A stretch of DNA of 64,000 bases, taken from the NCBI GenBank assembly GCA_035632955.1, contig DASQFU010000211.1, positions 14,025 through 78,024 on the forward strand. The letters run 5' to 3'. Shown here one piece after another: positions 1 through 64,000 of this stretch. Below the pieces are notes generated by a model that saw only the letters and a program-made list of their open reading frames with translations, was not told the DNA's origin and searched no databases. Positions within the stretch are counted from its first letter, which is position 1, and every line of letters begins with the position of its first letter. The position numbers and the translations under genes are program-made. This DNA is from Candidatus Limnocylindria bacterium (lineage in GTDB: Bacteria > Eisenbacteria > RBG-16-71-46).

Positions 1-1236
1 GTCCGGAACGCTGAGAACTACAACCTGGGCGAGCTCGCCGATTCCTCGCTCGTCGGCCTCGCCGCGCCGGACGACAGCACGTTCGTCGTGACGCTCGAGC
101 AACCGACATCTTATTTCCTGTTTCTGACCCAGTTCTACACGTGCCTGCCGGTTCCGCGTCACGTCGTCGAGCGTTGGGGTGACCGCTGGACCGAGCGCGA
201 GCATCTGGTCGGCAACGGACCGTTCCGAATGACCTATCACCGGCGCCGCGACCGCTTCGAGTTCGGACGGAATCCCCGCTATTGGGACGCCGGGAGCGTG
301 AAGCTCGATCGTGTCATCGCGTACTCGATCGACGATCTCAACACCTGCACGAATCTCTACAAGGCCGGCGTCACCGACTGGAATCCGAGCGGCTACATCC
401 CCTCTCAGTTCATCCCCTACCTTCGTGGATTCGACGATTACCGGACCGGCAGATATCAAGCCGTCTACTTCTACTCGATCAACACGACACGGCCGCCGTT
501 CGACAACGTCTGGGTTCGCCGCGCGCTCAACTATGCAGTGGACCGCGAGGCGATCACCCGCGACCTGCTCAAGGGCAGCCGCGATCCATGGGGCAACTTC
601 CCGCCCTCCGGCTATCCCGGTTATCGACATCCTCCGCCGATCTCCTACGACCCGGAACGTGCGCGAGAATGTCTCGCGCGCGCCGGCTACCCGAGCGGCA
701 AAGGCTTCCCGAAAACGGAGATTCTGTTCAACACGAGCGAAGACCATCGCCGCATCGCGGAAGCCATCCAGGAGATGTGGAAGCGCGAGCTTGGCATCCA
801 GGTCGGCCTCTCGAATCAGGAGTGGGGCTCGTACCTGCAGGCGACGACCGCGCTCCAGTACGACGTCGCGCGCCGCTCGTGGATCGGCGATTATCTCGAC
901 CCCACCACGTTTCTCTCGATCATGCGGACCGGCGACGGCAACAACCGCACCGGCTGGAGCGATCCTACGTACGACCGCCTGCTGCGGGCCGCCGATGCCG
1001 AGGTCGACCCCGCTCGTCGCATGCTAATGCTCGCGGAAGCCGAGGCGCGAGTGCTCGATGCCGGTGTTCTGATCCCGATCTATCACTATTCGACGGTCGA
1101 GCTGGTGAAACCATACGTGCGCGGCCTCTACCCGACCGCGCTCGACGTCCATCCGCTCACGCGCGTCTGGATCGATCGGGATTGGAACCGGCATCCAGCG
1201 CCGGTGGCCCAGCTCCCGGATCGCGTCCGGCGCTAG
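1..1236 (+). CDS. ABC transporter substrate-binding protein, family 5 (oligopeptide/dipeptide OppA/DppA-like); 5' end outside window
   Basis: Frame 1 is open from base 1 (VRNAENYNLGELAD...) into listed ORF 88..1236. Blocks such as GNGPFRM, RNPRYWD and YFYSINTTRPPFDNVWVRRALNYAVDRE are typical of family-5 binding proteins. Two Opp/Dpp-type permease genes follow. Confidence 0.85.
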   Translation, partial: VRNAENYNLGELADSSLVGLAAPDDSTFVVTLEQPTSYFLFLTQFYTCLPVPRHVVERWGDRWTEREHLVGNGPFRMTYHRRRDRFEFGRNPRYWDAGSVKLDRVIAYSIDDLNTCTNLYKAGVTDWNPSGYIPSQFIPYLRGFDDYRTGRYQAVYFYSINTTRPPFDNVWVRRALNYAVDREAITRDLLKGSRDPWGNFPPSGYPGYRHPPPISYDPERARECLARAGYPSGKGFPKTEILFNTSEDHRRIAEAIQEMWKRELGIQVGLSNQEWGSYLQATTALQYDVARRSWIGDYLDPTTFLSIMRTGDGNNRTGWSDPTYDRLLRAADAEVDPARRMLMLAEAEARVLDAGVLIPIYHYSTVELVKPYVRGLYPTALDVHPLTRVWIDRDWNRHPAPVAQLPDRVRR

Positions 1237-1240
1237 GTTC

Positions 1241-2158
1241 GTGGCGACCTTTCTCCTCCGGCGACTGCTGCTGATCGTTCCCACGCTGTGGGTGATCGCG
1301 ACGCTCACGTTCTTCCTGATGCGGCAGGCGCCGGGCGGGCCGTTTCAGGCGGAGCGCGAGATCCCGGCGGCCGCCAAGGCGCAGCTCGAGCGGCAGTACG
1401 GGCTCGACCGGCCGCTGCTCTACCAGTACCTGGCCTTTCTCGGGAACGCTGCACGGCTCGACTTCGGTCCGTCGTACAAGTACGCGCCGAAGCAGGTGAC
1501 GGAGATCATTCGCGAGTCGTTCCCGGTCTCGCTCGAGCTCGGCGGCTGGGCGCTGCTGTTCGCGCTCGCGATCGGCGTGCCGCTCGGCGTGGTGGCGGCC
1601 GTGAAGCAGAACACGCGCACCGATTTTGCCGCCATGACCGCGGCGCTCGCCGGCGTGTCGATCCCGAACTTCGTGCTCGGGCCGTTGTTGGTGCTCGGAT
1701 TGTCGCTGACGCTGTTCGTGCTGCCGCCGGCGCTGTGGCAGGGACCCGAGAGCCGCGTGCTGCCGGTGCTCACGCTTTCCACCGCCTATGTCGCCTACAT
1801 CGCGCGTCTGACGCGCGGCGGCATGCTCGAGGTGCTGAGACAGGACTACATTCGTACTGCGCGCGCCAAAGGGCTGGCGGAAGGGTCGGTGGTGTTCAAG
1901 CACGCGCTCAAGCTCGGCATCCTTCCGGTGGTCTCCTATCTCGGTCCGGCTGCGGCGCGCATCGTAATGGGCTCGATCGTGGTCGAGAGCATCTTCGCGA
2001 TTCCCGGTCTGGGAAACTATCTCGTCACCGGCGCATTCAACCGCGACTACACGCTGGTGCTCGGCGTCGTGCTGTTCTACGCGCTGTTCCTGATGCTCCT
2101 GAATCTGCTCGTGGACGTTGCATACACCTGGATCGATCCGCGCGTGGAGTTGCGATGA
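1241..2158 (+). CDS. ABC transporter permease (OppB/DppB-like)
   Basis: GTG start lies 4 nt after the upstream stop. N-terminus LLRRLLLIVPTLWVIATLTFFLMRQAPGGPF and the multi-TM body are typical of Opp/Dpp B-type permeases. Confidence 0.9.
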   Translation: MATFLLRRLLLIVPTLWVIATLTFFLMRQAPGGPFQAEREIPAAAKAQLERQYGLDRPLLYQYLAFLGNAARLDFGPSYKYAPKQVTEIIRESFPVSLELGGWALLFALAIGVPLGVVAAVKQNTRTDFAAMTAALAGVSIPNFVLGPLLVLGLSLTLFVLPPALWQGPESRVLPVLTLSTAYVAYIARLTRGGMLEVLRQDYIRTARAKGLAEGSVVFKHALKLGILPVVSYLGPAAARIVMGSIVVESIFAIPGLGNYLVTGAFNRDYTLVLGVVLFYALFLMLLNLLVDVAYTWIDPRVELR

Positions 2159-2171
2159 CGCTCGGTACGCG

Positions 2172-3107
2172 ATGCCCGGCACCGGCGGCGCAGCCGTGAG
2201 CGCCGCGACCATGTCGCCGGCCGACGTGCCGCAGGTTCTGAAATCCGAGCGGCCGGAGAGTCCGTGGGCGGACGCCTGGAAGCGCCTGCGCAGGAATCGC
2301 GCGGCCGTGGCCTCCGCGACGTTCCTGACCGCGCTCTCCGCGATTGCGGCGCTCGCGCCGTGGCTTCCGGGCCTCGCCGACCCCACCGTGCAGGACCTGG
2401 CGCTCGGGGCTTCGGCGCCCTCTCCGGCGCACTGGTTCGGCACCGACGAGCTGGGTCGCGACACGCTCGCGCGCGTGATTCATGGCGGCCGCATCTCGCT
2501 GCTCGTCGGCCTGATCGCGACCCTCGTCAGCCTGCTGGTCGGCGTGACCTACGGCGCGTTCGCCGGCTATCGCGGCGGAAAGATCGACGAGGTGATGATG
2601 CGCTTCGTGGATGTGCTCTACTCGCTGCCCTACATCTTCCTCGTCATCCTGCTGCTCGTGTTCTTCAGCAAGAGCCTGATCATGCTGTTCGTCGCGCTCG
2701 GGCTCGTCCAGTGGCTGACGATGGCGCGCATCGTCCGCGGCCAAGTGCTGTCGCTCAAGAACCAGAACTTCGTCGAGGCCGCGCGCGCGCTCGGCGCCGG
2801 AGACCTGCGCATCATCTTCCGGCACATCGTCCCGAACACGCTCGGGCCGGTGATCGTCTACACGACCCTGACCGTGCCCGCCGTCATCCTGCAGGAAGCG
2901 TTCCTGTCCTTCCTCGGCCTGGGCGTTCAGCCTCCGGACGCCTCGTGGGGCACGCTGGTGTCGGACGGCGCGCGGTTGCTGGCGCTGTTTCCCTGGCTCG
3001 TGATCTTCCCGGGCATCGCGCTCTCACTCACACTGATGTGCTTCAACTTCCTCGGCGACGGCCTGCGCGACGCGCTCGATCCGCAGGATCGCCGCGACGT
3101 CGCGTAG
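2172..3107 (+). CDS. ABC transporter permease (OppC/DppC-like)
   Basis: WFGTDELGRDTLARVIHGGRISL block plus TM body. The ORF opens at 2118 but ATG 2172 (or 2211) avoids overlap with the upstream gene. Start is uncertain. Confidence 0.85.
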   Translation: MPGTGGAAVSAATMSPADVPQVLKSERPESPWADAWKRLRRNRAAVASATFLTALSAIAALAPWLPGLADPTVQDLALGASAPSPAHWFGTDELGRDTLARVIHGGRISLLVGLIATLVSLLVGVTYGAFAGYRGGKIDEVMMRFVDVLYSLPYIFLVILLLVFFSKSLIMLFVALGLVQWLTMARIVRGQVLSLKNQNFVEAARALGAGDLRIIFRHIVPNTLGPVIVYTTLTVPAVILQEAFLSFLGLGVQPPDASWGTLVSDGARLLALFPWLVIFPGIALSLTLMCFNFLGDGLRDALDPQDRRDVA

Positions 3108-3170
3108 CTGACGCGTGATGAAGGCGGACGCGTAGGCTGCCGCTCGGCGATTCGCTATCATGACTCGCCC

Positions 3171-3989
3171 ATGCCGAGCTCGGAGCAACCTGCCATGTCG
3201 AGTGAGAATCCGGTCGGGCCATCGCGATCTCGCCTCTACCTTCTCAATGGCGTTTATGGTGCGCCCGAGCATTTCGAGGCGTTGCAGGTCGCGCTCGCGC
3301 CCGCGATCGAAACGCGCGTGTTTCCGTTTCGCCGCGAGGGTCTCGCCGACCCCACACCCGAGCACGGGTTCTCGCCGATGGTGGACCGGCTCGCGACCGA
3401 GCTCGATCGCTGCGACGGCGATCGCGCGCCGGCCTTGTTCGGCTTCTCGCTCGGGGGTGCGCTGGCGCTCGAGTACGCACTGACGCATCCGGGTCGCGTC
3501 TCGGCGCTGATCCTCGTCAATGCGTTCGCGCGCTACCGGCAAGGGCCGGTGGCGACCGGCTCGCTGCCCGCCTTGCGCGCCTGGCCGCCGGCTTGGGCGC
3601 ACCCCGAAGCGACGGCGCGCATCGTCCATCAGGTCCGCTGGCTCCGTCGCTCGCTGTTTCACGCCGAGGCGCCACGGGAAGCGATCGAGCGCGGCGTCCG
3701 TGCCGCGACCGCGGCGGTGTCGCAAGGCGATCTGCTGTTTCAGCTCGCGCACCTCGGGCTCGCCGAGCCCGCGGGTCTCGCCGGGCGAGTGGGGCAGCTC
3801 TCGCGCGATCTGCCGATTCTGCTGGCTTCGAGCCGGCACGATCGCGTCGTGCCACCTTTCCATACCGATTGGCTGGCCACGCAATTGCCGTGGGCGCGCC
3901 GGACCCGCTTCGAAGGCGGGCACGCGTTCTTCCAGCACGACGCAGCGCTTCTCGCCCATACGGTCCGGGAGTTTCTCGAGGCGCTCTGA
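3171..3989 (+). CDS. alpha/beta-fold hydrolase
   Basis: Nucleophile elbow [31 protein letters not shown] (GxSxG) and C-terminal GGHAFFQHD histidine region. Confidence 0.8.
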
Positions 3990-4143
3990 CCGCCTCGGCT
4001 GCGTCCCCGAACCGCCGATCCGTCGCTTCCAACCGTTCGTCGGGAAAGTCTCCCGTTCGGGGCTCGCCGTGGCGTCTCATGCATGGGTGGGCCGCACACC
4101 CGTCCGATCGGACGGCAGCGCGCGCGCCGTGCCTGGAGACACC

Positions 4144-5055
4144 ATGACGACGCTGCAAGTTCAAACCGCTTTCAAGACCTACGGCAAGGTCGAGGCGCTG
4201 CGCGGCGCGGCGCTCGAGCTCGGCGCAGGCGAGATGCTCGCGCTGCTCGGACCGAACGGGGCCGGCAAGACGACCTTGGTGCGCGCGATCGCCGGCCGAG
4301 TGCGGCTCGATCGCGGGACGATCGAGTTGCTCGGTGAGGCCCTCTCCCCTGCGAGCCCGCGCCCCGCTCTGGGGGTCGTGCCGCAGGAGGTCGCGCTCTA
4401 CCCGCTGCTCACCGCGCGCGAAAATCTCGAAGCGTTTGGGCGCCTGAACGCCGTCTCCGGATCGCGGCTTCGGGAGCGCGTGAAATGGGCGCTGGAATGG
4501 ACCCAGCTCGCCGAGCGGAGCCGCGAGCCCATCAAACGCTTTTCGGGCGGAATGAGGCGCCGGCTCAACATCGCGTGCGGCATCCTGCACGAGCCCCAGG
4601 TCGTGCTGCTCGACGAGCCGACGGTGGGCGTCGACCCGCAGAGTCGCGAGCGGATCTACGACATGCTGTCCGGGTTGCGCGCCGCCGGCACCTCGCTGCT
4701 GCTCACCACGCACCAGCTCGAGGAGGCGGAGGCCCGCTGCGAACGGATCGTCATTCTCGACCGTGGCCTCGTGATCGCCTCGGGAACGCTGGGCGAGCTG
4801 GTGCGGAAGACGATCGGTGACTCGCGGGACGTCACGCTGCGCGTCGATCGTCCGCCCCGGACACCGCTCGTCGGATTCGAGGCCGACGGCGCCGACACGA
4901 CGCTGCGTGCACGCGTCGCCGACGTCGCGAGCGACCTGCCGGCGCTACTGGTGCGCGCCCAGGCCGCGGGCTGCACGATCGAGGACGTCTCGGTGCGGAG
5001 CCCGAGCCTCCAGAGCGTCTTCATCCACCTGACCGGAAGGGAGCTGCGCGAATGA
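4144..5055 (+). CDS. ABC transporter ATP-binding protein (ABC-2 exporter type)
   Basis: Walker [10 protein letters not shown], signature FSGGMRRRL, Walker B VVLLDEPT. Listed ORF 3520..5055 carries an Arg/Ala/Pro-rich 5' extension overlapping the hydrolase, so the in-frame ATG at 4144 ([10 protein letters not shown]) was chosen. Confidence 0.9.
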
Positions 5056-6377
5056 TCGCAACCCTGATGCGCGTCGCCTGGATCAGCCTGAGCCGCGACC
5101 GTGTCGCGCAGGCGCTCACGTTCGCGCTGCCGATCGCGTTCTTCACGATCTTCGCGGCGGTGTTCGCGGGGCAGGACATGCGGACCACCCCACGCGTCGA
5201 GGCGGCGGTCGTGGATCAGGACGGCTCCGAGTACAGCCGCCGCCTCGTCATGGCGCTCAAGGCAGATCGCGGCTTGGAGGTTCGAACGTCGCATGGCCGC
5301 CGGGGCGAGGCACAGACGCCGCTCGATCGCGCGCGAGCCGAGGCCCTGGTGCGCGATGGCGCCGTGCCGGTCGCGGTGGTCCTGCCGAAGGGCATGCACG
5401 TCGGCTTCGGCCCAGCGGAGGGCGCGCCACCGGTCGAGCTGCTGTCCGATCCATCGGATCCCGTCGCGCCGCAGATCGTCATGGGGTTGTTGCAGAAGGC
5501 GGCGATGACAGCGGCGCCGGACCTGATGGTGCGCTCGAGTCTCGAGTTGTTCGAGCGCTACAGCGGACCGCTCTCTGAGCGCCAGCGCGAGGCGATCGCG
5601 GCCTGGGAGCACGTGCTGCGCGTGCAAACGGCTGCCCAGGACTCCGCGCTGCGCCGTGCGGAGACCGAGAAGGACGGCGGGCAGCCTACCCGCGCGCCGC
5701 AGGACGTCGCTGGCACTACCGATTCGGGACCGATTCCCGTGCGCGTCGTGGACGTGATGGGCGAGAAGCGCGAAAACCCGCTGATCGCGTTCTACGCCGC
5801 TGGGATCGGGATCATGTTCCTGCTGTTCACGTGCACGGGAGCCGCCGGCTCGCTGCTCGACGAGGTGGACTCCGGCACGCTCGACCGCGTGTTGACGTCG
5901 CGCGCCGGGATGACCGGTCTCCTGATCGCAAAGTGGTGCTTTATGGCCGCGCTCGGTGTGCTCCAGCTCACGGTCATGTTTTCGTACGGAGCGCTCGCGT
6001 TCGGGCTGCCGCTACTCGAGCACCTGGCCGGATTCGCGGTCATGACGGCGTTCAGCGCCGCCGTGGTTGCGAGCTTCGGGTTGCTGATCGCCACGGCGTC
6101 CCGGACTCGGGCTCAGCTCTCGGGCGTTTCGACCATCGTGATCCTCGTGATCTCCGCGCTCGGAGGCAGCATGTTCCCCCGTTTCATGATGAGCGAGGGG
6201 ATGCAGAAGGTCGGCCTTCTCACGTTCAACGCCTGGGCGCTCGACGGCTTCATCAAGGTATTCTGGCGCGACGCGAAGCTGGTCGAGCTGTGGCCGCAGC
6301 TCTTGGTGCTGAGCGCGTTCACGGTGGCGTTCCTGACCACGGCCCGCCTGCTCGCCCGTCGCTGGGAAGCCGCCTGA
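5052..6377 (+). CDS. ABC-2 type transporter permease
   Basis: ATGA start/stop overlap with the ATPase gene. One N-terminal TM, a large extracytoplasmic region, then a cluster of C-terminal TMs (ABC-2 membrane layout). Confidence 0.8.
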
Positions 6378-6505
6378 CCGGAGCTCCACCGACCGCGTCT
6401 CGTTCCATCGACAACCGGTCCTGCGCGAGATCGGGCCTTCTGCGATAGAGTGCCCGCCGGTCGCCGTCAACGATCTCGTCGTCTCAACCGGAGAGCTCCC
6501 GTCCC

Positions 6506-7267
6506 ATGGAATGGTTCCTCCAGCCGCAGATCTGGATCGCGCTCGCCACGCTCACGCTGCTCGAGATCGTGCTCGGAATCGACAACATCGTCTTCATCGC
6601 GATTCTCGCCGGCCGGCTGCCCACGCACCAGCAGGAGCGAGCGCGCCGCATCGGGCTGATGCTCGCCATGTTGATGCGGATCGGCCTGCTGCTGTCGCTG
6701 GTCTGGATGATCCGGCTCACTGCGCCGCTGTTCACGGTGTTCCATCACCCGATTTCGGGACGCGATCTCATTCTCATCTTCGGGGGCCTGTTCCTGATCT
6801 TCAAGAGCACCCGAGAGATCCACGACAAGCTGGAAGGCGAAGAGGAGAGCCCCGAGGTCCGAGCGAAGGCATCGTTCGCAGGCGTCATCGTGCAGATCCT
6901 GCTGCTCGACATCGTGTTCTCGCTAGACTCCGTCATCACGGCGATTGGAATGGTGGAGCAGATTCCGGTGATGATCGCAGCGATCGTGCTGGCAATCGGC
7001 TTCATGCTCCTGTTCTCGGGAACGATCAGCGGGTTCGTCGACCGGCATCCCACCATCAAGATGCTGGCGCTGAGCTTCCTGCTCCTGATCGGGCTGGCGC
7101 TGATCGCCGAGGGATTCGGTCACCACATCCCGAAGGGCTACATCTACTTCGCGATGGCGTTCTCCGTGTTCGTCGAGATGCTGAACCTGAGACTCAGGAA
7201 AGGCGCGCCGATCCGGCTGCACGAAACGATCCGCCCGGAAACGAAGAGCGTGGGCAAGACGCCCTGA
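6506..7267 (+). CDS. TerC family integral membrane protein
   Basis: N-terminus WIALATLTLLEIVLGIDNIVFIAIL and second repeat ILLLDIVFSLDSVITAIGM are TerC-family hallmarks. Confidence 0.85.
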   Translation: MEWFLQPQIWIALATLTLLEIVLGIDNIVFIAILAGRLPTHQQERARRIGLMLAMLMRIGLLLSLVWMIRLTAPLFTVFHHPISGRDLILIFGGLFLIFKSTREIHDKLEGEEESPEVRAKASFAGVIVQILLLDIVFSLDSVITAIGMVEQIPVMIAAIVLAIGFMLLFSGTISGFVDRHPTIKMLALSFLLLIGLALIAEGFGHHIPKGYIYFAMAFSVFVEMLNLRLRKGAPIRLHETIRPETKSVGKTP

Positions 7268-7322
7268 CCCGTTCTCTCCCCGCGACCTGAAGGTCCTGGT
7301 GATTCAACGATAGGAGGCCCGG

Positions 7323-7604
7323 ATGTCGAAACCTTGCACGCACCTGGACCAGGTCCATGACGTGACGCCGCAGACGCCCGCCGGCTGCGAGGAATGTCTC
7401 GCGTCCGGTGGCGAGTGGGTTCATCTGCGTCTGTGCTTGACCTGCGGCCACGTCGGCTGTTGCGACAACTCCGTAGGAAAACACGCGACCAAGCACTTCC
7501 AAGGCACCCATCACCCGATCATCCGCAGTTTTCAACCGAGCGAGAATTGGGGTTGGTGCTACGTGGATGAGATCTTCATGGAGCCGGCCCCCACCGTGTC
7601 GTAG
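7323..7604 (+). CDS. UBP-type zinc-finger domain protein
   Basis: CTHLD...CEECL...WVHLRLCLTCGHVGCCD...HATKHF...HHP pattern of Cys/His ligands typical of zf-UBP. Confidence 0.8.
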   Translation: MSKPCTHLDQVHDVTPQTPAGCEECLASGGEWVHLRLCLTCGHVGCCDNSVGKHATKHFQGTHHPIIRSFQPSENWGWCYVDEIFMEPAPTVS

Positions 7605-7635
7605 TAAACCGGCGGCCGTGCGGACGGATGAGCCC

Positions 7636-8566
7636 ATGACGAAGACCGAAGCGGATGCCAGGCTCGCCGACGCTTGGCCGGCCCTCCCCCTCGATGGCTG
7701 GCTGGAGACCTATGCCTCGCTGCACCTATGGACGCAGATCGTCGGCAAGACGCGGCTCGCACTGGCGCCGATGCAGAACCATTGGTGGCAGGTCACGCTC
7801 TACGTGACGGCACGAGGACTCGGGACGTCACCCATTCCCTACGGCGAGCGCACGCTCGAGCTCGAGTTCGACTTCGTCGATCACCGCCTCGTCGCGCGAG
7901 CGAGCGATGGCAGAATCCACACGCTCCCGCTCGTACCGCAGGCCACCGCCGACTTCTACGAGCAGTACCTGGATCTGTTGCGATCGTTGGACGTCGAGGT
8001 TCGGATTTGGCCGGTCCCTTCGGAGATCGCGAACCCGATACCGTTCACCGTGGATCGCGTGCATGCCTCGTACGATGCGGAAGCCGCCCATCGTCTCTGG
8101 CGGGTGCTGGTGCAGATCGATCGAGTCCTGAAGCAGTTTCGCGGGTCCTTCGTCGGCAAGTGCAGCCCGGTCCATTTCTGGTGGGGAGCGTTCGATCTCT
8201 CCTGCACGCGTTTCTCGGGGCGGCGCGCTCCTCCCCACCCGGGCGGCGTGCCGAATGTCCCGGACCGAGTCACGCGCGAGGGGTACTCGCACGAGTGCAT
8301 CAGCGCGGGCTGGTGGCCCGGAAGCGAGGCGGGCCCGGTACGGGAACCGGCGTTTTACGCCTACGCGTACCCGGAACCATTGGGATGTTCGGAGGCGACG
8401 ATCCAACCGCGCACGGCGAGCTATCACCCGGAGCTACACGAGTGGATTCTCCCGTACGCCGCGGTGCTCGAGGCCCAGGACCGCGACGCCGTGTTGCTCG
8501 AGTTCCTACACAGCACCTACGACGTCGCCGCCAGTCTCGGCGGATGGGATCGCGAAGCGTTGGACG

Positions 8567-8583
<17 letters not shown>
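7636..8583 (+). CDS. DUF5996 family protein
   Basis: Blocks LHLWTQIVGKTRLALAPMQNHWWQVTLYVTARGL and GKCSPVHFWWGAFDLSCTRFSGR match my recollection of DUF5996. In-frame ATG 7636 chosen over the longer ORF start at 7567. Confidence 0.7.
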
Positions 8584-9148
<565 letters not shown>

Positions 9149-9194
9149 CGAATCCCTCCGGTGACGAAAACATCTCCGGGTCCGCGTCGTGACG

Positions 9195-10334
9195 TTAGTT
9201 TCGTGCTGATGCGCTCCATTGTTGGATGAGGTTCTCGAGATTCTTCTTGTTGCCGTCGTCCGGTGCTTGAGCGATCGCCTTCTTCGCGTATGCGATCGCC
9301 TTCTTCTTGTCCCCCGATAGCGCGTACGCTCGCGCCAGTCCCACGTTCACCGGCCACCGATCCGGGAAGCGCTTCGCATTGACGAAGAAGATTCGCTTCG
9401 CCAGAGCGTCGTTGCCCTGCATCTGCTGGAAGCGGGCAAGTTGATGGAGGTCGATCGGAGTCGCGTCCGGCATCGCCAGGGCTTTCTCCATCGTCTTCTC
9501 GCCTTGGTCCTTCATCCCGTTCGCGATCTGCAGCTCGGCCAGAACCGACAGCGTCTGCAGATTGGCCACGCCGTTCTGCGGGTCGATCGCCGCCTCCTGC
9601 GCCCACGCCAGGCCCTGGTCGAGGTGCGACTTCGACGTGAGGCAGTAGATCGCCGCCTCGCGGAAGTTCTGCCACTTGAACGACTGCTGGTTGCGAAACT
9701 CCTGCTTCAGGTTCTCCACGTACAGCCCGGCCATGTCGTCGACGGTGATGTGAATCGGAATCTGCAATCGTTCCCACTTGAGGGCGACCGTCGCCTGGTC
9801 CGCCTTCCGATCCGTGAACTCGTAGGTGAGCCACTCGTGGTATTCACACTCGGCCGGTTTGACCGTGACCCGCAGCTGATCCTCGGCTTGGTCGTACCAG
9901 AATGCGCCCCATGACGCGTGGTTCTTCGAGAAGATGACGGTCCATTCTTCCTTGCCCGCGATGAAGAACAATCCGTACGACCCGGCCGGCAACTCCCGGC
10001 CTTCGATGTTCACCGGATGCGAAACCGTGAATACGGTGTTCTCGTTGGCTCCGCCGCGCCACGGACACTGCTTGCAATCGTTGAAGCCGAGATCATGGAG
10101 GCCGTACGGCACCAACTCTCCCCAGATGTGACCGCTGCGATCTTTGCCGTCGGGGCCATGAACATCCGGGCTGCTGTACTCGATGGTTACGCGTACGAGC
10201 CCGATCCCCTGTGTCACCGAACCGAATTGATTGTCGCCACTCGGGGGGAGCGTGATGTCCTTGGCGAACGCGGCATGCGCGGGCACGAGCAACGCCATCG
10301 CCAGCACGGGAATGAGACGTGAGGCCTGCATCAT
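9195..10334 (-). CDS. secreted DUF2911 domain protein with C-terminal TPR-like region
   Basis: Start at ATGATG 10334 (MMQASRLIPVLAMALLVPAHAAFA signal peptide). Blocks WGELVPYG...WRGGANENTVFTVSHPVNIEGRELPAGSYGLFFI are DUF2911-like. The upstream part of listed ORF 9195..11540 overlaps the next gene in another frame. Confidence 0.75.
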   Translation of the reverse strand: MMQASRLIPVLAMALLVPAHAAFAKDITLPPSGDNQFGSVTQGIGLVRVTIEYSSPDVHGPDGKDRSGHIWGELVPYGLHDLGFNDCKQCPWRGGANENTVFTVSHPVNIEGRELPAGSYGLFFIAGKEEWTVIFSKNHASWGAFWYDQAEDQLRVTVKPAECEYHEWLTYEFTDRKADQATVALKWERLQIPIHITVDDMAGLYVENLKQEFRNQQSFKWQNFREAAIYCLTSKSHLDQGLAWAQEAAIDPQNGVANLQTLSVLAELQIANGMKDQGEKTMEKALAMPDATPIDLHQLARFQQMQGNDALAKRIFFVNAKRFPDRWPVNVGLARAYALSGDKKKAIAYAKKAIAQAPDDGNKKNLENLIQQWSASARN

Positions 10335-10489
10335 CGAATCCCTCCTGGAAACCCCGGTCGTGCGAATCGTGCGATGTGTGCGTGAAAGCTGGGACGAATG
10401 TCGGGGGATCGGCACGAACGCGCAAGACTGGAGCGACGGACGCTGGTGAGCACGGCGCGAACGCGGGCTCGGCCGGCGGGACAGGAGCG

Positions 10490-11689
10490 CTACCCGCTGG
10501 CCAGCGCCTCGCGCTCCGCGCCAGTCATGGGCTTGGCGGCGCGGATCAGTCCCCGCGCCCAATCCACCTTCTCCCACACGTTCCACAGCAGCACGCCACG
10601 CACCACGTCGTCGCGCAGGTAGAACACGATCCCTTCGCGATAAGGCTCCTTCCAGACCGCGTGCGTCTCGAGGCTGCCGTCGATCTCTCCCACGGCCTCC
10701 CAACCGAGATCGAACAGGTCGGAATAGAAGAACGGCTGGTGCGTGTAGGGACGGTTCGCGCCCGCCATGTTGGCGCCGGCCGCTTTGCCGTGATGGATCG
10801 CGTGATCCCAGTGCTCGATACGGGTGCGCCGATCGAGCGTCAGATCGGGGAACTCCGCGACGTCGCCGGCCGCCCACACGTGCGGATCCGACGTGCGGGC
10901 GTACTCGTCGACTTCGATCCCATTCCCGACCTCGAGCCCCGCGGCTTCGGCCAGGTCGGTCTGCGGCTCGATGCCGGCGCCCACGATCACGACCTGAGTC
11001 GTGACTTGATTGCCCTGGCTGGTCGTGACGAACAGGCTGCCGCCGCGCTGTTCGAAGCGGACGGCGCGGTCTCCCGAAACCGCCTCGACGCCCTGCTTCC
11101 GGTAGTACTCGGCGACGAACAGTCCCAGATCGCGCGGCAGAACCCGCCGCAGCGGGTACTCGCTCGGGTAGAGCAAGGTCACTTCCTTGCCCACGTGACG
11201 GAGCGCCGCCGCCAGCTCCATGGCGATGAATCCGCCGCCCAGCACCAGCGCGTGCTGGAAGTGATCGAGACGATGCTCGAGGGTCAGGTAGTCCTCGAGG
11301 TAGCGGAAGTAGTGAATGCCTTCCTGCTCCGAGCCTTCGACGTCGAGCCGGCGCGGCCATCCGCCGGTCGCGAGCAAGAGCTGCTGGTACTCGTGGACCG
11401 TGCCGTGATCGTCCCAGATCCGGCGGCTCGGAAGATCCAGCTCCACGACCTCGTGGCGCAGCGCCAGCTCGACGCCCTTCTCGCGATAGAAGTTCTCGTC
11501 GTGGACCGGCAGCTTGTCCTTCGTCGACTTTCCGAACCACAGGTCTTTGGAGAGCGGCGGCCGGTGGTAAGGCGGGTGATTCTCGCGCGACAGCATCAGG
11601 ATGCTGCCGTTCCCGTCGTGCGCACGGATCCCTTCGATGGCCGAAGCGCCGGCAAGGCCTCCACCCACGATCACGTAGGAGTAACGCAT
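10490..11689 (-). CDS. FAD-dependent pyridine nucleotide-disulfide oxidoreductase (ferredoxin reductase/AIF-like)
   Basis: N-terminal dinucleotide fold YVIVGGGLAGASA, second fold ALVLGGGFIAMELA, and WAAGDVAEF motif. Confidence 0.85.
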   Translation of the reverse strand: MRYSYVIVGGGLAGASAIEGIRAHDGNGSILMLSRENHPPYHRPPLSKDLWFGKSTKDKLPVHDENFYREKGVELALRHEVVELDLPSRRIWDDHGTVHEYQQLLLATGGWPRRLDVEGSEQEGIHYFRYLEDYLTLEHRLDHFQHALVLGGGFIAMELAAALRHVGKEVTLLYPSEYPLRRVLPRDLGLFVAEYYRKQGVEAVSGDRAVRFEQRGGSLFVTTSQGNQVTTQVVIVGAGIEPQTDLAEAAGLEVGNGIEVDEYARTSDPHVWAAGDVAEFPDLTLDRRTRIEHWDHAIHHGKAAGANMAGANRPYTHQPFFYSDLFDLGWEAVGEIDGSLETHAVWKEPYREGIVFYLRDDVVRGVLLWNVWEKVDWARGLIRAAKPMTGAEREALASG

Positions 11690-11786
11690 CGCAGCTCCCG
11701 GTCGCCCCGAGAGGGGCGGTTGGCTCGTTGGTGACGGCGATCCGGGGGTGCGCCGCGCCCCGTGCCCGGTGCGACGCGCGAGTCTA

Positions 11787-13193
11787 TCACCCCGGCACTG
11801 CGGGCGAGGGCGGACGCTCCGCCGAGAGCTCGCTCTGGAGACCGCGCTTCCAGGTCCCGCGCGCGGCCCAGGCGAGAATCAGCAGGCCACGCACGATACA
11901 CGTGAGCGTGATGATCCACGCGATTCCCAACACGCCGCTGCCGGTCCACTCGGGAATCCAGAACGCGAGTGGAATCCGCACCAACGAGAAGCTGGTGAAG
12001 ATCCACGACAGCACGATCGTGTGTCCGGACCCGAGCACCGACTCGGCCGTCACGATCTCGAGTCCGTTGACGAACAGGCACAGCGCCAGGATGCGCAGGT
12101 AGGGCACGCCGATCCGGTGCACCTCGGGATCGTGCGTGAACAGCGTCAGGAACGACTCGGGGAACGCCATGATCAATGCGGTCAGCACGCCGGTGATCCA
12201 GAGGCTCCAGCGGCACCCGGTGAGAATCACTTGCACGGCGCGATCGGGACGGCCGGCGCCGAGATTCTGGCCGACCAGCACCGCGCCGGCCGTGCCGATC
12301 GCGACCGAGGTGATGAACTGGATCGCTTCGATCCGATTGGCGATCGACACGATCGCCATCGACGCAACACCGAACCGCGACGCCGAGCGGGCGAACGCGA
12401 TGTACACGACCGAGAACAGCATGCCGATCACCGCCGCCGGCAGCCCGACGCGCACCATGGCGAGGATCCGAACCGGCGGGCCTTCGGCGCGCATCGCGAA
12501 CGGGAACGAGCGATGACCCCGAGCCGCGACGACGAGATACGACGCGACCAGCACGGCTTGTGCGATCACGGTCGCCCATCCGGCGCCCGCCACGCCCAGG
12601 GCCGGAAACGGGCCCCAGCCGTAGATCAGGAGCGGCGCGAGCAACACGTTCAGGCCGACCGCGAACGCGTCGAGTAGCAGCGGCGTGCGTGTGTTCCCCG
12701 CGGCCCGCATGATGCTTTCGCAGGTGAACGCCATCATCGGCAAAGGGGCCCCGAGCAGCACGACCGACAGGTAGCGGCTGCCGCTCTCGACGGTGGCCGG
12801 GTCGCTGCTCATCAAGCCGAAGATCGGCCGCGCCGCGAACACGCCCGCGAGCGTGCCGGCGAGGCCGAGTACCGCCGAGCCGCGCAATCCCTGAAACGCG
12901 GCGAACCCGGCGCGGCGGCGCTCGCCCGCGCCCAGCAGCTGGCTGATGTAAGCCGTGATCCCGATCGCGACCACGTCGTTCAGCGAGTACATCCACCACA
13001 GGACGAAGATCGAGGACGTCACCGCCGCCGTCGCGTCGACGCCGAGCCCGCGCACCCACAACGCGTCGACCCACTGGTAGGCGAGGCGCAACATCTGGGA
13101 CGCGAGCACGGGCACGGCGATGCGGAACAAGACGCCCGGGATCGGATCGCGAACGCCGGCGAGCGAATCGTCGGGTTGGCTCGAGCTGCTCAC
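11787..13193 (-). CDS. MATE family efflux transporter
   Basis: 12-TM protein with N-terminal LFRIAVPVLASQMLRLAYQWVDALWVRGLG block typical of MATE/NorM-like exporters. Confidence 0.85.
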   Translation of the reverse strand: MSSSSQPDDSLAGVRDPIPGVLFRIAVPVLASQMLRLAYQWVDALWVRGLGVDATAAVTSSIFVLWWMYSLNDVVAIGITAYISQLLGAGERRRAGFAAFQGLRGSAVLGLAGTLAGVFAARPIFGLMSSDPATVESGSRYLSVVLLGAPLPMMAFTCESIMRAAGNTRTPLLLDAFAVGLNVLLAPLLIYGWGPFPALGVAGAGWATVIAQAVLVASYLVVAARGHRSFPFAMRAEGPPVRILAMVRVGLPAAVIGMLFSVVYIAFARSASRFGVASMAIVSIANRIEAIQFITSVAIGTAGAVLVGQNLGAGRPDRAVQVILTGCRWSLWITGVLTALIMAFPESFLTLFTHDPEVHRIGVPYLRILALCLFVNGLEIVTAESVLGSGHTIVLSWIFTSFSLVRIPLAFWIPEWTGSGVLGIAWIITLTCIVRGLLILAWAARGTWKRGLQSELSAERPPSPAVPG

Positions 13194-13224
13194 GGCGGGA
13201 CCATCGGGCGGGTCACGCCCAGGG

Positions 13225-13758
13225 TCATTTGAAGCTCGGTCGTGGGTAGGCGCCGCTCTGGTAGGTCGGCGCTTCGACTCCGGCTCGCTGGAGCGTGGCG
13301 TTCAGGTGGGCAATCTGGCCTTCGAGATCGTGCACGCGCTGGGCGAGCTGGGTCAGCCGGGCCGATGCCGTCCGCACCATCGCGACACCCATCTCCGGGA
13401 AATCCAGAATGGCGTCGAACAGAGTCTCGTTCGAGATGTTGAGCACGTGGGTGTGCTCGGCCGCCGCGGCGGTGAAGTGGTGCGGCTCCCCTTCCCCGAG
13501 GGCCAGCTCTCCGAACCCCTGCCCCACGATGCGGATGTCGTCCAGCGCCCGGCCCTTGTAGATCTCGACCCGGCCTTCGACGATCAGGAACGCGCCGCGG
13601 TTAGCGTCGCCCTCCTTGAACACCGTACGGCCGGCCTCGAAATGCAGCTCCCGCGAGCGGCTCGCCAGCTCCGCCAAGGCCTCGGTCGGCATGTGCGCGA
13701 ACAGTTCCGCGCTCTTCAGGATCGCGGTCTTCTCCATCAGCGTCAGCGTTTCTTCCAC
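13225..13758 (-). CDS. cyclic-nucleotide-binding-domain protein with C-terminal coiled coil (cassette copy A)
   Basis: cNMP-domain blocks LFAHMPTEALAELA...FKEGD...FLIVEGRVEIY...FGELAL. GTG 13758 aligns residue for residue with the ATG of the paralogue at 33905 (VEETLTLMEKT vs MPERMTLIEKT). Only 4 nt downstream of the TLC-HEAT stop. Confidence 0.8.
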   Translation of the reverse strand: MEETLTLMEKTAILKSAELFAHMPTEALAELASRSRELHFEAGRTVFKEGDANRGAFLIVEGRVEIYKGRALDDIRIVGQGFGELALGEGEPHHFTAAAAEHTHVLNISNETLFDAILDFPEMGVAMVRTASARLTQLAQRVHDLEGQIAHLNATLQRAGVEAPTYQSGAYPRPSFK

Positions 13759-13762
13759 GTCC

Positions 13763-16486
13763 TCACCCCGCAGCGATCGACAAGCGCGCCCACGCGGCTG
13801 TCTCGCGCACCAAGGCATCGAAGGCCGACAGATTCGATTCGACCAGCGGCAGCAGCGTCCGCTCGCGCCGCGACCCGGCGACGTACAGCGCGCACGTGCG
13901 CAGCCACGCGTCGTCGCCCTGCAGGATCTCCTCCAGCGTCCGATCGTAGTCGACGAAGTGCAGCCCGTAGCGGATCTCCGCCAGCCGGAGCTTCTCATCG
14001 TCACCCGTGTCGTCCACGAGCGGCAGGACGAGCGCACGGTGATCGGGATCGAGCGCGTTGTCCAGGTACTCGAGCGCGTTCCCGCGCAAACGGGCGTTCG
14101 CGGACACGATACCCTGATAGGCTGCGAGCATCTCTTCCGGCGGGTAGAGCAGCGACAGCCGCCGGAACACGCGGTTCAGAGCCTGCTCCATGCGCTCGTT
14201 GAGGACGATGCACAACAGACGCTCGGCGCCGCGAGCGCGGCCGATCGGGCAGGAGCGATAGTGCACGAGCGCGAACAGATAGCTCTCCGCGTCGTAGTTG
14301 AGGTCCTCGCTGATACGCCGGCGCGGAAACTGAATCCCGGACACCGAGGCGCGAATCTGATTGGCCGCCTTCAGCACGCGATAGGCGAGCCGCACCTGGC
14401 CGCGCTCGTTGTATCGGAACAACGCGTTGATCGCCTCCTGCGAGCGGATGTCGCTCAGCACTCGTGGAATGACGATGCGCAGGGAAAACGGGACCGATGC
14501 GTCGCCGAGATGATCTCCCAGGGTCCCGACCACCCGATCCCCAAACCCAGCCAACCCGGCGCGAGCCGCTGCTTCGGTGTCGCGCGACCCGAGCGCATCC
14601 ATCAACGCTGGGATGTCGCTCCGGCGCTGGGCCCGGCCGGCGCTGCGCAGCGCCGAGCGTCGCACCGCGAGATCGGCATCCCGCAACAGCGGCGTCAGCA
14701 GCTCGTGCAACCGACTGGGCGCCGCACGGCGGCCGAGCGCCTCCGCGACCACCGTACGGGTCGCGCTCTCGCCCGATTCGAGCAGGCGCGTGAGGATCGC
14801 CCGCACGCGTGGCTCGCCATCCGCCGGCGCGAACTCGGTGATGCACAGGATCGCCGCCTGACGCAGACCGACGTCGCCGGATTCGATGAACTCCTCGAGC
14901 GGCTCGACCGGGTCTTCCCCGCGCAGCGCGCCGTGGGTGCTCAACGCCTGCACTCGGACCTCCGGATCAGGGTCCTGCAACAGCGCCTCGACGCGCACAC
15001 GGTGCTCCTGGAGCAGAGCCGCGCGCACCAGCGCCAGCGCTCGTGCGCGCACGCGCGGCGAAGCGTGCCCGAGCAGAGCCGGCAGGTGCCCGGTCAGCTC
15101 CTCGGGCGCGTTCTCCTCCAGCATGGCGATGCCGTGAAGCACGATTCGCTCGAACCGGTTCTCGAGCAGGCGCGCCATCTCCTGTAGCAGACTGGCCTCG
15201 CGCAGCGACACCGTGGCTTGGCGATGGTCGTTGCTCAATCGGCGCAGGTTCAGGCCGAGCTCGCGCACGTAGCCCCGGCGCACGCCGAGCCACGCCAGCA
15301 CCCAGATCACGACCAGCGCGCCCACCAGAATCGCCAGGGAGCGGGTGCCGGCCCCGCCGAGCAGGAAGCCGACGGCCAGAATCAGAATGCCCGCGAGCCC
15401 GTCACCGGTGCGCTCCAGTCCTGCTTCGATCAAGCCCTTGGCGCGGCGCCGCAGCGCCGGCGCCAGCGGGAAGTAGAACAGCTCGCCCGCCGCCTTGTTC
15501 ACGGAATGGCGGGCGATCTGCTCCCACAACCGCGTGGCCGCGACCGCGACGAACCCGGGCACCGCCACCGTCGCGGCGGTGCCGATCAGGATTCCGGTCG
15601 GCAGCGCCGCCGCCGACCAACCGGCCCCGAAGCGCTGGATCAGCCATCGGGTGCCGAACAACTGAAGCGCTAGCGCGCCGAGGTTGCTCGCCGTATAGAA
15701 GAGTCCAATGAAGGAAGCGAGCTGGGCAGGACCGGGATAGCGCTGTTGCAGCTCGACTTTGAATTGATAGTCGAGCAACGCGGCGACCATGACCGAGCAC
15801 AGCGTCGCGAGCGCGAGAAAGCGCACGTAGGGGTGCCGGAGCGGATGCGAGGGAGCGCCTTCGTCCACGGCCGGCTCGGCGGTGGCGGGCGGCGTCCGGC
15901 GCGCGAGCTGGAACGCGCGCACCCCGGCCCATGCCTGCAGCACGGCTCCGACGACGAGCAACGTCGGCAGGGTCCAGAGGTGCGCGAGAGGTGCGGCGAC
16001 CAGGCCGCCGACCAATCCCCCGAGAATGCCGCCGACGCCGATCACGCCGAACGTTCGCTTGGCCTCGCGCGGATTCGACAGGTCGTTCGCGAACACCCAG
16101 AACTGCGCCATCAGAATCAGCCCGTAGACGTTCACCCACAGATAGAATGCAACCGGAACCCAACGGTCCTGGAGCCGGAACAGTTGCGAGAACGCGACCA
16201 GGGAGATCGCCGTCACCAGCGACGCTCCGGCCAACGTCTCCCAGACGGCGCGATCGCGCGTCACCCGCGTGAACAGCAGGGAGGCGAGCACGGTGAGGAT
16301 CCCGACGCCGAGAAATACGTAGGGCAGTAGCGTGGCCGGAAGCTGCGCCAGGAACAACGCGTCGCGAACGGTCTTGACGAGGGTGTAGGAGCCGGTCAGA
16401 CCAAAGAGAATCGTCGCCAGGGCGATCGCCCGGCGCGCCTCGGCCGGGTCGAGCTGGAGTCGAGCCGCGAGACGTTCAAACATCAC
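13763..16486 (-). CDS. TLC (ATP/ADP-translocase-like, Npt family) 12-TM transporter domain fused to a C-terminal HEAT-repeat domain (cassette copy A)
   Basis: TLC hallmark FYLWVNVYGLILMAQFWVFANDLSNPREAKRTFGVIG (compare FWxFAN...AKRFY of rickettsial/chlamydial translocases). C-terminal half has repeated DPDPEVRVQAL / DADLAVRRSALRSAG HEAT-like units. Start GTG 16486 or ATG 16483. Confidence 0.8.
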   Translation of the reverse strand: MMFERLAARLQLDPAEARRAIALATILFGLTGSYTLVKTVRDALFLAQLPATLLPYVFLGVGILTVLASLLFTRVTRDRAVWETLAGASLVTAISLVAFSQLFRLQDRWVPVAFYLWVNVYGLILMAQFWVFANDLSNPREAKRTFGVIGVGGILGGLVGGLVAAPLAHLWTLPTLLVVGAVLQAWAGVRAFQLARRTPPATAEPAVDEGAPSHPLRHPYVRFLALATLCSVMVAALLDYQFKVELQQRYPGPAQLASFIGLFYTASNLGALALQLFGTRWLIQRFGAGWSAAALPTGILIGTAATVAVPGFVAVAATRLWEQIARHSVNKAAGELFYFPLAPALRRRAKGLIEAGLERTGDGLAGILILAVGFLLGGAGTRSLAILVGALVVIWVLAWLGVRRGYVRELGLNLRRLSNDHRQATVSLREASLLQEMARLLENRFERIVLHGIAMLEENAPEELTGHLPALLGHASPRVRARALALVRAALLQEHRVRVEALLQDPDPEVRVQALSTHGALRGEDPVEPLEEFIESGDVGLRQAAILCITEFAPADGEPRVRAILTRLLESGESATRTVVAEALGRRAAPSRLHELLTPLLRDADLAVRRSALRSAGRAQRRSDIPALMDALGSRDTEAAARAGLAGFGDRVVGTLGDHLGDASVPFSLRIVIPRVLSDIRSQEAINALFRYNERGQVRLAYRVLKAANQIRASVSGIQFPRRRISEDLNYDAESYLFALVHYRSCPIGRARGAERLLCIVLNERMEQALNRVFRRLSLLYPPEEMLAAYQGIVSANARLRGNALEYLDNALDPDHRALVLPLVDDTGDDEKLRLAEIRYGLHFVDYDRTLEEILQGDDAWLRTCALYVAGSRRERTLLPLVESNLSAFDALVRETAAWARLSIAAG

Positions 16487-16532
16487 AGATCGCGCGGCGG
16501 TTGCCCACGCCCACGCTCAGCGAGGCGCGACG

Positions 16533-16561
16533 TTGACTCGGATCGGTCCCCGACCGATAGT
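16533..16561 (+). promoter_or_regulatory. putative sigma70-type promoter (TTGACT-17 nt-GATAGT) just upstream of the Omp85-like gene, copy A
   Basis: TTGACT at 16533-16538, 17-nt spacer, GATAGT at 16556-16561, ATG at 16572 with no Shine-Dalgarno. The same arrangement occurs in copy B (36700-36727). Confidence 0.3.
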
Positions 16562-16571
16562 CCACGACCCC

Positions 16572-17966
16572 ATGCATCGGCTTTCCCCAGTTGCGATCGT
16601 GCTCGCGGCCTGCTTGAGTTCGACGGTCCCGGCGACACGGGCGGAATCGTTGGCGTCCCTCGACTTCACCACCGCCGCGACGCCGCCCGATTCCACCGAT
16701 GCGCCCGGCGCCAGCGCTGCCGCGCATCCGGATCACGGGGCCACGACCGCGCCGCCCTGGAATTCGCCGCACGCCGTCCCGGTCGAGCGAACCTGGGAGA
16801 CCGCGCTGCGCCTGCCCGGCCGGATCGTGTCCCTCCCGCTGCGCGCCCTCGGGTTCGTGAGCGAGCGCTTCCTCCTCCGGGTCGAGGATGCGAGCGTGGT
16901 GCCGAAGGCGGCGTACCTGTACTCGGCGTTGCCGTACGCCGGGGTCTTCGTCACCCCCGCGTCGCTCGGCGATCGAACGGGCTTCGGCGCGACGGTCCGG
17001 ATCGTTCCACCTCCGATCCGCAACCACTTGCAGGCAGAGGTGAGCGGCAGCACGCGCAACTATAGCAGCACCCGGATCGCGGCGTCCGCGGGCCCAGCAC
17101 GGCTCGCGTATCGCTACGACTGGCGGCCCCAGGAGCGGTTCTTCGGCGTCGGGCTGCGCGCCTCTTCCGATGACACGACCGCCTACGCGTGGCAGACCGA
17201 ACAGGTCCGATTCGGGCTGGAGTACCCCTGGATGCGATCGGGGCAGCCATCGCCGCGGACGCAGGTCAGCGCCTGGGTCGGTCCGCGCAGCATCGTCGTG
17301 CGCCGCGGGCGTGACCCCGACGTGGTGTCGTTCGAGCAGGAGTTCCCGGGCCTCGCCCCAGGACAGCTCGACCGGCGCTTCGAGCATCTGGTGTACGGGG
17401 GCCGCGCACAGGTGGATCGCCGCACGGGTGCGCCGCACTGGAGCCACGGCTATCGCGTCGCGCTGCAGATCGAGCGTTTCGACCAGCCGATCGAGGCGTT
17501 CGCGCTGCGCAGCGCCGCGGCCGCGAGTCCATCGTTCACGCGTAAGCGCCTCGAAGCCGAATGGGGCTTCTCGTTCATGCGTGACCCGCGCACGATTCGC
17601 CTCGGCTGGGTCGTCGTCGACCAGGACGCTGCGTCGGACTCGGTTCTGCTGCTCCCCGACCTCGCTCGCCTCGGAGGCGCGCAGGGGCTCGCCGGCTTCG
17701 AGCCCGGCCGCTTCCACCACCGTGACGCTCTGGCGATGAAGCTCAGCTACATCTTTCCGATGGCCGAACACTTCGAGTTCGACCTCCACACGGAAGTCGG
17801 TGGCGTCTATGCCGACGTCATGGAAGACCCGCGGCTCGACGATCTCGAGACCTCCTATGGCGTGGCGCTACGGCCACGCTCGAAAGAGACCGTGCTGGGC
17901 TCGATCGGCGTCGACTGGAGTCGCGAGAAGGTGCGGATTCGCTATTCGCTCGGAGGCGTCGAATGA
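16572..17966 (+). CDS. Omp85/BamA-superfamily-like outer-membrane beta-barrel without POTRA domains (cassette copy A)
   Basis: Signal peptide MHRLSPVAIVLAACLSSTVPATRA. Omp85-like block LGGAQGLAGFEPGRF (compare GG..xRGF) and alternating beta-strand C-terminus. The TTG at 16533 used by the ORF track is more likely a -35 box. Confidence 0.65.
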   Translation: MHRLSPVAIVLAACLSSTVPATRAESLASLDFTTAATPPDSTDAPGASAAAHPDHGATTAPPWNSPHAVPVERTWETALRLPGRIVSLPLRALGFVSERFLLRVEDASVVPKAAYLYSALPYAGVFVTPASLGDRTGFGATVRIVPPPIRNHLQAEVSGSTRNYSSTRIAASAGPARLAYRYDWRPQERFFGVGLRASSDDTTAYAWQTEQVRFGLEYPWMRSGQPSPRTQVSAWVGPRSIVVRRGRDPDVVSFEQEFPGLAPGQLDRRFEHLVYGGRAQVDRRTGAPHWSHGYRVALQIERFDQPIEAFALRSAAAASPSFTRKRLEAEWGFSFMRDPRTIRLGWVVVDQDAASDSVLLLPDLARLGGAQGLAGFEPGRFHHRDALAMKLSYIFPMAEHFEFDLHTEVGGVYADVMEDPRLDDLETSYGVALRPRSKETVLGSIGVDWSREKVRIRYSLGGVE

Positions 17967-19303
17967 TTCGTGCGCGGAGTCGCCTCCGGACGATCGCGTC
18001 GGTCGCCCTGCTCGCAGGCTGCGGGTGGCGGCTCGCCGCCGCGGCTCCGGAGCAGCGCGCCGAATCGCCTGAGCCCACCGACATCTCGTATTACTACGAC
18101 CTCCTCGAGCACACGGTGTTCCGCCCGGTCGCGCGAGCGCTCGATCCGTCATTGCTGGTGCGAAAGGTCACGGGGCGGCGCCGCGAGGCGTTCAACGTCG
18201 ACGAGCAGGACCAGGTCCGGCTGCCGAGCACCTGGTGGCAGCCGCGGCTGGGTTTCCAACCGCTCACGGTTGCGGACATGATTGCCGGCCTGGGACCGAC
18301 GACCGGTCCCGCCCGCGGCAAGTGGCATGTCACGCGCGCCAAGACGCAAGGCGTCACGCCCGGCTTCTTCATCAAAGACGCGACCGGGGCGCGCTTCATT
18401 CTCAAGTTCGATCCGCCGAATCAGCCCGAGATGGCGACCGGCGCGGGCGTCGTCGCGGCCTACCTGTACTGGGCCGCGGGATTCAACGTGCCGAACGACG
18501 TCATCGTCTCCTTCCGCAGCGAGGATCTGGCGATCGTCGAGGGAGCGCTCTACACCGATCCGCACGGGCACAAGAAACCGATCTCGCGGGAGTTCCTGGA
18601 GCAGATCCTTGCCCGCGTCGCGCGCAGCTCGGACGGGACGTATCGCGCGCTCGCGAGCCGGCTCCTGGCCGGCAAGCCGCTCGGACCGTTCGAATATCGC
18701 GGCCGCCGCCGTGACGACCCCGAGGATCTCATTCCGCATCAGCTCCGTCGCGAGCTGCGCGGCTTGTGGTCGATTGTCGCTTGGACCAATCACGCCGATT
18801 CCCGCGGGCCGAACTCGCTCGACGTGTGGGTCACGGACGGCGACCGCTCGTTCGTGCGTCACCATCTGATCGATTTCAACGGCTGCCTCGGATCGGGCTC
18901 GATCGCGGCGCGCTCGCCCCAGACCGGTAACGAATACTTCGTGGACTATGGCGTGATGGCGCGCTCGCTCCTGACGCTGGGCCTGCGGCGTGCGCGCTGG
19001 GAGACCACGGTCGACCCGCAGCTCCCGAGCATCGGCTTCATCGAAGCCTCGGCGTTCGACCCGGAAGGGTGGCGGCCCGACTATCCGAATCCCGCCTTCG
19101 ACGAACGAACGGAGCGCGACGTGCGGTGGGGCGTGCGGATCGTCGCCGGTTTCACGGACGAGCACATCCGCGCGGCGGTGGAGCAGGCGCAGTTCTCCGA
19201 TCCACGGGCGACCGAATACTTGACCCAGGTGCTGATCCAGCGGCGCGACATCCTCGTCCGGCGCTGGCTCATCGAGCCTCAGACCGCCACCACGACGCGT
19301 TGA
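17963..19303 (+). CDS. lipoprotein with PI3K/PI4K-like (protein-kinase-like) catalytic core (cassette copy A)
   Basis: ATGA overlap with the barrel gene. Lipobox VALLAGC. Motifs RFILKFD (Lys148), NHADSRGPNSLD (Asp279/Asn284) and HHLIDFNG (Asp304). Paralogue at 38145..39476. Confidence 0.7.
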   Translation: MIRARSRLRTIASVALLAGCGWRLAAAAPEQRAESPEPTDISYYYDLLEHTVFRPVARALDPSLLVRKVTGRRREAFNVDEQDQVRLPSTWWQPRLGFQPLTVADMIAGLGPTTGPARGKWHVTRAKTQGVTPGFFIKDATGARFILKFDPPNQPEMATGAGVVAAYLYWAAGFNVPNDVIVSFRSEDLAIVEGALYTDPHGHKKPISREFLEQILARVARSSDGTYRALASRLLAGKPLGPFEYRGRRRDDPEDLIPHQLRRELRGLWSIVAWTNHADSRGPNSLDVWVTDGDRSFVRHHLIDFNGCLGSGSIAARSPQTGNEYFVDYGVMARSLLTLGLRRARWETTVDPQLPSIGFIEASAFDPEGWRPDYPNPAFDERTERDVRWGVRIVAGFTDEHIRAAVEQAQFSDPRATEYLTQVLIQRRDILVRRWLIEPQTATTTR

Positions 19304-19318
19304 TCCTGGCCGGCGGCG

Positions 19319-19897
19319 TCACGGCTTTCGGATGATCGCCGCCAGTGGGATTCCCGCGAGAAACCAGCCGATGACCTGATCGGCGGTCTGCGCCACGGTG
19401 TACGCGGTCGGAAACGAGTACCAGATCCAATAGGACATCTCGATCGCCAGGCTGGCGAACAACCCGAGTAGAGTGACGAACATCAAGCGTGATGCGAACG
19501 AGGCGAGCGACACGGCCGCCATCGACAGCAGGATCGCCGCGATCAGCCCACCGAGGACGTTGGTCACCAGCTCGCCCCCGAGCTGCCTTGTGGACATCGG
19601 TTCGGCGCCCGCCGGGTGATAGACCAGGATGCCGCGCGGGCCCTGGCGGATCTTTTCGGCCCATTGCTTCTGGGCCTGTTCGCGCTGCTCGGCGGTCATC
19701 GTCGCCGACGCAGGCATGGCCGGAAAGAAATAGAACCCCGGCTCCTTCAATCGCTGCTGCAGGACCGGCAGCACGGTCTCCTCGGCCGGCAGGCTCTGGA
19801 TGCCAACCGTGCCGAGGGGCAGTAGCGCGTGGCCGATGAATCCCCAGACGAACACGACGCCGCCGGCGAGGATTCCCCCCAACAGAACTCTCTTCAT
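19319..19897 (-). CDS. hypothetical membrane protein
   Basis: In-frame ATG (MKRVLLGGILAGGVVFVWGF) preceded by AGGAGG. Several hydrophobic segments. The upstream part of listed ORF 19319..20314 is Arg/Ser-rich junk. Confidence 0.6.
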   Translation of the reverse strand: MKRVLLGGILAGGVVFVWGFIGHALLPLGTVGIQSLPAEETVLPVLQQRLKEPGFYFFPAMPASATMTAEQREQAQKQWAEKIRQGPRGILVYHPAGAEPMSTRQLGGELVTNVLGGLIAAILLSMAAVSLASFASRLMFVTLLGLFASLAIEMSYWIWYSFPTAYTVAQTADQVIGWFLAGIPLAAIIRKP

Positions 19898-19925
19898 ACT
19901 CCGGCCTCCTGTTCCATGGCTTCGA

Positions 19926-21269
19926 TCAGTCCTTTGCGTCCAGCTCGCGCAGGGTCTCGACGACCGGCTGCGCGATCGGGTGCAGCGCCACGTACGCGAG
20001 ATCGTTCTCGCTCGGAAGCTCGGCGAGGAACACGGGCCGCTTGCGGCTGTCAGTGAGGAACTCCCCCCGGTACCTCCGCTCATAGCGTTTTCGTTGCCGG
20101 TCCTTGCGAGCGCGCTCGAGCAGCGCCGGAAGCGTCCATTCGCCGAAGGCCTTGGTCCAACGCTCGTCTGCCTGCTTCCCCTTGGCCGGCTCGGTTTTGC
20201 GCACCGTCGCGGGCACCAGCGCGTAGCGCCCGCAATCGCCGACGGCTTGAAAGTCGGTCCACACCACCCGTGCGACGGCTTCGACGACGTCCATGTGCGA
20301 TGCGATCGGCGCACGACTGCGCAAGTCGAGCACTTCCATCTCGTAGCTCACCGCGACGTGGCGTTCCCGGACCACCGCGTCGAACGGCTGTTCGACAAAG
20401 CTATCCACTCGATGACCCTGGCCGTCCTGCTCGACCACGTGGTGATAGATGATCTGTTGGTAGTGGTCCGAGTTGGTGCTCGAGCGCAGCGAATGAAATC
20501 GGCCGTAGACCACGCGATCGGCTCTCAGCTTGCGCGCGACTTCGAGCGCGGCGCTACGCGGCATCTCGGTGAGCTGGGAGACCGTCACCTGCTCATAGAC
20601 CCGTTCGGGTTCGATCAGCACCGTAAACGTGTGTTGCTCGCGGTCGAGGCCCTCGACAACCTCGGCGTACACGAGGTCGGTGATCTCCTGGGAGAGTCCG
20701 GGCACGCCGGTCTGGTTCGCGAACGGAAGAATCGCGACGCGCGTCCGCGCGGCTCGGAACGCCTCCTGGATACGGGTTTCCGTGTCGCGGTAGCCGAGTT
20801 CGAACTCACGCACGCTACGCAGCTCGAACCAGGCGCGCTTCGGGCGACCGCCTGCTAGCGCATCGCGGCCGCGCCAGTAGTAGATGCCCGCCGCGGCCGA
20901 GCGCAAGAGCCGCTCGCGGTCGGCAAAGGCCCGGTCGTCCGGCACCTCGATCTGGTAGCGGGACAGCTCGCCACGGAAGCTCCGCAGCTCGAGCGAGTAG
21001 CGGGCGGCGGCCACGGTGTCCACCTCGGCCAGCGTCAGCGTTCGCCGCTTCCATTCCTCGACGAGCCGGGTCGCCGCCGCGGCCATCGCGGCGCGCGCAT
21101 GTGGATTGCCCGGCTCCTTGTCCACTGCCTTGCGCGCCTTCTCGTAGGCACGGCGGGCGTTCCCTGCCACCAGCTCGCGCTCGCTCTGAATCGCGAGCTG
21201 GCTCGCGCTCGCGCACGAGAGCAGCAGCAGCGCGCACGCCAGAGGAATCAACCGACGGGCCGTCGTCAC
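19926..21269 (-). CDS. hypothetical lipoprotein (central CsgG/LpoB-like alpha/beta region)
   Basis: GTG 21269 forms a GTGA overlap with the upstream CPBP gene stop. Lipobox ACALLLLSC. Block RVAILPFANQTGVPGLSQEITDLVYAEV...LRADRVVYGRF resembles CsgG/LpoB-type lipoproteins. Confidence 0.55.
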   Translation of the reverse strand: MTTARRLIPLACALLLLSCASASQLAIQSERELVAGNARRAYEKARKAVDKEPGNPHARAAMAAAATRLVEEWKRRTLTLAEVDTVAAARYSLELRSFRGELSRYQIEVPDDRAFADRERLLRSAAAGIYYWRGRDALAGGRPKRAWFELRSVREFELGYRDTETRIQEAFRAARTRVAILPFANQTGVPGLSQEITDLVYAEVVEGLDREQHTFTVLIEPERVYEQVTVSQLTEMPRSAALEVARKLRADRVVYGRFHSLRSSTNSDHYQQIIYHHVVEQDGQGHRVDSFVEQPFDAVVRERHVAVSYEMEVLDLRSRAPIASHMDVVEAVARVVWTDFQAVGDCGRYALVPATVRKTEPAKGKQADERWTKAFGEWTLPALLERARKDRQRKRYERRYRGEFLTDSRKRPVFLAELPSENDLAYVALHPIAQPVVETLRELDAKD

Positions 21270-22051
21270 GCCGAGGCCAGCTCCAGCTCGCGCGTGTAAG
21301 CCTCGCGAGCCAGATGTCCCGAATGCATGTCGATCAACGCGTGCACCACCATCCCGACGTAGATCGTTCCGGTGGCGAGATAGAGAACTCCGAGGACGAG
21401 GCCGACCGCGCCCGTCGCAAGCATGCCGCGCGGTCCCTGATAGACGTGCCCGCAACCGAACACGACCGCCGAGCCCACCATCGCGGCCAGCGGCCCCATC
21501 CACTGGCCGAGGTACCAGATGACGTAGCCGCGGTACAACACCTCTTCACAGATGCCGGCGGTGATGGAGACGCGGTAGAACCACTGCAGCTCTTCCACGC
21601 TGCGGGGCAGCAAGCGTTCGACGTGGGCGACCTGGTTGCGCACCCGAGCCAGGGCTTCGTCGCTGGCGAGAATCTGGCTGCGCTGCCGCAGGACGATGAC
21701 GATTGCCGTGGCGACGCCGACCAGGGCCACGGCGAGACCCCAATTCGGCCATGCCGTGAGACCGAGGCCGCCGATCGGCCGGCCCTGTTGTAGCCAGAAC
21801 GCGAATACCAACGCCGCCAGCGTCCATTGGAGCAGGATCGCCTCGCGGTAGAGCGCCATGCGCACGACCGGGATCTCGGGCTCGGGCGCCAGCCGAAGCC
21901 GGCGGTAGCCGAACAGTCCGGCGCGGACGGGAAACAGTAACGCGAGCACCAGGAACAGGATGTGATCGATCACGGTCGGCACGGCGCGCAGCATACCCGA
22001 GCGCGCCGGGACGTGCGCATTGCCAGAGTGACCCTGGCGTTCTCGCTGCAT
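21266..22051 (-). CDS. CPBP family intramembrane glutamic endopeptidase (CAAX protease-like)
   Basis: Motifs EEVLYRGY and FGCGHVYQG plus a distal MVVHALIDM histidine. Start could also be the internal Met at 21994. Confidence 0.8.
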   Translation of the reverse strand: MQRERQGHSGNAHVPARSGMLRAVPTVIDHILFLVLALLFPVRAGLFGYRRLRLAPEPEIPVVRMALYREAILLQWTLAALVFAFWLQQGRPIGGLGLTAWPNWGLAVALVGVATAIVIVLRQRSQILASDEALARVRNQVAHVERLLPRSVEELQWFYRVSITAGICEEVLYRGYVIWYLGQWMGPLAAMVGSAVVFGCGHVYQGPRGMLATGAVGLVLGVLYLATGTIYVGMVVHALIDMHSGHLAREAYTRELELASA

Positions 22052-22103
22052 GGCCCCCGGCGGAATCTCTCGCCGGGGCGATGTCGTTCGGTTGCGCCAA
22101 CCG

Positions 22104-25100
22104 TCAGCGCACTTGCTCGGTGCGCCCAGCGCCGCTGGCCATCACCGGATCACCAATCAAGGCGCGTACCCGATGCGTGCCGCCGTCATCGAGCAAGGGG
22201 ATCGCTCCCGCCTCGACTGGAACGCCGTCGAGCTCGGCTTCGGAGATTCCGCGCGACCGGCTCTGCGGATTCTCGACCCGGATTTCGTAGCGCGTATTCC
22301 CGAAGCGCAGCACCACCGAGAATCCAGACCACGCGAAGGGAATGCACGGGTTCAAGGCGAGCGTCGTGCCGCGACGCTCGAGGCCGAGGATGGCCTCGAG
22401 CCCGGCACGATACATCCAGCTCGCCGATCCCGTGTACCAGGTCCATCCACCACGTCCGGCGTGAGCGGCATGCGCGTACACGTCCGCCGCGACCACGTAC
22501 GGCTCCACCTTGTAGCGGATGACGTCGGCCGGGGTGCGCGCATGGTTGATGGGATTGAGGAGATGGAAGAGCTCGACCGCCTCGTCGCCGCTGCCGAGAC
22601 GCGCCACCGCGATCACCGCCCACAGCGCGGCATGCGTGTATTGGCCTCCGTTCTCGCGCACCCCCGGCACATAGCCCTTGATGTAGCCGGGATCTGTTGC
22701 GGACGTGTCGAAAGGCGGGGTCAGCAGCAGGATGACTCGGGTGTCGCGACGCACGAGCTGGCTGCGCACCGAGTCCATCGCGCGCTCCGCGCGCCTAGGT
22801 GGCGCGACGCCGGACAGCACCGCCCATGACTGGGAGATGGAATCGATGCGGCACTCTTCGTTCTGGGCCGAGCCGAGCGGCGTCCCGTCGTCGAAGTAGG
22901 CGCGCCGGTACCAATTGCCGTCCCATGCTTGCTCGAGAACGGTGGCGAGCCGGCCCAACTCGTTGCGATAGCGAACGGCGCGTTCGAGATCACCGCGGTG
23001 CTCGGCCAGGTCGGAGAAATCCGTCAGCACCCTCGCGAGGAACCAGCCCAGCCACACGCTTTCCCCCCGGCCTTCCCGGCCGACCCGGTTCATTCCATCG
23101 TTCCAGTCCCCACTGCCGATGAGCGGAAGTCCGTGTGATCCCGACGTGAGGCTGCGATCGATCGCGCGCAGGCAATGCTCGTAGATCGTTCCGTCTTCAC
23201 GCGACGTTTCCGGACGGCCGAACGCCTCGTGCTGTCCGGGTTCGAGCGGTGGCGCCGTCAGGAAGGGCGCACGCTCGTCGAGCAGCGCGCGATCCCCGGT
23301 CGAGACGACGTAGTTCGCGACGGCGTAAGGCAGCCACAACAGATCGTCGGAGCAGCGGCTGCGAATCCCCGCCCCCGAGTGCGCGTGCCACCAGTGCTGC
23401 ACGTCGCCCTCGGCGAACTGCCGGCTCGCGGCGCGCAGCAGATGCTCGCGGTAGAGCTCGGGGGCGGCGAAGGTGAGCGCCGTCACGTCCTGGAGCTGAT
23501 CGCGGAATCCATACGCGCCGCCGGGCTGATAGTAGGCGGTGCGCGCCCACAACCGGCTCGAGACGGACTGGTAGAGGAGCCAACGATTCATCAGGATGTC
23601 GAACGAGTCGTCCGGCGTATGGATTTCGACCGCGCCGAGACGTTCCTCCCAGGAGCGCTCGACCTCCGCGAGCGCCGCGAGCGCAGCGGCGACCGAACCA
23701 TGCTCGCGCACCATCCGGACGGCCGTTTCGCGATCTTCACCTTGCCCGAGCAGGAAGACGATCTGGCGGGTCTCGCCGCGCGCGAGCTCGACCGCCACGT
23801 GAAGCGCAGCGCACGGATCGAGCCCGGCGCCGAAGGCGTTCGACAGCACCGTGCGGCCGAGCGCCGCCGGCCGTGCCATCGTGCCGTTCCGACCGAGGAA
23901 CTCCAGCCGGTCACCGGTCGCCGATCGCACCGCGCCGGCATGCGCGAACGCGACCCGGCCTCCGAACCCCTGGTTGTACGGGTTCTGAGCCAGCACCGCC
24001 GCCGAGTCGGCATCCCATTCGGTTCGCACGTGCAAGTGCTCGCCGGGACGCGGTGGCGACAGCGCCCATTCGTTGTAGCCGAAGGCGCTCAGCCGGCGCG
24101 GTCGATCGCTGTGATTGGCAATCGTGAGCAACGCGAACCGCACCGGTTCCGAGGCGTGCACGAACAGCGCGAGCTCGTGCCGGATGCCGCGCCGACGGTG
24201 GACGTAACGCGTCACGCCGGCGCCGTGGCGCACCAGCCAGCGCCCGCCGTCCGGTTCGCGGCGCATCGGACCGGGAGTCGCGCCCCACACCTCGCCGGTC
24301 TCGTCGTCGCGCAGATACACCGCCTCCCCGGTCGCCTCGGTCACCGGGTCGTTGGCGAACGGCGTGAGTCGATTCTCGCGACTGTTCTCGCACCAGGTAT
24401 ACGCGGGGCCGGCCGCCGCCACGACGGTTCCAAAGCGCGGATTGGCGAGCACGTTGGCCCACGGCAGCGGGGTCTGCTCCGCGCCGTTCAGCACGATCGC
24501 ATACTCGCGACCGTCGGCCGTGAACCCGCCGCGCCCATTCCAATGCGTGAGCTCCGGCATCTCGATCTCGGATCCGGCATCGACGCCGGTTTCATCGGCG
24601 GAAGGCCTTCGCACCTCGAGCGGCGGCGGCCATTCGGGCTCGTCATAAGGGCGTTCAAGGTGATCTTCGACGCTTCCGGCATCGCCGCTCAGAACCGCGC
24701 GCGCCACGCTCGAGAGCAGGATGTGGTCGGCATCCCGGAGCCCATCGCCGCTCAGCAGGAACGCACCGCCGGTCCGGTTCTTCCAGGCTCCCCAGGGCCC
24801 GCCTTCGAGCAACTCGCCGAGCTGCTCGTGGATCGCGTTGCGATAGCTCACGGGATGCTCGTTCAGGATCACGACGTCCGCGCTCAGGCCTTTCAGGCGC
24901 CAGTAGTCCTGCGCTCGAAGCACCTGTCGCACCAGCGGCAGGTCGTCCGGCTCCAGAACCCGGACCAGCAGAATCGGCAGATCGCCCGAAATGCCATGGG
25001 TCCAAAGACCCGCCTGGCCGAGCGTGTTGCGCGCGCGGACCGCAGCGGCGGCGCCCAGGGAGCGGTCCGTGTAGAGGACGCGCGATGCCAGGCGCTCGTA

Positions 25101-28100
25101 GAGCTGCGCTTCCTCGACCGGAATGCCGAGGTGCCGCAGCGCGATCGAGCCCTGGGTCGTGGCGAGCGCGAACGTGCGTGGCGCGGAGGTCGGGTCGGCG
25201 TACTTCATGCACAGAGCGATCGCCGCCTCGCGATCGGTGGCCAACCCGGTCGCGAACGAGACCCTCGCGAACCCGCCCGGCGCCAGGCGAATGCGCTGCC
25301 TGAGGCTCAAGATCGGGTCGAGCGTCGCGCCGGTCGTGCCGGTCAGCGGCCGGCCGTCGAGTGCGATCGGATCCTCCGGTCCACGCCCCCGACCTAGAAA
25401 GCGCGCCCGATCGGTCTCCCATTCCACCGCGCTCTGAGTACGGCCTTCCATGCTCAACACGTGCATGGCCCAGGCGCCGGGCTCGTCGGCGGATCGCCGC
25501 CGCCTTCCGCACAGAAGCGAAGACGTCTCCGGACGGCACTCGGTCTCCAGAAACAGCTTGCCGAACACCGGGTGCGCGAGATCGTCCAAGCGGGAAACCA
25601 GAGCCACTTCGACGTAACTCGTGATCTCGATCTCGCGCAGATGCGGACTCCGGTTGGTGAGAGACAGGCGTCGCACTTCGACGTCGTCCTCGGGAGAGAC
25701 CGCGATCTCGAGCAGGGTGTCGATCTCCTCGGCGCGCTGCTGAATCACGGCCTTTTCGGCGAAGAACGTGGTCCGGTATTCGTCGGCCTCGTGGCGCATC
25801 GGTTGATAGGTCGCGGACCAAACGGCACCACTTCGCACGTCGCGCAGATAGAGATATTGGCCACCGGGGTCGCTGATCGCGTCTTCCCGCTGCCGCGTCA
25901 CCGCCAGACCGCGACAGGTGCTGGCGCCCCCACCGGCATTGGTGACGACCGAGACGTAGCGGCCATTGGAAAGGAAGGCCGCGTGTGGATAGCGGGTATG
26001 CGGGGTGCGGAAGCGTCGCGGCAGGATCGGCGGGATCGGAGGCGCGACACGCGTGACCTCGATCGGCCGCGGCCGGGTGACGGGTACGAAGCGCGGAACG
26101 CGCTCCTGGAGCAGCAACTCGGTCGCTTGAACGCGCGCGTCGGCGTGGAAGCGGGACACCATCAGACCGTTCGATATCGCGTTGGCGAGCGCCACCATGG
26201 ACATCCCCTGATGGTGCGCAAAGAAGGACCTGACCGGCACGGCTCGGGATTGGGTTCGAGGCGCCGGCGGGCTCTCCCGGGTCTCGTAGTTCTCGCGCGG
26301 CGTGTAGTCCAATGCTTCGTAGAATCCGTACGCGCCCTCGGCGCCTTCGCGGGCAAGGCGCCGAAGATTCGCCGCGGCCTCGCCGGGGACTACCATCGCG
26401 GCCAGCGCCGTCGCGTACGGCGCGATCACCAGATCCTCGGCCAAACCGCGTTTCAACCCCAGCTCGGGCACGCCAAACGCCTTGTACTGGTAGGTGCCAT
26501 ACCGATCCACGAGGTTGAACGCCGACTCGGAGATCCCCCAGGGCACGCCGTGAGCGCGGGCGTGCTCGATCTGGGCGCGCACGGAGGCGCGGTGCGAACG
26601 ATGAAGTAGCGTGTCCGGATAGCTCCGCATCACCAGGAGCGGCATCAGGTATTCGAACATCGACCCGCTCCACGAGACCAGCGTCGGCATGCCGCCGATA
26701 CTCACCAGCGCTCGTCCGAGCTGGAACCAGTGTTCCTGTGGAACGTCGCCCTTGGCGATCGCGACGAAGCTCGCCAGCCGCGCCTCCGAAGCGAGCAGAT
26801 CGTAGTTCGAGGCGTCGAGGCGCCCCGGTCCTTCGACGTCGGCGAGCCGGAACCCGATCGAGAAGATTCGCCGATCGCGGTCGTAGAGGAAGGCGAAGTT
26901 CATCGCTCGAGCGAGCGCGTCCACCCGGTCCGCGAGCGCGGCCCGCCGCTCGTTCCATGGTTGCCGCGGTTCGAGATCGGGCGACTCGCGGAGCTGGCGC
27001 AGGAGCCCCTCGCCGTGCCACGCCACTTCGGCGGCATCGGGGCCCGCGAGCGAATCCAGATCGAGCGCTTCCAGCGCCTGCTCGAGCGCACTCGTCCTCG
27101 AGGCCTCGCCCGGGGTATCCGGCGGCTCCGAGGCGATCCCGGCCCGCATGGCTTCCACCTCACGACGCGCCGTCGCGACGCGTTCGAGGGCTGGGCGATC
27201 CAGGCGCGTCCCGGCCAGCGATTCGAGACTCTCTCCCAGCAGCAGCACGGTATCGGCGATCGCGGACACGCGACGCGGGTCGGTGGGCCCCAGGTCATCG
27301 AGACGGCGCAGACCCTCGGCGAGCGCAATCAGCGATCCCGCCAGATTGGCGCTGTCGACGGTCGAGACGTACCGGGGCTGGAGCGGGGCCAGGCTCGTGG
27401 TGTCGTACCAGTTGAGCAGATGCCCTTCGTGCCGCTCGAGTCCTTCGAGTGTGGTGATCGTGCGCTCGATCCGCTCGAGCGTCTCCCGAGCGCCGATGAA
27501 TCCGAGATCGTGCGCCGAGAGCGTCGCGAGCAATCCCATGCCGATGTTGGTCGGCGACGTGCGGTGCGCCGTCCCGCGATCGAGATGCTCTTGAACGTTG
27601 TCGGGTGGCAGCCAATGCTCGGCTTCGGTGACGAAGGTGTCGAAATACTTCCACGTCCGGGCCGCAACGCGCCTCAAGTACGCTCGGTCGCGTGGTTCGA
27701 GCACGATCGCGCGCGCCGTGGGCGGCCGGCTCAACCAAAACGCCACGATCGGCGAGACGATCCACAGCGCGAGCAGCGGCGCCGCCGTCGGGAGCGCCGG
27801 GGCCCGAAACGCGGCCGCGGCCATGAACAGCGCGAAGGCGACCGCTGGACCCGCCCACATGCCATTCGCGAACGCGCGCAGACGCTGGCTGCGGGTCAAC
27901 CCGGTCGCTCGCGCCGCGGCCGTCGCGGCGGTCTCCCACTCGAGCATCCTCCGCTGAGTGATGATCAGACGGACCAGCGTGAGCGCGATCGCATGGACCA
28001 TCTCGTAGGAGTGATAGGCGAGCAGCGTGATGTCGAGCAGCGCCTGAGCGCCCGCCGTTTCGAGCTCTTCCCGCACGTCGCGCAGGAACACCCCGATGGA

Positions 28101-30695
28101 CTGCTGCGGCCTCGGCCCCCGCAATGCACGCATCAATTGTGGATAGATCGGAAAGCCCATCACCCCGACGATCGCGAGCGTCCAAATCCAAGCGGCTCCC
28201 GGCAACCACGTCCACGCCGACGCCAGGAGTGCGAGCATGCCCGGCGCCACCAGACTGCGTCTCAGATTGTCGAGGATCTTCCAGCGGCTGATGAGCGGGA
28301 GCCGGTTGCGCTCGACGCCGTGACGCGCGGGCACCCACGGGAAGAGCCAGAACAGAATCTGCCAGTCGCCCCGCACCCAGCGGCGCTGGCGACCGGCGTG
28401 GGCGAGCACGCTCGAAGGAAAGTCGTCCACCACCTCGACGTCGGAGACGAGGGCGGTTCGGGCGTAGAGGCCTTCGAACAGGTCGTGCGAGAGCAGCGCG
28501 TTCTCGGGCACACGTCCCGCGAGGGCCGCACGGAACGCGTCGACGTCGTAGAGCCCTTTGCCGGTGAAGATCCCTTCGTTGAACAGGTCCTGATACACGT
28601 CCGAGACGGCGGTCGTGTACGGGTCCACTCCGGTATGCCCGGCGTAGACGCGCGCGAACAGCGAGCCCGCGGCGCTCGCCATGGTGACGCTGACCCGCGG
28701 CTGGAGGATCCCGTAGCCGCGAGTCACCCGGCCGAGTCGCGGATCGAACAACGGACGATTGAGCGGGTGGCGGATGATTCCAATCAGCTGACGGGCGGCA
28801 TCACGAGGCAACCGCGTGTCGGCATCCAGGGTGATGCAGTAGCGGACTTTCTCGAGCATCGAGGGGTCGCCGACGACGACGCGGAACGAGGTGTCGGTCG
28901 CGCCGCGCAGCAGGGCATTGAACTCTTCGATCTTCCCGCGCTTCCGCTCCCAACCCATCCACACGCCTTCGCGCGCGTTCCATCGCCGGGGTCGATGGAC
29001 GAGGTAGAACCGATCCGGTCCACCCCGGGCGTGGCGGGCATTCAGGGCCGTGATCCCGTCCCGCGCGATCGCAAGGATTCCCTCGTCCTCGGGCTGCTGC
29101 GCTGCGGTCGCATCGGGGAAGTCGGTGAGCAGGGCGAAGTGAACGTTGGCATCCAGGTTCCCGAGCGCCTGGACCTCGAGGTGCTCGACCAGCGACTTCG
29201 CGTTTCGCCCGCTGCCGAGGAGCGTGGGAACGATCACCATGGTGCGCGCGTCTTCTGGCACGCCGTGATGGAGCTCGATCCGCGGCAGACGCCTGGGTCG
29301 TGCAATCCGGTGGACGAGCCGCTGGACCAGCAACACCGCGATCTGATTCGCCGGTAGGAGCGCGAGCAGGCCGATCCACGGCCAGACGGCGTTCTCGGCA
29401 CCGTGATCGCGTGCGTACAGAACCGCTGCAGCGATTCCCAGCGCGGTGATCGTCGCGATCGATCCGAGATAGAACCCCAGAGCGTTGCCGAAGGCCACGC
29501 GACGGATGCGATGCCGCCACTTCGGCGCATAGGCCACGTCCACCTCGAAGTCGCGACGACCGGGGCCGATCAAGTGGTATCCGACGTGCGCGCTGGCGTC
29601 GGCGTGGAGCGGATCCGTCGTCTGGCGTGCGCTCTCGATCGCGCGCAACGCCACCCGCACCTGAGCTTCGCCGCTCGGCTCGGACAACTCTTCGACCGCC
29701 TGGCGGTAGCGGTCGCGGCTCGCGAAGTCCATCTGTCCGTAGACTCCGGCCGGATCGCGCTGGAGCACCTGCTCCATCAAGCTGACGCGCTCGACCGTGC
29801 GATTCCAATCGATCGTCGCGACCAGCCGCAGCGCGGTGATCGAGTTTCCCGTCGACACCTGCCCCATGGTTTGCCGCTGATGCTCGGCACGGACCGCCTG
29901 GTCGATGTCGAGCCCCTTCGCCTCCAGCCGGCGCTCGAGCTCGATCCTCAGCTCCGAAACCCGCGGCCCGAGCTCCCGCAGGCGCTGCTGGAGCTGGACC
30001 ACGAACGCGTCCGAGAGCGATTCGGGGAGGGCTGGCAACGGGTCTTTCGGGCCGATCGATTCGAACCGCGCGAAGTATCGGTCGGCCTCCGCGACGCCCG
30101 CGCGGCTTTCCATGATCTCGTGGGCGAGACGTCTCAGATTCTCGATCAGGCAGAGCTTGAGCATGCTCGGCCACGCCCACAGCTCGCCGAGCGTGAGCGG
30201 TGCCACGGTCTGGTAAGCGCTGACGAAGTGAGTCAGCCGGTGAAGATCGAAGCGCGCGTCGCTGTGGCTGATGAACTCCAGCGCCATGGCATGGACGCGA
30301 GCCATGCCGGCCAGATCACGCGAGGCGAGTTTGGGAAGCTCGAGGTAGTAGCGCTGCGGGAGGTTCTTCCGCACCTCGTGGATCTCCGCTTCCACCAGGT
30401 GAAAGTTGTCCAGCAACCATTCCGCGGCCGGGGCCACGGCTTCGCCGCGACGCACGTTCTGCGCGAGGGCCCGATAGGCGTGGCGCAGGACGCGGGCATT
30501 CTCGTGAAGACGAGGGAGGAAACGGCGCGAGCGGCGGCGAGGATTGCGCGCGAGCGTATAACTCGCCGCCAGAACTCGAGCGCGCTCCTCGAGATGCTCG
30601 ACGCTCAGAAGCTCGCTGCGAAGCGGGCCCGCACCCGAGCCGGCGGACCGTCGACTCGGGTCTCGCCATCTCCAGAGAACCGAGTCCATTCCCAT
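22104..30695 (-). CDS. cgs: cyclic beta-1,2-glucan synthase (Cgs/NdvB/ChvB-like), 2863 aa
   Basis: Size and architecture: N-terminal TM region. Glycosyltransferase core with [12 protein letters not shown] (DxD) and [11 protein letters not shown] (QxxRW). C-terminal GH94 phosphorylase-like region with [12 protein letters not shown]. Confidence 0.9.
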
Positions 30696-30752
30696 GTGAA
30701 CCGCGTTTTCGTTAGACCTGGGGGACGGTCGGCGCCGTTAGAAACCCACGCG

Positions 30753-30938
30753 TCACTTGGGTCGCGGCGCCGGAGGGATGGCGTCGAGGTCGAGCTGCCG
30801 GTACATCGCGATCAACTCTTCGTGAGTGATGAGCACCAGGCCCTTGCACTTCCGGCACTTGAGCTCGAGGCCCTCGCGCACCACTCGGGCCAGCATCGAG
30901 CCGCACGCGCAGCGGCATCGATCGCCGCTCGGCGTCAT
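30753..30938 (-). CDS. small Com-like zinc-ribbon protein
   Basis: 61 codons with G/C-rich third positions. CRCACGSMLARVVREGLELKCRKCKGLV resembles the phage Mu Com zinc ribbon (C..C...IEIKCPRCK). It lies 57 nt upstream of cgs on the same strand. An alternative GTG start is at 30989. Confidence 0.45.
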   Translation of the reverse strand: MTPSGDRCRCACGSMLARVVREGLELKCRKCKGLVLITHEELIAMYRQLDLDAIPPAPRPK

Positions 30939-31142
30939 GCGGGCGGCGTTCGAGGACAGGCGAGGGATGCGGAACTCCTGAGGCTTCACGAGGCCGGCGA
31001 TGGTAGGTGCCTCGTTCCGTGAGGTCAAGCGCCGCGACGTTCCGTCGACGCGACGTTCCGTGTGACGCGACGCCGTCGCGACGTTCCGCCGGTGATATCT
31101 TGCGCTGCACGCCCGATCGTTCGGACCCACTCCCGCCCACTG

Positions 31143-32420
31143 ATGCCACGCACGCCACGCTCTGCCGCACCCAGACCTTCTCCGCGCCCCTCGTTTGCGG
31201 CCATCCACGTCTCGGTCGCGCTCGTGATCGTGGCCGGGTGGGTGCTGCGCGCCGCCCTGCCCGGGGTATCGGTGCACACTCCCGACGAAGGCGTGTACGC
31301 CTCCTATGCCACCACGCTCTATCGCGACGGCCTCGGCTCGGTCCCCGGCATGCTCCGGACGTACAACCAGACTCCGGAGTTGTGGGTCTATCCCTCGCCG
31401 GTCCGGGTCGGATACCTCTGGATCCTGACCGGAGCGATGCACCTCACGCAGACGGCGAACCTCGAGATCACCACCGCCGTCTCCGCGGTGTTCAGCGGCC
31501 TCTCGCTCGTGCTCCTGGCGTGGATCGCCTACCGTTTCTTCGACCCCTGGGTGGCGCTCGTCTCGCTGTTGTTTCTCGCGGTCTCCCCGCTCGATCTCGC
31601 GATCGCGCGCCGCACGTGGCAGGAAGCGGTGGTCGCATGCTTCGCCCTCGCCCTGGTCGGCGCTGCGCTCGCCGCGATGCGGCAACGCTCCTCTCCCGGC
31701 TGGGCGGTCGCGTTGCTGGTGCTCGGCGGCTACGCGCTGCTGATCAAGGAGACGAACTCGATCGTGTTCGCGCTGTGCGCACTCGGCCTCGCGGTCGCCT
31801 GGATCGCTCGCGGACGCCGGCGCGCCGCATGTCTCTTGCTTGGCGGCGCAGCGGCAACCGTCGTCGCCAGTGCGACGGTGCTGGTCGCGACCGCGGGCGG
31901 TATCGACGAGCTGCGCGCCGTCTACGCGCGGCTGTTCGTCAGCGGTCAGGCCACGGAATACTTTCGCAAGTATCAGACCGGAGGCCCGATGTACTACGTG
32001 AAGGGTCTCGGCATTCTGCACCCGGCACCGTTCCTCCTCGGCTTCGTGGGGTGCGTGTTGGCGATCCTGCCCGAACGATGGGCGCGCGTTCTGAGCGCGG
32101 ATTCCGAACGCCTGCGCGCGCTGCGCTTCACGAGCGTGTACGTACTCGGTTTCAGCGCGGTTGCGCTCCTGCACACGCAGAAGAATCTCCGGTTCCTGAG
32201 CGTGATCTATGCTCCGGCGTACCTGATGGCGGCCGCGCTAGTGCAGGCGATCGCCCGAGGCGTCGCGCTGAGACTGCCTCGTTCCCGCGCCCGTGTTGCC
32301 GTCGCGGTGCTCGGTCTATCGCTGGTCGTTTTGGCGGGGTTCGACTTGCAGCGCTTCATCCGCTACTTCGTGGCCGAAGGTATTCCGGATCTCGCCACCC
32401 CGTGGTTCACGAAGCGCTGA
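31143..32420 (+). CDS. GT-C fold membrane glycosyltransferase (family 39 / ArnT-PMT-like)
   Basis: Multi-TM protein with an early periplasmic-loop PDEGVYASYA motif and ArnT/PMT_2-like topology. ATG 31143 preferred over 31062 (Arg/Pro-rich leader). Confidence 0.6.
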   Translation: MPRTPRSAAPRPSPRPSFAAIHVSVALVIVAGWVLRAALPGVSVHTPDEGVYASYATTLYRDGLGSVPGMLRTYNQTPELWVYPSPVRVGYLWILTGAMHLTQTANLEITTAVSAVFSGLSLVLLAWIAYRFFDPWVALVSLLFLAVSPLDLAIARRTWQEAVVACFALALVGAALAAMRQRSSPGWAVALLVLGGYALLIKETNSIVFALCALGLAVAWIARGRRRAACLLLGGAAATVVASATVLVATAGGIDELRAVYARLFVSGQATEYFRKYQTGGPMYYVKGLGILHPAPFLLGFVGCVLAILPERWARVLSADSERLRALRFTSVYVLGFSAVALLHTQKNLRFLSVIYAPAYLMAAALVQAIARGVALRLPRSRARVAVAVLGLSLVVLAGFDLQRFIRYFVAEGIPDLATPWFTKR

Positions 32421-32715
32421 CCGGCGGCGCCAAGCCCTCGACGATCACGAGCTGTGTGCGCGCGGTTGCCTGACGGATCGACTTCAGCACCGCGTACTCG
32501 ATCGAGTCCCACCACGCTTTCGCCTGGGCCGCGGTCGGAAACTCCAAAACGACCAGACGCTCGGGCGTCCAGTCACCTTCGAGCACGTGCACGGATCCAC
32601 CGCGCGCCAGGTAGCGTCCGCCGTGGGCGGCGATCGTCGGGGGCACGGCGTTCTTGTACTCCTCGTATCGCGCGGGATCGACGACCGAGACGTTCGCGAT
32701 GACGTAGGCAGGCAT
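32407..32715 (-). CDS. DUF1330 domain protein
   Basis: MPAYVIANVSVVDPARYEEYKNAVPPTIAAHGGRYLARGG...LVVLEFPTAAQAKAWWDS is typical of DUF1330. Only the last 102 codons of listed ORF 32407..33453 are used. Confidence 0.8.
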   Translation of the reverse strand: MPAYVIANVSVVDPARYEEYKNAVPPTIAAHGGRYLARGGSVHVLEGDWTPERLVVLEFPTAAQAKAWWDSIEYAVLKSIRQATARTQLVIVEGLAPPVSAS

Positions 32716-32783
32716 TGGATCTCCTGGACAGGGCGTGACGTTCGCGTCGCGCGTGGGGCCCATCGATGGGCCTCGGACGATTC

Positions 32784-33228
32784 CTAGCGCTCGACGGTAT
32801 AGAAGATGTCGCCGCTTGTCTCGTCCGCGGTCTCCGCCTGCACGGTCCACATCCGGCTCAGGAAATACTGGAGCCTGATCCGGCTCGCCGCGTCGAACAG
32901 CCCGACGCCATAGTTGACGTAGACTCCCGGGTGGATCGTGTAGGTTGCGTTCCATTCCGCGGGCTCCGTGTCGAGGGTCGCCTGCACCGTCGGCTGGTAG
33001 TAGCCCAACGGCTGGAGCGCGAGCTCGATCTCGCTGGTCGCCGTCTCGTGGAGCTGGCGGAGCTGTGGCTCGGTGCGATCGTCGCTCTCGGCCGCGCGCG
33101 ATCCCCGTCATCGAGAGAGCGTTGCGCTTGAGCTCGCCATCGATGCCTTCGATCTCGGTGTCCACCGCGCGCGCCTGGGCGTGGCGTGCCGGCAACGGCA
33201 TCGCCACCAGAATCGCGCACGACACGAT
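32784..33228 (-). pseudogene. TamA N-terminus fused to TamB C-terminus (deletion remnant of a tamA-tamB locus) with a frameshift
   Basis: Minus-strand frame A gives IVSCAILVAMPLPARHAQA-RAVDTEIEGIDGELKRNALSMTGIAR. After a (CG)n run at 33093-33100 the +1 frame continues AESDDRTEPQLRQLHETATSEIELALQPLGYYQPTVQATLDTEPAEWNATYTIHPG (TamA POTRA1-like). It then runs straight into VYVNYGVGLFDAASRIRLQYFLSRMWTVQAETADETSGDIFYTVER (TamB/DUF490 C-terminal strand motif). Confidence 0.6.
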
Positions 33229-33365
33229 GCGATGCGGTGAATCGTTCTCACGTCCGAGTCTCCGCGTGGCATTGTCGATCGGCCCGATGCGGGCGAGAAA
33301 GCACAAGAGAGGCGCCGCGACCAGGCTCGGCTTCGCCCTCCGAAGCTCGCGAGCGCCGGAAAGAT

Positions 33366-33905
33366 CTACTCGCGGCTTCCAGATCGGCGATTGGGTTCGG
33401 AGAGAGGGGATTCGGGTGTTGCGAGGCCCGATTGCTCGAGCGTCTCGCTGCATTGCTTGAGCTGGGCCTCCAGCTGCAGCACCCGCTCGGTCAGCCGATG
33501 CACCTGCAACGATTGCGCGCGCGATAGGGCGAGGCCGAAATCCGGAACATCGAGCAGCACCTCGACCACGTCGTCGCGCTGAATGTTGAGCACATGCGTC
33601 TCTTCGCGCGCGATTCCCGTGTACTGGTGCCCGGCGTTCTCCTCGAGGAAGAACTCTCCGTGCGCGGCACCCGAGCGCAGGGGTCGGACGACCGCGTCGC
33701 CTTTGCGCAGCTCCACCAGCCCGTCCACGACGATGAACGTGCCCTGGTCCTCGTCGCCTTCGCTGAACAACACTTCATCCGGGTCGGCATGAATCTCGGT
33801 CGCGCGCGCCGCGAGCTGTGCGAGGGCTTCGGTCGGAACGCTGGAGAACAGGTTCGTCGACTTGAGGAAGACCGTCTTCTCGATCAGCGTCATTCGCTCG
33901 GGCAT
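33366..33905 (-). CDS. cyclic-nucleotide-binding-domain protein with C-terminal coiled coil (cassette copy B)
   Basis: Paralogue of 13225..13758, with blocks LFSSVPTEALAQLA...FSEGDEDQGTFIVVDGLVEL. Starts 3 nt after the TLC-HEAT stop. Confidence 0.8.
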   Translation of the reverse strand: MPERMTLIEKTVFLKSTNLFSSVPTEALAQLAARATEIHADPDEVLFSEGDEDQGTFIVVDGLVELRKGDAVVRPLRSGAAHGEFFLEENAGHQYTGIAREETHVLNIQRDDVVEVLLDVPDFGLALSRAQSLQVHRLTERVLQLEAQLKQCSETLEQSGLATPESPLSEPNRRSGSRE

Positions 33906-33908
33906 GCG

Positions 33909-36626
33909 CTACCCTGCTGCGAGTGCGTTTTGGGCCCACGCGGCGGTCTCTCGCACGCGTGGATCCTCGGCTTGAAGGTTCACCTGGACGAGCTCGGCGA
34001 GCGCGCGCTCACGGCGGTACCCGACGACGTAGAGAGCGCACACGCGTAGCCAGGAATCGGTGCCGTTCAAGCATTCCTGAAGTGCCTCGGCGTAACTTGG
34101 CTCCCGCAAGCCGAAACGCTCCTGGGCGCGTGGCAACTGTTCCTCGTCCGGAGTGTCGTCGAGTAGGGGCAGCACCAACTCTCGATCCTCGGCCGACAGA
34201 GCCGTCTCCAGGTACTCGAGCGCGTTACCCCGGAGATGTGGCTTGCCCGAACCCCGGCCTCGATACGCAGCGTAGATGGTATCGGGTGGGTAGATCAGAG
34301 CGAGACGCCGGAAGACCCGATTCAACGTCTGGGCCAGTCGCTCGTCCAGGACCGCCGAGAGAAACGTTTCGGCGCTGCCTCCTTCCACGGACGTGAACGC
34401 ACGCCGCTGCAGGAACCCGAGCCAGTACGTGCGGACTTCGTATTCCAGGTCTTCTCGAACCTGTTCGCTCGGGAAAGCGATCTCCGGATTCGCGCGTCGG
34501 ATGCGATTGCAGGCCTTGAGAACGCGATACGTGAGCACCATGTCGGACCGGTCCCGGAAGCGGAACAAAGCGAGGATGGATTCGGAGGTCGGTATCTCCC
34601 GCAACACGCGCGGAATCTCCCGCCGCACCTCGATCCGGACGCCGGTATCGACGAGCAAGTCCGCGAGCGTGCCGACCACGATCTCCCCCATCGCTGCCAG
34701 GCCTGCGCGCGCCGCCCGTTCCGTCTCGGATTTTCCCAGCGCCTCGATGAGCATCGGGATGTGCTCGCGACGCTTACCGCTCGCTGCGGCCCGCAAGGCT
34801 GCATTTCGCACCTCGAGATCCGGATCGGCGAGCAGCGGCGTCAGCAGATCGTGCAATCGGCTCTGCGTCGGCGCGACAGCCAGCGCTTCCACGGCCTCGA
34901 TCCGCCGCGCGGTCGCGCCGTCCCGTAGACGCGGTTCGAGGATGTCATGCACACGCGCGTCCTCTTCCGCCGGCGCGAACTGGACCAGGCATTGAAGTGC
35001 GGTCGCGCGCAGCCGCGGATCCTGGTCGTCGAAAAACGGGTCCAACGTCCTGGTGGGCCGTCCCCGCCCCAAAGCGCAGGTCGCCCGCAGCGCACCGAGT
35101 CGAACCGCGGGATCTTCGTCGTTCAGCAACGCACGCACCTGCTCGCGCGCCGAGTCGGTCTGAAATGTGGCGATCAGCTCCAGCGCGCGACCCCTCACCC
35201 GGGCGGAGGCGTGCTCAACCAATCGTGGCAGCCGCTTCTCGAGCAGAGGCATCGCGCTGTCTTCGAGCAGATCCATGCCGTGCATCACGACCCGTTCGTA
35301 GGGACTGTCGAGCAGCCTCACCATCTCTTTGAGCAGCCGGCGCTCGCGCAGCCGAATCGTCATCTGTTCGGGGTCCACGTGCAGGCGGTTCAGGGTTCGC
35401 GATAGCTCACGCTCGTAACCGCGGCGCAGCTCGTACCAGGCCACGAGCCAGATCGCGACCACCACCACGATTAGCACCGCGATCGTCCAGGTGTCCACGC
35501 CGAAGGCGATCCCGATCCCGAGAATCATCAGCCCCGCGATGCCGTCTCCCACGCGCTCGAGTCCCGCCTCGATCACCGCTTTCGCGTGACGCCGCAGCGC
35601 CGGCTCGAGCGGGAAATAGAACAGCTCGACCGCCGCCTTGTTCAGCGACAGGCGGATGATCTGGTCCCAGAGCCGCGTGCCCAAAACCGTCAGCGCGCCC
35701 GGTGCCAGCAGCGTCGCCACGGCGCCGATCCCGAGGCCAGCCGGCAGCACCAACGAGGACGAAGAAGCGCCGAGCGTGCTCAGCGACCAGCGCGTGACGA
35801 TCATCTGCACCGCCAGTGCGCCCAGGTTCATTGCGGTGTAGAACATTCCGAAGAACTGCGCGAGCGCGGTCCTCGTCGGATAGCGATTCTGGATCTCGAC
35901 TTTGAGCTGGTAGTCGAGCACTCCGGTGATGATCACCGAGCACAGCGAGGCGATCGCGAGCCAGCGCACGTAGGACGAGCTCCAGGGAGATTGCGTTCGT
36001 TCGGGTCTGGCGGCCACGGCTTCTGCCGGTGTGTGGCCGCGACGCACGCCGGTCACGATCAGCGGAACGACGAGGGCGACCAGCAACGCCGCCGAGAACG
36101 CGAGCGCATCGAGGCCCAGCGCGGGCCCGAGGGCGCTCGCCGTCAAGCCTCCGATCAGACCGCCGAGAATCCCGCCGCCACCGATCATTCCGAAGATGCG
36201 CTTGGCGAGTCGCGGATCGGAGATGCTGTTCGTGAACGCCCAGAACTGGGAGACGAGGATGAGACCGTAGACGTTCACCCACAGGTAGAAGGCAACCGGC
36301 AGCCAGCCCCTCTCACTTCTGAAGAAAGGTGCGAAGGCCGCGAGCGACACCGAGGCGATCGCGGCCGCCGCAACCAGCGTGACCCAGGTTGGAACCCGGC
36401 GCGTGAGCTTCGCCACGACCTGGGACACGAGCAGCGTGAGGCCGCCGACGCCGAGATATACGTAGGGCAGCGATTGCGCGGGCAACCGGGAAAGGTAGAG
36501 GGAATCGCGCGCCGTCTTGACCAGCGTGTAGGAGCTGGTGATCCCGAACAGCACGAGGGCGAGCGTCAAGGCATGTCGCAGCTCGTGCGGCTCCAGCTCC
36601 AGCCGTCGAGCCAGACGTTCGATCAT
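33909..36626 (-). CDS. TLC (ATP/ADP-translocase-like) transporter domain fused to HEAT repeats (cassette copy B)
   Basis: FYLWVNVYGLILVSQFWAFTNSISDPRLAKRIFGMIG plus HEAT units DEDPAVRLGALRA, DQDPRLRATALQCL and DPDLEVRNAALRAA. Colinear with 13763..16486 over the full length. Confidence 0.8.
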   Translation of the reverse strand: MIERLARRLELEPHELRHALTLALVLFGITSSYTLVKTARDSLYLSRLPAQSLPYVYLGVGGLTLLVSQVVAKLTRRVPTWVTLVAAAAIASVSLAAFAPFFRSERGWLPVAFYLWVNVYGLILVSQFWAFTNSISDPRLAKRIFGMIGGGGILGGLIGGLTASALGPALGLDALAFSAALLVALVVPLIVTGVRRGHTPAEAVAARPERTQSPWSSSYVRWLAIASLCSVIITGVLDYQLKVEIQNRYPTRTALAQFFGMFYTAMNLGALAVQMIVTRWSLSTLGASSSSLVLPAGLGIGAVATLLAPGALTVLGTRLWDQIIRLSLNKAAVELFYFPLEPALRRHAKAVIEAGLERVGDGIAGLMILGIGIAFGVDTWTIAVLIVVVVAIWLVAWYELRRGYERELSRTLNRLHVDPEQMTIRLRERRLLKEMVRLLDSPYERVVMHGMDLLEDSAMPLLEKRLPRLVEHASARVRGRALELIATFQTDSAREQVRALLNDEDPAVRLGALRATCALGRGRPTRTLDPFFDDQDPRLRATALQCLVQFAPAEEDARVHDILEPRLRDGATARRIEAVEALAVAPTQSRLHDLLTPLLADPDLEVRNAALRAAASGKRREHIPMLIEALGKSETERAARAGLAAMGEIVVGTLADLLVDTGVRIEVRREIPRVLREIPTSESILALFRFRDRSDMVLTYRVLKACNRIRRANPEIAFPSEQVREDLEYEVRTYWLGFLQRRAFTSVEGGSAETFLSAVLDERLAQTLNRVFRRLALIYPPDTIYAAYRGRGSGKPHLRGNALEYLETALSAEDRELVLPLLDDTPDEEQLPRAQERFGLREPSYAEALQECLNGTDSWLRVCALYVVGYRRERALAELVQVNLQAEDPRVRETAAWAQNALAAG

Positions 36627-36699
36627 GACGCGCGTGCTCCCGTGCCGTAGGTCGCACCGTCATTCGCTACGGCGCGGATCGCGCTGCGGCTCGTGACCG

Positions 36700-36727
36700 T
36701 TGACAGAAAGCGACTTTAGTCTAGATT
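36700..36727 (+). promoter_or_regulatory. putative sigma70-type promoter (TTGACA-16 nt-TAGATT) abutting the Omp85-like gene, copy B
   Basis: TTGACA at 36700-36705, TAGATT at 36722-36727, GTG start at 36736 with no Shine-Dalgarno, in a locally AT-richer patch. Parallels copy A. Confidence 0.35.
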
Positions 36728-36735
36728 GAGTCGCT

Positions 36736-38148
36736 GTGCACTTCTGGAGCGCGTTTGCTGCGACGTGCGTGTGGGTCGCGCTGATGTCGATCGACGCCGG
36801 GGCGGCGGTGGAAACCGCCCCGGCGAATCCATCGTTGCTCGCGGCGGCCGACACGACACGGAACCGTACATCGGCTCCGGCGACCGAAGCCGGCGATCTC
36901 GCCGTGACTTCCGATGTCCCCTGGAATCCCCCCCGCGCGCTCTCACGCCGGCATCCATGGGAGCAGGTACTGCAATTTCCCGGGCGCATCGTGACGGTGC
37001 CGATCTCGGCGCTCGGCTACACCGTGGAGCACGGCCTGTTCTGGATGGAGAAGACGAGCTTCGTCACCAAGGCCACGTTCGCGGCGCGCGATCTGCGCGG
37101 GCGTGCCGGGCTCTCCGTCCGGCCTGCGAGCCTCGGGGATCGGACCGGCCTGGGCGGGACCATCCGCATGGACACACCCTTCTTCGGGGGCGCGCTCAAG
37201 AACCGTGTCAGCACCGAGCTCAGCGGCAGCACGCGCAAGTACAGCGGCGTGGTCGTCACCGTGAAGGGCGAGCCTGGACTTCTCGAGTACGGACAGGAGT
37301 GGCGGCCGCAGGATCGTTTCTACGGCCTCGGGATCGAATCTGTTCGTGACAGTGTCAGCGACTACGCGACCCAGAGCCAGTTCGCGCGCGCGCGCTTACG
37401 CTGGACATGGAACCAGGAGAAACGGGAGGAGCCGCGCGCGGCGTTCGCGATCTGGGCCGGGACGCGCAATGTCGTGACCCGCAACGGCCGCGGGGATGGG
37501 ACGGTTTCCTACCACGTCCGTTTTCCCGATCTCGGCGCCGCCACGCTCGATCGCCATGTCGAACACTTCATCTACGGCACCAGCCTCGCGAGCGATTGGC
37601 GGGTCGGCGAACCCCACTGGAGCCAGGGCTGGCGGGTGTGGCTTTCCGCCGAACGCTACGATCGACCGATCCATCCGCTGGCGCTGCGCGTCGGGCAACC
37701 GCGCGGCGCGCAGTTCACACGCTACGACGTCGAAGTCGAGACCGGAAAATCGTTCCTGCGCGACCCGCGCACGCTCCGGCTGCTCGTGCGGATGACGAAT
37801 CAGGAGGTCTCGTCCGGTGGCGATCGTTTCCTGATCTCCGATCTGCCCAAGCTTGGCGGGCGCGAAGGCCTGTCGGGATTCGAGGCCGGCCGATTTCACG
37901 ATCTCGATCTGTTGGCGACCAAGATCTCTTACATCTTCCCGCTGGTGGGGCGGCTCGAACTCGATGTTCACACCGAATGGGGCGCCGTCCATTCGAACGT
38001 TTGGGAAGACCTGAAGTTCAGCACGCTGAGGAACTCGTTCGGCGTCGCCCTGCGCGGGCGTCTCAAGCACACACCCTTCGGCTCGATCGGTGTGGACTTC
38101 AGTCCCGAGAAAACGCGGTTACGCTTCTCCGTGGGGAGGGTCGAGTGA
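36736..38148 (+). CDS. Omp85/BamA-superfamily-like outer-membrane beta-barrel without POTRA domains (cassette copy B)
   Basis: Paralogue of 16572..17966. Signal-like N-terminus MHFWSAFAATCVWVALMSIDAGAA, LGGREGLSGFEAGRF block, beta-strand-rich C-terminus. Confidence 0.65.
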   Translation: MHFWSAFAATCVWVALMSIDAGAAVETAPANPSLLAAADTTRNRTSAPATEAGDLAVTSDVPWNPPRALSRRHPWEQVLQFPGRIVTVPISALGYTVEHGLFWMEKTSFVTKATFAARDLRGRAGLSVRPASLGDRTGLGGTIRMDTPFFGGALKNRVSTELSGSTRKYSGVVVTVKGEPGLLEYGQEWRPQDRFYGLGIESVRDSVSDYATQSQFARARLRWTWNQEKREEPRAAFAIWAGTRNVVTRNGRGDGTVSYHVRFPDLGAATLDRHVEHFIYGTSLASDWRVGEPHWSQGWRVWLSAERYDRPIHPLALRVGQPRGAQFTRYDVEVETGKSFLRDPRTLRLLVRMTNQEVSSGGDRFLISDLPKLGGREGLSGFEAGRFHDLDLLATKISYIFPLVGRLELDVHTEWGAVHSNVWEDLKFSTLRNSFGVALRGRLKHTPFGSIGVDFSPEKTRLRFSVGRVE

Positions 38149-39476
38149 AGCCCGCGATCATTCTCGGCGCGCTGCTCGGGGCCCTCGGCTGGACCGACAC
38201 GCTCGTGGCTCAGCCGCCCTCGGGCGCAACCGAGATGCCCAGAGAACGCGACTACTCGTACATCTACGACATGCTCGACCACAGTCTCGTGCGACCCTTT
38301 ACGCGGGTGTTCGATCCCGCCCTGCTGTTGCGCAAGGTCGTGGGGCGCCCGCGCCAGGCCGCCAACGTGGGCGAAAACGATCAGGTGCGCCTCCCGAGCA
38401 CCTGGTGGCAGCCGCGGATCGGCTTTCGGCCGGTCACGGTCGAGCAAATGATGAAGGGGCCGGGATCGAGCGCCGGGCCCGCGCCGGGAAAATGGACGGT
38501 CACCAAAGCCAAGACCCAGGGCGTCACCCCCGGCTTCCAGATCGAGGACTCGAAGGGCGATAGGTTCATCATCAAGTTCGATCCCACCACGTTCCCCGAG
38601 CTCACCACTTCGGTCGACGTCATCGGCTCGCACCTGTTCTGGGCGGCCGGGTACAACGTTCCTCACAACACCATCGCCACGTTCAAAGCCGAGGATCTCG
38701 CGCTCGACAAGGATGCCACCTTTACCGACGCGCTCGGCAAGAAGCAGCCAATGACGCCGGAGTACCTGACTCAGCTCCTCGACCGGGTCGCTCGCCTGCG
38801 CGACGGCACGTACCGCTGCCTCGCGAGCAGGTTCATCTCCGGCAAGCCCCTGGGTCCGTTCGAGTACTACGGGCGGCGCAACGACGATCCCGAGGACCTG
38901 ATTCCGCACGAGCTGCGGCGCGAGCTGCGCGGGCTGTGGACCGTGTGCGCGTTCCTCAACCATGCCGACAGCCGCGGGCCCAACTCGCTCGACATGTGGG
39001 TGACCGAGAACGGCCGCTCGTTCGTGCGCCATCACCTGATCGATTTCGGCTCGATCCTCGGTTCGAGCGCCATCGGTCCGCGCTCATACGTGACCGGCAC
39101 CGAGTATTACGTGGACTTCAACGTGATTGGCCAGCAGGCGGCCACGATCGGGCTGCGGCCGTTCGACTGGGAGCGGGTCGTGGATCCGAAAATTGCCTCG
39201 ATCGGATTCGTCGAGGGGAGGGTGTTCGACCCGGCCGGCTGGCGGCCGGACTACGCGAACCCGGCATTCGACGAGCGCACCGAGCGCGACATCCGTTGGG
39301 GTGCGAAGATCGTCGCCGGTTTTACCGACGAGCACATCCGGGCCGCCGTGAAGGCCGGGAGCTACTCCGACCTGCGGGCCTCGGAGTACCTGACCCAGGT
39401 GCTGATCCAGCGCCGCGACAAGCTGGTTCGCCATTGGCTCGGGCCGGACTACCGCGTACCTTACGATACGCGATGA
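38145..39476 (+). CDS. exported protein with PI3K/PI4K-like kinase core (cassette copy B)
   Basis: GTG 38145 forms a GTGA overlap with the barrel gene stop. Signal peptide VKPAIILGALLGALGWTDTLVAQ. Motifs RFIIKFD (Lys144), NHADSRGPNSLD (Asp275/Asn280, nt 38961-38996) and HHLIDFGSILG (Asp300-Phe-Gly). Confidence 0.7.
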   Translation: MKPAIILGALLGALGWTDTLVAQPPSGATEMPRERDYSYIYDMLDHSLVRPFTRVFDPALLLRKVVGRPRQAANVGENDQVRLPSTWWQPRIGFRPVTVEQMMKGPGSSAGPAPGKWTVTKAKTQGVTPGFQIEDSKGDRFIIKFDPTTFPELTTSVDVIGSHLFWAAGYNVPHNTIATFKAEDLALDKDATFTDALGKKQPMTPEYLTQLLDRVARLRDGTYRCLASRFISGKPLGPFEYYGRRNDDPEDLIPHELRRELRGLWTVCAFLNHADSRGPNSLDMWVTENGRSFVRHHLIDFGSILGSSAIGPRSYVTGTEYYVDFNVIGQQAATIGLRPFDWERVVDPKIASIGFVEGRVFDPAGWRPDYANPAFDERTERDIRWGAKIVAGFTDEHIRAAVKAGSYSDLRASEYLTQVLIQRRDKLVRHWLGPDYRVPYDTR

Positions 39477-40861
39477 GGTCGATCGTGTGGGCGATTCCCT
39501 TCCTGCTGGCGCTGGCCGCCTCTTCGGGCTGCAGCCGCGCTCACATCGGCGTATACGAAGGGACGTTTCCTGCCCCCGGGGCGATCACCGCGTTCGACAA
39601 GCGGTGGAGCTCGTTGCCACGCGAGAGCAAGGCGGGCGCGCCTCCGTTCCTGGTTCCGGGCAGCACCAATATGGTGCGACACGACGTCGGCACGGTCGCG
39701 GTTCCGCCCGAGGCGGACAGCATCATCGTCATCGTCTATGGGGACAACCGGCCCGGCTGGCGGATGATGACGACCGCGTGGGGGCTGCCCGCGGTTCTCA
39801 ACATCGGCAGCTCCGATCCCAAGCAGTTCCTGTGGGCGATGGCGAACATCCCGGTGATGCTGGTGCAGGCGGTCGTACCACGATTCGACCTGTTCCACGA
39901 CCTGATGAGCGCCTTCTGGACGCGCCGATTCTCGGGAGGCGCCGAGCGTCGGGTCATCGAAGCGATCGAGAAGGACCTGCCCGCGAACTTCGTCGTCAAC
40001 ACGGGTGATCTGGTCGAGAACGGCCGGAGGGGCCTGCAATGGGAGGATTTCGTCCGCAAGCACGAACATCTGCGCAGGCGGGTTCCGTTTCTGGCGGCAC
40101 CGGGAAACCACGAGCGCCTGTGGTCGAAGGAGGGCCAAGCGAACTGGGATGCGGTGATGGGCCCTCCCGCCCAGCCCGATCGTTACTGGTTCGCAGTCGA
40201 CCTGCAGGAGTCGATCGCCCGCTTCGTGTTCCTCGATTCCGAGCTGCTGGCGGACCCGCGCGACCACTATCCGGACTCGCTGCAATCGGCGCTGTCGAAC
40301 GAGCAGTTGCGCTGGGCGGATTCGGCGCTCGCCGTGCCGGCGCGCTGGCGATTCGTCATCCTGCACCATCCGCTGGTCACGAGCGGGCACTACTTGTCCG
40401 ACTGGGCGTCCGACGAGTCGAGTCCGGTCGAAACCAGGCGCCGTGGGCGCCTGCTCGAGATTTGCCGGCGGAGGGGCGTGACGGCGGTGCTCGCCGGCCA
40501 CGAGCACCTCTACCAACGCACCTTCGTGCGCGGCCGGGACGGACGTGGCTTCTGGCATATCGCGACCGGCGGCGGCGGATCCCCGCTCTATCGCATCTCC
40601 GAGTACGAGCGCAAGGCGGCACTCGCCTTGACGCTGCCGGATAGCTCGGTCGTGACGTGGAACCGCGCGCGCTCGATGTACCACTATTGCCGCCTCATCA
40701 TCGTGCGACGCCCCAAACCGGGCGAGGATGCGGTGGTACTGGAGGTCAACCGTGTGCGGGACAACGGACAGATCACCCGCATCGACTTCGTGCACCTGAA
40801 CGAGCTGCCTCCGGAGGAGAAACGTGAACGCATCCCCGGGCAACCGCCCCCCGGCTTCTAG
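39473..40861 (+). CDS. lipoprotein metallophosphoesterase (calcineurin-like)
   Basis: ATGA overlap with the upstream gene. Lipobox-like LALAASSGCS. Metallophosphatase motifs VYGDNRPG, NTGDLVENG, APGNHE, ILHHP and LAGHEHLY. Confidence 0.8.
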   Translation: MRSIVWAIPFLLALAASSGCSRAHIGVYEGTFPAPGAITAFDKRWSSLPRESKAGAPPFLVPGSTNMVRHDVGTVAVPPEADSIIVIVYGDNRPGWRMMTTAWGLPAVLNIGSSDPKQFLWAMANIPVMLVQAVVPRFDLFHDLMSAFWTRRFSGGAERRVIEAIEKDLPANFVVNTGDLVENGRRGLQWEDFVRKHEHLRRRVPFLAAPGNHERLWSKEGQANWDAVMGPPAQPDRYWFAVDLQESIARFVFLDSELLADPRDHYPDSLQSALSNEQLRWADSALAVPARWRFVILHHPLVTSGHYLSDWASDESSPVETRRRGRLLEICRRRGVTAVLAGHEHLYQRTFVRGRDGRGFWHIATGGGGSPLYRISEYERKAALALTLPDSSVVTWNRARSMYHYCRLIIVRRPKPGEDAVVLEVNRVRDNGQITRIDFVHLNELPPEEKRERIPGQPPPGF

Positions 40862-42230
40862 CCGGCGCGGACTTCTGGATCGACTGCTCTCTCTGTTCGC
40901 CGACGTCCGGGGCGGCGAGGGCGCCCCCGCGCTGCTGATGATGCTCAACGTGTTCCTGCTGTTGAGCTGCTACTACATCATAAAACCGGTGCGGGAAGCG
41001 TTCATCCTGAGCGGCTCCGGCGCCGAGGTGAAGAGCTACGCCTCGGCCGCGATGGTCGTCGTGCTGGTGTTCCTGATTCCCGCCTATTCCGCCTTCGCGA
41101 GCCGCGTCAACCGGACGACGCTCCTGACGTGGGTCACGGGCTTCTTCGTCGTCAATCTGATTGCGTTCTACTTCCTGGCCCAGGCGCGGATGCCCTATCT
41201 CGACATCGTGTTCTTCGTCTGGGTCGGCATCTTCAACGTCATGATCATCGCCCAGTTCTGGTCGCTGGCGAACGACGTCTACACGCCCGACGAGGGAAAG
41301 CGGTTGTTCGCGATCATCGCTTTCGGCTCCACGATCGGCGCGATCGTCGGGGCCACGTTGGTCGAGAATCTGGTGGACCCCGAGAAGGCCGATCCCAACG
41401 CGGTCAATCGGATGCTGCTGGTCGCCGCGGGAGTCCTGGCCGTTTGCGGTGCCCTCACGCTGCTGATCAGCCGCCGCTCGAAAGTGGCGGTGTCCGAGGA
41501 GGCGAAGACATCGGCCGCCGAGCAGCCGCTCGCCTCCAAGGGAGCGTTCCGGCTCGTGCTCAGCGAGCGTTACCTGCTGCTGATCGGCCTATTGATGCTG
41601 ATCGTCAACTTCGTGAACACGACCGGGGAATACATCCTCGGCGAGACGCTCGAGAGGACCGCTAAGAGCCTGGCCGCAGCCGGGCAGACCGCGGGCCTCG
41701 CCGCCGAGGAGTTCGAGAAACAGTTCATCGGCAACTACTACGCGGGCTTCTTCAAGTGGGTGAACTGGGTCACCGCCCTGGTGCAGTTGTTCATCGTGTC
41801 GCGGTTCCTGAAATGGTTCGGCGTGAGAGCGGCGCTGTTCGTGCTGCCGCTGATCGCGCTCGGAGGCTATGCGATGCTGGCGCTCGCGCCGGTGCTGTCG
41901 GTGATTCGCGGCGTCAAGATCGCGGAAAACTCCGTGGACTACTCGCTCCAGAACACGACGCGCCAGGCGTTGTTCTTGCCGACCTCGCGCGAGGCGAAGT
42001 ACAAGGCGAAGCAGGCTACCGACACGTTCTTCTGGCGCGCCGGCGACGTGCTGTCTGCGGCGTTGGTGTTCGTCGGCAGCCAGCTCGCGCTCCCGCCGCG
42101 GGGCTTCGCGCTCGTGAACATCGTGCTCGTGCTGGCGTGGATCGTGATCGTGATCGGTCTCGCGCGCCTCCACAAGCAGCGCACCGCGGACTCCGAGGCG
42201 GTTCCAGCGACCGCCCCGGCGCGCGCCTGA
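40824..42230 (+). CDS. stand-alone TLC family (ATP/ADP-translocase-like, Npt1/Npt2-type) transporter
   Basis: CYYIIKPVREAFIL and FFVWVGIFNVMIIAQFWSLANDVYTPDEGKRLFAIIAFG hallmark blocks, about 12 TMs. The GTG 40824 start overlaps the upstream gene by 38 nt, so the start is uncertain. Confidence 0.8.
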   Translation: MNASPGNRPPASSRRGLLDRLLSLFADVRGGEGAPALLMMLNVFLLLSCYYIIKPVREAFILSGSGAEVKSYASAAMVVVLVFLIPAYSAFASRVNRTTLLTWVTGFFVVNLIAFYFLAQARMPYLDIVFFVWVGIFNVMIIAQFWSLANDVYTPDEGKRLFAIIAFGSTIGAIVGATLVENLVDPEKADPNAVNRMLLVAAGVLAVCGALTLLISRRSKVAVSEEAKTSAAEQPLASKGAFRLVLSERYLLLIGLLMLIVNFVNTTGEYILGETLERTAKSLAAAGQTAGLAAEEFEKQFIGNYYAGFFKWVNWVTALVQLFIVSRFLKWFGVRAALFVLPLIALGGYAMLALAPVLSVIRGVKIAENSVDYSLQNTTRQALFLPTSREAKYKAKQATDTFFWRAGDVLSAALVFVGSQLALPPRGFALVNIVLVLAWIVIVIGLARLHKQRTADSEAVPATAPARA

Positions 42231-42577
42231 TTCTCGCCCTTTTCGCGCTTCTCGCCCTTATGCTACGGTGCGTCGTCTCGAACCCATCCTGGGACGCTCG
42301 GCGACGGGCGCTTGTGCCGTCTGGGGTCGTGTAGTTTCTTCCGCGCTCTTGTAGGTGCGTCGTCGTGGATCGGATGCCCTCCGCGCGTGAAAGCGCCGGA
42401 AGCTGTAGAAATCATTGTCGTTGCGTGCTCACGTGCGTGGCATGCTTGATGCTCGAAGGCGCTTGCGAACCGCGCCGCGACTCGGGCTTCCGTCGCAGTG
42501 GAGACCGCAGTAGCTTACGGCGTGTCCACGGGGTTCCGTCCGAACTCCCCTCTCGATAGACGGGCAGCGGAGGGTCA

Positions 42578-44101
42578 ATGTACAAGAGCAAGAGGCTATG
42601 GGTCGTGCTGGCCGGGGTTGCGGCGGTGCTCTACGCAATCGCGCCTCGAACGGCGCTCGCTCAGGTGAACGGCGTGCACTTCACGCTCTTCCCCTGGGCC
42701 GGGTTCGGCAACTATGCGAAGAACGTGAACATCGAGGACGAGCCGATCTACGGCGGATCCCTCGGGTTGATCTTCCACCGTTACGTCGGCATCGAGGGTC
42801 ACTTCGGCCGTAGCTCCACCGAGTCCACCAACGGTTTCACACTGTATGCGGTGCCGGCGCCACCCGTCGCCAGGCCCGAGAAGCTCGACCTCTATCATTA
42901 CGGCGGCAATCTGGTCGTGAACCTTCGCCCCTCGGCGTGGTTCAGCCCCTATCTCATGGCCGGTTGGCAGGAAGCCAAGTTCCAATTTGCGAACGAGGAT
43001 TCGGTTCCCGATTCGAGATTCTTGAACGGCTGGCAGTTCGGCGGCGGGCTCAAGCTCCGCTTCGCGCCCCGATTCGCGGTCCGCGCCGAGTTCCGCAACG
43101 CGCTGTGGAAGTTCCCGGAAGGCACGCCTGCGCCCGCGGGTGAGGATGCTACCGACAATCAGTATTACACCGCCGGTCTCGAGATCGCGCTCGGTGGCTC
43201 GACCGGAACCTCCGACGCCGACAACGACGGCGTCCGGGATGGCAAGGACAAGTGCCCCGACACTCCGATGGGCGCGCGAGTGGATGCCAACGGATGTCCG
43301 ATCGACAGTGACAGCGACCGTGTCGCCGACGGCATCGATCAGTGCCCCGACACGCCCACCGGTGCCAGCGTGGACGCGCGCGGTTGCCCGACCGACTCCG
43401 ACAACGACGGTGTTCCCGACGGAATCGATCAGTGCTCGGGGACGCCGAGCGGCGCGGTCGTGGACGCCCGTGGCTGCCCGAAGGACACCGATAACGACGG
43501 CGTTCCGGACGGTGTCGACCAGTGCGCCGACACGCCGAGCGGGACGCAGGTCGACGCGCGCGGTTGCCCGGTCGTCACGGATGCCGACAACGACGGCGTC
43601 TCGGACGACAAGGATCTGTGCCCGTTCACGCCGGCGAACGCCCGGGTGGACAAGGACGGCTGTCCGATCGAGCTGAGCGAGCGCGAAACCGAGCTGCTCG
43701 ACAAGGGTCGGATCACCGAGCGCAACATCAACTTCGAGACCGCCAAGTGGGACATCCTGCCGGAGTCCCTCCCGGTTCTCGACGAGATCGCCAGCATCCT
43801 GATCCAGTGGCCGCGACTGCGGATCGAGATTGGCGGGCATGCGGATCATCGCGGCTCGAATGCGTACAATCTCGACCTCTCGAACAAGCGCGCCAGCGCG
43901 GTGCTCGAATACCTGGTCGGCAAGTTCCCGCAGATCACGCGCGAGCAGTACACAGCGAAGGGTTACGGAGAGGGCGTTCCGGTGGCGAGCAACCAGACGG
44001 TCGAAGGCATGGCGAAGAACCGGCGCGTCGAGTTCAAGGTCCTGAACACCGAAGAGCTCAAGAAGGAGCGCGAACGGCGGCGGTTGCTGGAGAAGAACTA
44101 G
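42578..44101 (+). CDS. OmpA family outer-membrane protein with thrombospondin type-3 (Ca-binding) repeats
   Basis: GGAGG precedes the ATG. Signal peptide, then N-terminal beta-barrel-like region. Seven DxDxDGVxDxxDxCPxTPxGxxVDxxGCP repeats. C-terminal OmpA domain (IGGHADHRGSNAYNLDLSNKRA...NRRVEF). Confidence 0.85.
   Translation: MYKSKRLWVVLAGVAAVLYAIAPRTALAQVNGVHFTLFPWAGFGNYAKNVNIEDEPIYGGSLGLIFHRYVGIEGHFGRSSTESTNGFTLYAVPAPPVARPEKLDLYHYGGNLVVNLRPSAWFSPYLMAGWQEAKFQFANEDSVPDSRFLNGWQFGGGLKLRFAPRFAVRAEFRNALWKFPEGTPAPAGEDATDNQYYTAGLEIALGGSTGTSDADNDGVRDGKDKCPDTPMGARVDANGCPIDSDSDRVADGIDQCPDTPTGASVDARGCPTDSDNDGVPDGIDQCSGTPSGAVVDARGCPKDTDNDGVPDGVDQCADTPSGTQVDARGCPVVTDADNDGVSDDKDLCPFTPANARVDKDGCPIELSERETELLDKGRITERNINFETAKWDILPESLPVLDEIASILIQWPRLRIEIGGHADHRGSNAYNLDLSNKRASAVLEYLVGKFPQITREQYTAKGYGEGVPVASNQTVEGMAKNRRVEFKVLNTEELKKERERRRLLEKN
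43211..43672 (+). repeat. tandem coding repeats (thrombospondin type-3-like) inside the OmpA gene
   Basis: Repeated gacaacgacggcgt...gaccagtgc...gacacgcc...ggctgcccg units encoding DNDGVPDGxDQCxDTPxGxxVDARGCP. Confidence 0.8.
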
Positions 44102-44116
44102 TAACGTACGCGGATA

Positions 44117-44143
44117 CGAGCCGGGGCGATGAGCCCCGGCTCG
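44117..44143 (+). terminator. GC-rich hairpin downstream of the OmpA gene (possible intrinsic terminator)
   Basis: cgagccgggg / ccccggctcg form a perfect 10-bp stem with a 7-nt loop, 16 nt after the stop. No U-tract follows. A second 8-bp hairpin (cccgcggc/gccgcggg) lies at 44165-44188. Confidence 0.35.
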
Positions 44144-44214
44144 ATTCGCATGCTCGGCGCCATCCCCGCGGCTAGTCCTGGCCGCGGGACTGGGCCGCTT
44201 CGACGGGGTGTGAC

Positions 44215-45744
44215 ATGAACACATGGCGATCGAGGTTTACGGTGGGGCGCGGCGGGTGGCGGATCGGTCTCCTCGCCGCCGTGATTTTCTTCGGACCGCT
44301 GGCGTCGTCCGCCGCCGCGCTCTGCACGATCGACGGCCCGACGACCGCCTCGGTGAACAGCGCGTTCACGCTCTGCGGGCCGGCCGGCGACGGTTACACG
44401 TACGAATGGTTCGGCCCCGGCATCCAGACGGCGCGCAGTCGTTGCGTCACGATCACGGGCCGCCCGGCCGGCACCTACGAGTACGAGCTCGTCACCCGCA
44501 TCGACGGCGACCAGCACGAACGCTGCGTCCATACGGTGCGCGTCGGCGGCGCATCCGGCGGTTCCCTGGTGTGCCAGGTCAGCGGCCCGCAGGCGATCTC
44601 CGCGGGGCAAACCGTCCAGCTCTGCGGCCCGCAATCGAGCCTCCACGAATACGAGTGGACCGGGCCGGCCGGGTTCACGGCCACGACGCGGTGCGTGACC
44701 GTGTCACGCGCCGGGATCTACGGCCTCACCATCCGCAACAGCCTCACCGGTTACGTTCGCGAATGCAGCCATCGGCTCGAGGCCGCGGGCGCCGTCGGCT
44801 TCGAATGCGACATCACCGGTCCGGCGTCGGCGGAAGCGGGCGCGGGCGTCGAGTTGTGCGGGCCGCGCAACGCGAACTTCAGCTATCGCTGGCAGGGGCC
44901 GGGCGGTTTCACGGCCGGGAGCCGATGCGTGGTCGTCACCGATGAAGGCGACTACTCCCTGACCATCCGTAACGTGTCCGGTGGCGCAACCTACCAGTGC
45001 AGTCACCGGCTGGACCTCACCAGCGCCGGTGGCGCCGCCTCGTGCTCCATCACCGGCCCGCAATGGCTCACCGCCGGCCGCCGTGCCCGGCTGTGCGGCC
45101 AATCCATCGCGAATCACTCGTACCGCTGGACCGGACCGAACGGGTATCAGGCCACGACTCGCTGCATCGACGTGGACGAAGGCGGCGCGTATGACCTCAC
45201 GATGCGCGATCTCTCGCAAGGCACGGTGCGCCGTTGCAGTTTTACGTTGCAGACGCAAGCCGATCCCGGCGATCCGGATGCCGAACTGAGCGAGAACTGC
45301 CCGAAAGCGCTCGGCTACTGGCGCGGGCAATGCGGCAGCGATGCGACCGCGGGCACGCGCGAGCTCTCGACCCAGGATGTGCGCGCGATCGCACGATGCA
45401 TCGACGAGCGCTCGAAGTATTTCAACTGGAGCAACGACTACGACGGCCTCTGCCAAGTGCTGCGGCCGGCGGCTCCCCTCACCAATCGGAAGCAGGTCGC
45501 GCGACATTTCGCGGCACTGCTCGCCAACGTGTGCGCCCGCGACCTGGACCTGGTCTCACCGGGCACCGGCGATATCGGCCTCGACCCGACCACGCGCATC
45601 GCCTTCCGCAACATCCGGACGATCGAGCAACTGATCACGCTGGTCGACAACCTGCTGCTCACGCGGACCGGCAACTACGTGCGGGTGGCGCAGACGCTGA
45701 ATGCCGTCAACCAGGGCCGCGGCATCGGCCCGGTATGCGATTAG
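44215..45744 (+). CDS. secreted protein with four tandem 4-Cys repeats and a Cys-containing C-terminal domain, unknown function
   Basis: Signal peptide WRIGLLAAVIFFGPLASSAAA. Repeats start at Cys37, Cys120, Cys198 and Cys277, each with pattern C.I.GP...LCGP...Y.W.GP.GF.A..RCV.V...G.Y.LT.R......C.H.L. Confidence 0.65.
   Translation: MNTWRSRFTVGRGGWRIGLLAAVIFFGPLASSAAALCTIDGPTTASVNSAFTLCGPAGDGYTYEWFGPGIQTARSRCVTITGRPAGTYEYELVTRIDGDQHERCVHTVRVGGASGGSLVCQVSGPQAISAGQTVQLCGPQSSLHEYEWTGPAGFTATTRCVTVSRAGIYGLTIRNSLTGYVRECSHRLEAAGAVGFECDITGPASAEAGAGVELCGPRNANFSYRWQGPGGFTAGSRCVVVTDEGDYSLTIRNVSGGATYQCSHRLDLTSAGGAASCSITGPQWLTAGRRARLCGQSIANHSYRWTGPNGYQATTRCIDVDEGGAYDLTMRDLSQGTVRRCSFTLQTQADPGDPDAELSENCPKALGYWRGQCGSDATAGTRELSTQDVRAIARCIDERSKYFNWSNDYDGLCQVLRPAAPLTNRKQVARHFAALLANVCARDLDLVSPGTGDIGLDPTTRIAFRNIRTIEQLITLVDNLLLTRTGNYVRVAQTLNAVNQGRGIGPVCD
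44323..45252 (+). repeat. four diverged tandem coding repeats of about 78-83 codons
   Basis: Cys positions 37/54/77/104, 120/137/160/184, 198/215/238/262 and 277/294/317/341 show constant spacing (17, 23, 24-27). Confidence 0.75.
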
Positions 45745-45810
45745 TGTCGCGTCTCCCATCGGCGCCGTGCGCGCGGGCGCGTCGAGCGCGTCCGTGCCGG
45801 CCGTCTCGTC

Positions 45811-46425
45811 TTATTTGGACCTCGACGGCGCCGGTCGCACCGGCGCCTTGCGCCGCCGATTCAGCTCGCGATGGCGGAAGCAGCCGACGAGGTGATCGTT
45901 CACCATCCCGGTCGCCTGCATGAACGCGTAGCAGATCGTCGAGCCGACGAACGAGAAGCCGCGCCGGCGCAGCTCGCGGCTCATCGCGTCCGACTCGGCG
46001 GTCCGGGCCGGGACCTCGGAGAGCTCGCGCCAGCGGTTGAGGATCGGGCGGCTTGCGACGAAACTCCAGATGAACGCGTCGAAGCTGCCGACTTCCCGCT
46101 GCACCTCGAGGAATGCTCGGGCGTTATGAACCGCGGCGGCGACCTTCAGCCGATTGCGAACGATGCCCGGATCTCTGAGCAATGCTCGTTGCCTGCGGGC
46201 GTCGAAGCGGGCGACCTTGCGCGGGTCGAAGCCATCGAACGCGCGGCGGTATCCCGCGCGCTTCTCGAGGATCGTGCGCCAGCTCAGCCCGGCTTGCGCC
46301 CCCTCCAGCACCAGCAGCTCGAACAGCGCCCGCTCCTCGTGCAGCGGCGTTCCCCACTCGTGGTCGTGGTAGACGAGATAGAGCGGCGTTTGCCGGGCCC
46401 AGCCACAGCGCTGTTTGCGGTCCAT
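45811..46425 (-). CDS. tag: DNA-3-methyladenine glycosylase I
   Basis: RCGWARQTPLYLVYHDHEWGTPLHEERALFELLVLEGAQAGLSWRTILEKR is the Tag signature region. ATG 46425 chosen within listed ORF 45811..46605. Confidence 0.9.
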   Translation of the reverse strand: MDRKQRCGWARQTPLYLVYHDHEWGTPLHEERALFELLVLEGAQAGLSWRTILEKRAGYRRAFDGFDPRKVARFDARRQRALLRDPGIVRNRLKVAAAVHNARAFLEVQREVGSFDAFIWSFVASRPILNRWRELSEVPARTAESDAMSRELRRRGFSFVGSTICYAFMQATGMVNDHLVGCFRHRELNRRRKAPVRPAPSRSK

Positions 46426-46579
46426 GTCGGGTGGATTGTAGCGAGGTCCGGTCGTTTTAGCGCTGCATTCCGATTCGAGACGCGCGCCGCACCGGCCGAT
46501 AACCAGTGCGGCCTCCTCTCCCCCGCACCCAGCGCTCGGTTGGGATCCGGGGCGGTTCGGGTCCTCGTCGAGCGAATGC

Positions 46580-47782
46580 ATGAGCGCGGTTCCCCAGCAG
46601 GCCATCGACGTCCTTCCGGCTTCGCCGGTACTGCGCCCGCGACCCGTCCGGTTAAGAGGACCAGGGCGGCTGCTGGGTGTCGATGCATGGCGCGGCCTGG
46701 CGCTGGTGCTGATGTCGCTCGACCACGCCGCGTACTACGCGGGATCCCACATCCAAGCGGAGCACTTCGCGGACTTCCCGAGCGAGCTTCCGGTCTGGGG
46801 CTTCCGGCTGGTCGGCCTGATCACCAACCTCGCGGCGCCGACGTTCTGGCTCGTGAGCGGGGTCAGCATCGCCCTGCTGATCCCCAGCCTGCGCATCAGG
46901 GGTGGCGGCGAATGGGCGGTGACGCGGTACCTGTGGATTCGCGCCGGTTGCCTGGCGCTGCTCGACGTCGCGGTCGTGCCGTGGCTCTGGAGCAAGCCAC
47001 CGGTGCCGACCTACGAGTACTCGTTCGGCTTGTTGTCGAGCTTCGCGGTCAGCTTGATCCTGATCAGCGGCTTGCGTTTTCTGCGCCTGCGCTACTTCAT
47101 GGCCGTGAGCATCGCGCTCGTGATCGGCTATCAGTGGCTCGCGGGAATCATCACGCCGGCGATGCTGAAGGATTGGGGCCTGGCGTCGAGCCTCTGGACC
47201 CGCTACGGCACGCCGGGTCACACGCCGCATACACTGGGCGTGCCGTTTCCCGTGCTCGGCTGGTTCGGGCTGATGGGCTGCGGCTACGTGTTCGGCAAAC
47301 GGTTGTATGCCGATCGCGGCCGGCATCCGCGTCATTGGGCCGCCCTGGGCCTCGGCTTGCTCGCGACCTGGCTGGTGGTGCGCGTGCTCCGCTCCTATGG
47401 GAACACCGTGCCGATTTCCTACCATGGCGATTGGAGCGAGCTGATCACGATGTACAAGGGACCGGTGAGCCTGGCGTTCCTGTGCTTCAACGCTGGCTGG
47501 GGCTGTCTCGGCTTTGCGCTGCTGCTGCGCCTGTCGCGGCAGCTCTCGGACCGCCCACTCCGCTGGCTGGTGGCGCTCGGGCAGGCGTCGCTATTCACGT
47601 TCATCGCCCACCTGCTGGTCTACCGCACGCTGGGACGGATCGAGCTGAAGTTCATGCCGCACGCCGAGGTGTTTCGCTACGCGACGACCTTCATCGCCGG
47701 ACTCGCGCTGCTCGTGCCGATGGCTCGCTGGTACGCGGGGCTCAAGCGACGCCACCCGCGGAGCGTGCTCCAGTACCTGTAG
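46580..47782 (+). CDS. DUF1624 / heparan-alpha-glucosaminide N-acetyltransferase-like membrane protein
   Basis: LGVDAWRGLALVLMSLDHAAYY N-terminal motif (RxxxxDxxRGxA...M...H) and about 10 TMs. Confidence 0.65.
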   Translation: MSAVPQQAIDVLPASPVLRPRPVRLRGPGRLLGVDAWRGLALVLMSLDHAAYYAGSHIQAEHFADFPSELPVWGFRLVGLITNLAAPTFWLVSGVSIALLIPSLRIRGGGEWAVTRYLWIRAGCLALLDVAVVPWLWSKPPVPTYEYSFGLLSSFAVSLILISGLRFLRLRYFMAVSIALVIGYQWLAGIITPAMLKDWGLASSLWTRYGTPGHTPHTLGVPFPVLGWFGLMGCGYVFGKRLYADRGRHPRHWAALGLGLLATWLVVRVLRSYGNTVPISYHGDWSELITMYKGPVSLAFLCFNAGWGCLGFALLLRLSRQLSDRPLRWLVALGQASLFTFIAHLLVYRTLGRIELKFMPHAEVFRYATTFIAGLALLVPMARWYAGLKRRHPRSVLQYL

Positions 47783-47795
47783 CCGAGCGTCCGGG

Positions 47796-48884
47796 CTAGA
47801 GACGCGCGCGCAGGCGCGTCTCGTAGGCCGCCAGATCCTCGACGGTTTCGGGGCGTGCGAGCCCGGCCAAACGATTCGGGTCGGCGGCGAGAGCGCGTTC
47901 GATCGTCCGGACCAGCCCACGTTGGCGGGGGCTCAACCACCGCTGCGGATCGGTTCCGAGAGCCAGCGCGGCGTTCACGCGCGTCGCTTGCATGGGTGTG
48001 AGCGGCAGCAGCCGGAGCGGCGAGCGCTCGAGACTATGCTTCTGGTCCGACCCCGACGCCGAACGGCCGGATCCCGCACCGCGCACGGCCCGTTCACCGA
48101 CCAAGGCACGGGCGGTGCGGTGCTGGTCGTCGTCGCGGGTGAACACGCGTGCGGCGCAACCTGCCGCCGACGCTTTGCGCACCAGCTCACGATAGGAGAG
48201 CGCGTCACGGTCGAACATCACCTCGACCGCCTCGCCGCCCTCGCGCCAAACGGCCCGCGTCGCCACGACCCCCGCGATCGCGCCCAGCTTCGCCTCACCC
48301 TGCCAGTAGCAATGCATTCCGAAGGCCGCCGGCTCGAACGCGGCGAGATGGGTCTCGTCCCGCGCCAGCTCGAGATAGTCGGGTATCGGGCGCCCCGCGG
48401 CCGCCAGCGCCTCGATCAGGCGCTTCGCGACCTGGTGCGGGCTGTAGAGCCCATCCCGACGCGGCACCACGTCACGGCCACCGCCATCCACGAAGCGCAA
48501 CACCGGATTGTTCCAGGCGGGCTCGCTGAAACGCGCGAGCACCTCGCGATCGCGCCCACCGCGGTTGTTGTGAATGGCGATCGGCACGAACTCGGTTTCG
48601 ATCGCCTCCACCAGCAACGGATGAGACAGCACCTGCCGGCCGAAGCCCACGCAAGTTCCGCAGCCCGGAATCTCTTGAAAGAGGATCAGCGCCGGCTTGC
48701 GGTCTTGGCGTGACTCGGCCAAACCCCGATCGAGATCGCGTTCCCAGCGGACCACACCGAGCTCGGGGGGATTCGAGCCAAGGTTCGGCTCGCGCGCTCC
48801 GGCAAGAAGCTCCACAGGGCGGGAACCGGCCAGCGGCCAGAAGGCGGTCAGCGCGAGCAAAGTCCAGGCGCGGGTTCTCGACAT
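47796..48884 (-). CDS. secreted thioredoxin-like domain fused to an MsrA-like domain
   Basis: Signal peptide MSRTRAWTLLALTAFWPLAG. KPALILFQEIPGCGTCV redox motif. FGMHCYWQGEAKLGAIAGVVATRAVW...EVMFDRDALSYRELV resembles the MsrA GCFWG...GY core. Confidence 0.6.
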   Translation of the reverse strand: MSRTRAWTLLALTAFWPLAGSRPVELLAGAREPNLGSNPPELGVVRWERDLDRGLAESRQDRKPALILFQEIPGCGTCVGFGRQVLSHPLLVEAIETEFVPIAIHNNRGGRDREVLARFSEPAWNNPVLRFVDGGGRDVVPRRDGLYSPHQVAKRLIEALAAAGRPIPDYLELARDETHLAAFEPAAFGMHCYWQGEAKLGAIAGVVATRAVWREGGEAVEVMFDRDALSYRELVRKASAAGCAARVFTRDDDQHRTARALVGERAVRGAGSGRSASGSDQKHSLERSPLRLLPLTPMQATRVNAALALGTDPQRWLSPRQRGLVRTIERALAADPNRLAGLARPETVEDLAAYETRLRARL

Positions 48885-49010
48885 GCTTGACCTCGGTGCG
48901 CGGCCGGCTTGGTGTTGGGGCTTACGGCTCGGGTGCCCGAGGGTCGGGTACCCCCGTCAAGGTACTGACGGTCCGCGGCGGATGTGACACGCCGCGCGGA
49001 GCGGGCCGAT

Positions 49011-52000
49011 CTATTCGCCCACCATCTGGACCTGGGGCGGCGGGACCACCCCCTGCTCCTGCGCGGCTTTGGCGACCTTGATGGGGACCAGCTTCGTGAA
49101 CGCCTCGTCGAAGCGCCACCGGCGCCACTCGCCTTCCAGGCGCACCAGAATGTGCTCGCCCTCGATCCGGATCGGCGCTCCCCGCCGCTTCGCCTCGCGC
49201 GCGATGAACGGCGCCACGTCGCGCATCCATTCCTCGGCGGTGATCGCCGATGGCACGTTGCCGTGGTGCTGTGCCCGGTCGAGCTTGACCTCGGGGTCGA
49301 ACAGGTACACGCGGCCAGCCGCCGCTCCCGACATCAGGAACTTGCCGGCGTAGGGCTTCGGCCGCAGCGCCAGCTCGCCTCGCGCGCCGGGTTTCCGCAG
49401 CCCCATCACGACGTGCAGCGAGTTGTCGCCGCCCGACATCAGGTACTCGAACGCGTACTCGTTGGGCGAGCCGAAGTGGATGCTCTTGAAGCCGGGGGCG
49501 CGCGTCTTGCCGTCAGGGAGATTCACCTTGTTCTGTCCCGCGGCGGCGTAGCGCGAGCCGGTGTCCCAGAAGCTCATCGTGCCGCCGTGCGCGGCGTACG
49601 CGCAGGTGTTGAGCGCATCCTGGAGCACGAACAGATAGCCCGAGTCGGCCTTCATCGCCCAGTGGCTCTGGCCCTGCCCGTAGGTCCACAGCTCCGCGCC
49701 TTCCAGCAGCGCGCCGAAGAAATCTCCGAACTCCCGGCCGTAGAGCTCGATCACGACGCCCGCGGCGGCGCGGCCCTCGCGGTCCGCGAGGTTGGTGGCG
49801 ACGTAGCGGGGCCCACCCGTGAATCCGTAGCCGACCAGGTTTCGCCAACCGAGGCGCACCGCCTCGGAAGTGAAACGCGACGCGGAGCGCAAATCGAACG
49901 ACTCGCCGACAAAGCCGGCGAAGTCGACGACCAGGACGTCGCGCGCCGCATCGTGCGGCGGCGCGAGATCGTCGCGTGTCTCGAGCGTGATGCGGCCGTA
50001 ACGACCGGCGCCGCGGCCCGCCTCGGCGAGCGCCTCGTGCAAAGGTGGCACGTCGTCGAGCAAGCGGAAGATGCCGCCTTCCGATCGGCCGTCCGCCATG
50101 CGCCCACCATCGGTGAGGTACTCCATGCTCGACAGCGCCTTGCCTCCGAGGTCGCAGTAGGTGAGCCGCTTGCGAAGCTCGGTCAGCATGCGCAGCGCGG
50201 CCGGGCGCTGCGGCTTGCCGATCCTCGCGAACCGAGGCAGCGCGTGCTCGACCAGGTAGCGATAGTCCTCGAAACTCAGCGCTCCGGCGCGCTCGAGCGT
50301 CGCGTCCACCAGCTCGTTGGCCGGCGCCGGCAGATCGTCGTCGGGGCCGAACAGCCGCCCGGCGCTCATCCCGCCCGCGCCCTCGAGCAGGCAACGCAAC
50401 TGCTCGAGCCGGTCGTCGACGTGACGCTTCCACGCCTCGTCGGCGAGTCCTTCGACCTGCTCGAGCGTCACGGCCATCCCGACCTTGCGTCCCGCGCGCT
50501 CGACCAGGATGCGCTCGCCGAAACGGTTGCGCAGCTCGAGCCCGTCGCGCTCGGGAGCGGTGAACACCTCGACCACGCCGCCATAATCGCGACGCTCGGG
50601 ATTGCCGCCCGGACGCATGCTGAACCGCAAATCGGCGCCGCCGTCTCCGAGCACGCCTTGCTGGTGCAGGACGCGCAGAATGCTGTCGGCGATCTTGGCT
50701 TCGCTGCCGTTGGCGACGGCGTGCACGCCGCCTTGACCGGTCTCGATCGAGGCGATGATCTCGTGCGGCCGCAGGAACTTGATGTCCATGTTCTCGCGGA
50801 ATCCCACCACCCGCGCCTCGCCCCGGCGCCGGGACTCGACGATCGTGAACTTGTACGGTCCGGTCGGCGTGAGCTGCACGTAGTTGGTCATCAGCAGCCG
50901 GAACTTCGCGCGCCGCGCCTCGTCCATGGCTTCGAGATCGACGCCGGTGATGGGCGAGATGATCTGCGAGGCTTCCTCGGTCGTGAGCCCGAGCACCCGC
51001 CGCGTGAAGTCGACGAGATAGGCGGCGTATTCCGTGTCGGTGAGCGCCTTGCGCTCGTAGACCGAATCACCGTGATACGACTCGGCGCCCGGGCCCATCG
51101 AGGGGTCGGCGTGCACGAACCCGAACTCGTTCAGGAACGGTGAGGTCGAATCGACGCCGACCTGCTCGCCGTTGTGCATCAGCAGCAGGTTGTAGGCCTT
51201 GAATGGATGCGCGCCGGCGGGATTGCCGCGGCCCTCGGCGTCGATCGCGGGCGAGTTGGTCGGGTAGCGGTGGTGCATCCCCCAGACGTGCGCGTGCAGC
51301 ACCGCGGTCCGGAAGGTGCGGCCTTTGACCGTCACCTCCACTCCGCCGTGCTCGCGCGCGCCGGGATATCCCGCCCAGAAGCGATCGAAGTCGAAGAACT
51401 CGGGAATCATGTGCGTCCACCCGGAGATCTTGATGGCGGCGAGATCCTCGCCGAGCGAGACCACGTAGCCGCGGCGCTTGAGCGCGTACTTCCCGGGCGG
51501 CGCATCGTCACGCCCGTGCGTCCGGTAGAAGCGCGAGTCCAAGAGATGCGCGAGAGCCGTGAAATACTCTTCGCGCACGTCGGCGATGAAGTCCGCCAGC
51601 CGTTCGCTCAACTGCGCTCCGCCCGGGAGCGACGTCGCGGCCATCGCACCCGCTTCCAGTGCGGGCTCGACGCTCTCCAAAGCCAGTCCCAGCACGTCGT
51701 CGTCGAGGTCGCCGTACTTGGTGCGCCGCTGCAGCCAGCGCGGACTCTTGATCAACTGGCGCCCGTACCGCTCGAGCACGTCGGGCTTGAGCTCGACGAA
51801 CAGCAGGTAGAAGTCGCCGGGATTCTCGCGCAGGTCGGCTTTGCGCCAGCCGTCCTCGCCCGCGTACTGCTCGCGCACCGGCAGCTTGAACTCACGCAAT
51901 TGCAGCCGCACGCCGTCGAGCGTCAGCTCGACGCCGGCCGCGTCGAAGAATCGGCAGCCGGTGAGATGATCCAGCATCTCGCGCACGGACTCGGCGCGGT

Positions 52001-55000
52001 CGGGGCCGATCGTGTTCAGGATCAGGCAGGTCTTCTCGCGCACTTCGCGGGGCGCGAAGCCAGCAAAGTCGATGCCGCCGCCGCGATTGTTGCCGCCGTT
52101 GAACGAGCGGCACGCGGACTCCCAGATTGCTTGAACCGTCACGGGCTCCGAGACCGCCAGCGAGCCGACGCGGCAGGAGTCGTGCTCGACCGCCTCTGCC
52201 GGCCGTTCCTCGGCCTCCGCCGGCACGGGCCCGGTCGCCGCCGGGCGCCGCGGGTGCGTGGGCATGACGAGCAGGTCGGTGCGGCCGCGGAGCTTGCGCA
52301 GATCGTCGATCAGACGGTCCTGCGCGACCACGTTGCCCGCGGCATCGAGCGCGCCCGATTGGCGGTTGAGCGCATCCACCAGCACCGCGAGCTTCACCAT
52401 GTTGAGCACCGTCCAGTTGCGGAAGCGATGGCGCATCAGGTGCCGGTCGTTCTGTACCGTCAGCTCGGGCTTGGTGGTAATCCCTCCGCGCGGACAATCG
52501 AGGTGGCAGTTGCCGCACTGATTGCAGCCGAATGCCGCGGCCTTGCCGATGCTGGCTTCGACCAACCCGTCGGCGCCCGCAATCAACACCTTGAGCATGT
52601 CGAGCTCGCCGCGGAGCCCGCCGGAAGCGAACAGCCGCGTTCCCCCTCCCGCGCCGAACGGCACGCCGTTGAGATCGCGAATCGTACGCAGCGTGCCCGA
52701 GCCGTCGAGGTCCACCTTCTCGTGCACCAGGGCATGATGGGTATGGAGGATGGTGCGAAAGATGTCCGGCCAGCCGACGTGCGACGAGTCGGCGTGGTAG
52801 TTCCCCGAGCCGCCGAGGCCCGAGTCGACCAGCAGGTAGTCGACGATGAAGTTGGACCACATCCCGGCGGCGACGTACTTCGTGTAGTTCGATCCCGTGA
52901 TCTTGATGCCGCAGTGGTTGTGATAGAGGACCCACAGCCACACCTCGGCCGGCATGTCCTCGATCGAATAGATGTCGTGCTTGGGATCGGGCGAGAGCGC
53001 GTCGGTGCCGACCGGAATGTTGCGCGCCTTGCTGACCGTGGTCGTCACTTTGGCGCCCGCCAGGCGGCCGCCTTTGCCGGGCTTCGCACCCTGGTTGATC
53101 TTGATCTCCACGTCGCGCACACGGCGGAGATCGGCGGCGTGCATACCGAAATGACCGCTGGCCGCCTGCAGGCTCTGCCACGCCCAGTCCTCGTCGCGCT
53201 CGAGGCGGATCGGGCCGCCCTCACCGGACGAGGTCATCGCGAGCCCCGCGTTGCCTTCGATCCGCGCCACCAGAAAATCCTCGGAGGCCGCGCCGAGCGA
53301 GATGCTGGCGTGGCTCACCGGTCCCTGCCAGATCGGCTCCCGGAATCCGAAACCCGAGAGCACGAGCGCGCCGGCGGCCCCGGACGGCGCCGGCGCCGAT
53401 CGCAATGTGACGGTACCGTCGCGGGAGGCGCGCCGGATCGTGTGCCCGTGACCGCCGTGATCCCGCGCGAGCAGCTCGATCCGCGTCTCTGTGCCGCCCC
53501 CGTCGCGCGCGACCATCCACAGCGAGCCGTCGCCTTCGAGCGCATGCTCGAGCACGTGACCGGACTCGAGCTGCACTTCGAACCCTCCGCGGCCGTCGGC
53601 GGTGAAGCCGAGCAGCGCGGGGCTCTTCGCCGCCACATGCACGGTGACGTTCGCTCCCGGCGGCACCGCTCCCGGCCGCGTGAACCCGCGCGACACCGCG
53701 AGCGAGACGTAGTCGAGCGACGTGGGGTCGCGGCGCAGGCGCTCGAGCGACCAGGCGAGCGCGTCGCGCGTCACCTTGACGCCGATGCCGTCGAGCGAGA
53801 GCGGCCCCATGTCGCCGCCGATCAGGAAGTCGTCCTCGGTCGGGAAGGCGCCGGCCGCCATCTTGTAGATCACTTCGAGAAAGTCACCGTTCAGGTTGCG
53901 ATTCGTGTTCATCAGGTGATAGTTCGCGGTCTCGTGCGCGAGGATGCGAGCCGCGTGCACCAGCGGCAGCTCCGGGCGGAGTTGCCGGAGCAGCGCCGAC
54001 ACCTGGTAGGTTTCCCTCACGTGCGGGGGTGTCGGCTCGGCGGCCACCCGGCGCTCGTTCAGCTCCCGGTTCAGCGCCCCGAACTCGCCGGTCGCCAGCG
54101 TATCCACCTCGCGGATCCAATCCTCGGTCATCGTGATCGCCATGGTGTTGCCCGAGGTTTTCTGGATGTCGTCGATGCCCATGCACGACAGAAAGTCGAG
54201 GATGCTGTGCTGCCAGCACGTGAGCGTGTTGAGCGCTTGCTTCTCGAGCTCGGCTGGATCCCGCGCGGCGAGATGCGCGAGCGCCGGCCCCAACGGCGCG
54301 CCGTGGTAGACGTCCACCAGCTCGGGCATCAACGCGAGGGCGGCGAGATGCGTCATAGCGCCGCCGTTGGCGCCGAGCAGCACCGACTCGTACACGGTCG
54401 CCGCCGAGGCCTGCGTATCGGTGTCGCCGCCCGCGCTCACGAGTTGGACACGGGCGCGGATCAGTCGCGCTTTGAGGAACGCGTCCACTTTTGGTGTCAG
54501 CCGGTAGGACTTCTCGACGCCCGACTGATAGTGAATCATCGCCACCCCGTCGAGCCGCACCGCGCCGTCCAGCGCTTCCCAGAATCCCGTTTCATAGCGC
54601 AGGTACACGGACAGCAGCAGCTCGGGATTGATCGCCAGCACCGCTGCCGCCTGCTCGGCGAGGCGCGGGCTCCAGGACAGCTCGACGATCGCCGCAGCGC
54701 CGAGCACCGCGCGCAAGCCTTTGGCGCCATCCGCTCCCGAGAGACTCGCGACGTGGCGCTCTTCGAGGCGCACCATGAGGTGGCGGGCGTGCCGCTCGAG
54801 CACCGCCCGATGTGCCAGGTAGGCGTCCGCTTCGACCACCAGCAACGAGCGCGTGTGGAGATCCGCCTTGGGATCCGCCGCCGCCATCGCTGCGAGGTAG
54901 GCGCGCTCCATCGACTCGCCGTCGCCGTACGGCAATGGCCCGACGATCATCGGCAGGTCGAGCCGTAGCGAGCGGACCGGCTGCTGCCTCTGCCCCTCGC

Positions 55001-55502
55001 CGGTGCGGAACAGCACCGCGGGATGCTTGCGGGCGATGTCCCAGGCGGTCGAAAACTCTTCGCGCAGCCCGTCGTTGGCGGGGTGCGTGATGGCCGCATG
55101 CGAGAAGTACGAGCGCCAGAATCCGTAGTGCCACGCGGCGCCGATCGTCAACGGCTCCTGCCGGAATCGCTCCTTGAGGACTTTATCGACGTCGAACGAC
55201 GTGATCTCGAGCTGGGGGATCTCGCGCGACACGCGCGAATAACGGCTCAGGAATACGCGGCCTCGCTGCGCGCGACCAAGATTCCAGAACGCATCCTCGT
55301 CGAGCCCGGCGCGCTCGATCAGGAACGAGAGCATGCGCCGCTTGCGCGGCCGATCCGTGACGCGGGCGCTGTCGGGATCGACGAGCAATGTGAGCAGGTC
55401 TTCCCAGTCGGCGAGCCGTTCGCGGAACACGCTCTCGAGCGCAGGGGTCGCGACCTCGCCGTTGCCGAGCTCGCCCGCGAGCTGATCGATGCCGATGCTC
55501 AT
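49011..55502 (-). CDS. glutamate-synthase-like multidomain protein (FMN/TIM-barrel domain, class-II amidotransferase-like domain, GXGXG domain), 2163 aa
   Basis: ATG 55502 (MSIGIDQLAG) forms an ATGA overlap with the upstream gene stop. FMN-domain block INQGAKPGKGGRLAGAKV...HDIYSIEDM...DSGLGGSG...FGCNQCGNCHLDCPRGGITT (nt about 52500-53100). Class-II GATase-like HHRYPTNS...AHPF...LMHNGEQ. C-terminal GXGXG-like region FGSPNEYAFEYLMSGG. Confidence 0.85.
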   Translation of the reverse strand: MSIGIDQLAGELGNGEVATPALESVFRERLADWEDLLTLLVDPDSARVTDRPRKRRMLSFLIERAGLDEDAFWNLGRAQRGRVFLSRYSRVSREIPQLEITSFDVDKVLKERFRQEPLTIGAAWHYGFWRSYFSHAAITHPANDGLREEFSTAWDIARKHPAVLFRTGEGQRQQPVRSLRLDLPMIVGPLPYGDGESMERAYLAAMAAADPKADLHTRSLLVVEADAYLAHRAVLERHARHLMVRLEERHVASLSGADGAKGLRAVLGAAAIVELSWSPRLAEQAAAVLAINPELLLSVYLRYETGFWEALDGAVRLDGVAMIHYQSGVEKSYRLTPKVDAFLKARLIRARVQLVSAGGDTDTQASAATVYESVLLGANGGAMTHLAALALMPELVDVYHGAPLGPALAHLAARDPAELEKQALNTLTCWQHSILDFLSCMGIDDIQKTSGNTMAITMTEDWIREVDTLATGEFGALNRELNERRVAAEPTPPHVRETYQVSALLRQLRPELPLVHAARILAHETANYHLMNTNRNLNGDFLEVIYKMAAGAFPTEDDFLIGGDMGPLSLDGIGVKVTRDALAWSLERLRRDPTSLDYVSLAVSRGFTRPGAVPPGANVTVHVAAKSPALLGFTADGRGGFEVQLESGHVLEHALEGDGSLWMVARDGGGTETRIELLARDHGGHGHTIRRASRDGTVTLRSAPAPSGAAGALVLSGFGFREPIWQGPVSHASISLGAASEDFLVARIEGNAGLAMTSSGEGGPIRLERDEDWAWQSLQAASGHFGMHAADLRRVRDVEIKINQGAKPGKGGRLAGAKVTTTVSKARNIPVGTDALSPDPKHDIYSIEDMPAEVWLWVLYHNHCGIKITGSNYTKYVAAGMWSNFIVDYLLVDSGLGGSGNYHADSSHVGWPDIFRTILHTHHALVHEKVDLDGSGTLRTIRDLNGVPFGAGGGTRLFASGGLRGELDMLKVLIAGADGLVEASIGKAAAFGCNQCGNCHLDCPRGGITTKPELTVQNDRHLMRHRFRNWTVLNMVKLAVLVDALNRQSGALDAAGNVVAQDRLIDDLRKLRGRTDLLVMPTHPRRPAATGPVPAEAEERPAEAVEHDSCRVGSLAVSEPVTVQAIWESACRSFNGGNNRGGGIDFAGFAPREVREKTCLILNTIGPDRAESVREMLDHLTGCRFFDAAGVELTLDGVRLQLREFKLPVREQYAGEDGWRKADLRENPGDFYLLFVELKPDVLERYGRQLIKSPRWLQRRTKYGDLDDDVLGLALESVEPALEAGAMAATSLPGGAQLSERLADFIADVREEYFTALAHLLDSRFYRTHGRDDAPPGKYALKRRGYVVSLGEDLAAIKISGWTHMIPEFFDFDRFWAGYPGAREHGGVEVTVKGRTFRTAVLHAHVWGMHHRYPTNSPAIDAEGRGNPAGAHPFKAYNLLLMHNGEQVGVDSTSPFLNEFGFVHADPSMGPGAESYHGDSVYERKALTDTEYAAYLVDFTRRVLGLTTEEASQIISPITGVDLEAMDEARRAKFRLLMTNYVQLTPTGPYKFTIVESRRRGEARVVGFRENMDIKFLRPHEIIASIETGQGGVHAVANGSEAKIADSILRVLHQQGVLGDGGADLRFSMRPGGNPERRDYGGVVEVFTAPERDGLELRNRFGERILVERAGRKVGMAVTLEQVEGLADEAWKRHVDDRLEQLRCLLEGAGGMSAGRLFGPDDDLPAPANELVDATLERAGALSFEDYRYLVEHALPRFARIGKPQRPAALRMLTELRKRLTYCDLGGKALSSMEYLTDGGRMADGRSEGGIFRLLDDVPPLHEALAEAGRGAGRYGRITLETRDDLAPPHDAARDVLVVDFAGFVGESFDLRSASRFTSEAVRLGWRNLVGYGFTGGPRYVATNLADREGRAAAGVVIELYGREFGDFFGALLEGAELWTYGQGQSHWAMKADSGYLFVLQDALNTCAYAAHGGTMSFWDTGSRYAAAGQNKVNLPDGKTRAPGFKSIHFGSPNEYAFEYLMSGGDNSLHVVMGLRKPGARGELALRPKPYAGKFLMSGAAAGRVYLFDPEVKLDRAQHHGNVPSAITAEEWMRDVAPFIAREAKRRGAPIRIEGEHILVRLEGEWRRWRFDEAFTKLVPIKVAKAAQEQGVVPPPQVQMVGE

Positions 55503-58228
55503 GAACGCTCCGTCCGTTCGAAGTCCTCGAGCGCCACGAACCAGTCCGGAGTCGGGGTTTCCATCACCCGCAGCGTCTGTCCTCCGTTCAGATGATTCGC
55601 CGGGCACACCTCGACGCAGGTGCCGCAGCCGATGCAGCGATTCTGCTCGGTCGTGATCCAGCGTGGATCCGCACCTTCGTACTCGTGGTTCGCGTGCGTC
55701 GGGCACACCTGAACGCACGCGCCGCAATGAATGCAGGTCGCGGCCGGACCCGCGTCGTTCTCGGCCCGCAACAGCAGGTAGCGGTTGAGACCGGGCAGGG
55801 AAGCCGGTGTGCGCTTCAGGTAGCCGCCCGGACGCACGTGCAGGAAGTCACGCTGATACCGCGGCGATCCGCGCACCGCCGAGAGGATCGCAACGTGACG
55901 CTCGCGGTCGCGCGGGCGCTCGCGATCGGACGCCTGCTGCATCACCTCATAGAGCGGCAGGTGCGGAATGCCGGCCTGACACACCTCCTCGCACTTGCCG
56001 CATCGCATGCACAGATCGAGCAACACGCTGCCCGCGCGCGGCATGGTTGCGCCTGCGAACGTCTCTTCCCCGAGATGCGTCAGCATCTGCGGGAGCCGGA
56101 TCTTCGATTCGTGGAAGATCGGGCACACCGAGTTGCACTCGCCGCAGTTGACGCAGTTGAGCGCGCGCGCCGCGGCCACCTGCGACGTCGGAGCGGCCCC
56201 GTTGCCATCGGCGGCGAGCGGAGGCGCGCCGCCGTCCGCCGTGAGCTCGACCGGCCGCACGGCGAAGCGCGCACCGATGCGCGCCGGCTCGCCGCGTCCG
56301 GACGCCGGCCCCGCGAGCGACGCGAGCATGCCGCGTGCGAGCCGCACGAGGCCGGACAGCGGTGACTCGCAGGCCGCGCGCATCGCCGCGATGCCGGGCA
56401 CGAACCCGGCCTGAGCGAACGCGCCAAGCAGGCCGTGAAAGCGGAAACCGGTGAGGATGCCGCGATTCACGAGCTCCAGCGGATCGAGTGCCCGCCGCGT
56501 GGCGCGCATCCGATCGCCTTCCTCTCGTCCGAACTTGCGCCCGAAGTAGCCCGCTTGCCAGCGCCCGAGCACGTAGGGCTTGCCGTGGTGCCCGCTCGTC
56601 GCCAGATCGAGCAGCGCCGGCGCCAGCAACAGGTCGATGGCGAACGACCCTTTCCTGTGATCGGTCAGATAGGCGCCGATCACGAGCGCGCTGCCATCGC
56701 TCAGGTAGTAGATCTCGACGTCGAGCTCGCTGCCGGCGCCGCGCACTAACCGCTCGGCGCGCGGCAGATAGTGGGACACTTCGTCAGCCGGCATCACGAT
56801 CTCCGCGGCCAGCAGGCCCGGGCCGAGGCGTTTGGTCTGCTGCGGCTTGAAACGCTCGCGGGCGAAGCGAACGCTCTCTTCGCCGAGCACAGCCGGGTTT
56901 CCGGGACATTGAACGAGCAAGGTGGCGAACCCACGCGCTGCGGCGATGCTCAGGAAATCGACGAACAAATACGACTGCAGGTCGTGGTTCACTGCCGGCG
57001 CACCGAACTCGGAGACCAGGACGCCGAGCTCCGCGGGACCTGCGATACGCGTCCAGGGCAGGTTCGCACCTGCCGAGATCGTGCTCGGACGCTCGTGCCA
57101 TGTCCGTGCGTCCTCGTCCTGCCACACGCGGTGGGTGTGGTGCAGATGCGAGGCCGACAACAGCTTCAGGTTGCCGGGACATGGGAAACTGCGGCTGGCT
57201 TCGTGGCCGATCCAGGCCGCCGCGGCGAGCGCGTCCGCCTGTGTTCCGAAGCCGAGCAGAAAGGCGCCAATCTCCGGGCGACGCTCGACCTCGACCGTGA
57301 GCTGCAGCACCAATCCCAGCACGCCTTCGCTCCCGGCGAGATCCGAAAGCCCGATCGGCTGCTGGCCGCGGGAGCGGAACCACTCTGCGCTCTGCTCGCC
57401 CGTGAGCGTATGGCGCTTCGCGCCGTCCGGCACGTCCACCCGCCCGTCGTCGTGGAGACGAACGTGCTCTCCAGTCGGCAGCAGGAGATCGGCGGCGCGC
57501 ACGCTGTCGAGTGATCGGCCATGCGCGAACGCGTTGAGGCCGATGCCGCCGGTCACGAACCACCCCACGAGCGTGCCGCCGAGGTTCGAGGGATAGACCT
57601 TGAGCGCGAGCCCGCGTTCCGCCAATCGCTCGTGGATGGTGCGGAGCCGCGCGCCGGCGCCAATCACTGCGACGCCGTCGGTCGTGTCGATGTCGACGGT
57701 GTCGAGACGCGAGAGGTCGAGCGTGAGGCCGGCGTCGTTCGGCACCGAGCCGCCCATGGCGGTCGACGCGGCGCCGCGCAACGTCACGGGAACACGATGC
57801 GCCCGCGCCCAGCGCAAGGCGGAAGCCGCCTCGGCCAGGTTGATCGGCAGGAAGATCAGATCCGGCACGGCGTGAGTGAGCGTGCGTGTGAAGAGTCTGC
57901 CGAGATAGACGTTCTGGTCGCGGTCGGCCTCGGAGCGCAGGAACGCATCGGTGACGATCCGCTCGCGCAAGGCCGGGCCCGGGACGGCTCCGCGAGCGGC
58001 TGCGGCGGGATCGGGAGCCTCGGTCGTCAGGGCCGAATGCAACGACGCCGCCAGAACGCGCGTCCGCGACGGCGCATCTCGCTCACCCGGCGCACGGTCT
58101 TCGTCGAAGAAGTAGTGGAGGTCCGGAAACGCCGTCTTGACGGTGTTTGCGCGCTGCTCGGGATTGAGTTGTATGAACTCGCTCAGCGGGTGTCGGACGG
58201 TCTTTTCAAGAAAGGAGGGTTCGGTCAT
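55499..58228 (-). CDS. FAD-linked oxidase (GlcD-like FAD_binding_4) fused to 4Fe-4S cluster domains
   Basis: PDLIFLPINLAEAASALRWARAHRVPVTLRGAASTAMGGSVP FAD-binding block. Cys clusters CVNCGECNSVCP, CMRCGKCEEVCQ, CIHCGACVQVCP and CIGCGTCVEVCP. ATG 58228 (MTEPSFLEK) chosen; the ORF is open up to 58462. Confidence 0.8.
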   Translation of the reverse strand: MTEPSFLEKTVRHPLSEFIQLNPEQRANTVKTAFPDLHYFFDEDRAPGERDAPSRTRVLAASLHSALTTEAPDPAAAARGAVPGPALRERIVTDAFLRSEADRDQNVYLGRLFTRTLTHAVPDLIFLPINLAEAASALRWARAHRVPVTLRGAASTAMGGSVPNDAGLTLDLSRLDTVDIDTTDGVAVIGAGARLRTIHERLAERGLALKVYPSNLGGTLVGWFVTGGIGLNAFAHGRSLDSVRAADLLLPTGEHVRLHDDGRVDVPDGAKRHTLTGEQSAEWFRSRGQQPIGLSDLAGSEGVLGLVLQLTVEVERRPEIGAFLLGFGTQADALAAAAWIGHEASRSFPCPGNLKLLSASHLHHTHRVWQDEDARTWHERPSTISAGANLPWTRIAGPAELGVLVSEFGAPAVNHDLQSYLFVDFLSIAAARGFATLLVQCPGNPAVLGEESVRFARERFKPQQTKRLGPGLLAAEIVMPADEVSHYLPRAERLVRGAGSELDVEIYYLSDGSALVIGAYLTDHRKGSFAIDLLLAPALLDLATSGHHGKPYVLGRWQAGYFGRKFGREEGDRMRATRRALDPLELVNRGILTGFRFHGLLGAFAQAGFVPGIAAMRAACESPLSGLVRLARGMLASLAGPASGRGEPARIGARFAVRPVELTADGGAPPLAADGNGAAPTSQVAAARALNCVNCGECNSVCPIFHESKIRLPQMLTHLGEETFAGATMPRAGSVLLDLCMRCGKCEEVCQAGIPHLPLYEVMQQASDRERPRDRERHVAILSAVRGSPRYQRDFLHVRPGGYLKRTPASLPGLNRYLLLRAENDAGPAATCIHCGACVQVCPTHANHEYEGADPRWITTEQNRCIGCGTCVEVCPANHLNGGQTLRVMETPTPDWFVALEDFERTERS

Positions 58229-58442
58229 TCCGCCGGGTTCGAGGAAGGCCGATCCGCCGGCGGTCTCTCGCCGGACCACCGCGTGCGGAACTCGCGGCGA
58301 AGCGTCGCGGGCTCCTGCTGGAGCCCGGATCATCCATGTGCCGCGAACCGAAGCACTATAGCAGAGGGTGCCGGGGCGAACCACGCGACGCCGGTCCAGA
58401 CGCTGGTGGAAGAACTGGTCCAGCCTGCACGCTCGGTCTGAT

Positions 58443-58779
58443 TCAGACGTTTCGGAGAGCATTCACGACCGTGGCATCCAGCACGAGAACGATCGAGGTA
58501 TCGCTTTTCGATCAGCGACACGATCGCTTCACGCGGCCCTTGCAGCCAGTCCGGACTGCCGTAGAAAGCCTCCTGGCTGAATCGCCGATGCTCCAAGCTG
58601 TCGTAGCTCCTGATCAGAAAGTAGGACACGTCGTCGTGAGGCGATGGCCCGTAGGCAACGACGTCGACGTACCATCGCTCAAGCAAAGGAAGGGATGCCT
58701 GAGTGACGAGACGGTGGAACTCGTCACGACTTCCCGGCTTCAAATTGTAGGAACGGATTTCCACGAATCTCTGCATCAC
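58443..58779 (-). pseudogene. NIPSNAP-like protein gene with probable +1 frameshift at an A4 run
   Basis: MMQRFVEIRSYNLKPGSRDEFHRLV...SPDWLQGPREAIVSLIE is NIPSNAP-like. After gaaaag (T-run 58505-58508 on the + strand) the listed frame turns into junk with 7/21 G/C third positions. The +1 frame reads SDTSIVLVLDATVVNALRNV-stop with 14/21 G/C third positions, ending at 58443. Confidence 0.5.
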
Positions 58780-59419
58780 GCTCAGGGTCCATTTCCCAAA
58801 GTCCAGGATAGCTGCGGACGAAGCCCTCCGGCGTCACCTCGAGCAGCGCCGCGTAGCTGAAACGCGGCGCTGCCGGCAGCCGGGCGGTCACGGTGGCGCA
58901 TCTCGACGCCGCTAGCCGCACGCGGCTTGGTACGACGCGCGTGCCGGGGTCAGAGGATGGCCTCTATCCGCAGCTCGCGACAGATGCGACGAACACGTGT
59001 GGGTGGCATGGTCCCAAGGCCGGGATGGCGCTCGGGCGATCGGTCTCGCACGGTTGGCGCTCGACTGAAGACCCAACGGGCGTCGGTGATTCGTTAATCG
59101 CTCGACTTCGACGGCTAACGGCGGCGCCATGTGGCGTCGCCTCGGACGTTTCGGCTCTGCCAAGAGGGTGAGTCCACCGGCCCTGGATCTTCCGACGCAG
59201 CCATCTGTCGACGGACCCCCCGGAACTGGGGAACTTGATGGCGTCGCGGCGGGAGCGATAGAGTGTGGGTCCGATCACCACGACCTAAGCGGGCTGTCGC
59301 CTCATCTCATCCGTTCCACGGTCCGTAGTAGATCGGGCGAGGGCCGTTCGTCCCGGTAGCGTTCTTGCAACCTCGCGCGCCCAAAAGCCGCTGTATCGAA
59401 TGGTCCCAGGAGGTTTTCC

Positions 59420-60103
59420 ATGCCAAGAAGAACACTCTTCATCGCCGGCGCAGCATCGCTGCTGCTCGCCTCTGCGGCGTTCCTCGCTCTCAAGAGCCAG
59501 GCCGCCGACCACAACGACGCGCCAGGCGTGGCGACGGATGCGAAGCTCGACATCAACGACATCTATGCGTTCCGCAGTCCGGCCAACTCGGCCAACCTGG
59601 TCATCGCCGCGACCGTGAATCCGTTCCTGACCAGCTCGCCGTCCGGGTCCCTGTTCTCGACGATCGGCCGCTATCAATTCCATGTCGACGACGACGACGC
59701 GGACCTTCTCGACGACGTGACCGTGACCTTCACGTTCAGCGATTCAGCGGGGACGCAACAGTGGCGAGCCGAGGGGCTCGGTGTCACCGCGATTACTGGC
59801 CAAGTCACTCGCGTGGGTTCGGCTCCGATCATCTACGACGCTGGCGGTATCAAGATTTTCTGCGGTTTGCGCGATGACCCCTTCTTCTTCGACCTCGCCG
59901 GATTCCAGATGTTCGTCGCCGCCCCGCACAACCTCATCCCGGGCAACGGACTACGCACCGTTGCAGAAGGGACGCCCGTCGATCGCTTCGTCGGCTTGAA
60001 CATCGCGGCAATTGTGATCGAGCTACCTATTACCGCCTTGGGCGTGCCGAGTCCTACCAGCGGCACCATCAAGGCATGGTTCTCGACCGCGAGGCAGAAC
60101 TGA
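59420..60103 (+). CDS. secreted DUF4331 domain protein (N-terminal-type half)
   Basis: Signal peptide LLLASAAFLALKSQA then ADHNDAPGVATDAKLDINDIYAFRS (DUF4331 signature SDHxDxP...DIxDxYAF). GGAGG precedes the ATG. Confidence 0.75.
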   Translation: MPRRTLFIAGAASLLLASAAFLALKSQAADHNDAPGVATDAKLDINDIYAFRSPANSANLVIAATVNPFLTSSPSGSLFSTIGRYQFHVDDDDADLLDDVTVTFTFSDSAGTQQWRAEGLGVTAITGQVTRVGSAPIIYDAGGIKIFCGLRDDPFFFDLAGFQMFVAAPHNLIPGNGLRTVAEGTPVDRFVGLNIAAIVIELPITALGVPSPTSGTIKAWFSTARQN

Positions 60104-60172
60104 TCCGTAGGTGTTCGCCGCCATCTCGACGCCCCTCGAGCGCCATCGCTCACCGGGCACGGAGGAATTCAA

Positions 60173-60673
60173 GTGATGAGATCCACCAAGACTCTGACTG
60201 CATTGTTCGCTGTCGCGGCGATGCTGGGCGGATGCAGCAGCGACAATCCGACCGTTCCGCCGGTCACGTTCACGCAGTTCGATCGGATGGCGATCCCGGC
60301 CATCAACACGGCGCTGATCCCGTCCGCTCAGAAGAACGCTTTCAACGCCGGCAGCCCCGCAACCGACCAGGCTTCGTACTCGGCCACGGCGCTCGCTTCC
60401 ATCAATGCGTTGCGGGCGGCGATGTCGACCTTCCAGCCACCGGAAGACTCTCCCGGTATCGCCGCGAGCGCGGTGGTCGCGATCGTCATTCCGGACATCG
60501 TGACGGTCAACTTCGCGAACACCCTTCAGTTCCCGAACGGACGGCAGCTCACGGACGATGTTATCGACGTGGAGTTGGGATTGATCTTGAACCGTGCCGC
60601 CGCGTCGGACGACATCGACGCGAACGATAGGACGTTTCTCTCGACGTTCCCCTATCTCGCGGCGCCAAACTGA
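60173..60673 (+). CDS. lipoprotein with DUF4331 C-terminal-type motifs
   Basis: Lipobox AMLGGCSS. Motifs MAIPAINTALIP, FPNGRQLTDDVIDVEL and NDRTFLSTFPYLAAPN match the C-terminal part of DUF4331 proteins as I recall them. Confidence 0.7.
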   Translation: MMRSTKTLTALFAVAAMLGGCSSDNPTVPPVTFTQFDRMAIPAINTALIPSAQKNAFNAGSPATDQASYSATALASINALRAAMSTFQPPEDSPGIAASAVVAIVIPDIVTVNFANTLQFPNGRQLTDDVIDVELGLILNRAAASDDIDANDRTFLSTFPYLAAPN

Positions 60674-60716
60674 TCGGCGCTTAACGCCGACCGGCAAGAC
60701 GAGTATCAAGCACGCA

Positions 60717-60747
60717 GGCGGCGCCCATGGCGCCGCCTCCTTTTTTT
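60717..60747 (+). terminator. Rho-independent terminator
   Basis: ggcggcgcc-cat-ggcgccgcc is a perfect 9-bp GC stem, followed by tcc and a T7 run (60741-60747), 44 nt after the DUF4331 lipoprotein stop and between convergent genes. Confidence 0.75.
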
Positions 60748-60776
60748 CCTGTCCTCTCGCGAAATCGGGACTCGAC

Positions 60777-61604
60777 TCACCCTTGAATCAGGATCCGCGT
60801 CACGTTCACGAATGACAGCACGACGCCGGCCGCCGTCAACGCGAGCAGTGCGAGCGCCAGCACCATCATCGAGCGGCTCTCTCGCTTCTCGCCGAAGCCC
60901 ATGGCATGGGCGGCCAGCCAGCCGCCCGCGAATCCGCCTGCGTGCGCCCAGTTGTTCACCGAGGGCATGACAAAACCCATGACGAACAGGATGATCGCCC
61001 ATTGCCAGAGCTGGCCGCTCATCATCGAGATCTTGCGGCGCCGCGCATAAGTGATCAGTGCCGCGAGCAATCCGAAAATGCTCCCCGACGCGCCGACGGT
61101 GGGCGTCCCGCTCGCCAGGTTCGAGACCAGGAATCCGGCGGCCCCGGACAAGTTGAAGATGATGAACGCTCGCGCGGGACCGAACGCGTCGGTGACCGCG
61201 GGGCCGAGGCTGCGGATCCACATCACGTTGAAGAAGATGTGGAGCAACCCGCCGTGCAGGTAGATGGCGGTGAACAGCGTCCACCACCAGCCTTGCGACC
61301 ATGCGACGCCGCCCGTCATGCCGAGCTGGTAGAGCGCCCGGTTGCCGGGCGAGAGGATCGAGAACAAACCGAGCGGCCGCAGGATCGCGCTCGGTTGCAG
61401 AACCAGGGCCGCGACGTAGAGCCCGACGCAGCTCATCACGATCAGCGCGATCAGATCGAGCTGCCGGCCGAACAGCCGCTGCATCACCGGCGTGTAGCCG
61501 TAGAGGCCGGGCCGCCAGGCGCCGCAGAACGGGCACTTCTCCTCGCCGACTCCAATCAGCTTGCCGCAGCTCGGACAGATCATGGAGCCGGCGGTCTGGC
61601 GCAT
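60777..61604 (-). CDS. rhomboid family intramembrane serine protease with N-terminal zinc ribbon
   Basis: MICPSCGKLIGVGEEKCPFCG zinc ribbon. Rhomboid motifs WWWTLFTAIYLHGGLLHIFFNM, GASGSIFGLLAA (GxSG) and the distal NNWAHAGGFAGG histidine. Confidence 0.85.
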   Translation of the reverse strand: MRQTAGSMICPSCGKLIGVGEEKCPFCGAWRPGLYGYTPVMQRLFGRQLDLIALIVMSCVGLYVAALVLQPSAILRPLGLFSILSPGNRALYQLGMTGGVAWSQGWWWTLFTAIYLHGGLLHIFFNVMWIRSLGPAVTDAFGPARAFIIFNLSGAAGFLVSNLASGTPTVGASGSIFGLLAALITYARRRKISMMSGQLWQWAIILFVMGFVMPSVNNWAHAGGFAGGWLAAHAMGFGEKRESRSMMVLALALLALTAAGVVLSFVNVTRILIQG

Positions 61605-61658
61605 GGCCGCGGAGAATAAGCCAGCGCGTGCACGCGCGCGAGCGCGTGAGGTGCGTCG

Positions 61659-62474
61659 CTACCCGCTCACCTTACCGAGCATCACGACCGGGCCGCTCGG
61701 GGCGGCTGGATTCGGCGAGCCACCCGCGGGCTCGAGCGAGACTGCGAACGCTCCGAGCGTCGCCGGGTCGCCAACGTTCTCGAGCCGCAGCACCGCGTGG
61801 CCGGTATCGTCCGCCTTGACGAGTCCGAGGCTCGCAGGCGCCGGCGTGGCGCCGCGGATTGCCCACAGCTCGTAATCGTGCCCGGTCGGCGCACGGAAGT
61901 TCTCGAACACGACCACCGCGCGCTGAGTGGCGGGATCGTAGGTGACGCGCGCCTTGAGATCGGGCGTTCCCTGCGGGGTCGTCGCCAGCTCCACGACCCG
62001 CGCCTGCGGTGCGCTCAGCACCGCCGCCCAGCGTTGCTCGTCGGCCAGCCGTTGCTCGAGCTCGGTCATCTGGCTGCGTTTCGCTTCGAGCTCGGTCCTG
62101 AGTCGCGACGCGGTATTCCACGAGATGGCCGTGGCGATGACGAGCGCAGCCGCGACGGCCGCCCAGGCCCAGCTCAGCATCGCCCGCCGAGGGCGCTCGA
62201 GCACCAAGCGACGCCCTTCGGGTGCGGGTGCAGCCTCGGGGCCATCCGACCGCACGGCCGCCATGACGCGTCTCTTCAGCTCGGCGCTCGGTCGAGCGGC
62301 GGGCGCGGAGGCGGCGAGCAACACCGTGGCAGCGCTGAAGTCGGCGAGCGCCGCTTCGCACTGCGCGCAGCCTTGCTCGAGGTGAGCCTCGAGCAGGCGC
62401 CGGTCCGCCTCGTCGAGGCTGCCGAGCGCGTATGCTGCGCACAGGTCCAGGTGTTCCTCCCGATGCTGGCTCAC
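61659..62474 (-). CDS. anti-sigma factor (zf-HC2 N-terminus, single TM, RskA-like C-terminal domain)
   Basis: GTG 62474 forms a GTGA overlap with the sigma gene stop. HLDLCAAYALG...EAHLEQGCAQCEAAL (H-x3-C-x2-C), TM AMLSWAWAAVAAALVIATAISW, and C-terminal YELWAI...AFAVSLEPAGGSP (RskA-type). Confidence 0.75.
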   Translation of the reverse strand: MSQHREEHLDLCAAYALGSLDEADRRLLEAHLEQGCAQCEAALADFSAATVLLAASAPAARPSAELKRRVMAAVRSDGPEAAPAPEGRRLVLERPRRAMLSWAWAAVAAALVIATAISWNTASRLRTELEAKRSQMTELEQRLADEQRWAAVLSAPQARVVELATTPQGTPDLKARVTYDPATQRAVVVFENFRAPTGHDYELWAIRGATPAPASLGLVKADDTGHAVLRLENVGDPATLGAFAVSLEPAGGSPNPAAPSGPVVMLGKVSG

Positions 62475-63028
62475 GTCCACTCCTCTTGCGGCATCTGCTC
62501 TCGCAGGCGCATCAGCGCCTGGCGAGTCCACGACTTCACGGTCCCGAGCGGAGCGCCGAGGCGCGTCGCGACCTCGCTCTGCGACAAGCCTTCGAAGAAG
62601 GCGATCTCGAGCACCTGGCGCTGCTGGGGCGGCAGCGACCCGAGCGCATTCTGGACTCGCTCGCCGAGCTCGCTCTGCTGCGCCAACCTGGAGGGCTCCG
62701 CAGGAGGGCTGGGCGGCTCGGGATTCACCTGGTTCTCGGCTTTCTTGCGCGATGCGACGCTGCGATAGAGGTCGAGGGCCCTGGTGCGGGTGACCGTGAG
62801 CAACCACGCTGCCACGGTGCCTCGCCGCGGGTCGTAGCTCCCGGCGCTCTTCCAGACCTGCACCCACGCCTGCTGCACGGCGTCCTCGGCGTCCGGAGCG
62901 CGGCGCAGGATGCGCAGAGCCACCGGATAGAGGAGCGGCGTGTAGCGGTCGTAGAGCTCCTCGAGTGCACTCGATTCGCCACCCTTGAGCCTAAGGATGC
63001 ATAGCGAATCGCGCTCCTGCAGGCTCAT
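62471..63028 (-). CDS. ECF-type RNA polymerase sigma-70 factor
   Basis: Region 2 block DAEDAVQQAWVQVW...AWLLTVTRTRALDLYR and region 4 block QRQVLEIAFFEGLSQSEVATRLGAPLGTVKSWTRQAL. ATG 63028 chosen within listed ORF 62471..63211. Confidence 0.85.
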   Translation of the reverse strand: MSLQERDSLCILRLKGGESSALEELYDRYTPLLYPVALRILRRAPDAEDAVQQAWVQVWKSAGSYDPRRGTVAAWLLTVTRTRALDLYRSVASRKKAENQVNPEPPSPPAEPSRLAQQSELGERVQNALGSLPPQQRQVLEIAFFEGLSQSEVATRLGAPLGTVKSWTRQALMRLREQMPQEEWT

Positions 63029-63248
63029 CGGACGACCCCGACCTGACCGACGACTTTCATGCTCTCTACGGTCCCCAGGACAGATCGGACTTGGGAGCGG
63101 ATCGGCTCGCTTGGAACGGCCTGGGATGTGATCCTCTATCCCGGTGGCGGCCGGTACCTTAAACCGGCGGTTCCACCGGAACAAGGCACGACCCGGCACC
63201 TTGTCGTTCATGCGCCGTCACGCCGCCGGCTGTTAAGGTGAGAGCCGC

Positions 63249-64000
63249 ATGGCGCGCCCCCGCAAGCAGGCTTCTCCACCGCCACGTCCCGAGCCTGAAA
63301 CGAGGGCGCGGTGGGACGGCGTCACGCTCGCCGCGTTGATTGCAACTTGCATCGCCGGCGCGTTCGTCTTTCGTTCCGCGCTCGGCTATTTTTTCGCGCA
63401 GGACGATTTCGCCGGGCTCGCTCGCGCCGCTGGAGTGCTTCCTCGCCTCACCGGACCGTGGCGCTTTCTCTCGGGACAAACTTACTTCGATCTGATGCGG
63501 GCGCTCGCCGGCCTCGACCCACGGCCCTATCACGCGGCCAGCCTGCTCGCGCACGTGGGGTGCGGCGCGCTCTTGTTCGTTCTCCTCTCCGCACGGCTTC
63601 CGACCGCGGCCGCGTTCGTCGGCGCTGTGTTCTTCGCTGTCCACCCGGCATTGTTCACGGCGCTCTATTCGGTTTCCGGAATCGGTGAGATCCTGGCGCT
63701 CCTGTTCGGGCTTGGCGCTCTGCTCGCCGCCACGGCGCGGGGGCGCCGCCGCTGGCTCGCCGTGCCGCTGTTCGCTTCGTCACTGCTCGCCAAGGAATCC
63801 ACGCTGCTCCTGCCGCTGGCAGTGCCGCTCCTGCCGAGCCGCAAGCAATCCGCGCGACCGTTTCTCGATCCGGTGTTCGGGTCGCTCGCCGCGCTGTCCA
63901 TCATGTATCTCGCTTACTTCCTGGTGAGCGATGCGTTCGGCGTGCGCAGCACGCTGCCGGAGAGCGCGCCCTACGCGCTCGGCGTTGGCGATCATGTGCT
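63249..64000 (+). CDS. GT-C / PMT-like polytopic membrane protein, 3' end outside window
   Basis: My own translation from ATG 63249 is open to the window end (MARPRKQASPP...FAQDDFAGL...YHAASLLAHVGCGALLFVLL...FFAVHPALFTALYSVSGIGEILALLF...LLAKESTLLLP). This resembles the N-terminal region of PMT/TMTC-like (DUF1736-containing) glycosyltransferases. It is not in the ORF track because it lacks a stop. Confidence 0.55.
   Translation, partial: MARPRKQASPPPRPEPETRARWDGVTLAALIATCIAGAFVFRSALGYFFAQDDFAGLARAAGVLPRLTGPWRFLSGQTYFDLMRALAGLDPRPYHAASLLAHVGCGALLFVLLSARLPTAAAFVGAVFFAVHPALFTALYSVSGIGEILALLFGLGALLAATARGRRRWLAVPLFASSLLAKESTLLLPLAVPLLPSRKQSARPFLDPVFGSLAALSIMYLAYFLVSDAFGVRSTLPESAPYALGVGDHV

Follow-up and report, generated by a model that had tools for sequence, protein, structure and literature searches.

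The 64,000-nucleotide stretch of DNA analyzed here (the window) contains two old copies, A and B, of a conserved and uncharacterized gene module. In each copy, the gene for a POTRA-less Omp85-type barrel is directly followed by that of an exported kinase-like protein, and genes for a TLC/NTT transporter and a cNBD-like protein are located next to them on the opposite strand. As a tentative reading, we propose that the module carries out extracytoplasmic, ATP-dependent phosphotransfer, with TLC antiporters supplying the nucleotide and phosphatases resetting the system. If this is true, these soil bacteria supply ATP to enzymes that act beyond the cytoplasm.

Organization of the two copies

The features of both copies are listed in Table 1. 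The coordinates and strands that the initial annotation had assigned to the eight open reading frames of the two cassettes were all confirmed. It had described the same four genes per cassette; these are indeed shared, but copy B extends past position 39476 with B5 and B6, which are located downstream of B3 and B4 on the same strand and were absent from that annotation. The A2 stop (13763) and the A1 start (13758) of copy A are 4 nt apart, the divergent intergenic region between A2 and A3 spans 85 nt, and A3 and A4 share an ATGA overlap (17963-17966). In copy B, the gap between B2 and B1 is 3 nt, the divergent intergenic region has 109 nt, and a GTGA overlap joins B3 and B4 (38145-38148), followed by an ATGA overlap between B4 and B5.

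Table 1. Genes and predicted promoters of copies A and B
Feature	Coordinates	Strand	Basis or remarks
A1, cNBD-like protein, 177 aa	13225..13758	-	PF00027; small, cytoplasmic
A2, TLC/NTT + HEAT fusion, 907 aa	13763..16486	-	PF03219 + HEAT_2
Predicted sigma-70-like promoter, TTGACT-17-GATAGT	16533..16561	+	Ends 10 nt before A3 start codon
A3, POTRA-less Omp85-type barrel, 464 aa	16572..17966	+	AF2/Foldseek
A4, exported kinase-like lipoprotein, 446 aa	17963..19303	+	Catalytic motifs, AF2, lipobox LLAGC
B1, cNBD-like protein, 179 aa, A1 paralogue	33366..33905	-	PF00027
B2, TLC/NTT-HEAT fusion, 905 aa, A2 paralogue	33909..36626	-	PF03219 + HEAT_2
Predicted sigma-70-like promoter, TTGACA-16-TAGATT	36700..36727	+	Ends 8 nt before B3 start codon
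B3, POTRA-less Omp85-type barrel, 470 aa, A3 paralogue	36736..38148	+	Barrel-family HMM
B4, exported kinase-like protein, 443 aa, A4 paralogue	38145..39476	+	Signal peptide; lipobox Cys absent
B5, exported metallophosphoesterase	39473..40861	+	PF00149; lipoprotein-like signal (...AASSGC)
B6, short single-domain TLC/NTT transporter, 468 aa	40824..42230	+	PF03219

A predicted, conserved promoter-like site is located directly 5' of both barrel genes. It is the sole such site between positions 13000 and 19600 for copy A, where shuffled sequences gave 0.3, and between 33100 and 42700 for copy B. The sequence CGTTGACT from the copy A promoter region was present in 6 of 10 orthologous intergenic regions.

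The similarity between the two copies is far above chance. BLASTP revealed 41% identity for the cNBD-like proteins (E 3e-44), 51% over 901 residues for the TLC-HEAT fusions (E 0), where roughly half had been estimated, 44% for the barrels (E 7e-122), and 63% for the kinase-like proteins (E 0). At the DNA level, identity was only patchy (64-71%), and the reported identical string of 24 nt was found at both sites (18224-18247 and 38394-38417). Each copy has nearer orthologues in other Eisenbacteria MAGs than its partner in the window; the copies are thus old paralogues and not a recent DNA repeat, as had been concluded initially.

Properties of the encoded proteins

The AF2 model of A3 (pLDDT 83) is a 16-strand Omp85-type barrel, and Foldseek matched it to the barrels of BamA, TamA, and Sam50 (E 7e-10 to 1e-8, TMt up to 0.71). 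POTRA domains are not present in this model, which contains two N-terminal helices instead, in agreement with the earlier designation as a POTRA-less Omp85-like barrel. A signal peptide is followed by a disordered linker, the helices (residues 74-123), and the barrel. A3 itself had no match in Pfam, several of its homologues match PF01103, and B3 was recognized by the barrel-family HMM with an E value of 1e-181. The barrel clade is characterized by the loop-6 motif L-x-G-[FY], in which the usual Arg is not conserved, and by an invariant C terminus (...GGVE) from which the aromatic terminus is absent.

In A4, K148, D279-x4-N284, and D304-F-G/N are invariant in two alignments that reach down to about 35% identity. 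The motifs follow the canonical order of beta3 Lys, catalytic loop, two strands, and DFG. Judged from these residues, the catalytic site (Lys/D-x4-N/DFG) is complete, and A4 is a putative kinase. Its AF2 model is of moderate quality (pTM 0.77, pLDDT 73). The best 50 PDB matches were kinases or pseudokinases throughout; the best 26 were Fam20 kinases of the secretory pathway, and ePKs, Bud32, and APH ranked next, all with low TM-scores (0.22-0.33) and large rmsd. A PI3K/PI4K-like core had been suggested, but this assignment is not specifically supported and was set aside: the match probability was 0.2-0.5 for VPS34 versus 0.9-1.0 for Fam20, and A4 matched no model in Pfam or NCBIfam, including the Pfam kinase models. 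A4 and B4 belong to a new protein-kinase-like family of about 3,100 clusters. The N terminus was signal-like in 227 of the 245 N-terminally complete members, and many members are lipoproteins. The signal, the kinase motifs, and the kinase-only PDB matches bear out the view of an exported kinase-like protein, whereas its description as a lipoprotein holds for copy A only, since B4 (identical in sequence to P0053) has a plain signal peptide that lacks the Cys.

B5 matched PF00149 with 55.5 bits and contains all five metallophosphoesterase motifs (GDN, GDLV, GNHE, LHH, and GHEH). Its nearest solved relatives are of the purple-acid-phosphatase type (3zk4 and 1ute).

The TLC, HEAT, and cNMP_binding assignments of the initial annotation pass the Pfam gathering scores. 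A2 scored 48 bits with PF03219 (gathering score 21) and 73 bits with HEAT_2; the corresponding values for B2 were 49.8 and 74 bits. The membrane domain of A2 comprises about residues 1-405, which harbor all of its hydrophobic segments, and the C-terminal HEAT repeats match alphaRep/PBS-HEAT proteins. B6, with about 10 hydrophobic segments, matched PF03219 (51 bits), MFS_1 (39.5 bits), and the 'ADP,ATP carrier protein 1' structure 9j3n (E 3e-7). Against TIGR00769, the TLC proteins of the window scored 41-52 bits (A2, 52 bits), far under the cutoff of 387, which places them at a distance from the characterized exchangers. In the proposed model, they would carry nucleotides and move ATP outward.

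A1 and B1 matched PF00027 with 52 and 43.5 bits (gathering score 27.5), and no hydrophobic segments were found in A1. Their phosphate-binding cassettes (GE...PHHF in A1, GE...GHQY in B1; canonical, GE...R[ST]A) are degenerate and lack the canonical phosphate-binding Arg. Of the cNMP sensor proposed earlier, the domain thus stands, but control by cyclic nucleotides is doubtful.

Gene neighborhoods and proposed function

Only loci flanked by 5 kb or more of sequence on either side entered the counts. The barrel gene was directly 5' of the kinase gene in all 16 Eisenbacteria-type, all 7 Latescibacterota/Krumholzibacteriia-type, and 17 of the 18 Acidobacteriota-type loci, and the two genes overlapped in most loci. 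Of the Eisenbacteria-type loci, 15/16 had a TLC gene no farther than about 8 kb away, as did 4/7 of the Latescibacterota-type and 3/4 of the other distant loci. Only 2 of the 18 Acidobacteriota-type loci had one nearby, so barrel and kinase can occur without an adjacent transporter. The TLC linkage occurs in at least three distinct gene orders. Even a locus with an only 39% identical kinase contains, in order, PAP2, Omp85, kinase, Metallophos, TLC, TLC-HEAT, and cNBD. B5 orthologues are located 3' of the kinase gene in most Eisenbacteria loci, the metallophosphoesterase gene being translationally coupled to that of the kinase, and B6 orthologues follow the metallophosphoesterase gene at other loci. 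In co-directional clusters, a short TLC gene comes directly after those for barrel, kinase, and metallophosphoesterase on the same strand. Barrel followed by kinase is thus the near-universal core, to which TLC, metallophosphoesterase, and PAP2 are added in shuffled orders. The initial annotation had named a lack of co-localization elsewhere as evidence against its reading; synteny is instead conserved, and homologues were co-localized in Eisenbacteria, Latescibacterota, Zixibacteria, Gemmatimonas, some Acidobacteriota, and unclassified MAGs, in varying orders and orientations.

The kinase-like enzyme would be Sec-exported, either soluble or lipid-anchored, and is coupled translationally to the barrel, which may be its dedicated partner in the outer membrane, serving as anchor, as export or assembly device, or as substrate platform. 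Because the periplasm lacks its own source of ATP, the module would recruit inner-membrane TLC/NTT antiporters that take periplasmic ADP, and possibly phosphate, in return for cytoplasmic ATP. One antiporter would be plain, and the other would carry a cytoplasmic HEAT domain and a small cNBD-like partner, presumably for gating. Such a delivery of ATP to the periplasm, already hypothesized in the initial annotation, agrees with the gene content; the characterized PamNTT1, in contrast, is asymmetric and functionally biased to ATP import (PMC1951785). The exported metallophosphoesterase, and PAP2 in relatives, may reset the system by removing or recycling the transferred phosphate. Relatives encode PAP2::barrel and kinase::PAP2 fusions, and their loci contain a neighboring lipid kinase and GT-C glycosyltransferases; these features tentatively suggest that the target is a lipid- or glycan-linked component of the envelope rather than a protein. 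Some extended Eisenbacteria clusters have further phosphate-related genes (PPK2, a YegS-type lipid kinase, PhoU_div, and PHO4), which fits the proposed reading. The recurrent linkage of the core to TLC and phosphatase genes and the promoter-like sites before both barrel genes likewise speak for it.

An unlikely alternative is a scavenging module, in which exported phosphoesterases degrade external nucleotides or organophosphates, TLC proteins import nucleotides, PHO4/PhoU handle the phosphate set free, the kinase-like protein serves in nucleotide binding or salvage, and access across the outer membrane is through the barrel. In its favor, the characterized NTTs are all importers (PMC5381601, PMC1951785), extended clusters include PPK2, Ppx-GppA, PhoU_div, and PHO4, and B5 is similar to purple acid phosphatases and to a diphosphonucleotide phosphatase. 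However, PstS/PhoX-type genes were not found, an intact periplasmic kinase site would still require a phosphoryl donor, and the invariant core consists of barrel and kinase, with many loci having no detected neighboring hydrolase or transporter. In addition, the barrel matches BamA, TamA, and Sam50, and Omp85 barrels are known as insertases or translocases and are not known as nutrient channels.

We consider it improbable that the barrel exports the kinase-like protein to the surface or medium in a TPS- or type-Vd-like manner, to act on other cells or extracellular substrates, with the TLC operon being separate. The tight coupling of both genes everywhere would fit such a secretion pair, as would the many lipoproteins in the family, which could be surface-exposed, and the fusions in which PAP2 precedes the barrel like a passenger, reminiscent of Omp85 fusions of the PlpD type. 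Yet this PAP2 has 4-5 hydrophobic membrane segments before an internal signal-like segment and is therefore not a soluble passenger, the barrel has no POTRA domain, and the kinase-like protein has neither a TPS domain nor another Pfam domain. Extracellular ATP would be scarcer still, and the recurrent TLC linkage and the translational coupling of the phosphatase would be left unexplained. It is very improbable that NTT-HEAT/cNBD and Omp85/kinase operons are functionally uncoupled neighbors by shared Eisenbacteria ancestry: NTT-HEAT plus cNBD does stand alone in many bacteria (PMC5381601), as do barrel and kinase in most Acidobacteriota-type loci, but co-localization recurs across the groups named above with varying orders and orientations, co-directional clusters have the short TLC gene right behind those of barrel, kinase, and metallophosphoesterase, and adjacency by chance would be expected at around 1% (our estimate, not computed), TLC genes being rare.

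Comparison with known systems

The initial annotation knew of no described system of this composition, and we found no literature description of the whole module (barrel, kinase, transporters, and phosphatase); its TLC-HEAT plus cNBD half, however, is a published, uncharacterized architecture that is also known from cyanobacteria and chlamydiae (Major, Embley & Williams 2017, Genome Biol Evol, PMC5381601). The TLC/NTT-HEAT layout is identical, and the cNMP_binding gene likewise lies a few nucleotides downstream. The paper links this pair to none of the other components of the module (Omp85 barrel, exported kinase-like protein, metallophosphoesterase, second NTT), and the cNBD cassettes of the window are degenerate. 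The TLC proteins of the window belong to the same Pfam family (TLC) as the chlamydial, rickettsial, and plastid exchangers Npt1, PamNTT1, and AtNTT1 (TC 2.A.12, TIGR00769) and, like them, have an MFS-like membrane domain with multiple spans. They are very distant from these, the host, a soil MAG with a large genome context, is of the free-living type, and the proposed outward movement of ATP would reverse the characterized physiological mode.

The POTRA-less 16-strand barrel is shared with noNterm Omp85 proteins (Heinz & Lithgow 2014, PMC4104836) and Leptospira paralogues (PMC11358297), from which the clade in the window differs by its loop-6 motif and C terminus, a conserved two-helix N-terminal region, and an obligate kinase-like gene partner. 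As in TpsB/TpsA and PlpD (type Vd), the gene of an Omp85-family barrel is paired or fused with that of an exported enzyme. Membership of the barrel-kinase pair in either group was rejected, together with the two-partner-secretion logic suggested earlier: POTRA, TPS domain, and patatin passenger are absent.

Among the eukaryotic kinases of the secretory pathway (Fam20C, Fam20B, and POMK), Fam20B and POMK phosphorylate glycans, and an ER/Golgi ATP/ADP exchanger supplies ATP to the lumen. Sequence homology of A4 to Fam20C, Fam20B, or POMK was undetectable, without a Pfam Fam20C match and with TM-scores of at most 0.33, and the system in the window would place a putative kinase in the bacterial periplasm with an outer membrane barrel as partner. 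Fam20 kinases are nevertheless the top structural matches of A4, and the analogy is one of logic only: a kinase fold in a compartment incapable of making ATP combined with an ATP/ADP-type antiporter.

Organization and ancestry of the two cassettes

The eight open reading frames (ORFs) of the initial annotation, which had proposed two four-gene cassettes, were all present, with the strands and junctions described there. [quoted passage not shown] Cassette B proved to have six genes rather than four, being continued by a metallophosphoesterase (MPE) and a short TLC gene. The loci most closely orthologous to copy A, locus L002 among them, keep both of these genes, so copy A is a reduced version.

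Features of the two cassettes, their surroundings and selected homologous loci (window positions unless a locus is named)
Feature	Position	Strand	Remark
Cassette A (A1 to A4)	13225-19303		
Cassette B (B1 to B6)	from 33366		
B5, exported metallophosphoesterase	39473-40861	+	ATGA overlap with kinase gene
B6, short single-domain TLC transporter	40824-42230	+	after MPE gene
Sigma-70-like site TTGACT-17-GATAGT	16533-16561		directly before barrel start; sole such site in cassette A
Sigma-70-like site TTGACA-16-TAGATT	36700-36727		directly before barrel start; sole such site in cassette B
Barrel C-termini	17955-17963; 38137-38145		
Cyclic beta-1,2-glucan synthase-like protein, 2,863 aa	22104-30695	-	between the cassettes; GH94 supersandwich, catalytic and glucoamylase domains
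PMT_2-type GT-C glycosyltransferase	31062-32420	+	~1 kb from cassette B
OpgC-like acyltransferase	46580-47782		
Two ORFs converging on cassette A	19319-20314; 19926-21503	-	no Pfam/NCBIfam match
DUF4331, N-terminal, then C-terminal part	59420-60103; 60173-60673	+	
Extended phosphate-gene cluster	L072 1793-8979, 19003-20059		
PAP2::Omp85 fusion (P0225)	L072 8972-11059		
GT87 GT-C glycosyltransferase (Vicinamibacterales)	L045 9500-10654		directly after kinase gene

The proteins of the two copies share 41% (cNBD), 51% (TLC-HEAT), 44% (barrel), and 63% (kinase-like) identity, and in this window of 67% G+C their DNA is merely 64-71% identical, in patches. The identical 24-mer reported initially was found in both copies. 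A neighbor-joining tree built on the kinase-like proteins of 58 loci placed A4 and B4 in separate Eisenbacteria clades, each of which holds orthologues from other metagenome-assembled genomes (MAGs); several other MAGs also have two loci. This identifies the two copies as old paralogues, as had been supposed; a recent segmental duplication was rejected on the low DNA identity together with the placement of the paralogues in different clades.

The sigma-70-like sites are so close to the start codons that near-leaderless transcripts may be predicted, and of the 10 orthologous intergenic regions compared, 6 also contain CGTTGACT. Scans against Rfam and for tRNAs gave no match, and the cassettes thus contain no riboswitch; a scan for terminators revealed no excess over chance.

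The cassette flanks (MatE, oxidoreductase, cyclic-glucan synthase, GT-C glycosyltransferase, and OmpA) provided no clear functional clue. The cyclic-glucan synthase-like and OpgC-like proteins both relate to periplasmic glucans and have no established tie to the module. A small membrane protein may be encoded by one of the two ORFs converging on cassette A, and a lipoprotein (LLLLSCAS) by the other; because the mechanical ORF list shows them overlapping, their true starts are uncertain. The two DUF4331 parts probably stem from one gene that is split or frameshifted, or from an error in assembly. The NCBI record label (exact match P0001; also P0053) is "Candidatus Limnocylindria bacterium" (Chloroflexota), and nearly all named relatives are Candidatus Eisenbacteria. 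The bin is probably mislabeled, because the closest relatives of the module as well as Omp85, OmpA, and lipoproteins point to a diderm Eisenbacteria-like organism.

Properties of the encoded proteins

The catalytic residues of the kinase-like protein (K148, D279-x4-N284, and D304-F-G/N) follow the canonical order, with K148 in a beta-strand as the beta3 lysine, then the catalytic loop, two strands, and DFG. The catalytic K, D, N, and D are invariant in 32 close and 26 distant sequences, down to ~35% identity, an observation made on alignments and hence independent of any structure model. The AlphaFold2 (AF2) model (pLDDT 73, pTM 0.77) was compared by Foldseek with the PDB, and the top 50 matches were all kinases or pseudokinases (E values from 1e-4 to 4e-2, TM-scores of 0.17-0.33). 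The first 26 corresponded to Fam20A, Fam20C, or Hydra Fam20 (E values from 1e-4 to 4e-3), followed by eukaryotic-type protein kinases (ePKs), Bud32, APH-type small-molecule kinases, and, weakly, VPS34. On the basis of this pLDDT and these TM-scores, a bilobal kinase fold is predicted with just moderate confidence. Signal-like N termini were present in 93% of the N-terminally complete family members, many of which have lipoboxes. The exported kinase-like lipoprotein of the initial annotation thus holds for A4, with its lipobox LLAGC, and needs amendment for B4, which has a plain signal peptide. We conclude that these are predicted exported enzymes with an intact kinase-type active site.

Pfam and NCBIfam searches with A4 and B4 gave no match, and a Pfam scan of the 32 close and 26 distant relatives returned just stray sub-threshold HipA matches and one PAP2 fusion. 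Searches against the sequences of solved structures, with a single sequence and two profiles, were equally negative. The family, as judged from these searches, is new to Pfam and NCBIfam; an exhaustive profile search retrieved 3,113 clusters at 50% identity, 1,003 of them at E <= 1e-30. Most members have 545-590 amino acids, including an extra C-terminal region that the window proteins lack. Membership in the PI3K/PI4K, Fam20, and HipA kinases was rejected. The PI3K/PI4K-like core proposed initially found no Pfam PI3_PI4_kinase match, and VPS34 appeared only at ranks 42-50 (probability 0.2-0.5). The Fam20 proteins were the top structures, with TM-scores of 0.22-0.33, 8-12% identity, and no Pfam match; because these TM-scores are low, the modeled likeness is a resemblance in fold class only and not family membership. 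HipA_C and HipA_2 matches (E values of 0.026 and 0.058) were sub-threshold, each in one member of the 26 scanned, and one UniRef entry is named "HipA domain-c...".

An AF2 model of the barrel built with 32 homologues (pLDDT 83) has 16 strands, and its best PDB matches in Foldseek were the barrels of BamA, TamA, and Sam50 (E values from 7e-10 to 1e-8, TMt up to 0.71). The part N-terminal to the strands comprises a signal peptide, a disordered linker, and two long helices and contains no POTRA domain, in agreement with the Omp85-like barrel lacking POTRA that had been annotated. Since the linker and helices replace POTRA, the modeled protein is assigned to the noNterm class of Omp85 barrels, which is functionally uncharacterized (PMC4104836). 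A3 and B3 match neither PF01103 nor any other Pfam or NCBIfam family, and the sequence search against solved structures gave no match; PF01103 is carried by several barrel homologues of 44-54% identity and by distant partners. In loop 6, LGG-xx-G-L-x-G-[FY] is conserved, the Arg position of the Omp85 motif (V/I)RG(F/Y) is variable, and an invariant R-F follows four residues later. Outer-membrane beta-signals usually end in an aromatic residue, whereas this family ends in an invariant Glu, almost always as ...GGVE.

The TLC, HEAT, and cNMP_binding calls of the initial annotation were borne out by Pfam: TLC and HEAT_2 in A2 and B2, and cNMP_binding in A1 and B1. Scores for TLC (PF03219, TC 2.A.12) were above the gathering score of 21 in A2 (48.3 bits), B2 (49.8 bits), and B6 (51.2 bits). 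TIGR00769, which represents the characterized NTP/NDP exchanger group, scored 41-52 bits vs. a cutoff of 387, placing the proteins outside this group, and the match to PDB 9j3n was weak (E value of 3e-7). Judged by sequence, the window proteins are only remote relatives of the characterized exchangers. All hydrophobic segments of A2 and B2 are within the first ~405 residues, and the C-terminal ~500 residues form an alpha-repeat region (HEAT/PBS-type) that is presumably cytoplasmic, because a signal peptide is absent. Both copies have the architecture described by Major et al. 2017 (PMC5381601), in which a nucleotide transporter (NTT) domain with C-terminal HEAT repeats is directly followed by a cNBD gene; it is widespread, monophyletic, and uncharacterized, and is known also from cyanobacteria and Chlamydia. 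We found no later functional work on NTT-HEAT in the searchable literature.

The cNBD proteins scored 52.4 (A1) and 43.5 (B1) bits for PF00027, vs. a gathering score of 27.5, and their phosphate-binding cassette deviates from the pattern G-E ... R-[ST]-A, with E. coli CRP as the reference. The Arg of this cassette contacts the cyclic phosphate. The window type has His instead (PHHF, GHQY), and the type found in co-directional clusters has Thr in place of the Glu and has lost [ST]A. The cNMP-like sensor proposed initially thus retains its domain and lacks the canonical cassette. Because the cassette is degenerate, a true cAMP/cGMP sensor was rejected, and binding of cyclic nucleotides is not to be taken for granted.

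The MPE B5 scored 55.5 bits vs. 21.5 for PF00149, and its translation contains the five metal-binding motifs (GDN, GDLV, GNHE, LHH, and GHEH). Its nearest solved relatives are of the purple-acid-phosphatase type, and it lacks the Tyr ligand that purple acid phosphatases typically have.

Conservation of gene linkage

A kinase-profile scan of the GTDB species representatives identified 70 loci, labeled Eisenbacteria, Latescibacterota, Krumholzibacteriia, Acidobacteriota (Vicinamibacterales, Terriglobia, and Bryobacteraceae), and Gemmatimonas. Protein searches added Zixibacteria, unclassified MAGs, and one MAG labeled Gammaproteobacteria, and every carrier seen is an uncultured MAG. Linkage was counted in an HMM survey of fetched loci with at least 5 kb of flank on both sides. 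The barrel gene lies directly upstream of the kinase gene in 16/16 Eisenbacteria-type, 7/7 Latescibacterota-type, 17/18 Acidobacteriota-type, and 4/4 other distant loci, and the Omp85 protein without POTRA is an obligate partner of the kinase-like enzyme. A TLC gene within ~8 kb was observed in 15/16, 4/7, 2/18, and 3/4 of these loci, respectively.

Four gene orders were found: the divergent one of the window (cNBD<-TLC-HEAT / barrel->kinase->MPE->sTLC, where sTLC is the short TLC), a fully co-directional one (barrel-kinase-MPE-sTLC-TLC-HEAT-cNBD-PhoU_div-PHO4), TLC-HEAT-cNBD-barrel-kinase, and barrel-kinase-TLC. A locus with a kinase of only 39% identity keeps PAP2-Omp85-kinase-Metallophos-TLC-TLC-HEAT-cNBD. 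Shuffled order with membership kept across phyla is a classic signature of functional coupling, and the co-localization expected in other genomes was thus observed. Recurrently, and in part through translational coupling, the kinase-barrel pair is associated with exported MPEs, with PAP2 phosphatases, and with either one or two TLC transporters, one carrying the HEAT and cNBD-like appendages on the cytoplasmic side.

PAP2 phosphatases are fused to both core components (P0225, P0204, P0241, and P0444), as PAP2::barrel and, separately, as kinase::PAP2 (signal peptide, kinase, linker, and PAP2). The PAP2::Omp85 ORFs contain, between the membrane PAP2 and the barrel, a signal-peptide-like segment with an AxA site (...LVRPALAQA/PARD...), which suggests either that signal peptidase cleaves a polyprotein here or that the protein is tethered to two membranes.

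In one Eisenbacteria clade the upstream region also holds PPK2, DUF1206, a second PAP2, and a YegS-type lipid kinase; such genes precede the barrel gene in L072-L074 and in five or six further loci. The extended Eisenbacteria clusters (L072, L013, L015, L018, L021, L032, and L060) are rich in phosphate genes; L072 contains Ppx-GppA and two thymidylate-kinase-like genes, PhoU_div is downstream in seven loci, and in L072 it is followed by PHO4. The GT-C neighbors in the window and in Vicinamibacterales may point to a substrate linked to a glycan or to polyprenyl phosphate.

Functional model and comparison with known systems

We tentatively favor a model of extracytoplasmic phosphotransfer derived from these gene associations. 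With ATP or another NTP as the donor, the kinase-like enzyme would transfer phosphate in the periplasm or at the outer membrane; it would be fed by ATP(out)/ADP(+Pi)(in) exchange through the TLC proteins, the phosphatases would reverse or recycle the modification, and the HEAT and cNBD-like parts would gate the ATP supply from the cytoplasm. The fusions with PAP2, together with the lipid kinase and GT-C neighbors, make a lipid- or glycan-linked envelope molecule our somewhat likelier guess for the substrate than a protein. Against the model count the remote kinship of the TLC proteins, the import bias documented for the characterized transporter PamNTT1 (PMC1951785), and the lack of a nearby TLC gene at most Acidobacteriota loci.

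A module for the scavenging of phosphate or nucleotides, to which the PPK2/PhoU/PHO4 context lends weight, is unlikely. Less probable still is a secretion pair in which the barrel exports a kinase effector; the two-partner-secretion logic of the initial annotation had to be abandoned, as the barrel has no POTRA and the kinase-like proteins have no TPS (Haemagg_act) or any other Pfam domain. A mere neighborhood of uncoupled genes is very improbable, and, TLC genes being rare, their chance adjacency is implausible by our own, uncomputed estimate.

A premise of Gram-negative envelope biology is that there is no ATP beyond the inner membrane, and outer-membrane processes are hence explained by trans-envelope machines or stored folding energy. 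Here, an exported enzyme whose kinase site is intact is conserved together with exported phosphatases and antiporters of the ATP/ADP type, which makes a periplasmic ATP supply directly testable. That diderms of several soil phyla export ATP to the periplasm via TLC/NTT antiporters, and thereby drive an outer-membrane kinase/phosphatase cycle with a dedicated Omp85 partner, is less likely than not; if true, it would be an exception to the rule of an ATP-free periplasm. The module also offers a first functional context for the widespread NTT-HEAT/cNBD transporters, for Omp85 barrels without POTRA, and for a new exported kinase-like family of ~3,100 clusters at 50% identity. Should ATP export prove wrong, the gene linkage would still stand as a solid, unreported genomic association.

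The NTT-HEAT and cNBD half of each cassette and the noNterm class of the barrel are known parts. The initial annotation knew of no described system with this composition; its NTT-HEAT and cNBD half is published, and for the module as a whole no description was found in the searchable literature, including that on periplasmic kinases and ATP supply, NTT-HEAT function, and NTT1 structure. Nucleotide-binding residues of NTT proteins were likewise given in none of the papers retrieved. Comparison with anti-phage defense systems (PADLOC) gave only domain-level matches, for cNBD and HEAT, and none for the barrel, kinase, MPE, or short TLC. Because the module belongs to none of the systems checked (two-partner secretion, PI3K/PI4K, Fam20, HipA, and PADLOC defense) and no description was found, we rate it as a categorically new candidate system, with a function proposed by genomic inference only. 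The closest functional analogy is provided by the eukaryotic secretory-pathway kinases, which act in an ATP-importing lumen; if the proposal is true, the module would be their bacterial counterpart, by shared logic and not by homology.

What the first reader, a model, noticed from the sequence alone, without database searches (positions are those of the whole stretch)
33366..42230. Cassette copy B is extended by a lipoprotein metallophosphoesterase and a third TLC transporter
Copy B has the same four genes (33366..33905, 33909..36626, 36736..38148, 38145..39476). Its plus-strand operon continues with start/stop overlaps into two more genes. The first is a lipoprotein calcineurin-like phosphoesterase (39473..40861, ATGA overlap). 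The second is a stand-alone TLC family transporter (40824..42230). The operon therefore encodes an exported kinase-like enzyme, an exported phosphoesterase and a nucleotide-exchanger homologue together. The periplasm normally lacks ATP, so an extracytoplasmic kinase needs a nucleotide supply. TLC proteins are the classical nucleotide antiporters. The combination suggests a reversible extracytoplasmic phosphorylation (or nucleotide-processing) system fed by TLC-mediated nucleotide export. This is inference from gene content only.
Basis: inference. Interest (0 to 1): 0.85.

Follow-up and report, generated by a model that had tools for sequence, protein, structure and literature searches.

The report
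Exported kinase-like enzyme with nucleotide carriers
A soil bacterium carries a conserved, undescribed gene module that joins an outer-membrane barrel, an exported kinase-like enzyme, an exported phosphatase and ATP/ADP-carrier homologues, which suggests, but does not prove, that it feeds nucleotides into the periplasm to run phosphorylation there.

Summary
All six genes sit at the stated coordinates with GTGA and ATGA start/stop overlaps and a 38-nt overlap. Domain content is cNMP-binding, TLC+HEAT, unknown, unknown, Metallophos and TLC.

New findings:
- The "unknown" 470-aa gene is a diverged Omp85-superfamily outer-membrane barrel.
- The 443-aa protein models at pLDDT 91.7 as a protein-kinase-like fold. 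The best structural matches are secreted kinases (H. pylori CtkA, Fam20C). The Gly-loop, Lys, D-x4-N and DFG residues are conserved.
- This protein belongs to a family of at least 2,572 clusters with no Pfam, NCBIfam or PDB sequence match. About 86% of members carry signal peptides or lipoboxes.
- Omp85 plus the kinase-like gene is the near-invariant core (51 of 53 loci).
- A TLC-type carrier lies within 10 kb in 20 of 23 well-flanked loci, although gene order is shuffled. The reciprocal look-up from TLC homologues also lands beside an Omp85-type gene (4 of 4).
- The phosphatase is either the lipoprotein metallophosphoesterase or PAP2, and one member is a fusion with PAP2.

The best reading (about 0.45) is a periplasmic nucleotide-dependent phosphorylation module supplied by TLC exchangers and gated by the HEAT/cNMP proteins. 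Function rests on inference only. The NTT-HEAT/cNBD pair was already described. The rest appears undescribed.

The parts
33366..33905 (-). Small cytoplasmic cyclic-nucleotide-binding protein (179 aa, no signal peptide). It lies 3 nt downstream of the TLC-HEAT gene and is the presumed regulator of that carrier.
   Evidence: Pfam cNMP_binding, E 3.1e-11. The same pairing occurs in many loci. The NTT-HEAT + cNBD operon is described in PMC5381601.
33909..36626 (-). TLC (NTT-type, MFS-fold) carrier fused to a C-terminal HEAT-repeat domain (905 aa).
   Evidence: Pfam TLC 49.8 bits (cut-off 21), HEAT_2 E 9.5e-21 and MFS_1. TIGR00769 scores only 41 bits against a cut-off of 387. It is 51% identical to copy A.
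36627..36735 (.). Divergent intergenic region of 109 bp between the two transcription units. It holds one sigma-70-like site, TTGACA-16-TAGATT, at 36700-36727 (+).
   Evidence: One search found one site, and shuffles give 0.9 on average, so this is weak evidence. No Rfam family was found.
36736..38148 (+). Diverged Omp85-superfamily outer-membrane barrel with a signal peptide and no detectable POTRA domain (470 aa).
   Evidence: The protein itself has no Pfam hit. It aligns over its full length to the gene in the same position in L032 (E 7e-6). That gene and its L033 and L035 counterparts hit PF01103 Omp85 at E 2e-16, 3e-14 and 8e-22. An Omp85-type gene lies immediately upstream of the kinase-like gene in 51 of 53 metagenome loci.
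38145..39476 (+). Exported protein-kinase-like (PKL) enzyme of an undescribed family (443 aa), with an N-terminal signal peptide.
   Evidence: The AF2 model m3423ff6ab783 has pLDDT 91.7 and pTM 0.89. Foldseek finds CtkA at E 7e-5 (prob 1.0) and Fam20C at 2e-4. Conservation in 58 sequences: K123, G126, G130, K144 and N280 at 57/58, D275 at 58/58, D300 at 57/58. There is no Pfam, NCBIfam or PDB sequence match. The family has 2,572 representative clusters. A signal-peptide-like N-terminus occurs in 306 of 356 members.
39473..40861 (+). Lipoprotein calcineurin-like metallophosphoesterase of the purple-acid-phosphatase type (462 aa).
   Evidence: Pfam Metallophos, E 1.3e-14. The closest solved relatives are lupin diphosphonucleotide phosphatase 3zk4 and purple acid phosphatase/TRAP 1ute. 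The motifs GD, GDxxE, GNHE and GHEH are readable. The lipobox Cys is conserved in the window protein and 11 of 11 other homologues.
40824..42230 (+). Stand-alone TLC/NTT-type carrier (468 aa), annotated by NCBI as an Npt1/Npt2 family nucleotide transporter.
   Evidence: Pfam TLC 51.2 bits and MFS_1. TIGR00769 scores 44.6 bits against a cut-off of 387. The only solved relative is 9j3n, 'ADP,ATP carrier protein 1', at E 3e-7, with the FW-x-x-AN-E/D and K-x-K-x-A-x-D motifs aligned.
13225..13761 (-). Copy A cNMP-binding protein. The exact start is uncertain; an ATG lies at about 13737.
   Evidence: Pfam cNMP_binding, E 5.4e-14. Translation.
13763..16486 (-). Copy A TLC-HEAT carrier (907 aa).
   Evidence: 51% identical to copy B over the full length. 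HMM hit.
16533..17966 (+). Copy A Omp85-like barrel (477 aa).
   Evidence: 44% identical to copy B.
17963..19303 (+). Copy A kinase-like protein (446 aa). No phosphoesterase or stand-alone TLC gene follows it.
   Evidence: 63% identical to copy B. The downstream ORFs lie on the minus strand and have no Pfam match.

Best explanation
This is one copy of a conserved envelope module.

Shown:
- Its near-invariant core is an Omp85-superfamily outer-membrane barrel followed by an exported protein with a protein-kinase-like fold and an intact set of nucleotide- and metal-binding and catalytic residues.
- In most lineages the core is genetically tied to one or two inner-membrane TLC/NTT-type carriers. 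One is stand-alone. The other carries a HEAT domain and is paired with a cyclic-nucleotide-binding protein or, in some lineages, a Hanks kinase.
- The core is often also tied to an exported phosphatase, either a lipoprotein metallophosphoesterase or PAP2.

Inferred mechanism:
- The TLC carriers work as exchangers. They pass cytoplasmic nucleoside triphosphate (most simply ATP) into the periplasm and take the spent nucleotide back.
- The kinase-like enzyme is held at or near its Omp85 partner. It uses that nucleotide to phosphorylate, or otherwise nucleotide-dependently modify, an envelope substrate. The substrate could be a protein or a lipid/glycolipid.
- The lipoprotein phosphoesterase or PAP2 either removes the modification or degrades leftover nucleotide so that phosphate can be recovered.
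- The HEAT domain, presumed cytoplasmic, together with the cNMP-binding protein gates the supply according to the cell's cAMP/cGMP state.

The substrate, the transported species and the direction of transport are all unknown.
For: Gene content and overlaps.

Kinase-like fold and catalytic residues:
- AF2 pLDDT 91.7.
- Foldseek hits are all kinases, led by the secreted kinases CtkA and Fam20C.
- K144, D275, N280 and D300 are conserved in 57-58 of 58 diverse members.

Export:
- 306 of 356 family members have a signal-peptide-like N-terminus, and 99 have a lipobox.
- The phosphoesterase lipobox Cys is conserved.
- The barrel homologues hit PF01103 Omp85.

Linkage:
- The order barrel, kinase-like, phosphoesterase, TLC recurs in most of 30 Eisenbacteria loci.
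- An Omp85-type gene is adjacent upstream in 51 of 53 diverse metagenome loci that were retrieved by kinase-like patterns only.
- A TLC-type gene is present in 20 of 23 loci with at least 8 kb on each side, and lies within 3 kb in 17 of them.
- Gene order is shuffled between lineages, with TLC before the barrel, after the kinase, or in an upstream TLC/TLC-HEAT/cNMP block. Shuffling with retained linkage argues for selection on linkage rather than inherited synteny.
- In a 457-kb contig of a distant lineage, all seven genes (PAP2, Omp85, kinase-like, Metallophos, TLC, TLC-HEAT, cNMP) lie on one strand.
- Reciprocal test: four TLC homologues at 56-62% identity all sit next to an Omp85-type gene, and two of them reproduce the whole copy-B layout.
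- A kinase-like + PAP2 fusion protein exists (P0123), and PAP2 genes flank the pair in several loci.

From established knowledge:
- Characterised NTTs are nucleotide exchangers whose direction follows the gradients.
- PAP2 enzymes have extracytoplasmic active sites.
- TRAP-type purple acid phosphatases dephosphorylate Fam20C substrates.
Against: - No activity, localisation or transcript data exist.
- The TLC proteins score far below the NCBIfam cut-off for characterised NTP/NDP exchangers (45 against 387 bits). The family also contains non-nucleotide (SAM) and NAD carriers, so the substrate is open.
- ATP in the periplasm would leak through general porins, which would make such a system costly.
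- Some loci have the barrel-kinase pair with no TLC within 8-10 kb (L039, L043, L065; L033, L034). The phosphatase is frequently absent.
- Copy A in this same window lacks the stand-alone TLC and the phosphoesterase.
- TLC-HEAT/cNBD operons are described in cyanobacteria and chlamydiae (PMC5381601). This study did not look for the kinase-like gene next to them, so the carrier is not known to be exclusive to this module.
- Structural matches have low TM-scores (0.35-0.58), so the fold class is secure but the chemistry is not. PKL folds also perform AMPylation and glutamylation.
- A dedicated Omp85 partner could mean the enzyme is exported to the cell surface, beyond the reach of an inner-membrane carrier.
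Confidence: 0.45

Rival explanations
1. Two-partner-type export. The Omp85 barrel is a dedicated translocator that puts the kinase-like protein on the cell surface or releases it. There it acts as an ecto-kinase or effector on external targets, like H. pylori CtkA. The TLC carriers are linked for another reason, for example importing nucleotides or sensing.
For: - The Omp85-type gene is immediately upstream and often overlaps the kinase-like gene in 51 of 53 loci. This is the classic layout of transporter-plus-cargo pairs.
- The top structural match, CtkA, is a secreted kinase.
- Some loci have only the pair.
Against: - Pfam finds no TPS domain in the kinase-like protein and no POTRA or ShlB match in the barrel.
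- About 28% of family members are lipoproteins.
- This reading leaves the tight TLC linkage unexplained (20 of 23 loci; reciprocal 4 of 4).
- It also leaves unexplained the linkage to periplasm-facing phosphatases.
Confidence: 0.2
2. Phosphotransfer without imported ATP, or other chemistry on envelope lipids. The kinase-like enzyme uses a non-nucleotide donor, as LpxT uses undecaprenyl pyrophosphate, or catalyses another PKL-fold reaction on a lipid or glycolipid together with PAP2 or the phosphoesterase. The TLC/MFS proteins move a non-nucleotide substrate such as a lipid head-group precursor.
For: - A kinase-like + PAP2 fusion exists, and PAP2 genes are neighbours.
- A YegS/DAGK-type lipid kinase gene lies upstream in one Eisenbacteria subclade.
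- The TLC proteins are far from characterised NTTs.
- PI3K-type lipid kinases are among the structural matches.
Against: - The Gly-rich loop, beta3 Lys, D-x4-N and DFG residues that bind nucleotide and metal in kinases are almost invariant.
- The TLC signature motifs shared with a solved ADP/ATP carrier are retained.
- No lipid-transport precedent is known to me for TLC proteins.
Confidence: 0.15
3. Nucleotide or organophosphate scavenging. The exported phosphoesterase or PAP2 breaks down external nucleic-acid or nucleotide material. The TLC carriers import nucleotides into the cell, as they do in parasites. The kinase-like protein is an accessory binding or salvage factor.
For: - The phosphoesterase's nearest solved relative is a diphosphonucleotide phosphatase/phosphodiesterase.
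- Characterised NTTs are importers (PMC5381601).
- A PiT phosphate transporter gene follows the module in six Eisenbacteria loci.
Against: - The phosphatase is the least conserved part of the module, while the kinase-like enzyme and barrel are the most conserved.
- A catalytically intact kinase-like enzyme has no obvious role in hydrolytic scavenging.
- An Omp85 barrel is not a known nutrient channel.
- No substrate-binding or TonB-type uptake genes are consistently linked.
Confidence: 0.12
4. There is no functional unit. The genes are neighbours through inherited synteny in one uncultured phylum.
For: Most close relatives come from one candidate phylum, Eisenbacteria. MatE and oxidoreductase genes are also syntenic there without an obvious functional link.
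Against: - Linkage persists in distant lineages at 35-45% identity with rearranged gene order.
- Start/stop overlaps are present.
- A fusion protein exists.
- The reciprocal look-ups lead back to an Omp85-type gene.
Confidence: 0.03

Closest known systems
NTT-HEAT carrier followed by a cyclic-nucleotide-binding gene (Major, Embley & Williams 2017, Genome Biol Evol, PMC5381601)
   Same: The genes 33909-36626 and 33366-33905 (and copy A) match the described layout exactly. A TLC/NTT domain is fused to C-terminal HEAT repeats, and a cNBD gene follows a few nucleotides downstream. The function was unknown in that paper too.
   Different: The passages of that paper that were read (a term search) do not mention any linked Omp85, kinase-like, phosphoesterase or second TLC gene. 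Here the pair is part of a larger conserved module. In some lineages a Hanks kinase takes the place of the cNBD gene.
Eukaryotic secretory-pathway phosphorylation: Fam20C-type lumenal kinases, a lumenal ATP/ADP exchanger, and TRAP/purple acid phosphatase (own knowledge)
   Same: The logic is the same. A signal-peptide-bearing kinase-fold enzyme works in a compartment that makes no ATP, together with a membrane nucleotide exchanger and a purple-acid-phosphatase-type enzyme. Fam20C is among the best structural matches (E 2e-4). TRAP (1ute) is among the phosphoesterase's nearest solved relatives.
   Different: There is no sequence-level membership in Fam20. The carrier family is different (TLC/MFS rather than SLC35). 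The compartment is a bacterial periplasm with a leaky outer membrane. An Omp85 partner has no counterpart in the eukaryotic system. This is an analogy, not homology of the system.
Helicobacter pylori CtkA (JHP0940), a secreted HipA-like Ser/Thr kinase (PDB 3akj/3akk/3akl)
   Same: It is the best structural match (E 7e-5, prob 1.0, TM 0.58 on the target). It is a bacterial kinase that leaves the cytoplasm.
   Different: Identity is only 10%, with no sequence-profile match. The window protein is larger, with an extra N-terminal helical region and a C-terminal helical domain. CtkA has no known Omp85, TLC or phosphatase partners.
Omp85 partner systems: two-partner secretion (FhaC/FHA), TamA/TamB, BamA
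   Same: An Omp85-superfamily barrel is encoded directly upstream of, and overlapping, a specific exported partner protein.
   Different: No POTRA or ShlB domain is detectable in the barrel, and there is no TPS domain in the partner. The barrel is short (about 390-470 aa). The partner is an enzyme of kinase fold, not a beta-helical exoprotein or a TamB-like protein.
LpxT/PAP2-type periplasmic phosphotransfer on lipid A (own knowledge)
   Same: It is a known way to add phosphate to an envelope molecule on the periplasmic side. PAP2 genes and a PAP2 fusion accompany the kinase-like family.
   Different: LpxT needs no ATP and no kinase-fold enzyme. In this window the phosphatase is a Metallophos lipoprotein, not PAP2.

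Membership tests
Protein-kinase-like (PKL) superfamily (38145-39476) | Bilobal kinase fold | tested here: met
   The AF2 model has pLDDT 91.7 and pTM 0.89. All top Foldseek PDB matches are kinases: CtkA at E 7e-5, Fam20C at 2e-4, then PINK1, HipT and PI3KC3. TM-scores are modest (0.35-0.58).
Protein-kinase-like (PKL) superfamily (38145-39476) | Gly-rich loop, beta3 Lys, catalytic D-x4-N and metal-binding DFG Asp are conserved | tested here: met
   Conservation in 58 sequences: K123, G126 and G130 at 57/58; K144 at 57/58; D275 at 58/58; N280 at 57/58; D300 at 57/58; F301 at 55/58. K144 ends strand 140-144, and D275/N280 follow helix 259-271 in the model.
Protein-kinase-like (PKL) superfamily (38145-39476) | Sequence-profile membership in a described kinase family (Pkinase, HipA_C, Fam20C, CotH, APH, PI3_PI4 and others) | tested here: not met
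   No Pfam or NCBIfam hit at E <= 0.01. No PDB sequence hit with the single sequence or with the family profile.
Protein-kinase-like (PKL) superfamily (38145-39476) | Nucleotide-dependent phosphotransfer activity | not testable with these tools
   This needs purified protein and K144/D275/D300 mutants.
TLC / NTT nucleotide transporters (PF03219; TC 2.A.12) | Match to the TLC profile above Pfam's gathering score | tested here: met
   40824-42230 scores 51.2 bits and 33909-36626 scores 49.8 bits, against a cut-off of 21. The motifs aligned with solved ADP/ATP carrier 9j3n are shown.
TLC / NTT nucleotide transporters (PF03219; TC 2.A.12) | Membership of the characterised NTP/NDP exchanger group (TIGR00769 cut-off) | tested here: not met
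   44.6 and 41.3 bits against a cut-off of 387.2. These are divergent TLC proteins from the uncharacterised part of the family.
TLC / NTT nucleotide transporters (PF03219; TC 2.A.12) | Transport of nucleotides, and its direction | not testable with these tools
   This needs uptake and exchange assays with labelled ATP, ADP, NAD and other nucleotides.
NTT-HEAT + cNBD operon (Major et al. 2017) | TLC domain with C-terminal HEAT repeats and a cNMP-binding gene a few nucleotides downstream | tested here: met
   One search gives the domains. The gap is 3 nt in copy B (33905/33909). The description is in PMC5381601.
Omp85 superfamily (36736-38148) | Match to PF01103 | tested here: inconclusive
   The window protein and its copy-A paralogue give no hit even at E <= 10. 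The window protein aligns over its full length with the L032 gene at the same position (E 7e-6, 21% identity). That gene and other positional counterparts hit PF01103 at E 2e-16 to 8e-22. An HMM built from these genes recovers both window copies.
Omp85 superfamily (36736-38148) | 16-stranded barrel and N-terminal POTRA domain(s) | not tested
Pfam shows no POTRA match in the window protein or its homologues.
Two-partner secretion (TpsB/TpsA) | ShlB/FhaC-type transporter with POTRA domains, and cargo with an N-terminal TPS (haemagglutination activity) domain | tested here: not met
   No ShlB, POTRA or TPS Pfam match in 36736-38148 or 38145-39476.
Calcineurin-like metallophosphoesterase (39473-40861) | PF00149 match, metal-binding motifs and an export signal | tested here: met
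   55.5 bits against a cut-off of 21.5. The motifs YGDN, TGDLVE, GNHE, ILHH and GHEH are readable. The lipobox Cys is conserved in homologues.
Anti-phage defence systems (PADLOC; Pycsar-like) | Core proteins match defence-system models | tested here: not met
   Only the generic cNMP-binding and HEAT domains give weak hits. There is nothing for the barrel, kinase-like, phosphoesterase or TLC proteins.

The most novel reading that the evidence does not exclude
Some free-living diderm bacteria (Eisenbacteria, Marinimicrobia, Zixibacteria, Latescibacteria, Acidobacteriota relatives) deliberately run a nucleotide economy in the periplasm. In this reading, TLC/NTT exchangers operate in the direction opposite to that known from parasites and plastids. 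They export ATP and retrieve ADP under cNMP or Ser/Thr-kinase control. This powers a dedicated exported kinase that is docked to an Omp85 barrel and phosphorylates outer-membrane or surface components, with a lipoprotein phosphatase closing the cycle. This would be a bacterial counterpart of Fam20C-type secretory-pathway phosphorylation. It would also give the first physiological role for NTT proteins in free-living bacteria.
Probability: 0.4. Interest if true: 0.9.

Novelty: categorically new. Interest (0 to 1): 0.78.

Why it matters
Textbooks treat the periplasm as free of ATP and of ATP-dependent enzymes. Since 2017 it has also been an open question what NTT/TLC "energy parasite" carriers do in free-living bacteria.

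This module gives both questions a concrete, testable handle:
- a defined set of 4-7 genes;
- a large exported kinase-fold family (at least 2,572 clusters) with no annotation;
- a dedicated Omp85 partner;
- carrier genes that can be assayed in E. coli by established NTT methods.

If the inferred mechanism holds, it would reveal a new way of modifying the Gram-negative envelope and a new function for Omp85 proteins. If it does not hold, the tight Omp85/kinase-like pairing is still an undescribed and widespread outer-membrane system.

Tried and rejected
- The first AF2 run used a shallow alignment of 32 close sequences and gave pLDDT 66. It was replaced by a 58-sequence diverse alignment.
- PDB sequence searches for the kinase-like protein, with a single sequence and with a profile, found nothing real. 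The armadillo-repeat hits are summed sub-threshold repeats.
- The search for related loci with the 37-sequence alignment failed because no conserved stretch was found. It was redone with 12 sequences.
- My local phosphoesterase HMM picked up off-frame 'shadow' ORFs inside the conserved kinase-like gene. These were filtered by position before counting.
- The count of 18 of 28 adjacent barrels in the high-GC Eisenbacteria loci is an undercount caused by over-long ORF calls. tblastn shows the barrel upstream in nearly all of them.
- A BLAST cluster suggested a Hanks kinase next to copy A in the window. Pfam shows that the real gene there is a pyridine-nucleotide-disulphide oxidoreductase on the other strand. 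The kinase adjacency is therefore claimed only for L081, L116 and L118 (Pfam-verified) and for ORFs at the same position in L082, L090, L091, L104, L109 and L111.
- The cyclic beta-1,2-glucan-synthase-like giant gene between the two cassettes was tested as a possible substrate clue. It is not linked to the module in any other locus.
- The N-terminal domain of the 856-aa Omp85 protein of L116/L118 was tested for homology to the kinase-like family. The result was not significant.
- Rfam found no riboswitch or other RNA family in 33000-42800.
- PADLOC gave no match to a defence system.
- Literature searches for periplasmic ATP, Omp85 plus kinase-like, NTT-HEAT, NTT structures and ATP/ADP translocase export found no description of this module.
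- I could not evaluate nucleotide-binding residues of the TLC proteins against the solved NTT structure, because no paper on that structure was found.

Full report
**1. Observation**

The window is high-GC (about 67%). It comes from a metagenome-assembled genome contig that NCBI labels 'Candidatus Limnocylindria bacterium'.

Pfam gives:
- 33366-33905(-): cNMP_binding.
- 33909-36626(-): TLC plus HEAT repeats.
- 36736-38148(+) and 38145-39476(+): nothing.
- 39473-40861(+): Metallophos.
- 40824-42230(+): TLC plus MFS_1.

NCBIfam adds only weak matches.

The junctions are as described:
- GTGA at 38145-38148.
- ATGA at 39473-39476.
- A GTG start at 40824 behind a GGAGGAG Shine-Dalgarno sequence, overlapping the phosphoesterase gene by 38 nt.

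No terminator-like site lies on the plus strand inside 36736-42230.

Copy A (13225-19303) has the same four genes at 51%, 44% and 63% identity for the carrier, barrel and kinase-like proteins. No phosphoesterase or stand-alone TLC follows it. The two copies are old paralogues, not a recent duplication.

**2. What the two 'unknown' genes are**

*The kinase-like protein.*
- The 443-aa protein has no Pfam, NCBIfam or PDB sequence relative.
- It belongs to a large family. There are 1,022 hits in the word-indexed search, all named 'hypothetical protein'. There are 2,572 representative clusters at E <= 1e-3 in the exhaustive search.
- A first AlphaFold model from a shallow alignment was mediocre (pLDDT 66). 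A 58-sequence diverse alignment gave pLDDT 91.7 and pTM 0.89.
- Foldseek against the PDB returns only kinases. These are H. pylori secreted kinase CtkA (E 7e-5, prob 1.0), the Golgi casein kinase Fam20C (2e-4), PINK1, HipT/HipA and PI3KC3. TM-scores are modest, so this is a divergent kinase fold with extra elements.
- The residues that define an active kinase are nearly invariant over 58 members at 33-68% identity. These are the Gly-rich loop (K123, G126, G130), the beta3 lysine K144, the catalytic loop H273-x-D275-x4-N280, and D300-F-G.

*The barrel.*
- The 470-aa protein gives no Pfam hit itself.
- The gene at the same position in distant relatives hits PF01103 Omp85 (E 2e-16 to 8e-22).
- The window protein aligns with one of these over its full length (E 7e-6).
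- It is a diverged Omp85-superfamily outer-membrane barrel with a signal peptide and no detectable POTRA domain.

**3. Export**

- The phosphoesterase has ...LALAASSGC in the window. All 11 other homologues inspected have a lipoprotein signal with a Cys.
- The phosphoesterase's metal-binding motifs are intact. Its nearest solved relatives are a plant diphosphonucleotide phosphatase and purple acid phosphatases/TRAP.
- The cNMP-binding protein has no signal peptide.
- HEAT tails of MFS-type carriers are expected to be cytoplasmic. This is an inference from general MFS topology.

**4. Co-conservation**

*Close relatives.* In 30 genome loci found with the kinase-like protein, nearly all Candidatus Eisenbacteria, tblastn shows the order barrel, kinase-like, phosphoesterase, TLC in most. 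TLC-HEAT/cNMP lies either divergently upstream, as in the window, or co-directionally downstream.

*Distant members.* These are about 560 aa, with an extra C-terminal domain. They were looked up with Pfam-annotated neighbours:
- A 457-kb contig carries PAP2, Omp85, kinase-like, Metallophos, TLC, TLC-HEAT and cNMP_binding on one strand.
- A Marinimicrobia contig has Omp85, kinase-like and Metallophos.
- Bryobacterales and Latescibacteria contigs have only Omp85 and kinase-like.

- The Omp85-type gene is adjacent upstream in 51 of 53 loci with enough upstream sequence.
- Fourteen of 17 loci with at least 4 kb on both sides contain a TLC-type gene.
- Pooling these with the genome loci, 20 of 23 loci with at least 8 kb on both sides have a TLC-type gene, and in 17 the nearest one lies within 3 kb.
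- Gene order differs between lineages. TLC can come before the barrel or directly after the kinase-like gene. A TLC/TLC-HEAT/cNMP block can lie upstream. PAP2 can replace Metallophos.
- One family member is a kinase-like + PAP2 fusion.

*Reciprocal test.* Four homologues of the stand-alone TLC (56-62% identity) were looked up. All four sit beside an Omp85-type gene, and two reproduce the six-gene layout of copy B.

The linkage of the kinase-like enzyme, the barrel and TLC carriers is a real, selected feature.

**5. Mechanism**

*Shown:*
- gene content;
- fold and conserved catalytic residues;
- export signals;
- linkage.

*Inferred:*
- The TLC proteins act as exchangers that deliver cytoplasmic NTP to the periplasm and return the spent nucleotide.
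- The kinase-like enzyme, associated with its Omp85 partner, uses it on an envelope substrate.
- The lipoprotein phosphoesterase or PAP2 reverses the modification or recycles nucleotide and phosphate.
- The HEAT domain plus the cNMP-binding protein (or a Hanks kinase in some lineages) gates supply.

I put this at about 0.45.

*Points against:*
- The TLC proteins are far from characterised NTTs (45 against 387 bits).
- Periplasmic ATP would leak through porins.
- Some loci lack TLC or a phosphatase nearby.
- Copy A lacks both the phosphoesterase and the stand-alone TLC.
- NTT-HEAT/cNBD operons are described in other phyla. This study did not look for the kinase-like gene next to them.

*Rivals:*
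- (a) A two-partner-type export pair that places an ecto-kinase or effector outside the cell (0.2).
- (b) Lipid-directed chemistry with a non-nucleotide donor, with TLC carrying something else (0.15).
- (c) Nucleotide or organophosphate scavenging with TLC as importer (0.12).
- (d) Mere synteny (0.03).

**6. Comparison with what is known**

- The TLC-HEAT gene followed by a cNBD gene is the NTT-HEAT/cNBD operon of Major, Embley and Williams 2017 (PMC5381601). Its function was unknown then.
- The kinase-like protein is a member of the PKL superfamily by fold and motifs, but of no described family.
- The barrel belongs to the Omp85 superfamily by transitive homology. It fails the tests for TpsB/TpsA two-partner secretion, having no POTRA, ShlB or TPS domains.
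- The closest functional analogy is eukaryotic secretory-pathway phosphorylation, with Fam20C, a lumenal ATP/ADP exchanger and TRAP. That analogy rests on my own knowledge and is not homology of the system.
- PADLOC gives no defence-system membership and Rfam finds no RNA element.
- Five literature searches found no description of the module.

**7. Verdict**

The finding is real and the gene-content inference survives testing.

The parts are members of known superfamilies. I found no described counterpart for the combination of an Omp85 barrel, an exported kinase-fold enzyme of an unannotated family, and TLC carriers with cytoplasmic regulators. I therefore rate the system as categorically new, with the caveat that its function is inferred.

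Interest is 0.78. The idea contradicts the standard view of an ATP-free periplasm. It offers a role for NTTs in free-living bacteria and is directly testable with existing assays.

Noticed in passing
window 22104-30695 (-): A 2,863-aa ORF lies between cassette copies A and B. It has two GH94 domains (supersandwich and catalytic, E 2e-147 and 1e-122) and a glucoamylase-like domain, which is the architecture of cyclic beta-1,2-glucan synthases that make periplasmic glucans. It is not linked to the module in any other locus examined.
   Followed up: partly
whole window; NCBI labels the source genome 'Candidatus Limnocylindria' (Chloroflexota). All close relatives of the cassette genes come from Candidatus Eisenbacteria genomes, and the contig encodes Omp85- and OmpA-type outer-membrane proteins. 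The bin label may be wrong. Several related contigs also carry odd labels (Saccharimonadaceae, Verrucomicrobiia, Rokuibacteriota).
   Followed up: no
window 42578-44101 (+): The next gene lies 347 nt after the TLC gene. It is an outer-membrane protein with an N-terminal OMP beta-barrel, thrombospondin type 3 (calcium-binding) repeats and a C-terminal OmpA domain. It is present in the identical Logan contig, but only weak partial matches to it occur in other loci.
   Followed up: partly
P0123 (782 aa); L031, L032, L039, L071, L074, L075, L089: One family member is a fusion of the kinase-like domain with a C-terminal membrane PAP2 phosphatase domain. Separate PAP2 genes lie directly before the barrel or after the kinase-like gene in several distant loci. 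This hints at a lipid-phosphate substrate.
   Followed up: partly
L116 9377-11947 and L118 9343-11928: A variant module runs TLC, an 856-861-aa protein, a Hanks Ser/Thr kinase, then TLC-HEAT. The C-terminal third of the 856-861-aa protein is an Omp85 barrel. Its N-terminal ~500 aa is an unknown domain carrying a GDWDRHRGQW motif reminiscent of PI3K/HipA catalytic loops. Homology of that N-domain to the kinase-like family was not significant.
   Followed up: partly
L081 11446-13047; same position in L082, L090, L091, L104, L109, L111: In one lineage a Hanks-type Ser/Thr kinase gene lies between the kinase-like gene and the TLC-HEAT gene, apparently in place of the cNMP-binding gene. Its kinase domain occupies residues ~223-492, after a 220-aa unknown N-terminal region. 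In five of the seven loci it starts at the stop of the kinase-like gene. In L090 it overlaps that gene's 3' end. In L111 a stand-alone TLC gene lies between the two. Only L081 was verified with Pfam.
   Followed up: partly
L006, L007, L009, L010, L027, L030 (about 18.3-19.5 kb; 11.0-12.0 kb in L027); L002, L003, L005, L008, L009, L030 upstream of the barrel: In one Eisenbacteria subclade a PiT/PHO4 phosphate transporter gene follows the cNMP gene (six loci). A YegS/DAGK-type lipid kinase gene precedes the barrel in six loci, and L009 and L030 have both. This could be synteny, or it could bear on phosphate recycling or a lipid substrate.
   Followed up: no
window 36700-36727 (+): The only sigma-70-like site in the region (TTGACA-16-TAGATT) ends 8 nt before the annotated GTG start of the barrel gene at 36736. 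Either the transcript is leaderless or the true start lies further downstream. The site count is no higher than in shuffled sequence.
   Followed up: no
P0124, P0135, P0271-P0336 and other ~560-aa members: Outside Eisenbacteria the kinase-like proteins carry an extra C-terminal domain of about 120 aa with no Pfam match. The Eisenbacteria proteins, including both window copies, lack it.
   Followed up: no
window 49011-55727 (-) and 32407-33453 (-): A 2,238-aa ORF whose only Pfam match is a glutamate-synthase conserved region overlaps two long plus-strand ORFs, so it may be an over-extended call. The 348-aa ORF at 32407-33453(-), whose 5' end overlaps the 3' end of the cNMP gene by 88 nt on the same strand, has a C-terminal DUF1330 domain.
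   Followed up: no

What the first reader, a model, noticed from the sequence alone, without database searches (positions are those of the whole stretch)
38145..39476. Exported proteins with a PI3K/PI4K-like catalytic loop and DFG motif
Both paralogues carry the elements of a lipid/protein-kinase-like active site in the right order and spacing. A beta3-type lysine is present (RFIIKFD, Lys144; copy A RFILKFD, Lys148). A catalytic loop is present: LNHADSRGPNSLD, with D-x4-N as in GDRHNDN of PI3K/PI4K. A metal-binding segment is present: HHLIDFGSILG (copy A HHLIDFNGCLG), which mirrors HIDFGHILG of PI3Ks. Both have export signals: copy A the lipobox LLAGC, copy B a cleavable signal ending LVAQ. 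Kinase-fold enzymes targeted outside the cytoplasm of a free-living diderm are unusual. The identical NHADSRGPNSLD block in two otherwise diverged paralogues indicates strong constraint.
Basis: partly seen in the sequence, partly recalled or inferred. Interest (0 to 1): 0.75.

Follow-up and report, generated by a model that had tools for sequence, protein, structure and literature searches.

The report
Exported kinase-like enzyme with ATP-carrier neighbours
Two paralogous genes encode an uncatalogued family of exported kinase-fold enzymes, always paired with an outer-membrane barrel and often with ATP/ADP-carrier homologues, which suggests (unproven) ATP-driven phosphorylation in the bacterial envelope.

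Summary
ORFs 38145-39476 (443 aa) and 17963-19303 (446 aa) are 63% identical paralogues. Both carry N-terminal export signals and the complete protein-kinase-like (PKL) motif set: Gly-rich loop, beta3 Lys144, alphaC acid, HxDx[K/R]xxN, DFG. Lys144, Asp275, Asn280 and Asp300 are conserved in 81-82 of 82 homologues from at least 8 phylum-level groups.

Pfam, NCBIfam and PDB sequence searches find nothing. A high-confidence AlphaFold model (pLDDT 94.6) matches only kinase-fold structures. The best are the secreted kinases CtkA and Fam20C; PI3K/VPS34 scores much weaker. This is a new PKL family, not a PI3K/PI4K member.

New context:
- An Omp85-superfamily barrel gene sits directly upstream in 75 of 80 loci, with start and stop codons overlapping in the window.
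- NTT/TLC ATP:ADP-carrier homologues lie within 8 kb in 39 of 80 loci. In the reverse test the figure is 13 of 32.
- Exported phosphoesterases (metallophosphoesterase, PAP2) recur in these loci.
- The window holds the unit twice (cNBD, NTT-HEAT, barrel, kinase).
- Elsewhere the same NTT subfamily neighbours a second, unrelated family of small exported Fam20/PI3-4K-like proteins.

Best reading: an envelope phosphotransferase, probably fed with ATP by the adjacent carriers. The substrate is unknown and nothing has been tested experimentally.

The parts
38145..39476 (+). Kinase-like protein, copy B (443 aa), the finding itself. Residues 1 to about 23 form the Sec-type signal. The Gly-rich loop is K123-G126-G130. 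The beta3 Lys144 codon is at 38574-38576. The catalytic loop N272-D283 is at 38958-38993. D300-F-G is at 39042-39050.
   Evidence: motifs and conservation. (AF2 pLDDT 94.6; Foldseek returns kinase-fold hits only). (no Pfam, NCBIfam or PDB sequence match). (GTG start overlaps the upstream TGA; RBS GGGGAGGG).
17963..19303 (+). Kinase-like protein, copy A (446 aa). It is a predicted lipoprotein (…VALLAGC, Cys20) with Lys148, NHADSRGPNSLD at 276-287 and IDF at 303.
   Evidence: (63% identity to copy B). (ATGA overlap with the upstream gene; RBS GGAGG).
36736..38148 (+). Partner B (470 aa). It is an exported, divergent Omp85-superfamily beta-barrel protein with no recognisable POTRA domain, translationally coupled to kinase copy B.
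   Evidence: 44% identity to partner A; the window protein itself has no Pfam hit, but relatives pass the PF01103 cut-off with 27.9-66.5 bits; this family lies directly upstream of the kinase-like gene in 75/80 loci.
16533..17966 (+). Partner A (477 aa as listed; the true start is probably the Met at codon 14). It is an Omp85-superfamily barrel, translationally coupled to kinase copy A.
39473..40861 (+). Metallophosphoesterase (462 aa), a predicted lipoprotein (…LALAASSGCS). Its start overlaps the kinase stop (ATGA).
   Evidence: PF00149, E 1.3e-14. (start and lipobox). (nearest solved structures are purple-acid-phosphatase type: 3zk4 at E 1.7e-5, 1ute). (this family is present in 29/80 loci).
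40824..42230 (+). Single-domain NTT/TLC-family carrier homologue (468 aa). It is the last gene of the copy B operon.
   Evidence: PF03219 TLC at 51 bits against a cut-off of 21; MFS_1. (TIGR00769 at 44.6 bits, far below its cut-off of 387). (PDB 9j3n 'ADP,ATP carrier protein 1', E 3e-7). (recurrent linkage).
33909..36626 (-). NTT-HEAT fusion B (905 aa), transcribed divergently from partner B and kinase B.
   Evidence: TLC E 3e-13; HEAT_2 E 9.5e-21. (51% identity to copy A). The architecture is described in PMC5381601.
13763..16486 (-). NTT-HEAT fusion A (907 aa), transcribed divergently from partner A and kinase A.
33414..33899 (-). Cyclic-nucleotide-binding-domain protein B, immediately downstream of NTT-HEAT B. 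Coordinates are those of the match; the exact start was not fixed.
   Evidence: 41% identity to the copy A protein. (PF00027, E 2.4e-11).
13225..13800 (-). Cyclic-nucleotide-binding-domain protein A, immediately downstream of NTT-HEAT A. The true start lies at or below about 13760.
   Evidence: PF00027, E 2e-14.

Best explanation
The finding is one of two paralogous members of a large, uncatalogued family of exported protein-kinase-like (PKL) enzymes.

Shown:
- The protein has a Sec or lipoprotein signal.
- It has a bilobal kinase fold.
- It has the full catalytic apparatus: Gly-rich loop K123/G126/G130, beta3 Lys144, alphaC acid E152 and E/D158, catalytic loop H273-x-D275-x-[R/K]277-x-x-N280, and Mg-binding D300-F-G.
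- Its gene is almost always translationally coupled to an upstream Omp85-superfamily outer-membrane barrel gene.
- It is frequently co-operonic with exported phosphoesterases and with NTT/TLC carrier homologues.

Inferred mechanism:
- After export, the enzyme sits at the periplasmic face of the envelope. It is lipid-anchored in many members and docked to, or handled by, its Omp85-like partner.
- There it transfers the gamma-phosphate of a nucleotide to an envelope substrate. The substrate could be a protein, a lipid or glycolipid, or a glycan; it is undetermined.
- The adjacent NTT carriers exchange cytoplasmic ATP for periplasmic ADP. With the membrane potential negative inside, ATP4-/ADP3- exchange would favour ATP efflux, as it does for the mitochondrial ADP/ATP carrier.
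- The NTT-HEAT copies would be gated by the downstream cyclic-nucleotide-binding proteins.
- The metallophosphoesterase lipoprotein, and PAP2 in relatives, would reverse the modification or recycle nucleotide and phosphate.

Overall this would be a bacterial analogue of the eukaryotic secretory-pathway kinases, which depend on lumenal ATP import.
For: Fold:
- AF2 model built on 108 sequences has pLDDT 94.6 and pTM 0.92.
- Foldseek against PDB gives CtkA at E 5e-5 / prob 1.0 / target TM 0.57 and Fam20C at 8.5e-5 / prob 1.0. Every strong hit is a kinase fold.
- The weaker first model gave the same hit list.

Catalytic residues:
- Invariant or nearly invariant in 32, 82 and 108-sequence alignments.
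- Position 277 is R in 40 and K in 39 of 82 sequences.

Export:
- Lipobox in copy A and a signal-like N-terminus in copy B.
- A strict lipobox pattern matches 47 of 108 relatives; most of the others have AxA-type signals.

Omp85 pairing:
- 75 of 80 loci, same strand, mostly -4 to +20 nt apart.
- Pfam PF01103 is passed by relatives.
- ATGA/GTGA overlaps occur in the window.

NTT linkage:
- 39 of 80 kinase-seeded loci from Eisenbacteria, Krumholzibacteriia, Zixibacteria, Ignavibacteria, Acidobacteriota and Cytophagia. Gene orders differ between lineages.
- Reciprocally, 24 of 80 NTT-seeded metagenome loci carry the kinase-like gene, and 13 of 32 where at least 3.5 kb upstream was available.
- All three NTT genes of this 64-kb window lie inside the two cassettes.
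- NTT identity: Pfam TLC above its cut-off and PDB ADP,ATP carrier protein 1 at E 3e-7.

Independent echo:
- In NTT loci that lack this family, the carrier is flanked by 1-3 small signal-peptide proteins with NEDR[T/H]QxN…IDHSR motifs. These give weak PI3_PI4_kinase, HipA_2 and Fam20C hits, and Fam20 xylosylkinase 5xom at E 1e-3.
- The same loci carry signal-peptide PPP-type phosphatases.

Phosphatase links:
- Metallophosphoesterase in 29 of 80 loci.
- PAP2 is fused to the barrel in about 12 clusters and to a kinase-like protein in P0122.
Against: - No biochemical evidence of any kind exists. ATP binding, catalysis, localisation and carrier direction are all inferred.
- Half of the kinase-seeded loci have no NTT gene within 8 kb, so the carrier is not obligatory in cis.
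- The substrate specificity of these NTT homologues is unknown. They score far below the NCBIfam NTP/NDP-exchanger cut-off (44.6 bits against 387). Characterised NTTs import nucleotides.
- ATP released into a periplasm bounded by a porin-containing outer membrane would leak away.
- An Omp85 partner could equally mean that the kinase is moved to the cell surface or the medium, where periplasmic ATP would be irrelevant.
- Foldseek TM-scores are modest (at most 0.39 on the query).
- I could not inspect the superposition, so I have not verified that Lys144, Asp275 and Asp300 overlay the catalytic residues of the templates.
Confidence: 0.5

Rival explanations
1. The protein is a secreted effector or toxin. 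The Omp85-like partner acts like a two-partner-secretion (TpsB-type) translocator and exports the kinase-like protein to the cell surface or the medium. There it phosphorylates targets in other cells using their ATP, as H. pylori CtkA and HipA-family toxins do.
For: The closest structural neighbour is the secreted kinase CtkA, and HipT also appears among the hits. The barrel gene lies adjacent to and is coupled with the exported passenger gene. Some partner relatives show a weak ShlB/FhaC-type match.
Against: - No TPS domain is present and no POTRA domain was detected.
- The family is highly conserved (60-70% identity within Eisenbacteria, about 40% across phyla) with stable synteny, and no immunity-like small gene recurs. 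This pattern is atypical of effector or toxin loci.
- Many members are lipoproteins.
- This reading does not explain the reciprocal linkage to NTT carriers and exported phosphatases.
Confidence: 0.15
2. The protein has a kinase fold but performs different chemistry. It could be an exported pseudokinase or a nucleotidyl (AMP/UMP) transferase, in the way SelO and SidJ reuse the fold. It could be a phosphotransferase that uses a non-nucleotide donor. It could also be a periplasmic nucleotide-binding receptor that hands scavenged nucleotides to the NTT importer, with the metallophosphoesterase trimming extracellular nucleotides.
For: Characterised NTTs are importers, and free-living NTT homologues are uncharacterised (PMC5381601). 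The nearest solved relatives of the metallophosphoesterase include a diphosphonucleotide phosphatase. The family has many additional invariant residues, such as D247/D248/D251, H255 and R258/R259/R262, which are not part of the canonical kinase set.
Against: All canonical phosphotransfer residues, including the catalytic-loop Asp and Asn and the DFG Asp, are invariant. SelO-type AMPylators and pseudokinases usually lose or move some of these. A pure binding protein would not need them.
Confidence: 0.2
3. The NTT adjacency is functionally unrelated to ATP supply. Examples would be shared regulation or a shared envelope-stress regulon. The exported kinase would obtain its phosphoryl donor otherwise, or would act before export.
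For: About half of the loci lack an NTT gene within 8 kb. NTT loci also often carry cytoplasmic Hanks-type kinases and REC-PP2C regulators, which hints at a regulatory neighbourhood.
Against: The linkage holds in both directions, across several phyla and with different gene orders. It recurs with a second, sequence-unrelated family of exported kinase-like proteins. In the window, four genes run barrel-kinase-MPE-NTT with overlapping start and stop codons.
Confidence: 0.15

Closest known systems
CtkA (JHP940) of Helicobacter pylori and the HipA/HipT kinase family
   Same: It is the best structural match (3akl/3akk, E 5e-5, prob 1.0, target-normalised TM 0.57). It is an atypical bacterial PKL kinase. 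CtkA is itself exported.
   Different: There is no detectable sequence similarity, with no HipA_C or HipA_2 Pfam hit. The catalytic loop is HxDx[K/R]xxN. The protein has about 100 extra N-terminal residues and a larger C-lobe. It has an obligate Omp85-like partner. It is present in free-living soil and sediment phyla rather than as a toxin or effector.
Fam20 secretory-pathway kinases (Fam20C Golgi casein kinase, Fam20B xylosylkinase)
   Same: They are the second-best structural matches (4kqb, E 8.5e-5, prob 1.0). They are kinases that work outside the cytosol and depend on ATP transported into that compartment. This is the best functional analogy.
   Different: They are eukaryotic. There is no PF06702 hit and TM is only about 0.35. 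The ATP carrier here would be an NTT/TLC-type MFS protein rather than an SLC35-type transporter. The partner barrel has no Fam20 counterpart.
PI3K/PI4K lipid kinases (PF00454)
   Different: There is no Pfam hit. VPS34 appears only at rank 44-48 with E about 1e-2. The DRHxxN signature is absent. No helical or C2 accessory domains are present.
NTT-HEAT / NTT-HEAT-cNBD nucleotide-transporter fusions of free-living bacteria (Major, Embley & Williams 2017, PMC5381601)
   Same: The window carries two NTT-HEAT genes, each followed by a cNMP-binding gene. This is exactly the architecture described there.
   Different: That paper left the function open and did not report linkage to exported kinase-like proteins or Omp85 barrels. 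I found no paper that does.
Omp85-family barrel plus adjacent exported partner (two-partner secretion TpsB/TpsA; BamA/TamA-type insertases)
   Same: An Omp85-superfamily barrel gene lies adjacent to, and is co-transcribed with, the gene of a signal-peptide protein.
   Different: No POTRA domain was detected. The passenger has no TPS domain. The gene order is barrel first. The barrel carries a conserved N-terminal segment of about 100 aa of unknown fold.

Membership tests
Protein-kinase-like (PKL) superfamily | Bilobal kinase fold | tested here: met
   The AF2 model has pLDDT 94.6. Foldseek against PDB returns only kinase-fold proteins among the 15 hits at E<=1e-3. The secondary-structure order is beta1-3, alphaC, beta4-5, alphaE, catalytic loop, beta-hairpin, DFG, helical C-lobe.
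Protein-kinase-like (PKL) superfamily | beta3 Lys paired with an alphaC acidic residue | tested here: met
   Lys144 is kept in 81/82 (one gap) and lies at the end of strand 140-144. Position 158 is E or D in 74/82 and E152 is E or D in 78/82, in or at helix 153-167. The salt bridge itself was not inspected.
Protein-kinase-like (PKL) superfamily | Catalytic-loop Asp and Asn, and the DFG Asp | tested here: met
   D275, N280 and D300 are each 82/82. F301 is 79/82 and G302 is 64/82.
Protein-kinase-like (PKL) superfamily | Binds ATP/Mg and transfers phosphate | not testable with these tools
   This needs biochemistry. No coordinates were available to dock a nucleotide.
PI3K/PI4K (PF00454) | Match to the family HMM | tested here: not met
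   There is no Pfam hit at E<=0.1 for either paralogue, nor for 10 distant relatives.
PI3K/PI4K (PF00454) | G-D-R-H-x-x-N catalytic signature | tested here: not met
   The loop is N-H-x-D-x-[R/K]-x-x-N. Only the Asp-x4-Asn spacing is shared.
PI3K/PI4K (PF00454) | Closest structural neighbours are PI3/4-kinases | tested here: not met
   VPS34 is at rank 44-48, E about 1e-2, prob 0.5-0.7.
HipA/CtkA kinases | Match to the HipA_C or HipA_2 HMM | tested here: not met
   No Pfam hit.
HipA/CtkA kinases | Structural similarity | tested here: inconclusive
   CtkA is the top hit, but TM is 0.38 on the query and 0.57 on the target, with rmsd 9-10 A. This shows the same superfamily, not family membership.
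Fam20 (PF06702) | HMM match or close structural similarity | tested here: not met
   There is no Pfam hit. Foldseek gives prob 1.0 but TM of about 0.35.
Sec/lipoprotein-exported proteins | N-terminal signal peptide or lipobox | tested here: met
   Copy A has MIRARSRLRTIASVALLAGC, with the lipobox LAGC. Copy B has MKPAIILGALLGALGW…. A lipobox is present in 47/108 relatives and the others have signal-like N-termini. This rests on pattern inspection only; no SignalP-type predictor was available.
Omp85 superfamily (PF01103), for the partner gene | Match to the Omp85 barrel HMM | tested here: met
   The window copies do not hit on their own. Relatives that are 44-47% identical, and the upstream genes in other phyla, pass the cut-off with 27.9-66.5 bits against 24. 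Membership is therefore shown by transitivity.
Omp85 superfamily (PF01103), for the partner gene | POTRA domain(s) N-terminal to the barrel | tested here: not met
   No POTRA Pfam hit was found in any of 36 members. No structure prediction of the partner was made.
NTT/TLC nucleotide carriers (PF03219), for the neighbouring genes | Match to the family HMM or to a solved NTT | tested here: met
   PF03219 scores 48-51 bits against a cut-off of 21 for all three genes. PDB 9j3n ADP,ATP carrier protein 1 matches at E 3e-7. All three fall below the NCBIfam TIGR00769 cut-off.
NTT/TLC nucleotide carriers (PF03219), for the neighbouring genes | Adenine-nucleotide exchange activity and its direction | not testable with these tools
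   This needs liposome or whole-cell transport assays.

The most novel reading that the evidence does not exclude
Free-living diderm bacteria of several phyla run an ATP-dependent phosphorylation system in the periplasm or outer membrane. NTT-type carriers, whose role outside intracellular parasites and plastids is an open question, would export ATP in exchange for ADP. That ATP would fuel exported kinases: this Omp85-coupled family, and in other lineages a small Fam20/PI3-4K-like family. Exported phosphatases would oppose them. If so, the periplasm is not ATP-free, and bacteria have a counterpart of the eukaryotic secretory-pathway kinome.
Probability: 0.4. Interest if true: 0.92.

Novelty: new variant of a known kind. 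Interest (0 to 1): 0.78.

Why it matters
The periplasm is generally taught to lack ATP, so envelope processes are thought to be powered indirectly, through proton-motive-force transducers or ABC machines that span the inner membrane.

A widespread, strongly conserved exported enzyme with an intact kinase active site challenges that picture. Its gene is wired to ATP/ADP-carrier homologues and to exported phosphatases. This yields a concrete and cheap set of tests: ATP binding by the purified domain, carrier reconstitution, and periplasmic ATP sensors.

It also offers the first specific functional hypothesis for the NTT and NTT-HEAT-cNBD genes of free-living bacteria, whose role was left open in PMC5381601.

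Finally, it defines a new PKL family with more than 3,000 cluster representatives at 50% identity, together with an Omp85-family partner of unknown role.

Tried and rejected
- **Sequence searches.** Pfam and NCBIfam scans of both paralogues and of 10 distant relatives found no family. PDB searches with the single protein and with 32- and 108-sequence profiles gave only noise: pyruvate carboxylase at E 0.07 and designed armadillo repeats.
- **First structure model.** The first AF2 model, built on 32 close homologues, was mediocre (pLDDT 66) and gave borderline Foldseek scores. It was superseded by the 108-sequence model.
- **Link between the two kinase-like families.** An hhalign comparison of the focal family with the small NTT-linked kinase-like family aligned the catalytic-loop/DFG regions. 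It was not significant (prob 0.5%, E 0.12), so no homology is claimed.
- **Partner protein.** PDB sequence and profile searches gave nothing.
- **Literature.** Searches for periplasmic or secreted bacterial kinases linked to nucleotide transporters found nothing relevant.
- **Named or cultured members.** A cluster look-up for 10 representatives found only 'hypothetical protein' entries from MAGs and metagenomes.
- **Readings considered and rejected.** (1) A cytoplasmic kinase with a mis-called start: rejected because of the RBS plus ATGA/GTGA coupling and the conserved signals. (2) Chance motif matches: rejected because of invariance across phyla. (3) PI3K/PI4K membership: rejected, see the membership tests.


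Full report
**1. What is there**

The stretch 38145-39476 (+) is an uninterrupted ORF of 443 codons. It starts with a GTG that overlaps the TGA stop of the upstream gene (GTGA) and is preceded by GGGGAGGG. An independent public gene call on a Logan contig gives the same 443-aa product and the same neighbours.

The paralogue at 17963-19303 (+) carries RFILKFD, the identical NHADSRGPNSLD block, HHLIDFNGCLG and the lipobox LLAGC. The two proteins are 63% identical.

**2. Is it a kinase fold?**

Sequence methods are blind to this protein:
- Pfam-A and NCBIfam find nothing at E<=0.1.
- phmmer and profile searches of all PDB sequences find nothing.

The family is nevertheless large:
- More than 1,000 close hits, all annotated 'hypothetical'.
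- 3,099 representatives at 50% identity with E<=1e-3, of which 992 have E<=1e-30.

A first AlphaFold model built on 32 close homologues was mediocre (pLDDT 66), yet it already returned only kinase-fold proteins. A second model built on 108 diverse homologues reached pLDDT 94.6 and pTM 0.92. Its Foldseek search of the PDB gave 15 hits at E<=1e-3:
- H. pylori secreted kinase CtkA: E 5e-5, prob 1.0, target TM 0.57.
- Golgi casein kinase Fam20C: E 8.5e-5.
- Then Fam20A, Fam20B, PINK1, HipT and an alpha-kinase.
- VPS34/PIK3C3 only near rank 45, with E about 1e-2.

The order of secondary-structure elements is the canonical one. Three N-lobe strands end with Lys144. Then follow a long helix (153-167), two strands, a helix (259-271) leading into the catalytic loop, a beta-hairpin (281-298), D300-F-G and a helical C-lobe.

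In an 82-sequence alignment reaching down to 39% identity:
- Lys144 is kept in 81/82, the exception being a gap.
- D275, N280, D283, H296 and D300 are invariant.
- Gly-rich loop: K123 in 80/82; G126 and G130 in 81/82.
- Position 158 in the alphaC helix is acidic in 74/82.
- Position 277 is Arg in 40 and Lys in 39, so the loop reads HxDx[K/R]xxN. This is closer to HRDxKxxN of eukaryotic protein kinases than to DRHxxN of PI3K.

Conclusion: this is a new family of the protein-kinase-like superfamily with a complete catalytic set. It is not a PI3K/PI4K member.

**3. Is it exported?**

- Copy A has a positively charged n-region, a hydrophobic core and LAGC.
- Copy B has a short hydrophobic N-terminus. 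The cleavage site is uncertain, because Gln at -1 is unusual.
- Among 108 family members, 47 match a strict lipobox pattern. Most others show typical AxA-type signals or relaxed lipoboxes.
- No dedicated signal-peptide predictor was available, so this rests on pattern and conservation.

**4. Context in the window**

The gene belongs to a unit that occurs twice in the window:
- Left arm (minus strand): a cyclic-nucleotide-binding protein (13225-13800 and 33414-33899) downstream of an NTT-HEAT fusion (13763-16486 and 33909-36626).
- Right arm (plus strand, divergent): an exported protein of about 470 aa (16533-17966 and 36736-38148), then the kinase-like gene.
- Paralogue identities are 41%, 51%, 44% and 63% respectively. 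This is an old duplication of the whole unit.

Copy B continues with two more genes. The first is a metallophosphoesterase lipoprotein (39473-40861, start overlapping the kinase stop as ATGA). The second is a single-domain NTT/TLC carrier homologue (40824-42230).

The NTT-HEAT(+cNBD) architecture is the one described by Major, Embley and Williams (2017) in free-living bacteria. Its function is unknown (PMC5381601).

**5. Context elsewhere**

A scan of one genome per GTDB species found more than 550 loci. The best 80 come from Eisenbacteria, Krumholzibacteriia, Zixibacteria, Latescibacterota, Gemmatimonadota, Acidobacteriota, Calditrichia, Ignavibacteria, Marinimicrobia and Cytophagia MAGs.

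Clustering all ORFs of these loci gave the following:
- The upstream partner family is present in 75/80 loci, on the same strand and mostly -4 to +20 nt from the kinase-like gene. This is the conserved core.
- NTT-family genes are present in 39/80 loci.
- The metallophosphoesterase is present in 29/80 loci.
- No other family recurs in more than 14 loci.

The window's partner proteins have no Pfam hit. Their relatives, and the upstream genes in other phyla, pass the Omp85 (PF01103) cut-off with 27.9-66.5 bits. The partner is therefore a divergent Omp85-superfamily barrel without a detectable POTRA domain.

The NTT linkage occurs with different gene orders in different phyla.

A reciprocal scan of metagenome contigs, seeded on the single-domain NTT subfamily, found the barrel-plus-kinase pair in 24/80 loci. 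Where enough upstream sequence existed, the figure was 13/32.

Some Eisenbacteria fuse an integral-membrane PAP2 phosphatase to the N-terminus of the barrel. One representative fuses PAP2 to the kinase-like protein.

**6. An independent echo**

In NTT-seeded loci that lack the focal family (L087, L114, L121, L128, L135, L152, L154, L159), the carrier is flanked by two kinds of exported protein:
- One to three paralogous proteins of 266-319 aa (most 266-296) with signal peptides and NEDR[T/H]QxN … ILIDHSR[S/T]F motifs. They give sub-threshold hits to PI3_PI4_kinase (E 4e-4), HipA_2 and Fam20C, and to the solved Fam20 xylosylkinase (E 1e-3).
- Signal-peptide PPP-type metallophosphoesterases.

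A profile-profile comparison with the focal family was not significant. The two families are therefore independent by sequence, yet they share the pattern 'exported kinase-like protein next to an NTT carrier and an exported phosphatase'.

**7. Mechanism**

Shown:
- An exported PKL-fold protein with an intact catalytic motif set.
- Coupling to an Omp85-like barrel.
- Reciprocal but non-obligatory linkage to NTT homologues and exported phosphoesterases.

Inferred:
- The enzyme phosphorylates an envelope substrate using a nucleotide supplied by the NTT carriers. ATP4-/ADP3- exchange would run outward in an energised cell, by analogy with the mitochondrial carrier (established knowledge, not tested here).
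- The NTT-HEAT copies are regulated through the cNBD proteins.
- The phosphoesterases reverse the modification or recycle the products.

The substrate is open. The PAP2 links and the lipoprotein anchoring hint at a lipid or glycolipid. The PPP-type and purple-acid-type phosphatases and the Fam20C analogy hint at proteins.

Main weaknesses:
- There are no experiments.
- Half of the loci lack an NTT gene in cis.
- Characterised NTTs are importers.
- ATP would leak through porins.
- The Omp85 partner might instead export the kinase to the cell surface.

**8. Verdict**

The protein is a new family within a known superfamily. The gene system around it (Omp85 barrel, exported kinase, exported phosphatase, NTT carrier, duplicated in the window) has, as far as I could find, not been described. 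It makes the idea of periplasmic ATP-dependent phosphorylation directly testable.

Noticed in passing
L114:6687-11505, L159:3492-9441, L135:6054-11128, L154:2583-4312, L128:6068-7928, L152:5882-7949, L087:2501-3358, L121:8002-8961: A second family lies beside the same NTT subfamily. It consists of small signal-peptide proteins (266-319 aa, most 266-296) with NEDR[T/H]QxN…IDHSR motifs, often in 2-3 tandem paralogues. They give weak PI3_PI4_kinase, HipA_2, Fam20C and SCO1664-family hits, and Fam20 xylosylkinase 5xom at E 1e-3. They occur together with signal-peptide PPP-type phosphatases (GDxHG/GDxxDRG/GNHE).
   Followed up: partly
P0285, P0297, P0302 (barrel relatives; e.g. locus L006 about 5900-7980) and P0122: An integral-membrane PAP2 phosphatase domain is fused N-terminally to the Omp85-like partner in about 12 Eisenbacteria clusters. 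An internal signal-peptide-like segment lies between the two parts. In one representative PAP2 is fused C-terminally to the kinase-like protein. Whether these are true fusions or merged gene calls was not resolved.
   Followed up: partly
window 22104-30695 (-): A giant 2,863-aa ORF carries GH94 supersandwich and catalytic domains plus a glucoamylase-like domain. This is the architecture of cyclic beta-1,2-glucan synthases, which make periplasmic glucans. It lies between the two cassettes, and no recurrent linkage was seen in other loci.
   Followed up: no
window 42578-44101 (+): An OmpA-family protein has an N-terminal beta-barrel, a run of thrombospondin type-3 (calcium-binding) repeats and a C-terminal OmpA domain. 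It lies directly downstream of the copy B operon.
   Followed up: no
whole window; P0001 and P0271 record names: NCBI labels the source MAG 'Candidatus Limnocylindria bacterium' (Chloroflexota). However, every close homologue and syntenic locus is from Candidatus Eisenbacteria MAGs (60-69% identity), and the window is rich in outer-membrane genes. The bin label may be wrong.
   Followed up: no
relatives P0125-P0270; loci L021-L080: Most family members outside the Eisenbacteria clade are about 560 aa and carry a C-terminal extension of 95-141 aa with no Pfam match. Both window paralogues lack it.
   Followed up: no
L130:173-1810, L063:2224-3846 and 14 further NTT-seeded loci: A Hanks-type Ser/Thr kinase with an N-terminal domain of about six membrane helices is encoded next to the NTT gene in 16/80 NTT-seeded loci and in 6/80 kinase-seeded loci. 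The kinase domain is predicted to be cytoplasmic. A REC-PP2C response regulator occurs in 14/80 kinase-seeded loci.
   Followed up: no
window 48984-51143 (+) and 51174-54968 (+): Two long ORFs (719 and 1,264 aa) have no Pfam match. They overlap a 2,238-aa ORF on the opposite strand (49011-55727), so it is unclear which strand is coding.
   Followed up: no
window 16533-16575: The listed TTG start of partner A is probably too far upstream. A Met 13 codons downstream is followed by …VAIVLAACLSS, a signal peptide with a lipobox-like LAAC. This would be unusual for an Omp85 barrel.
   Followed up: no
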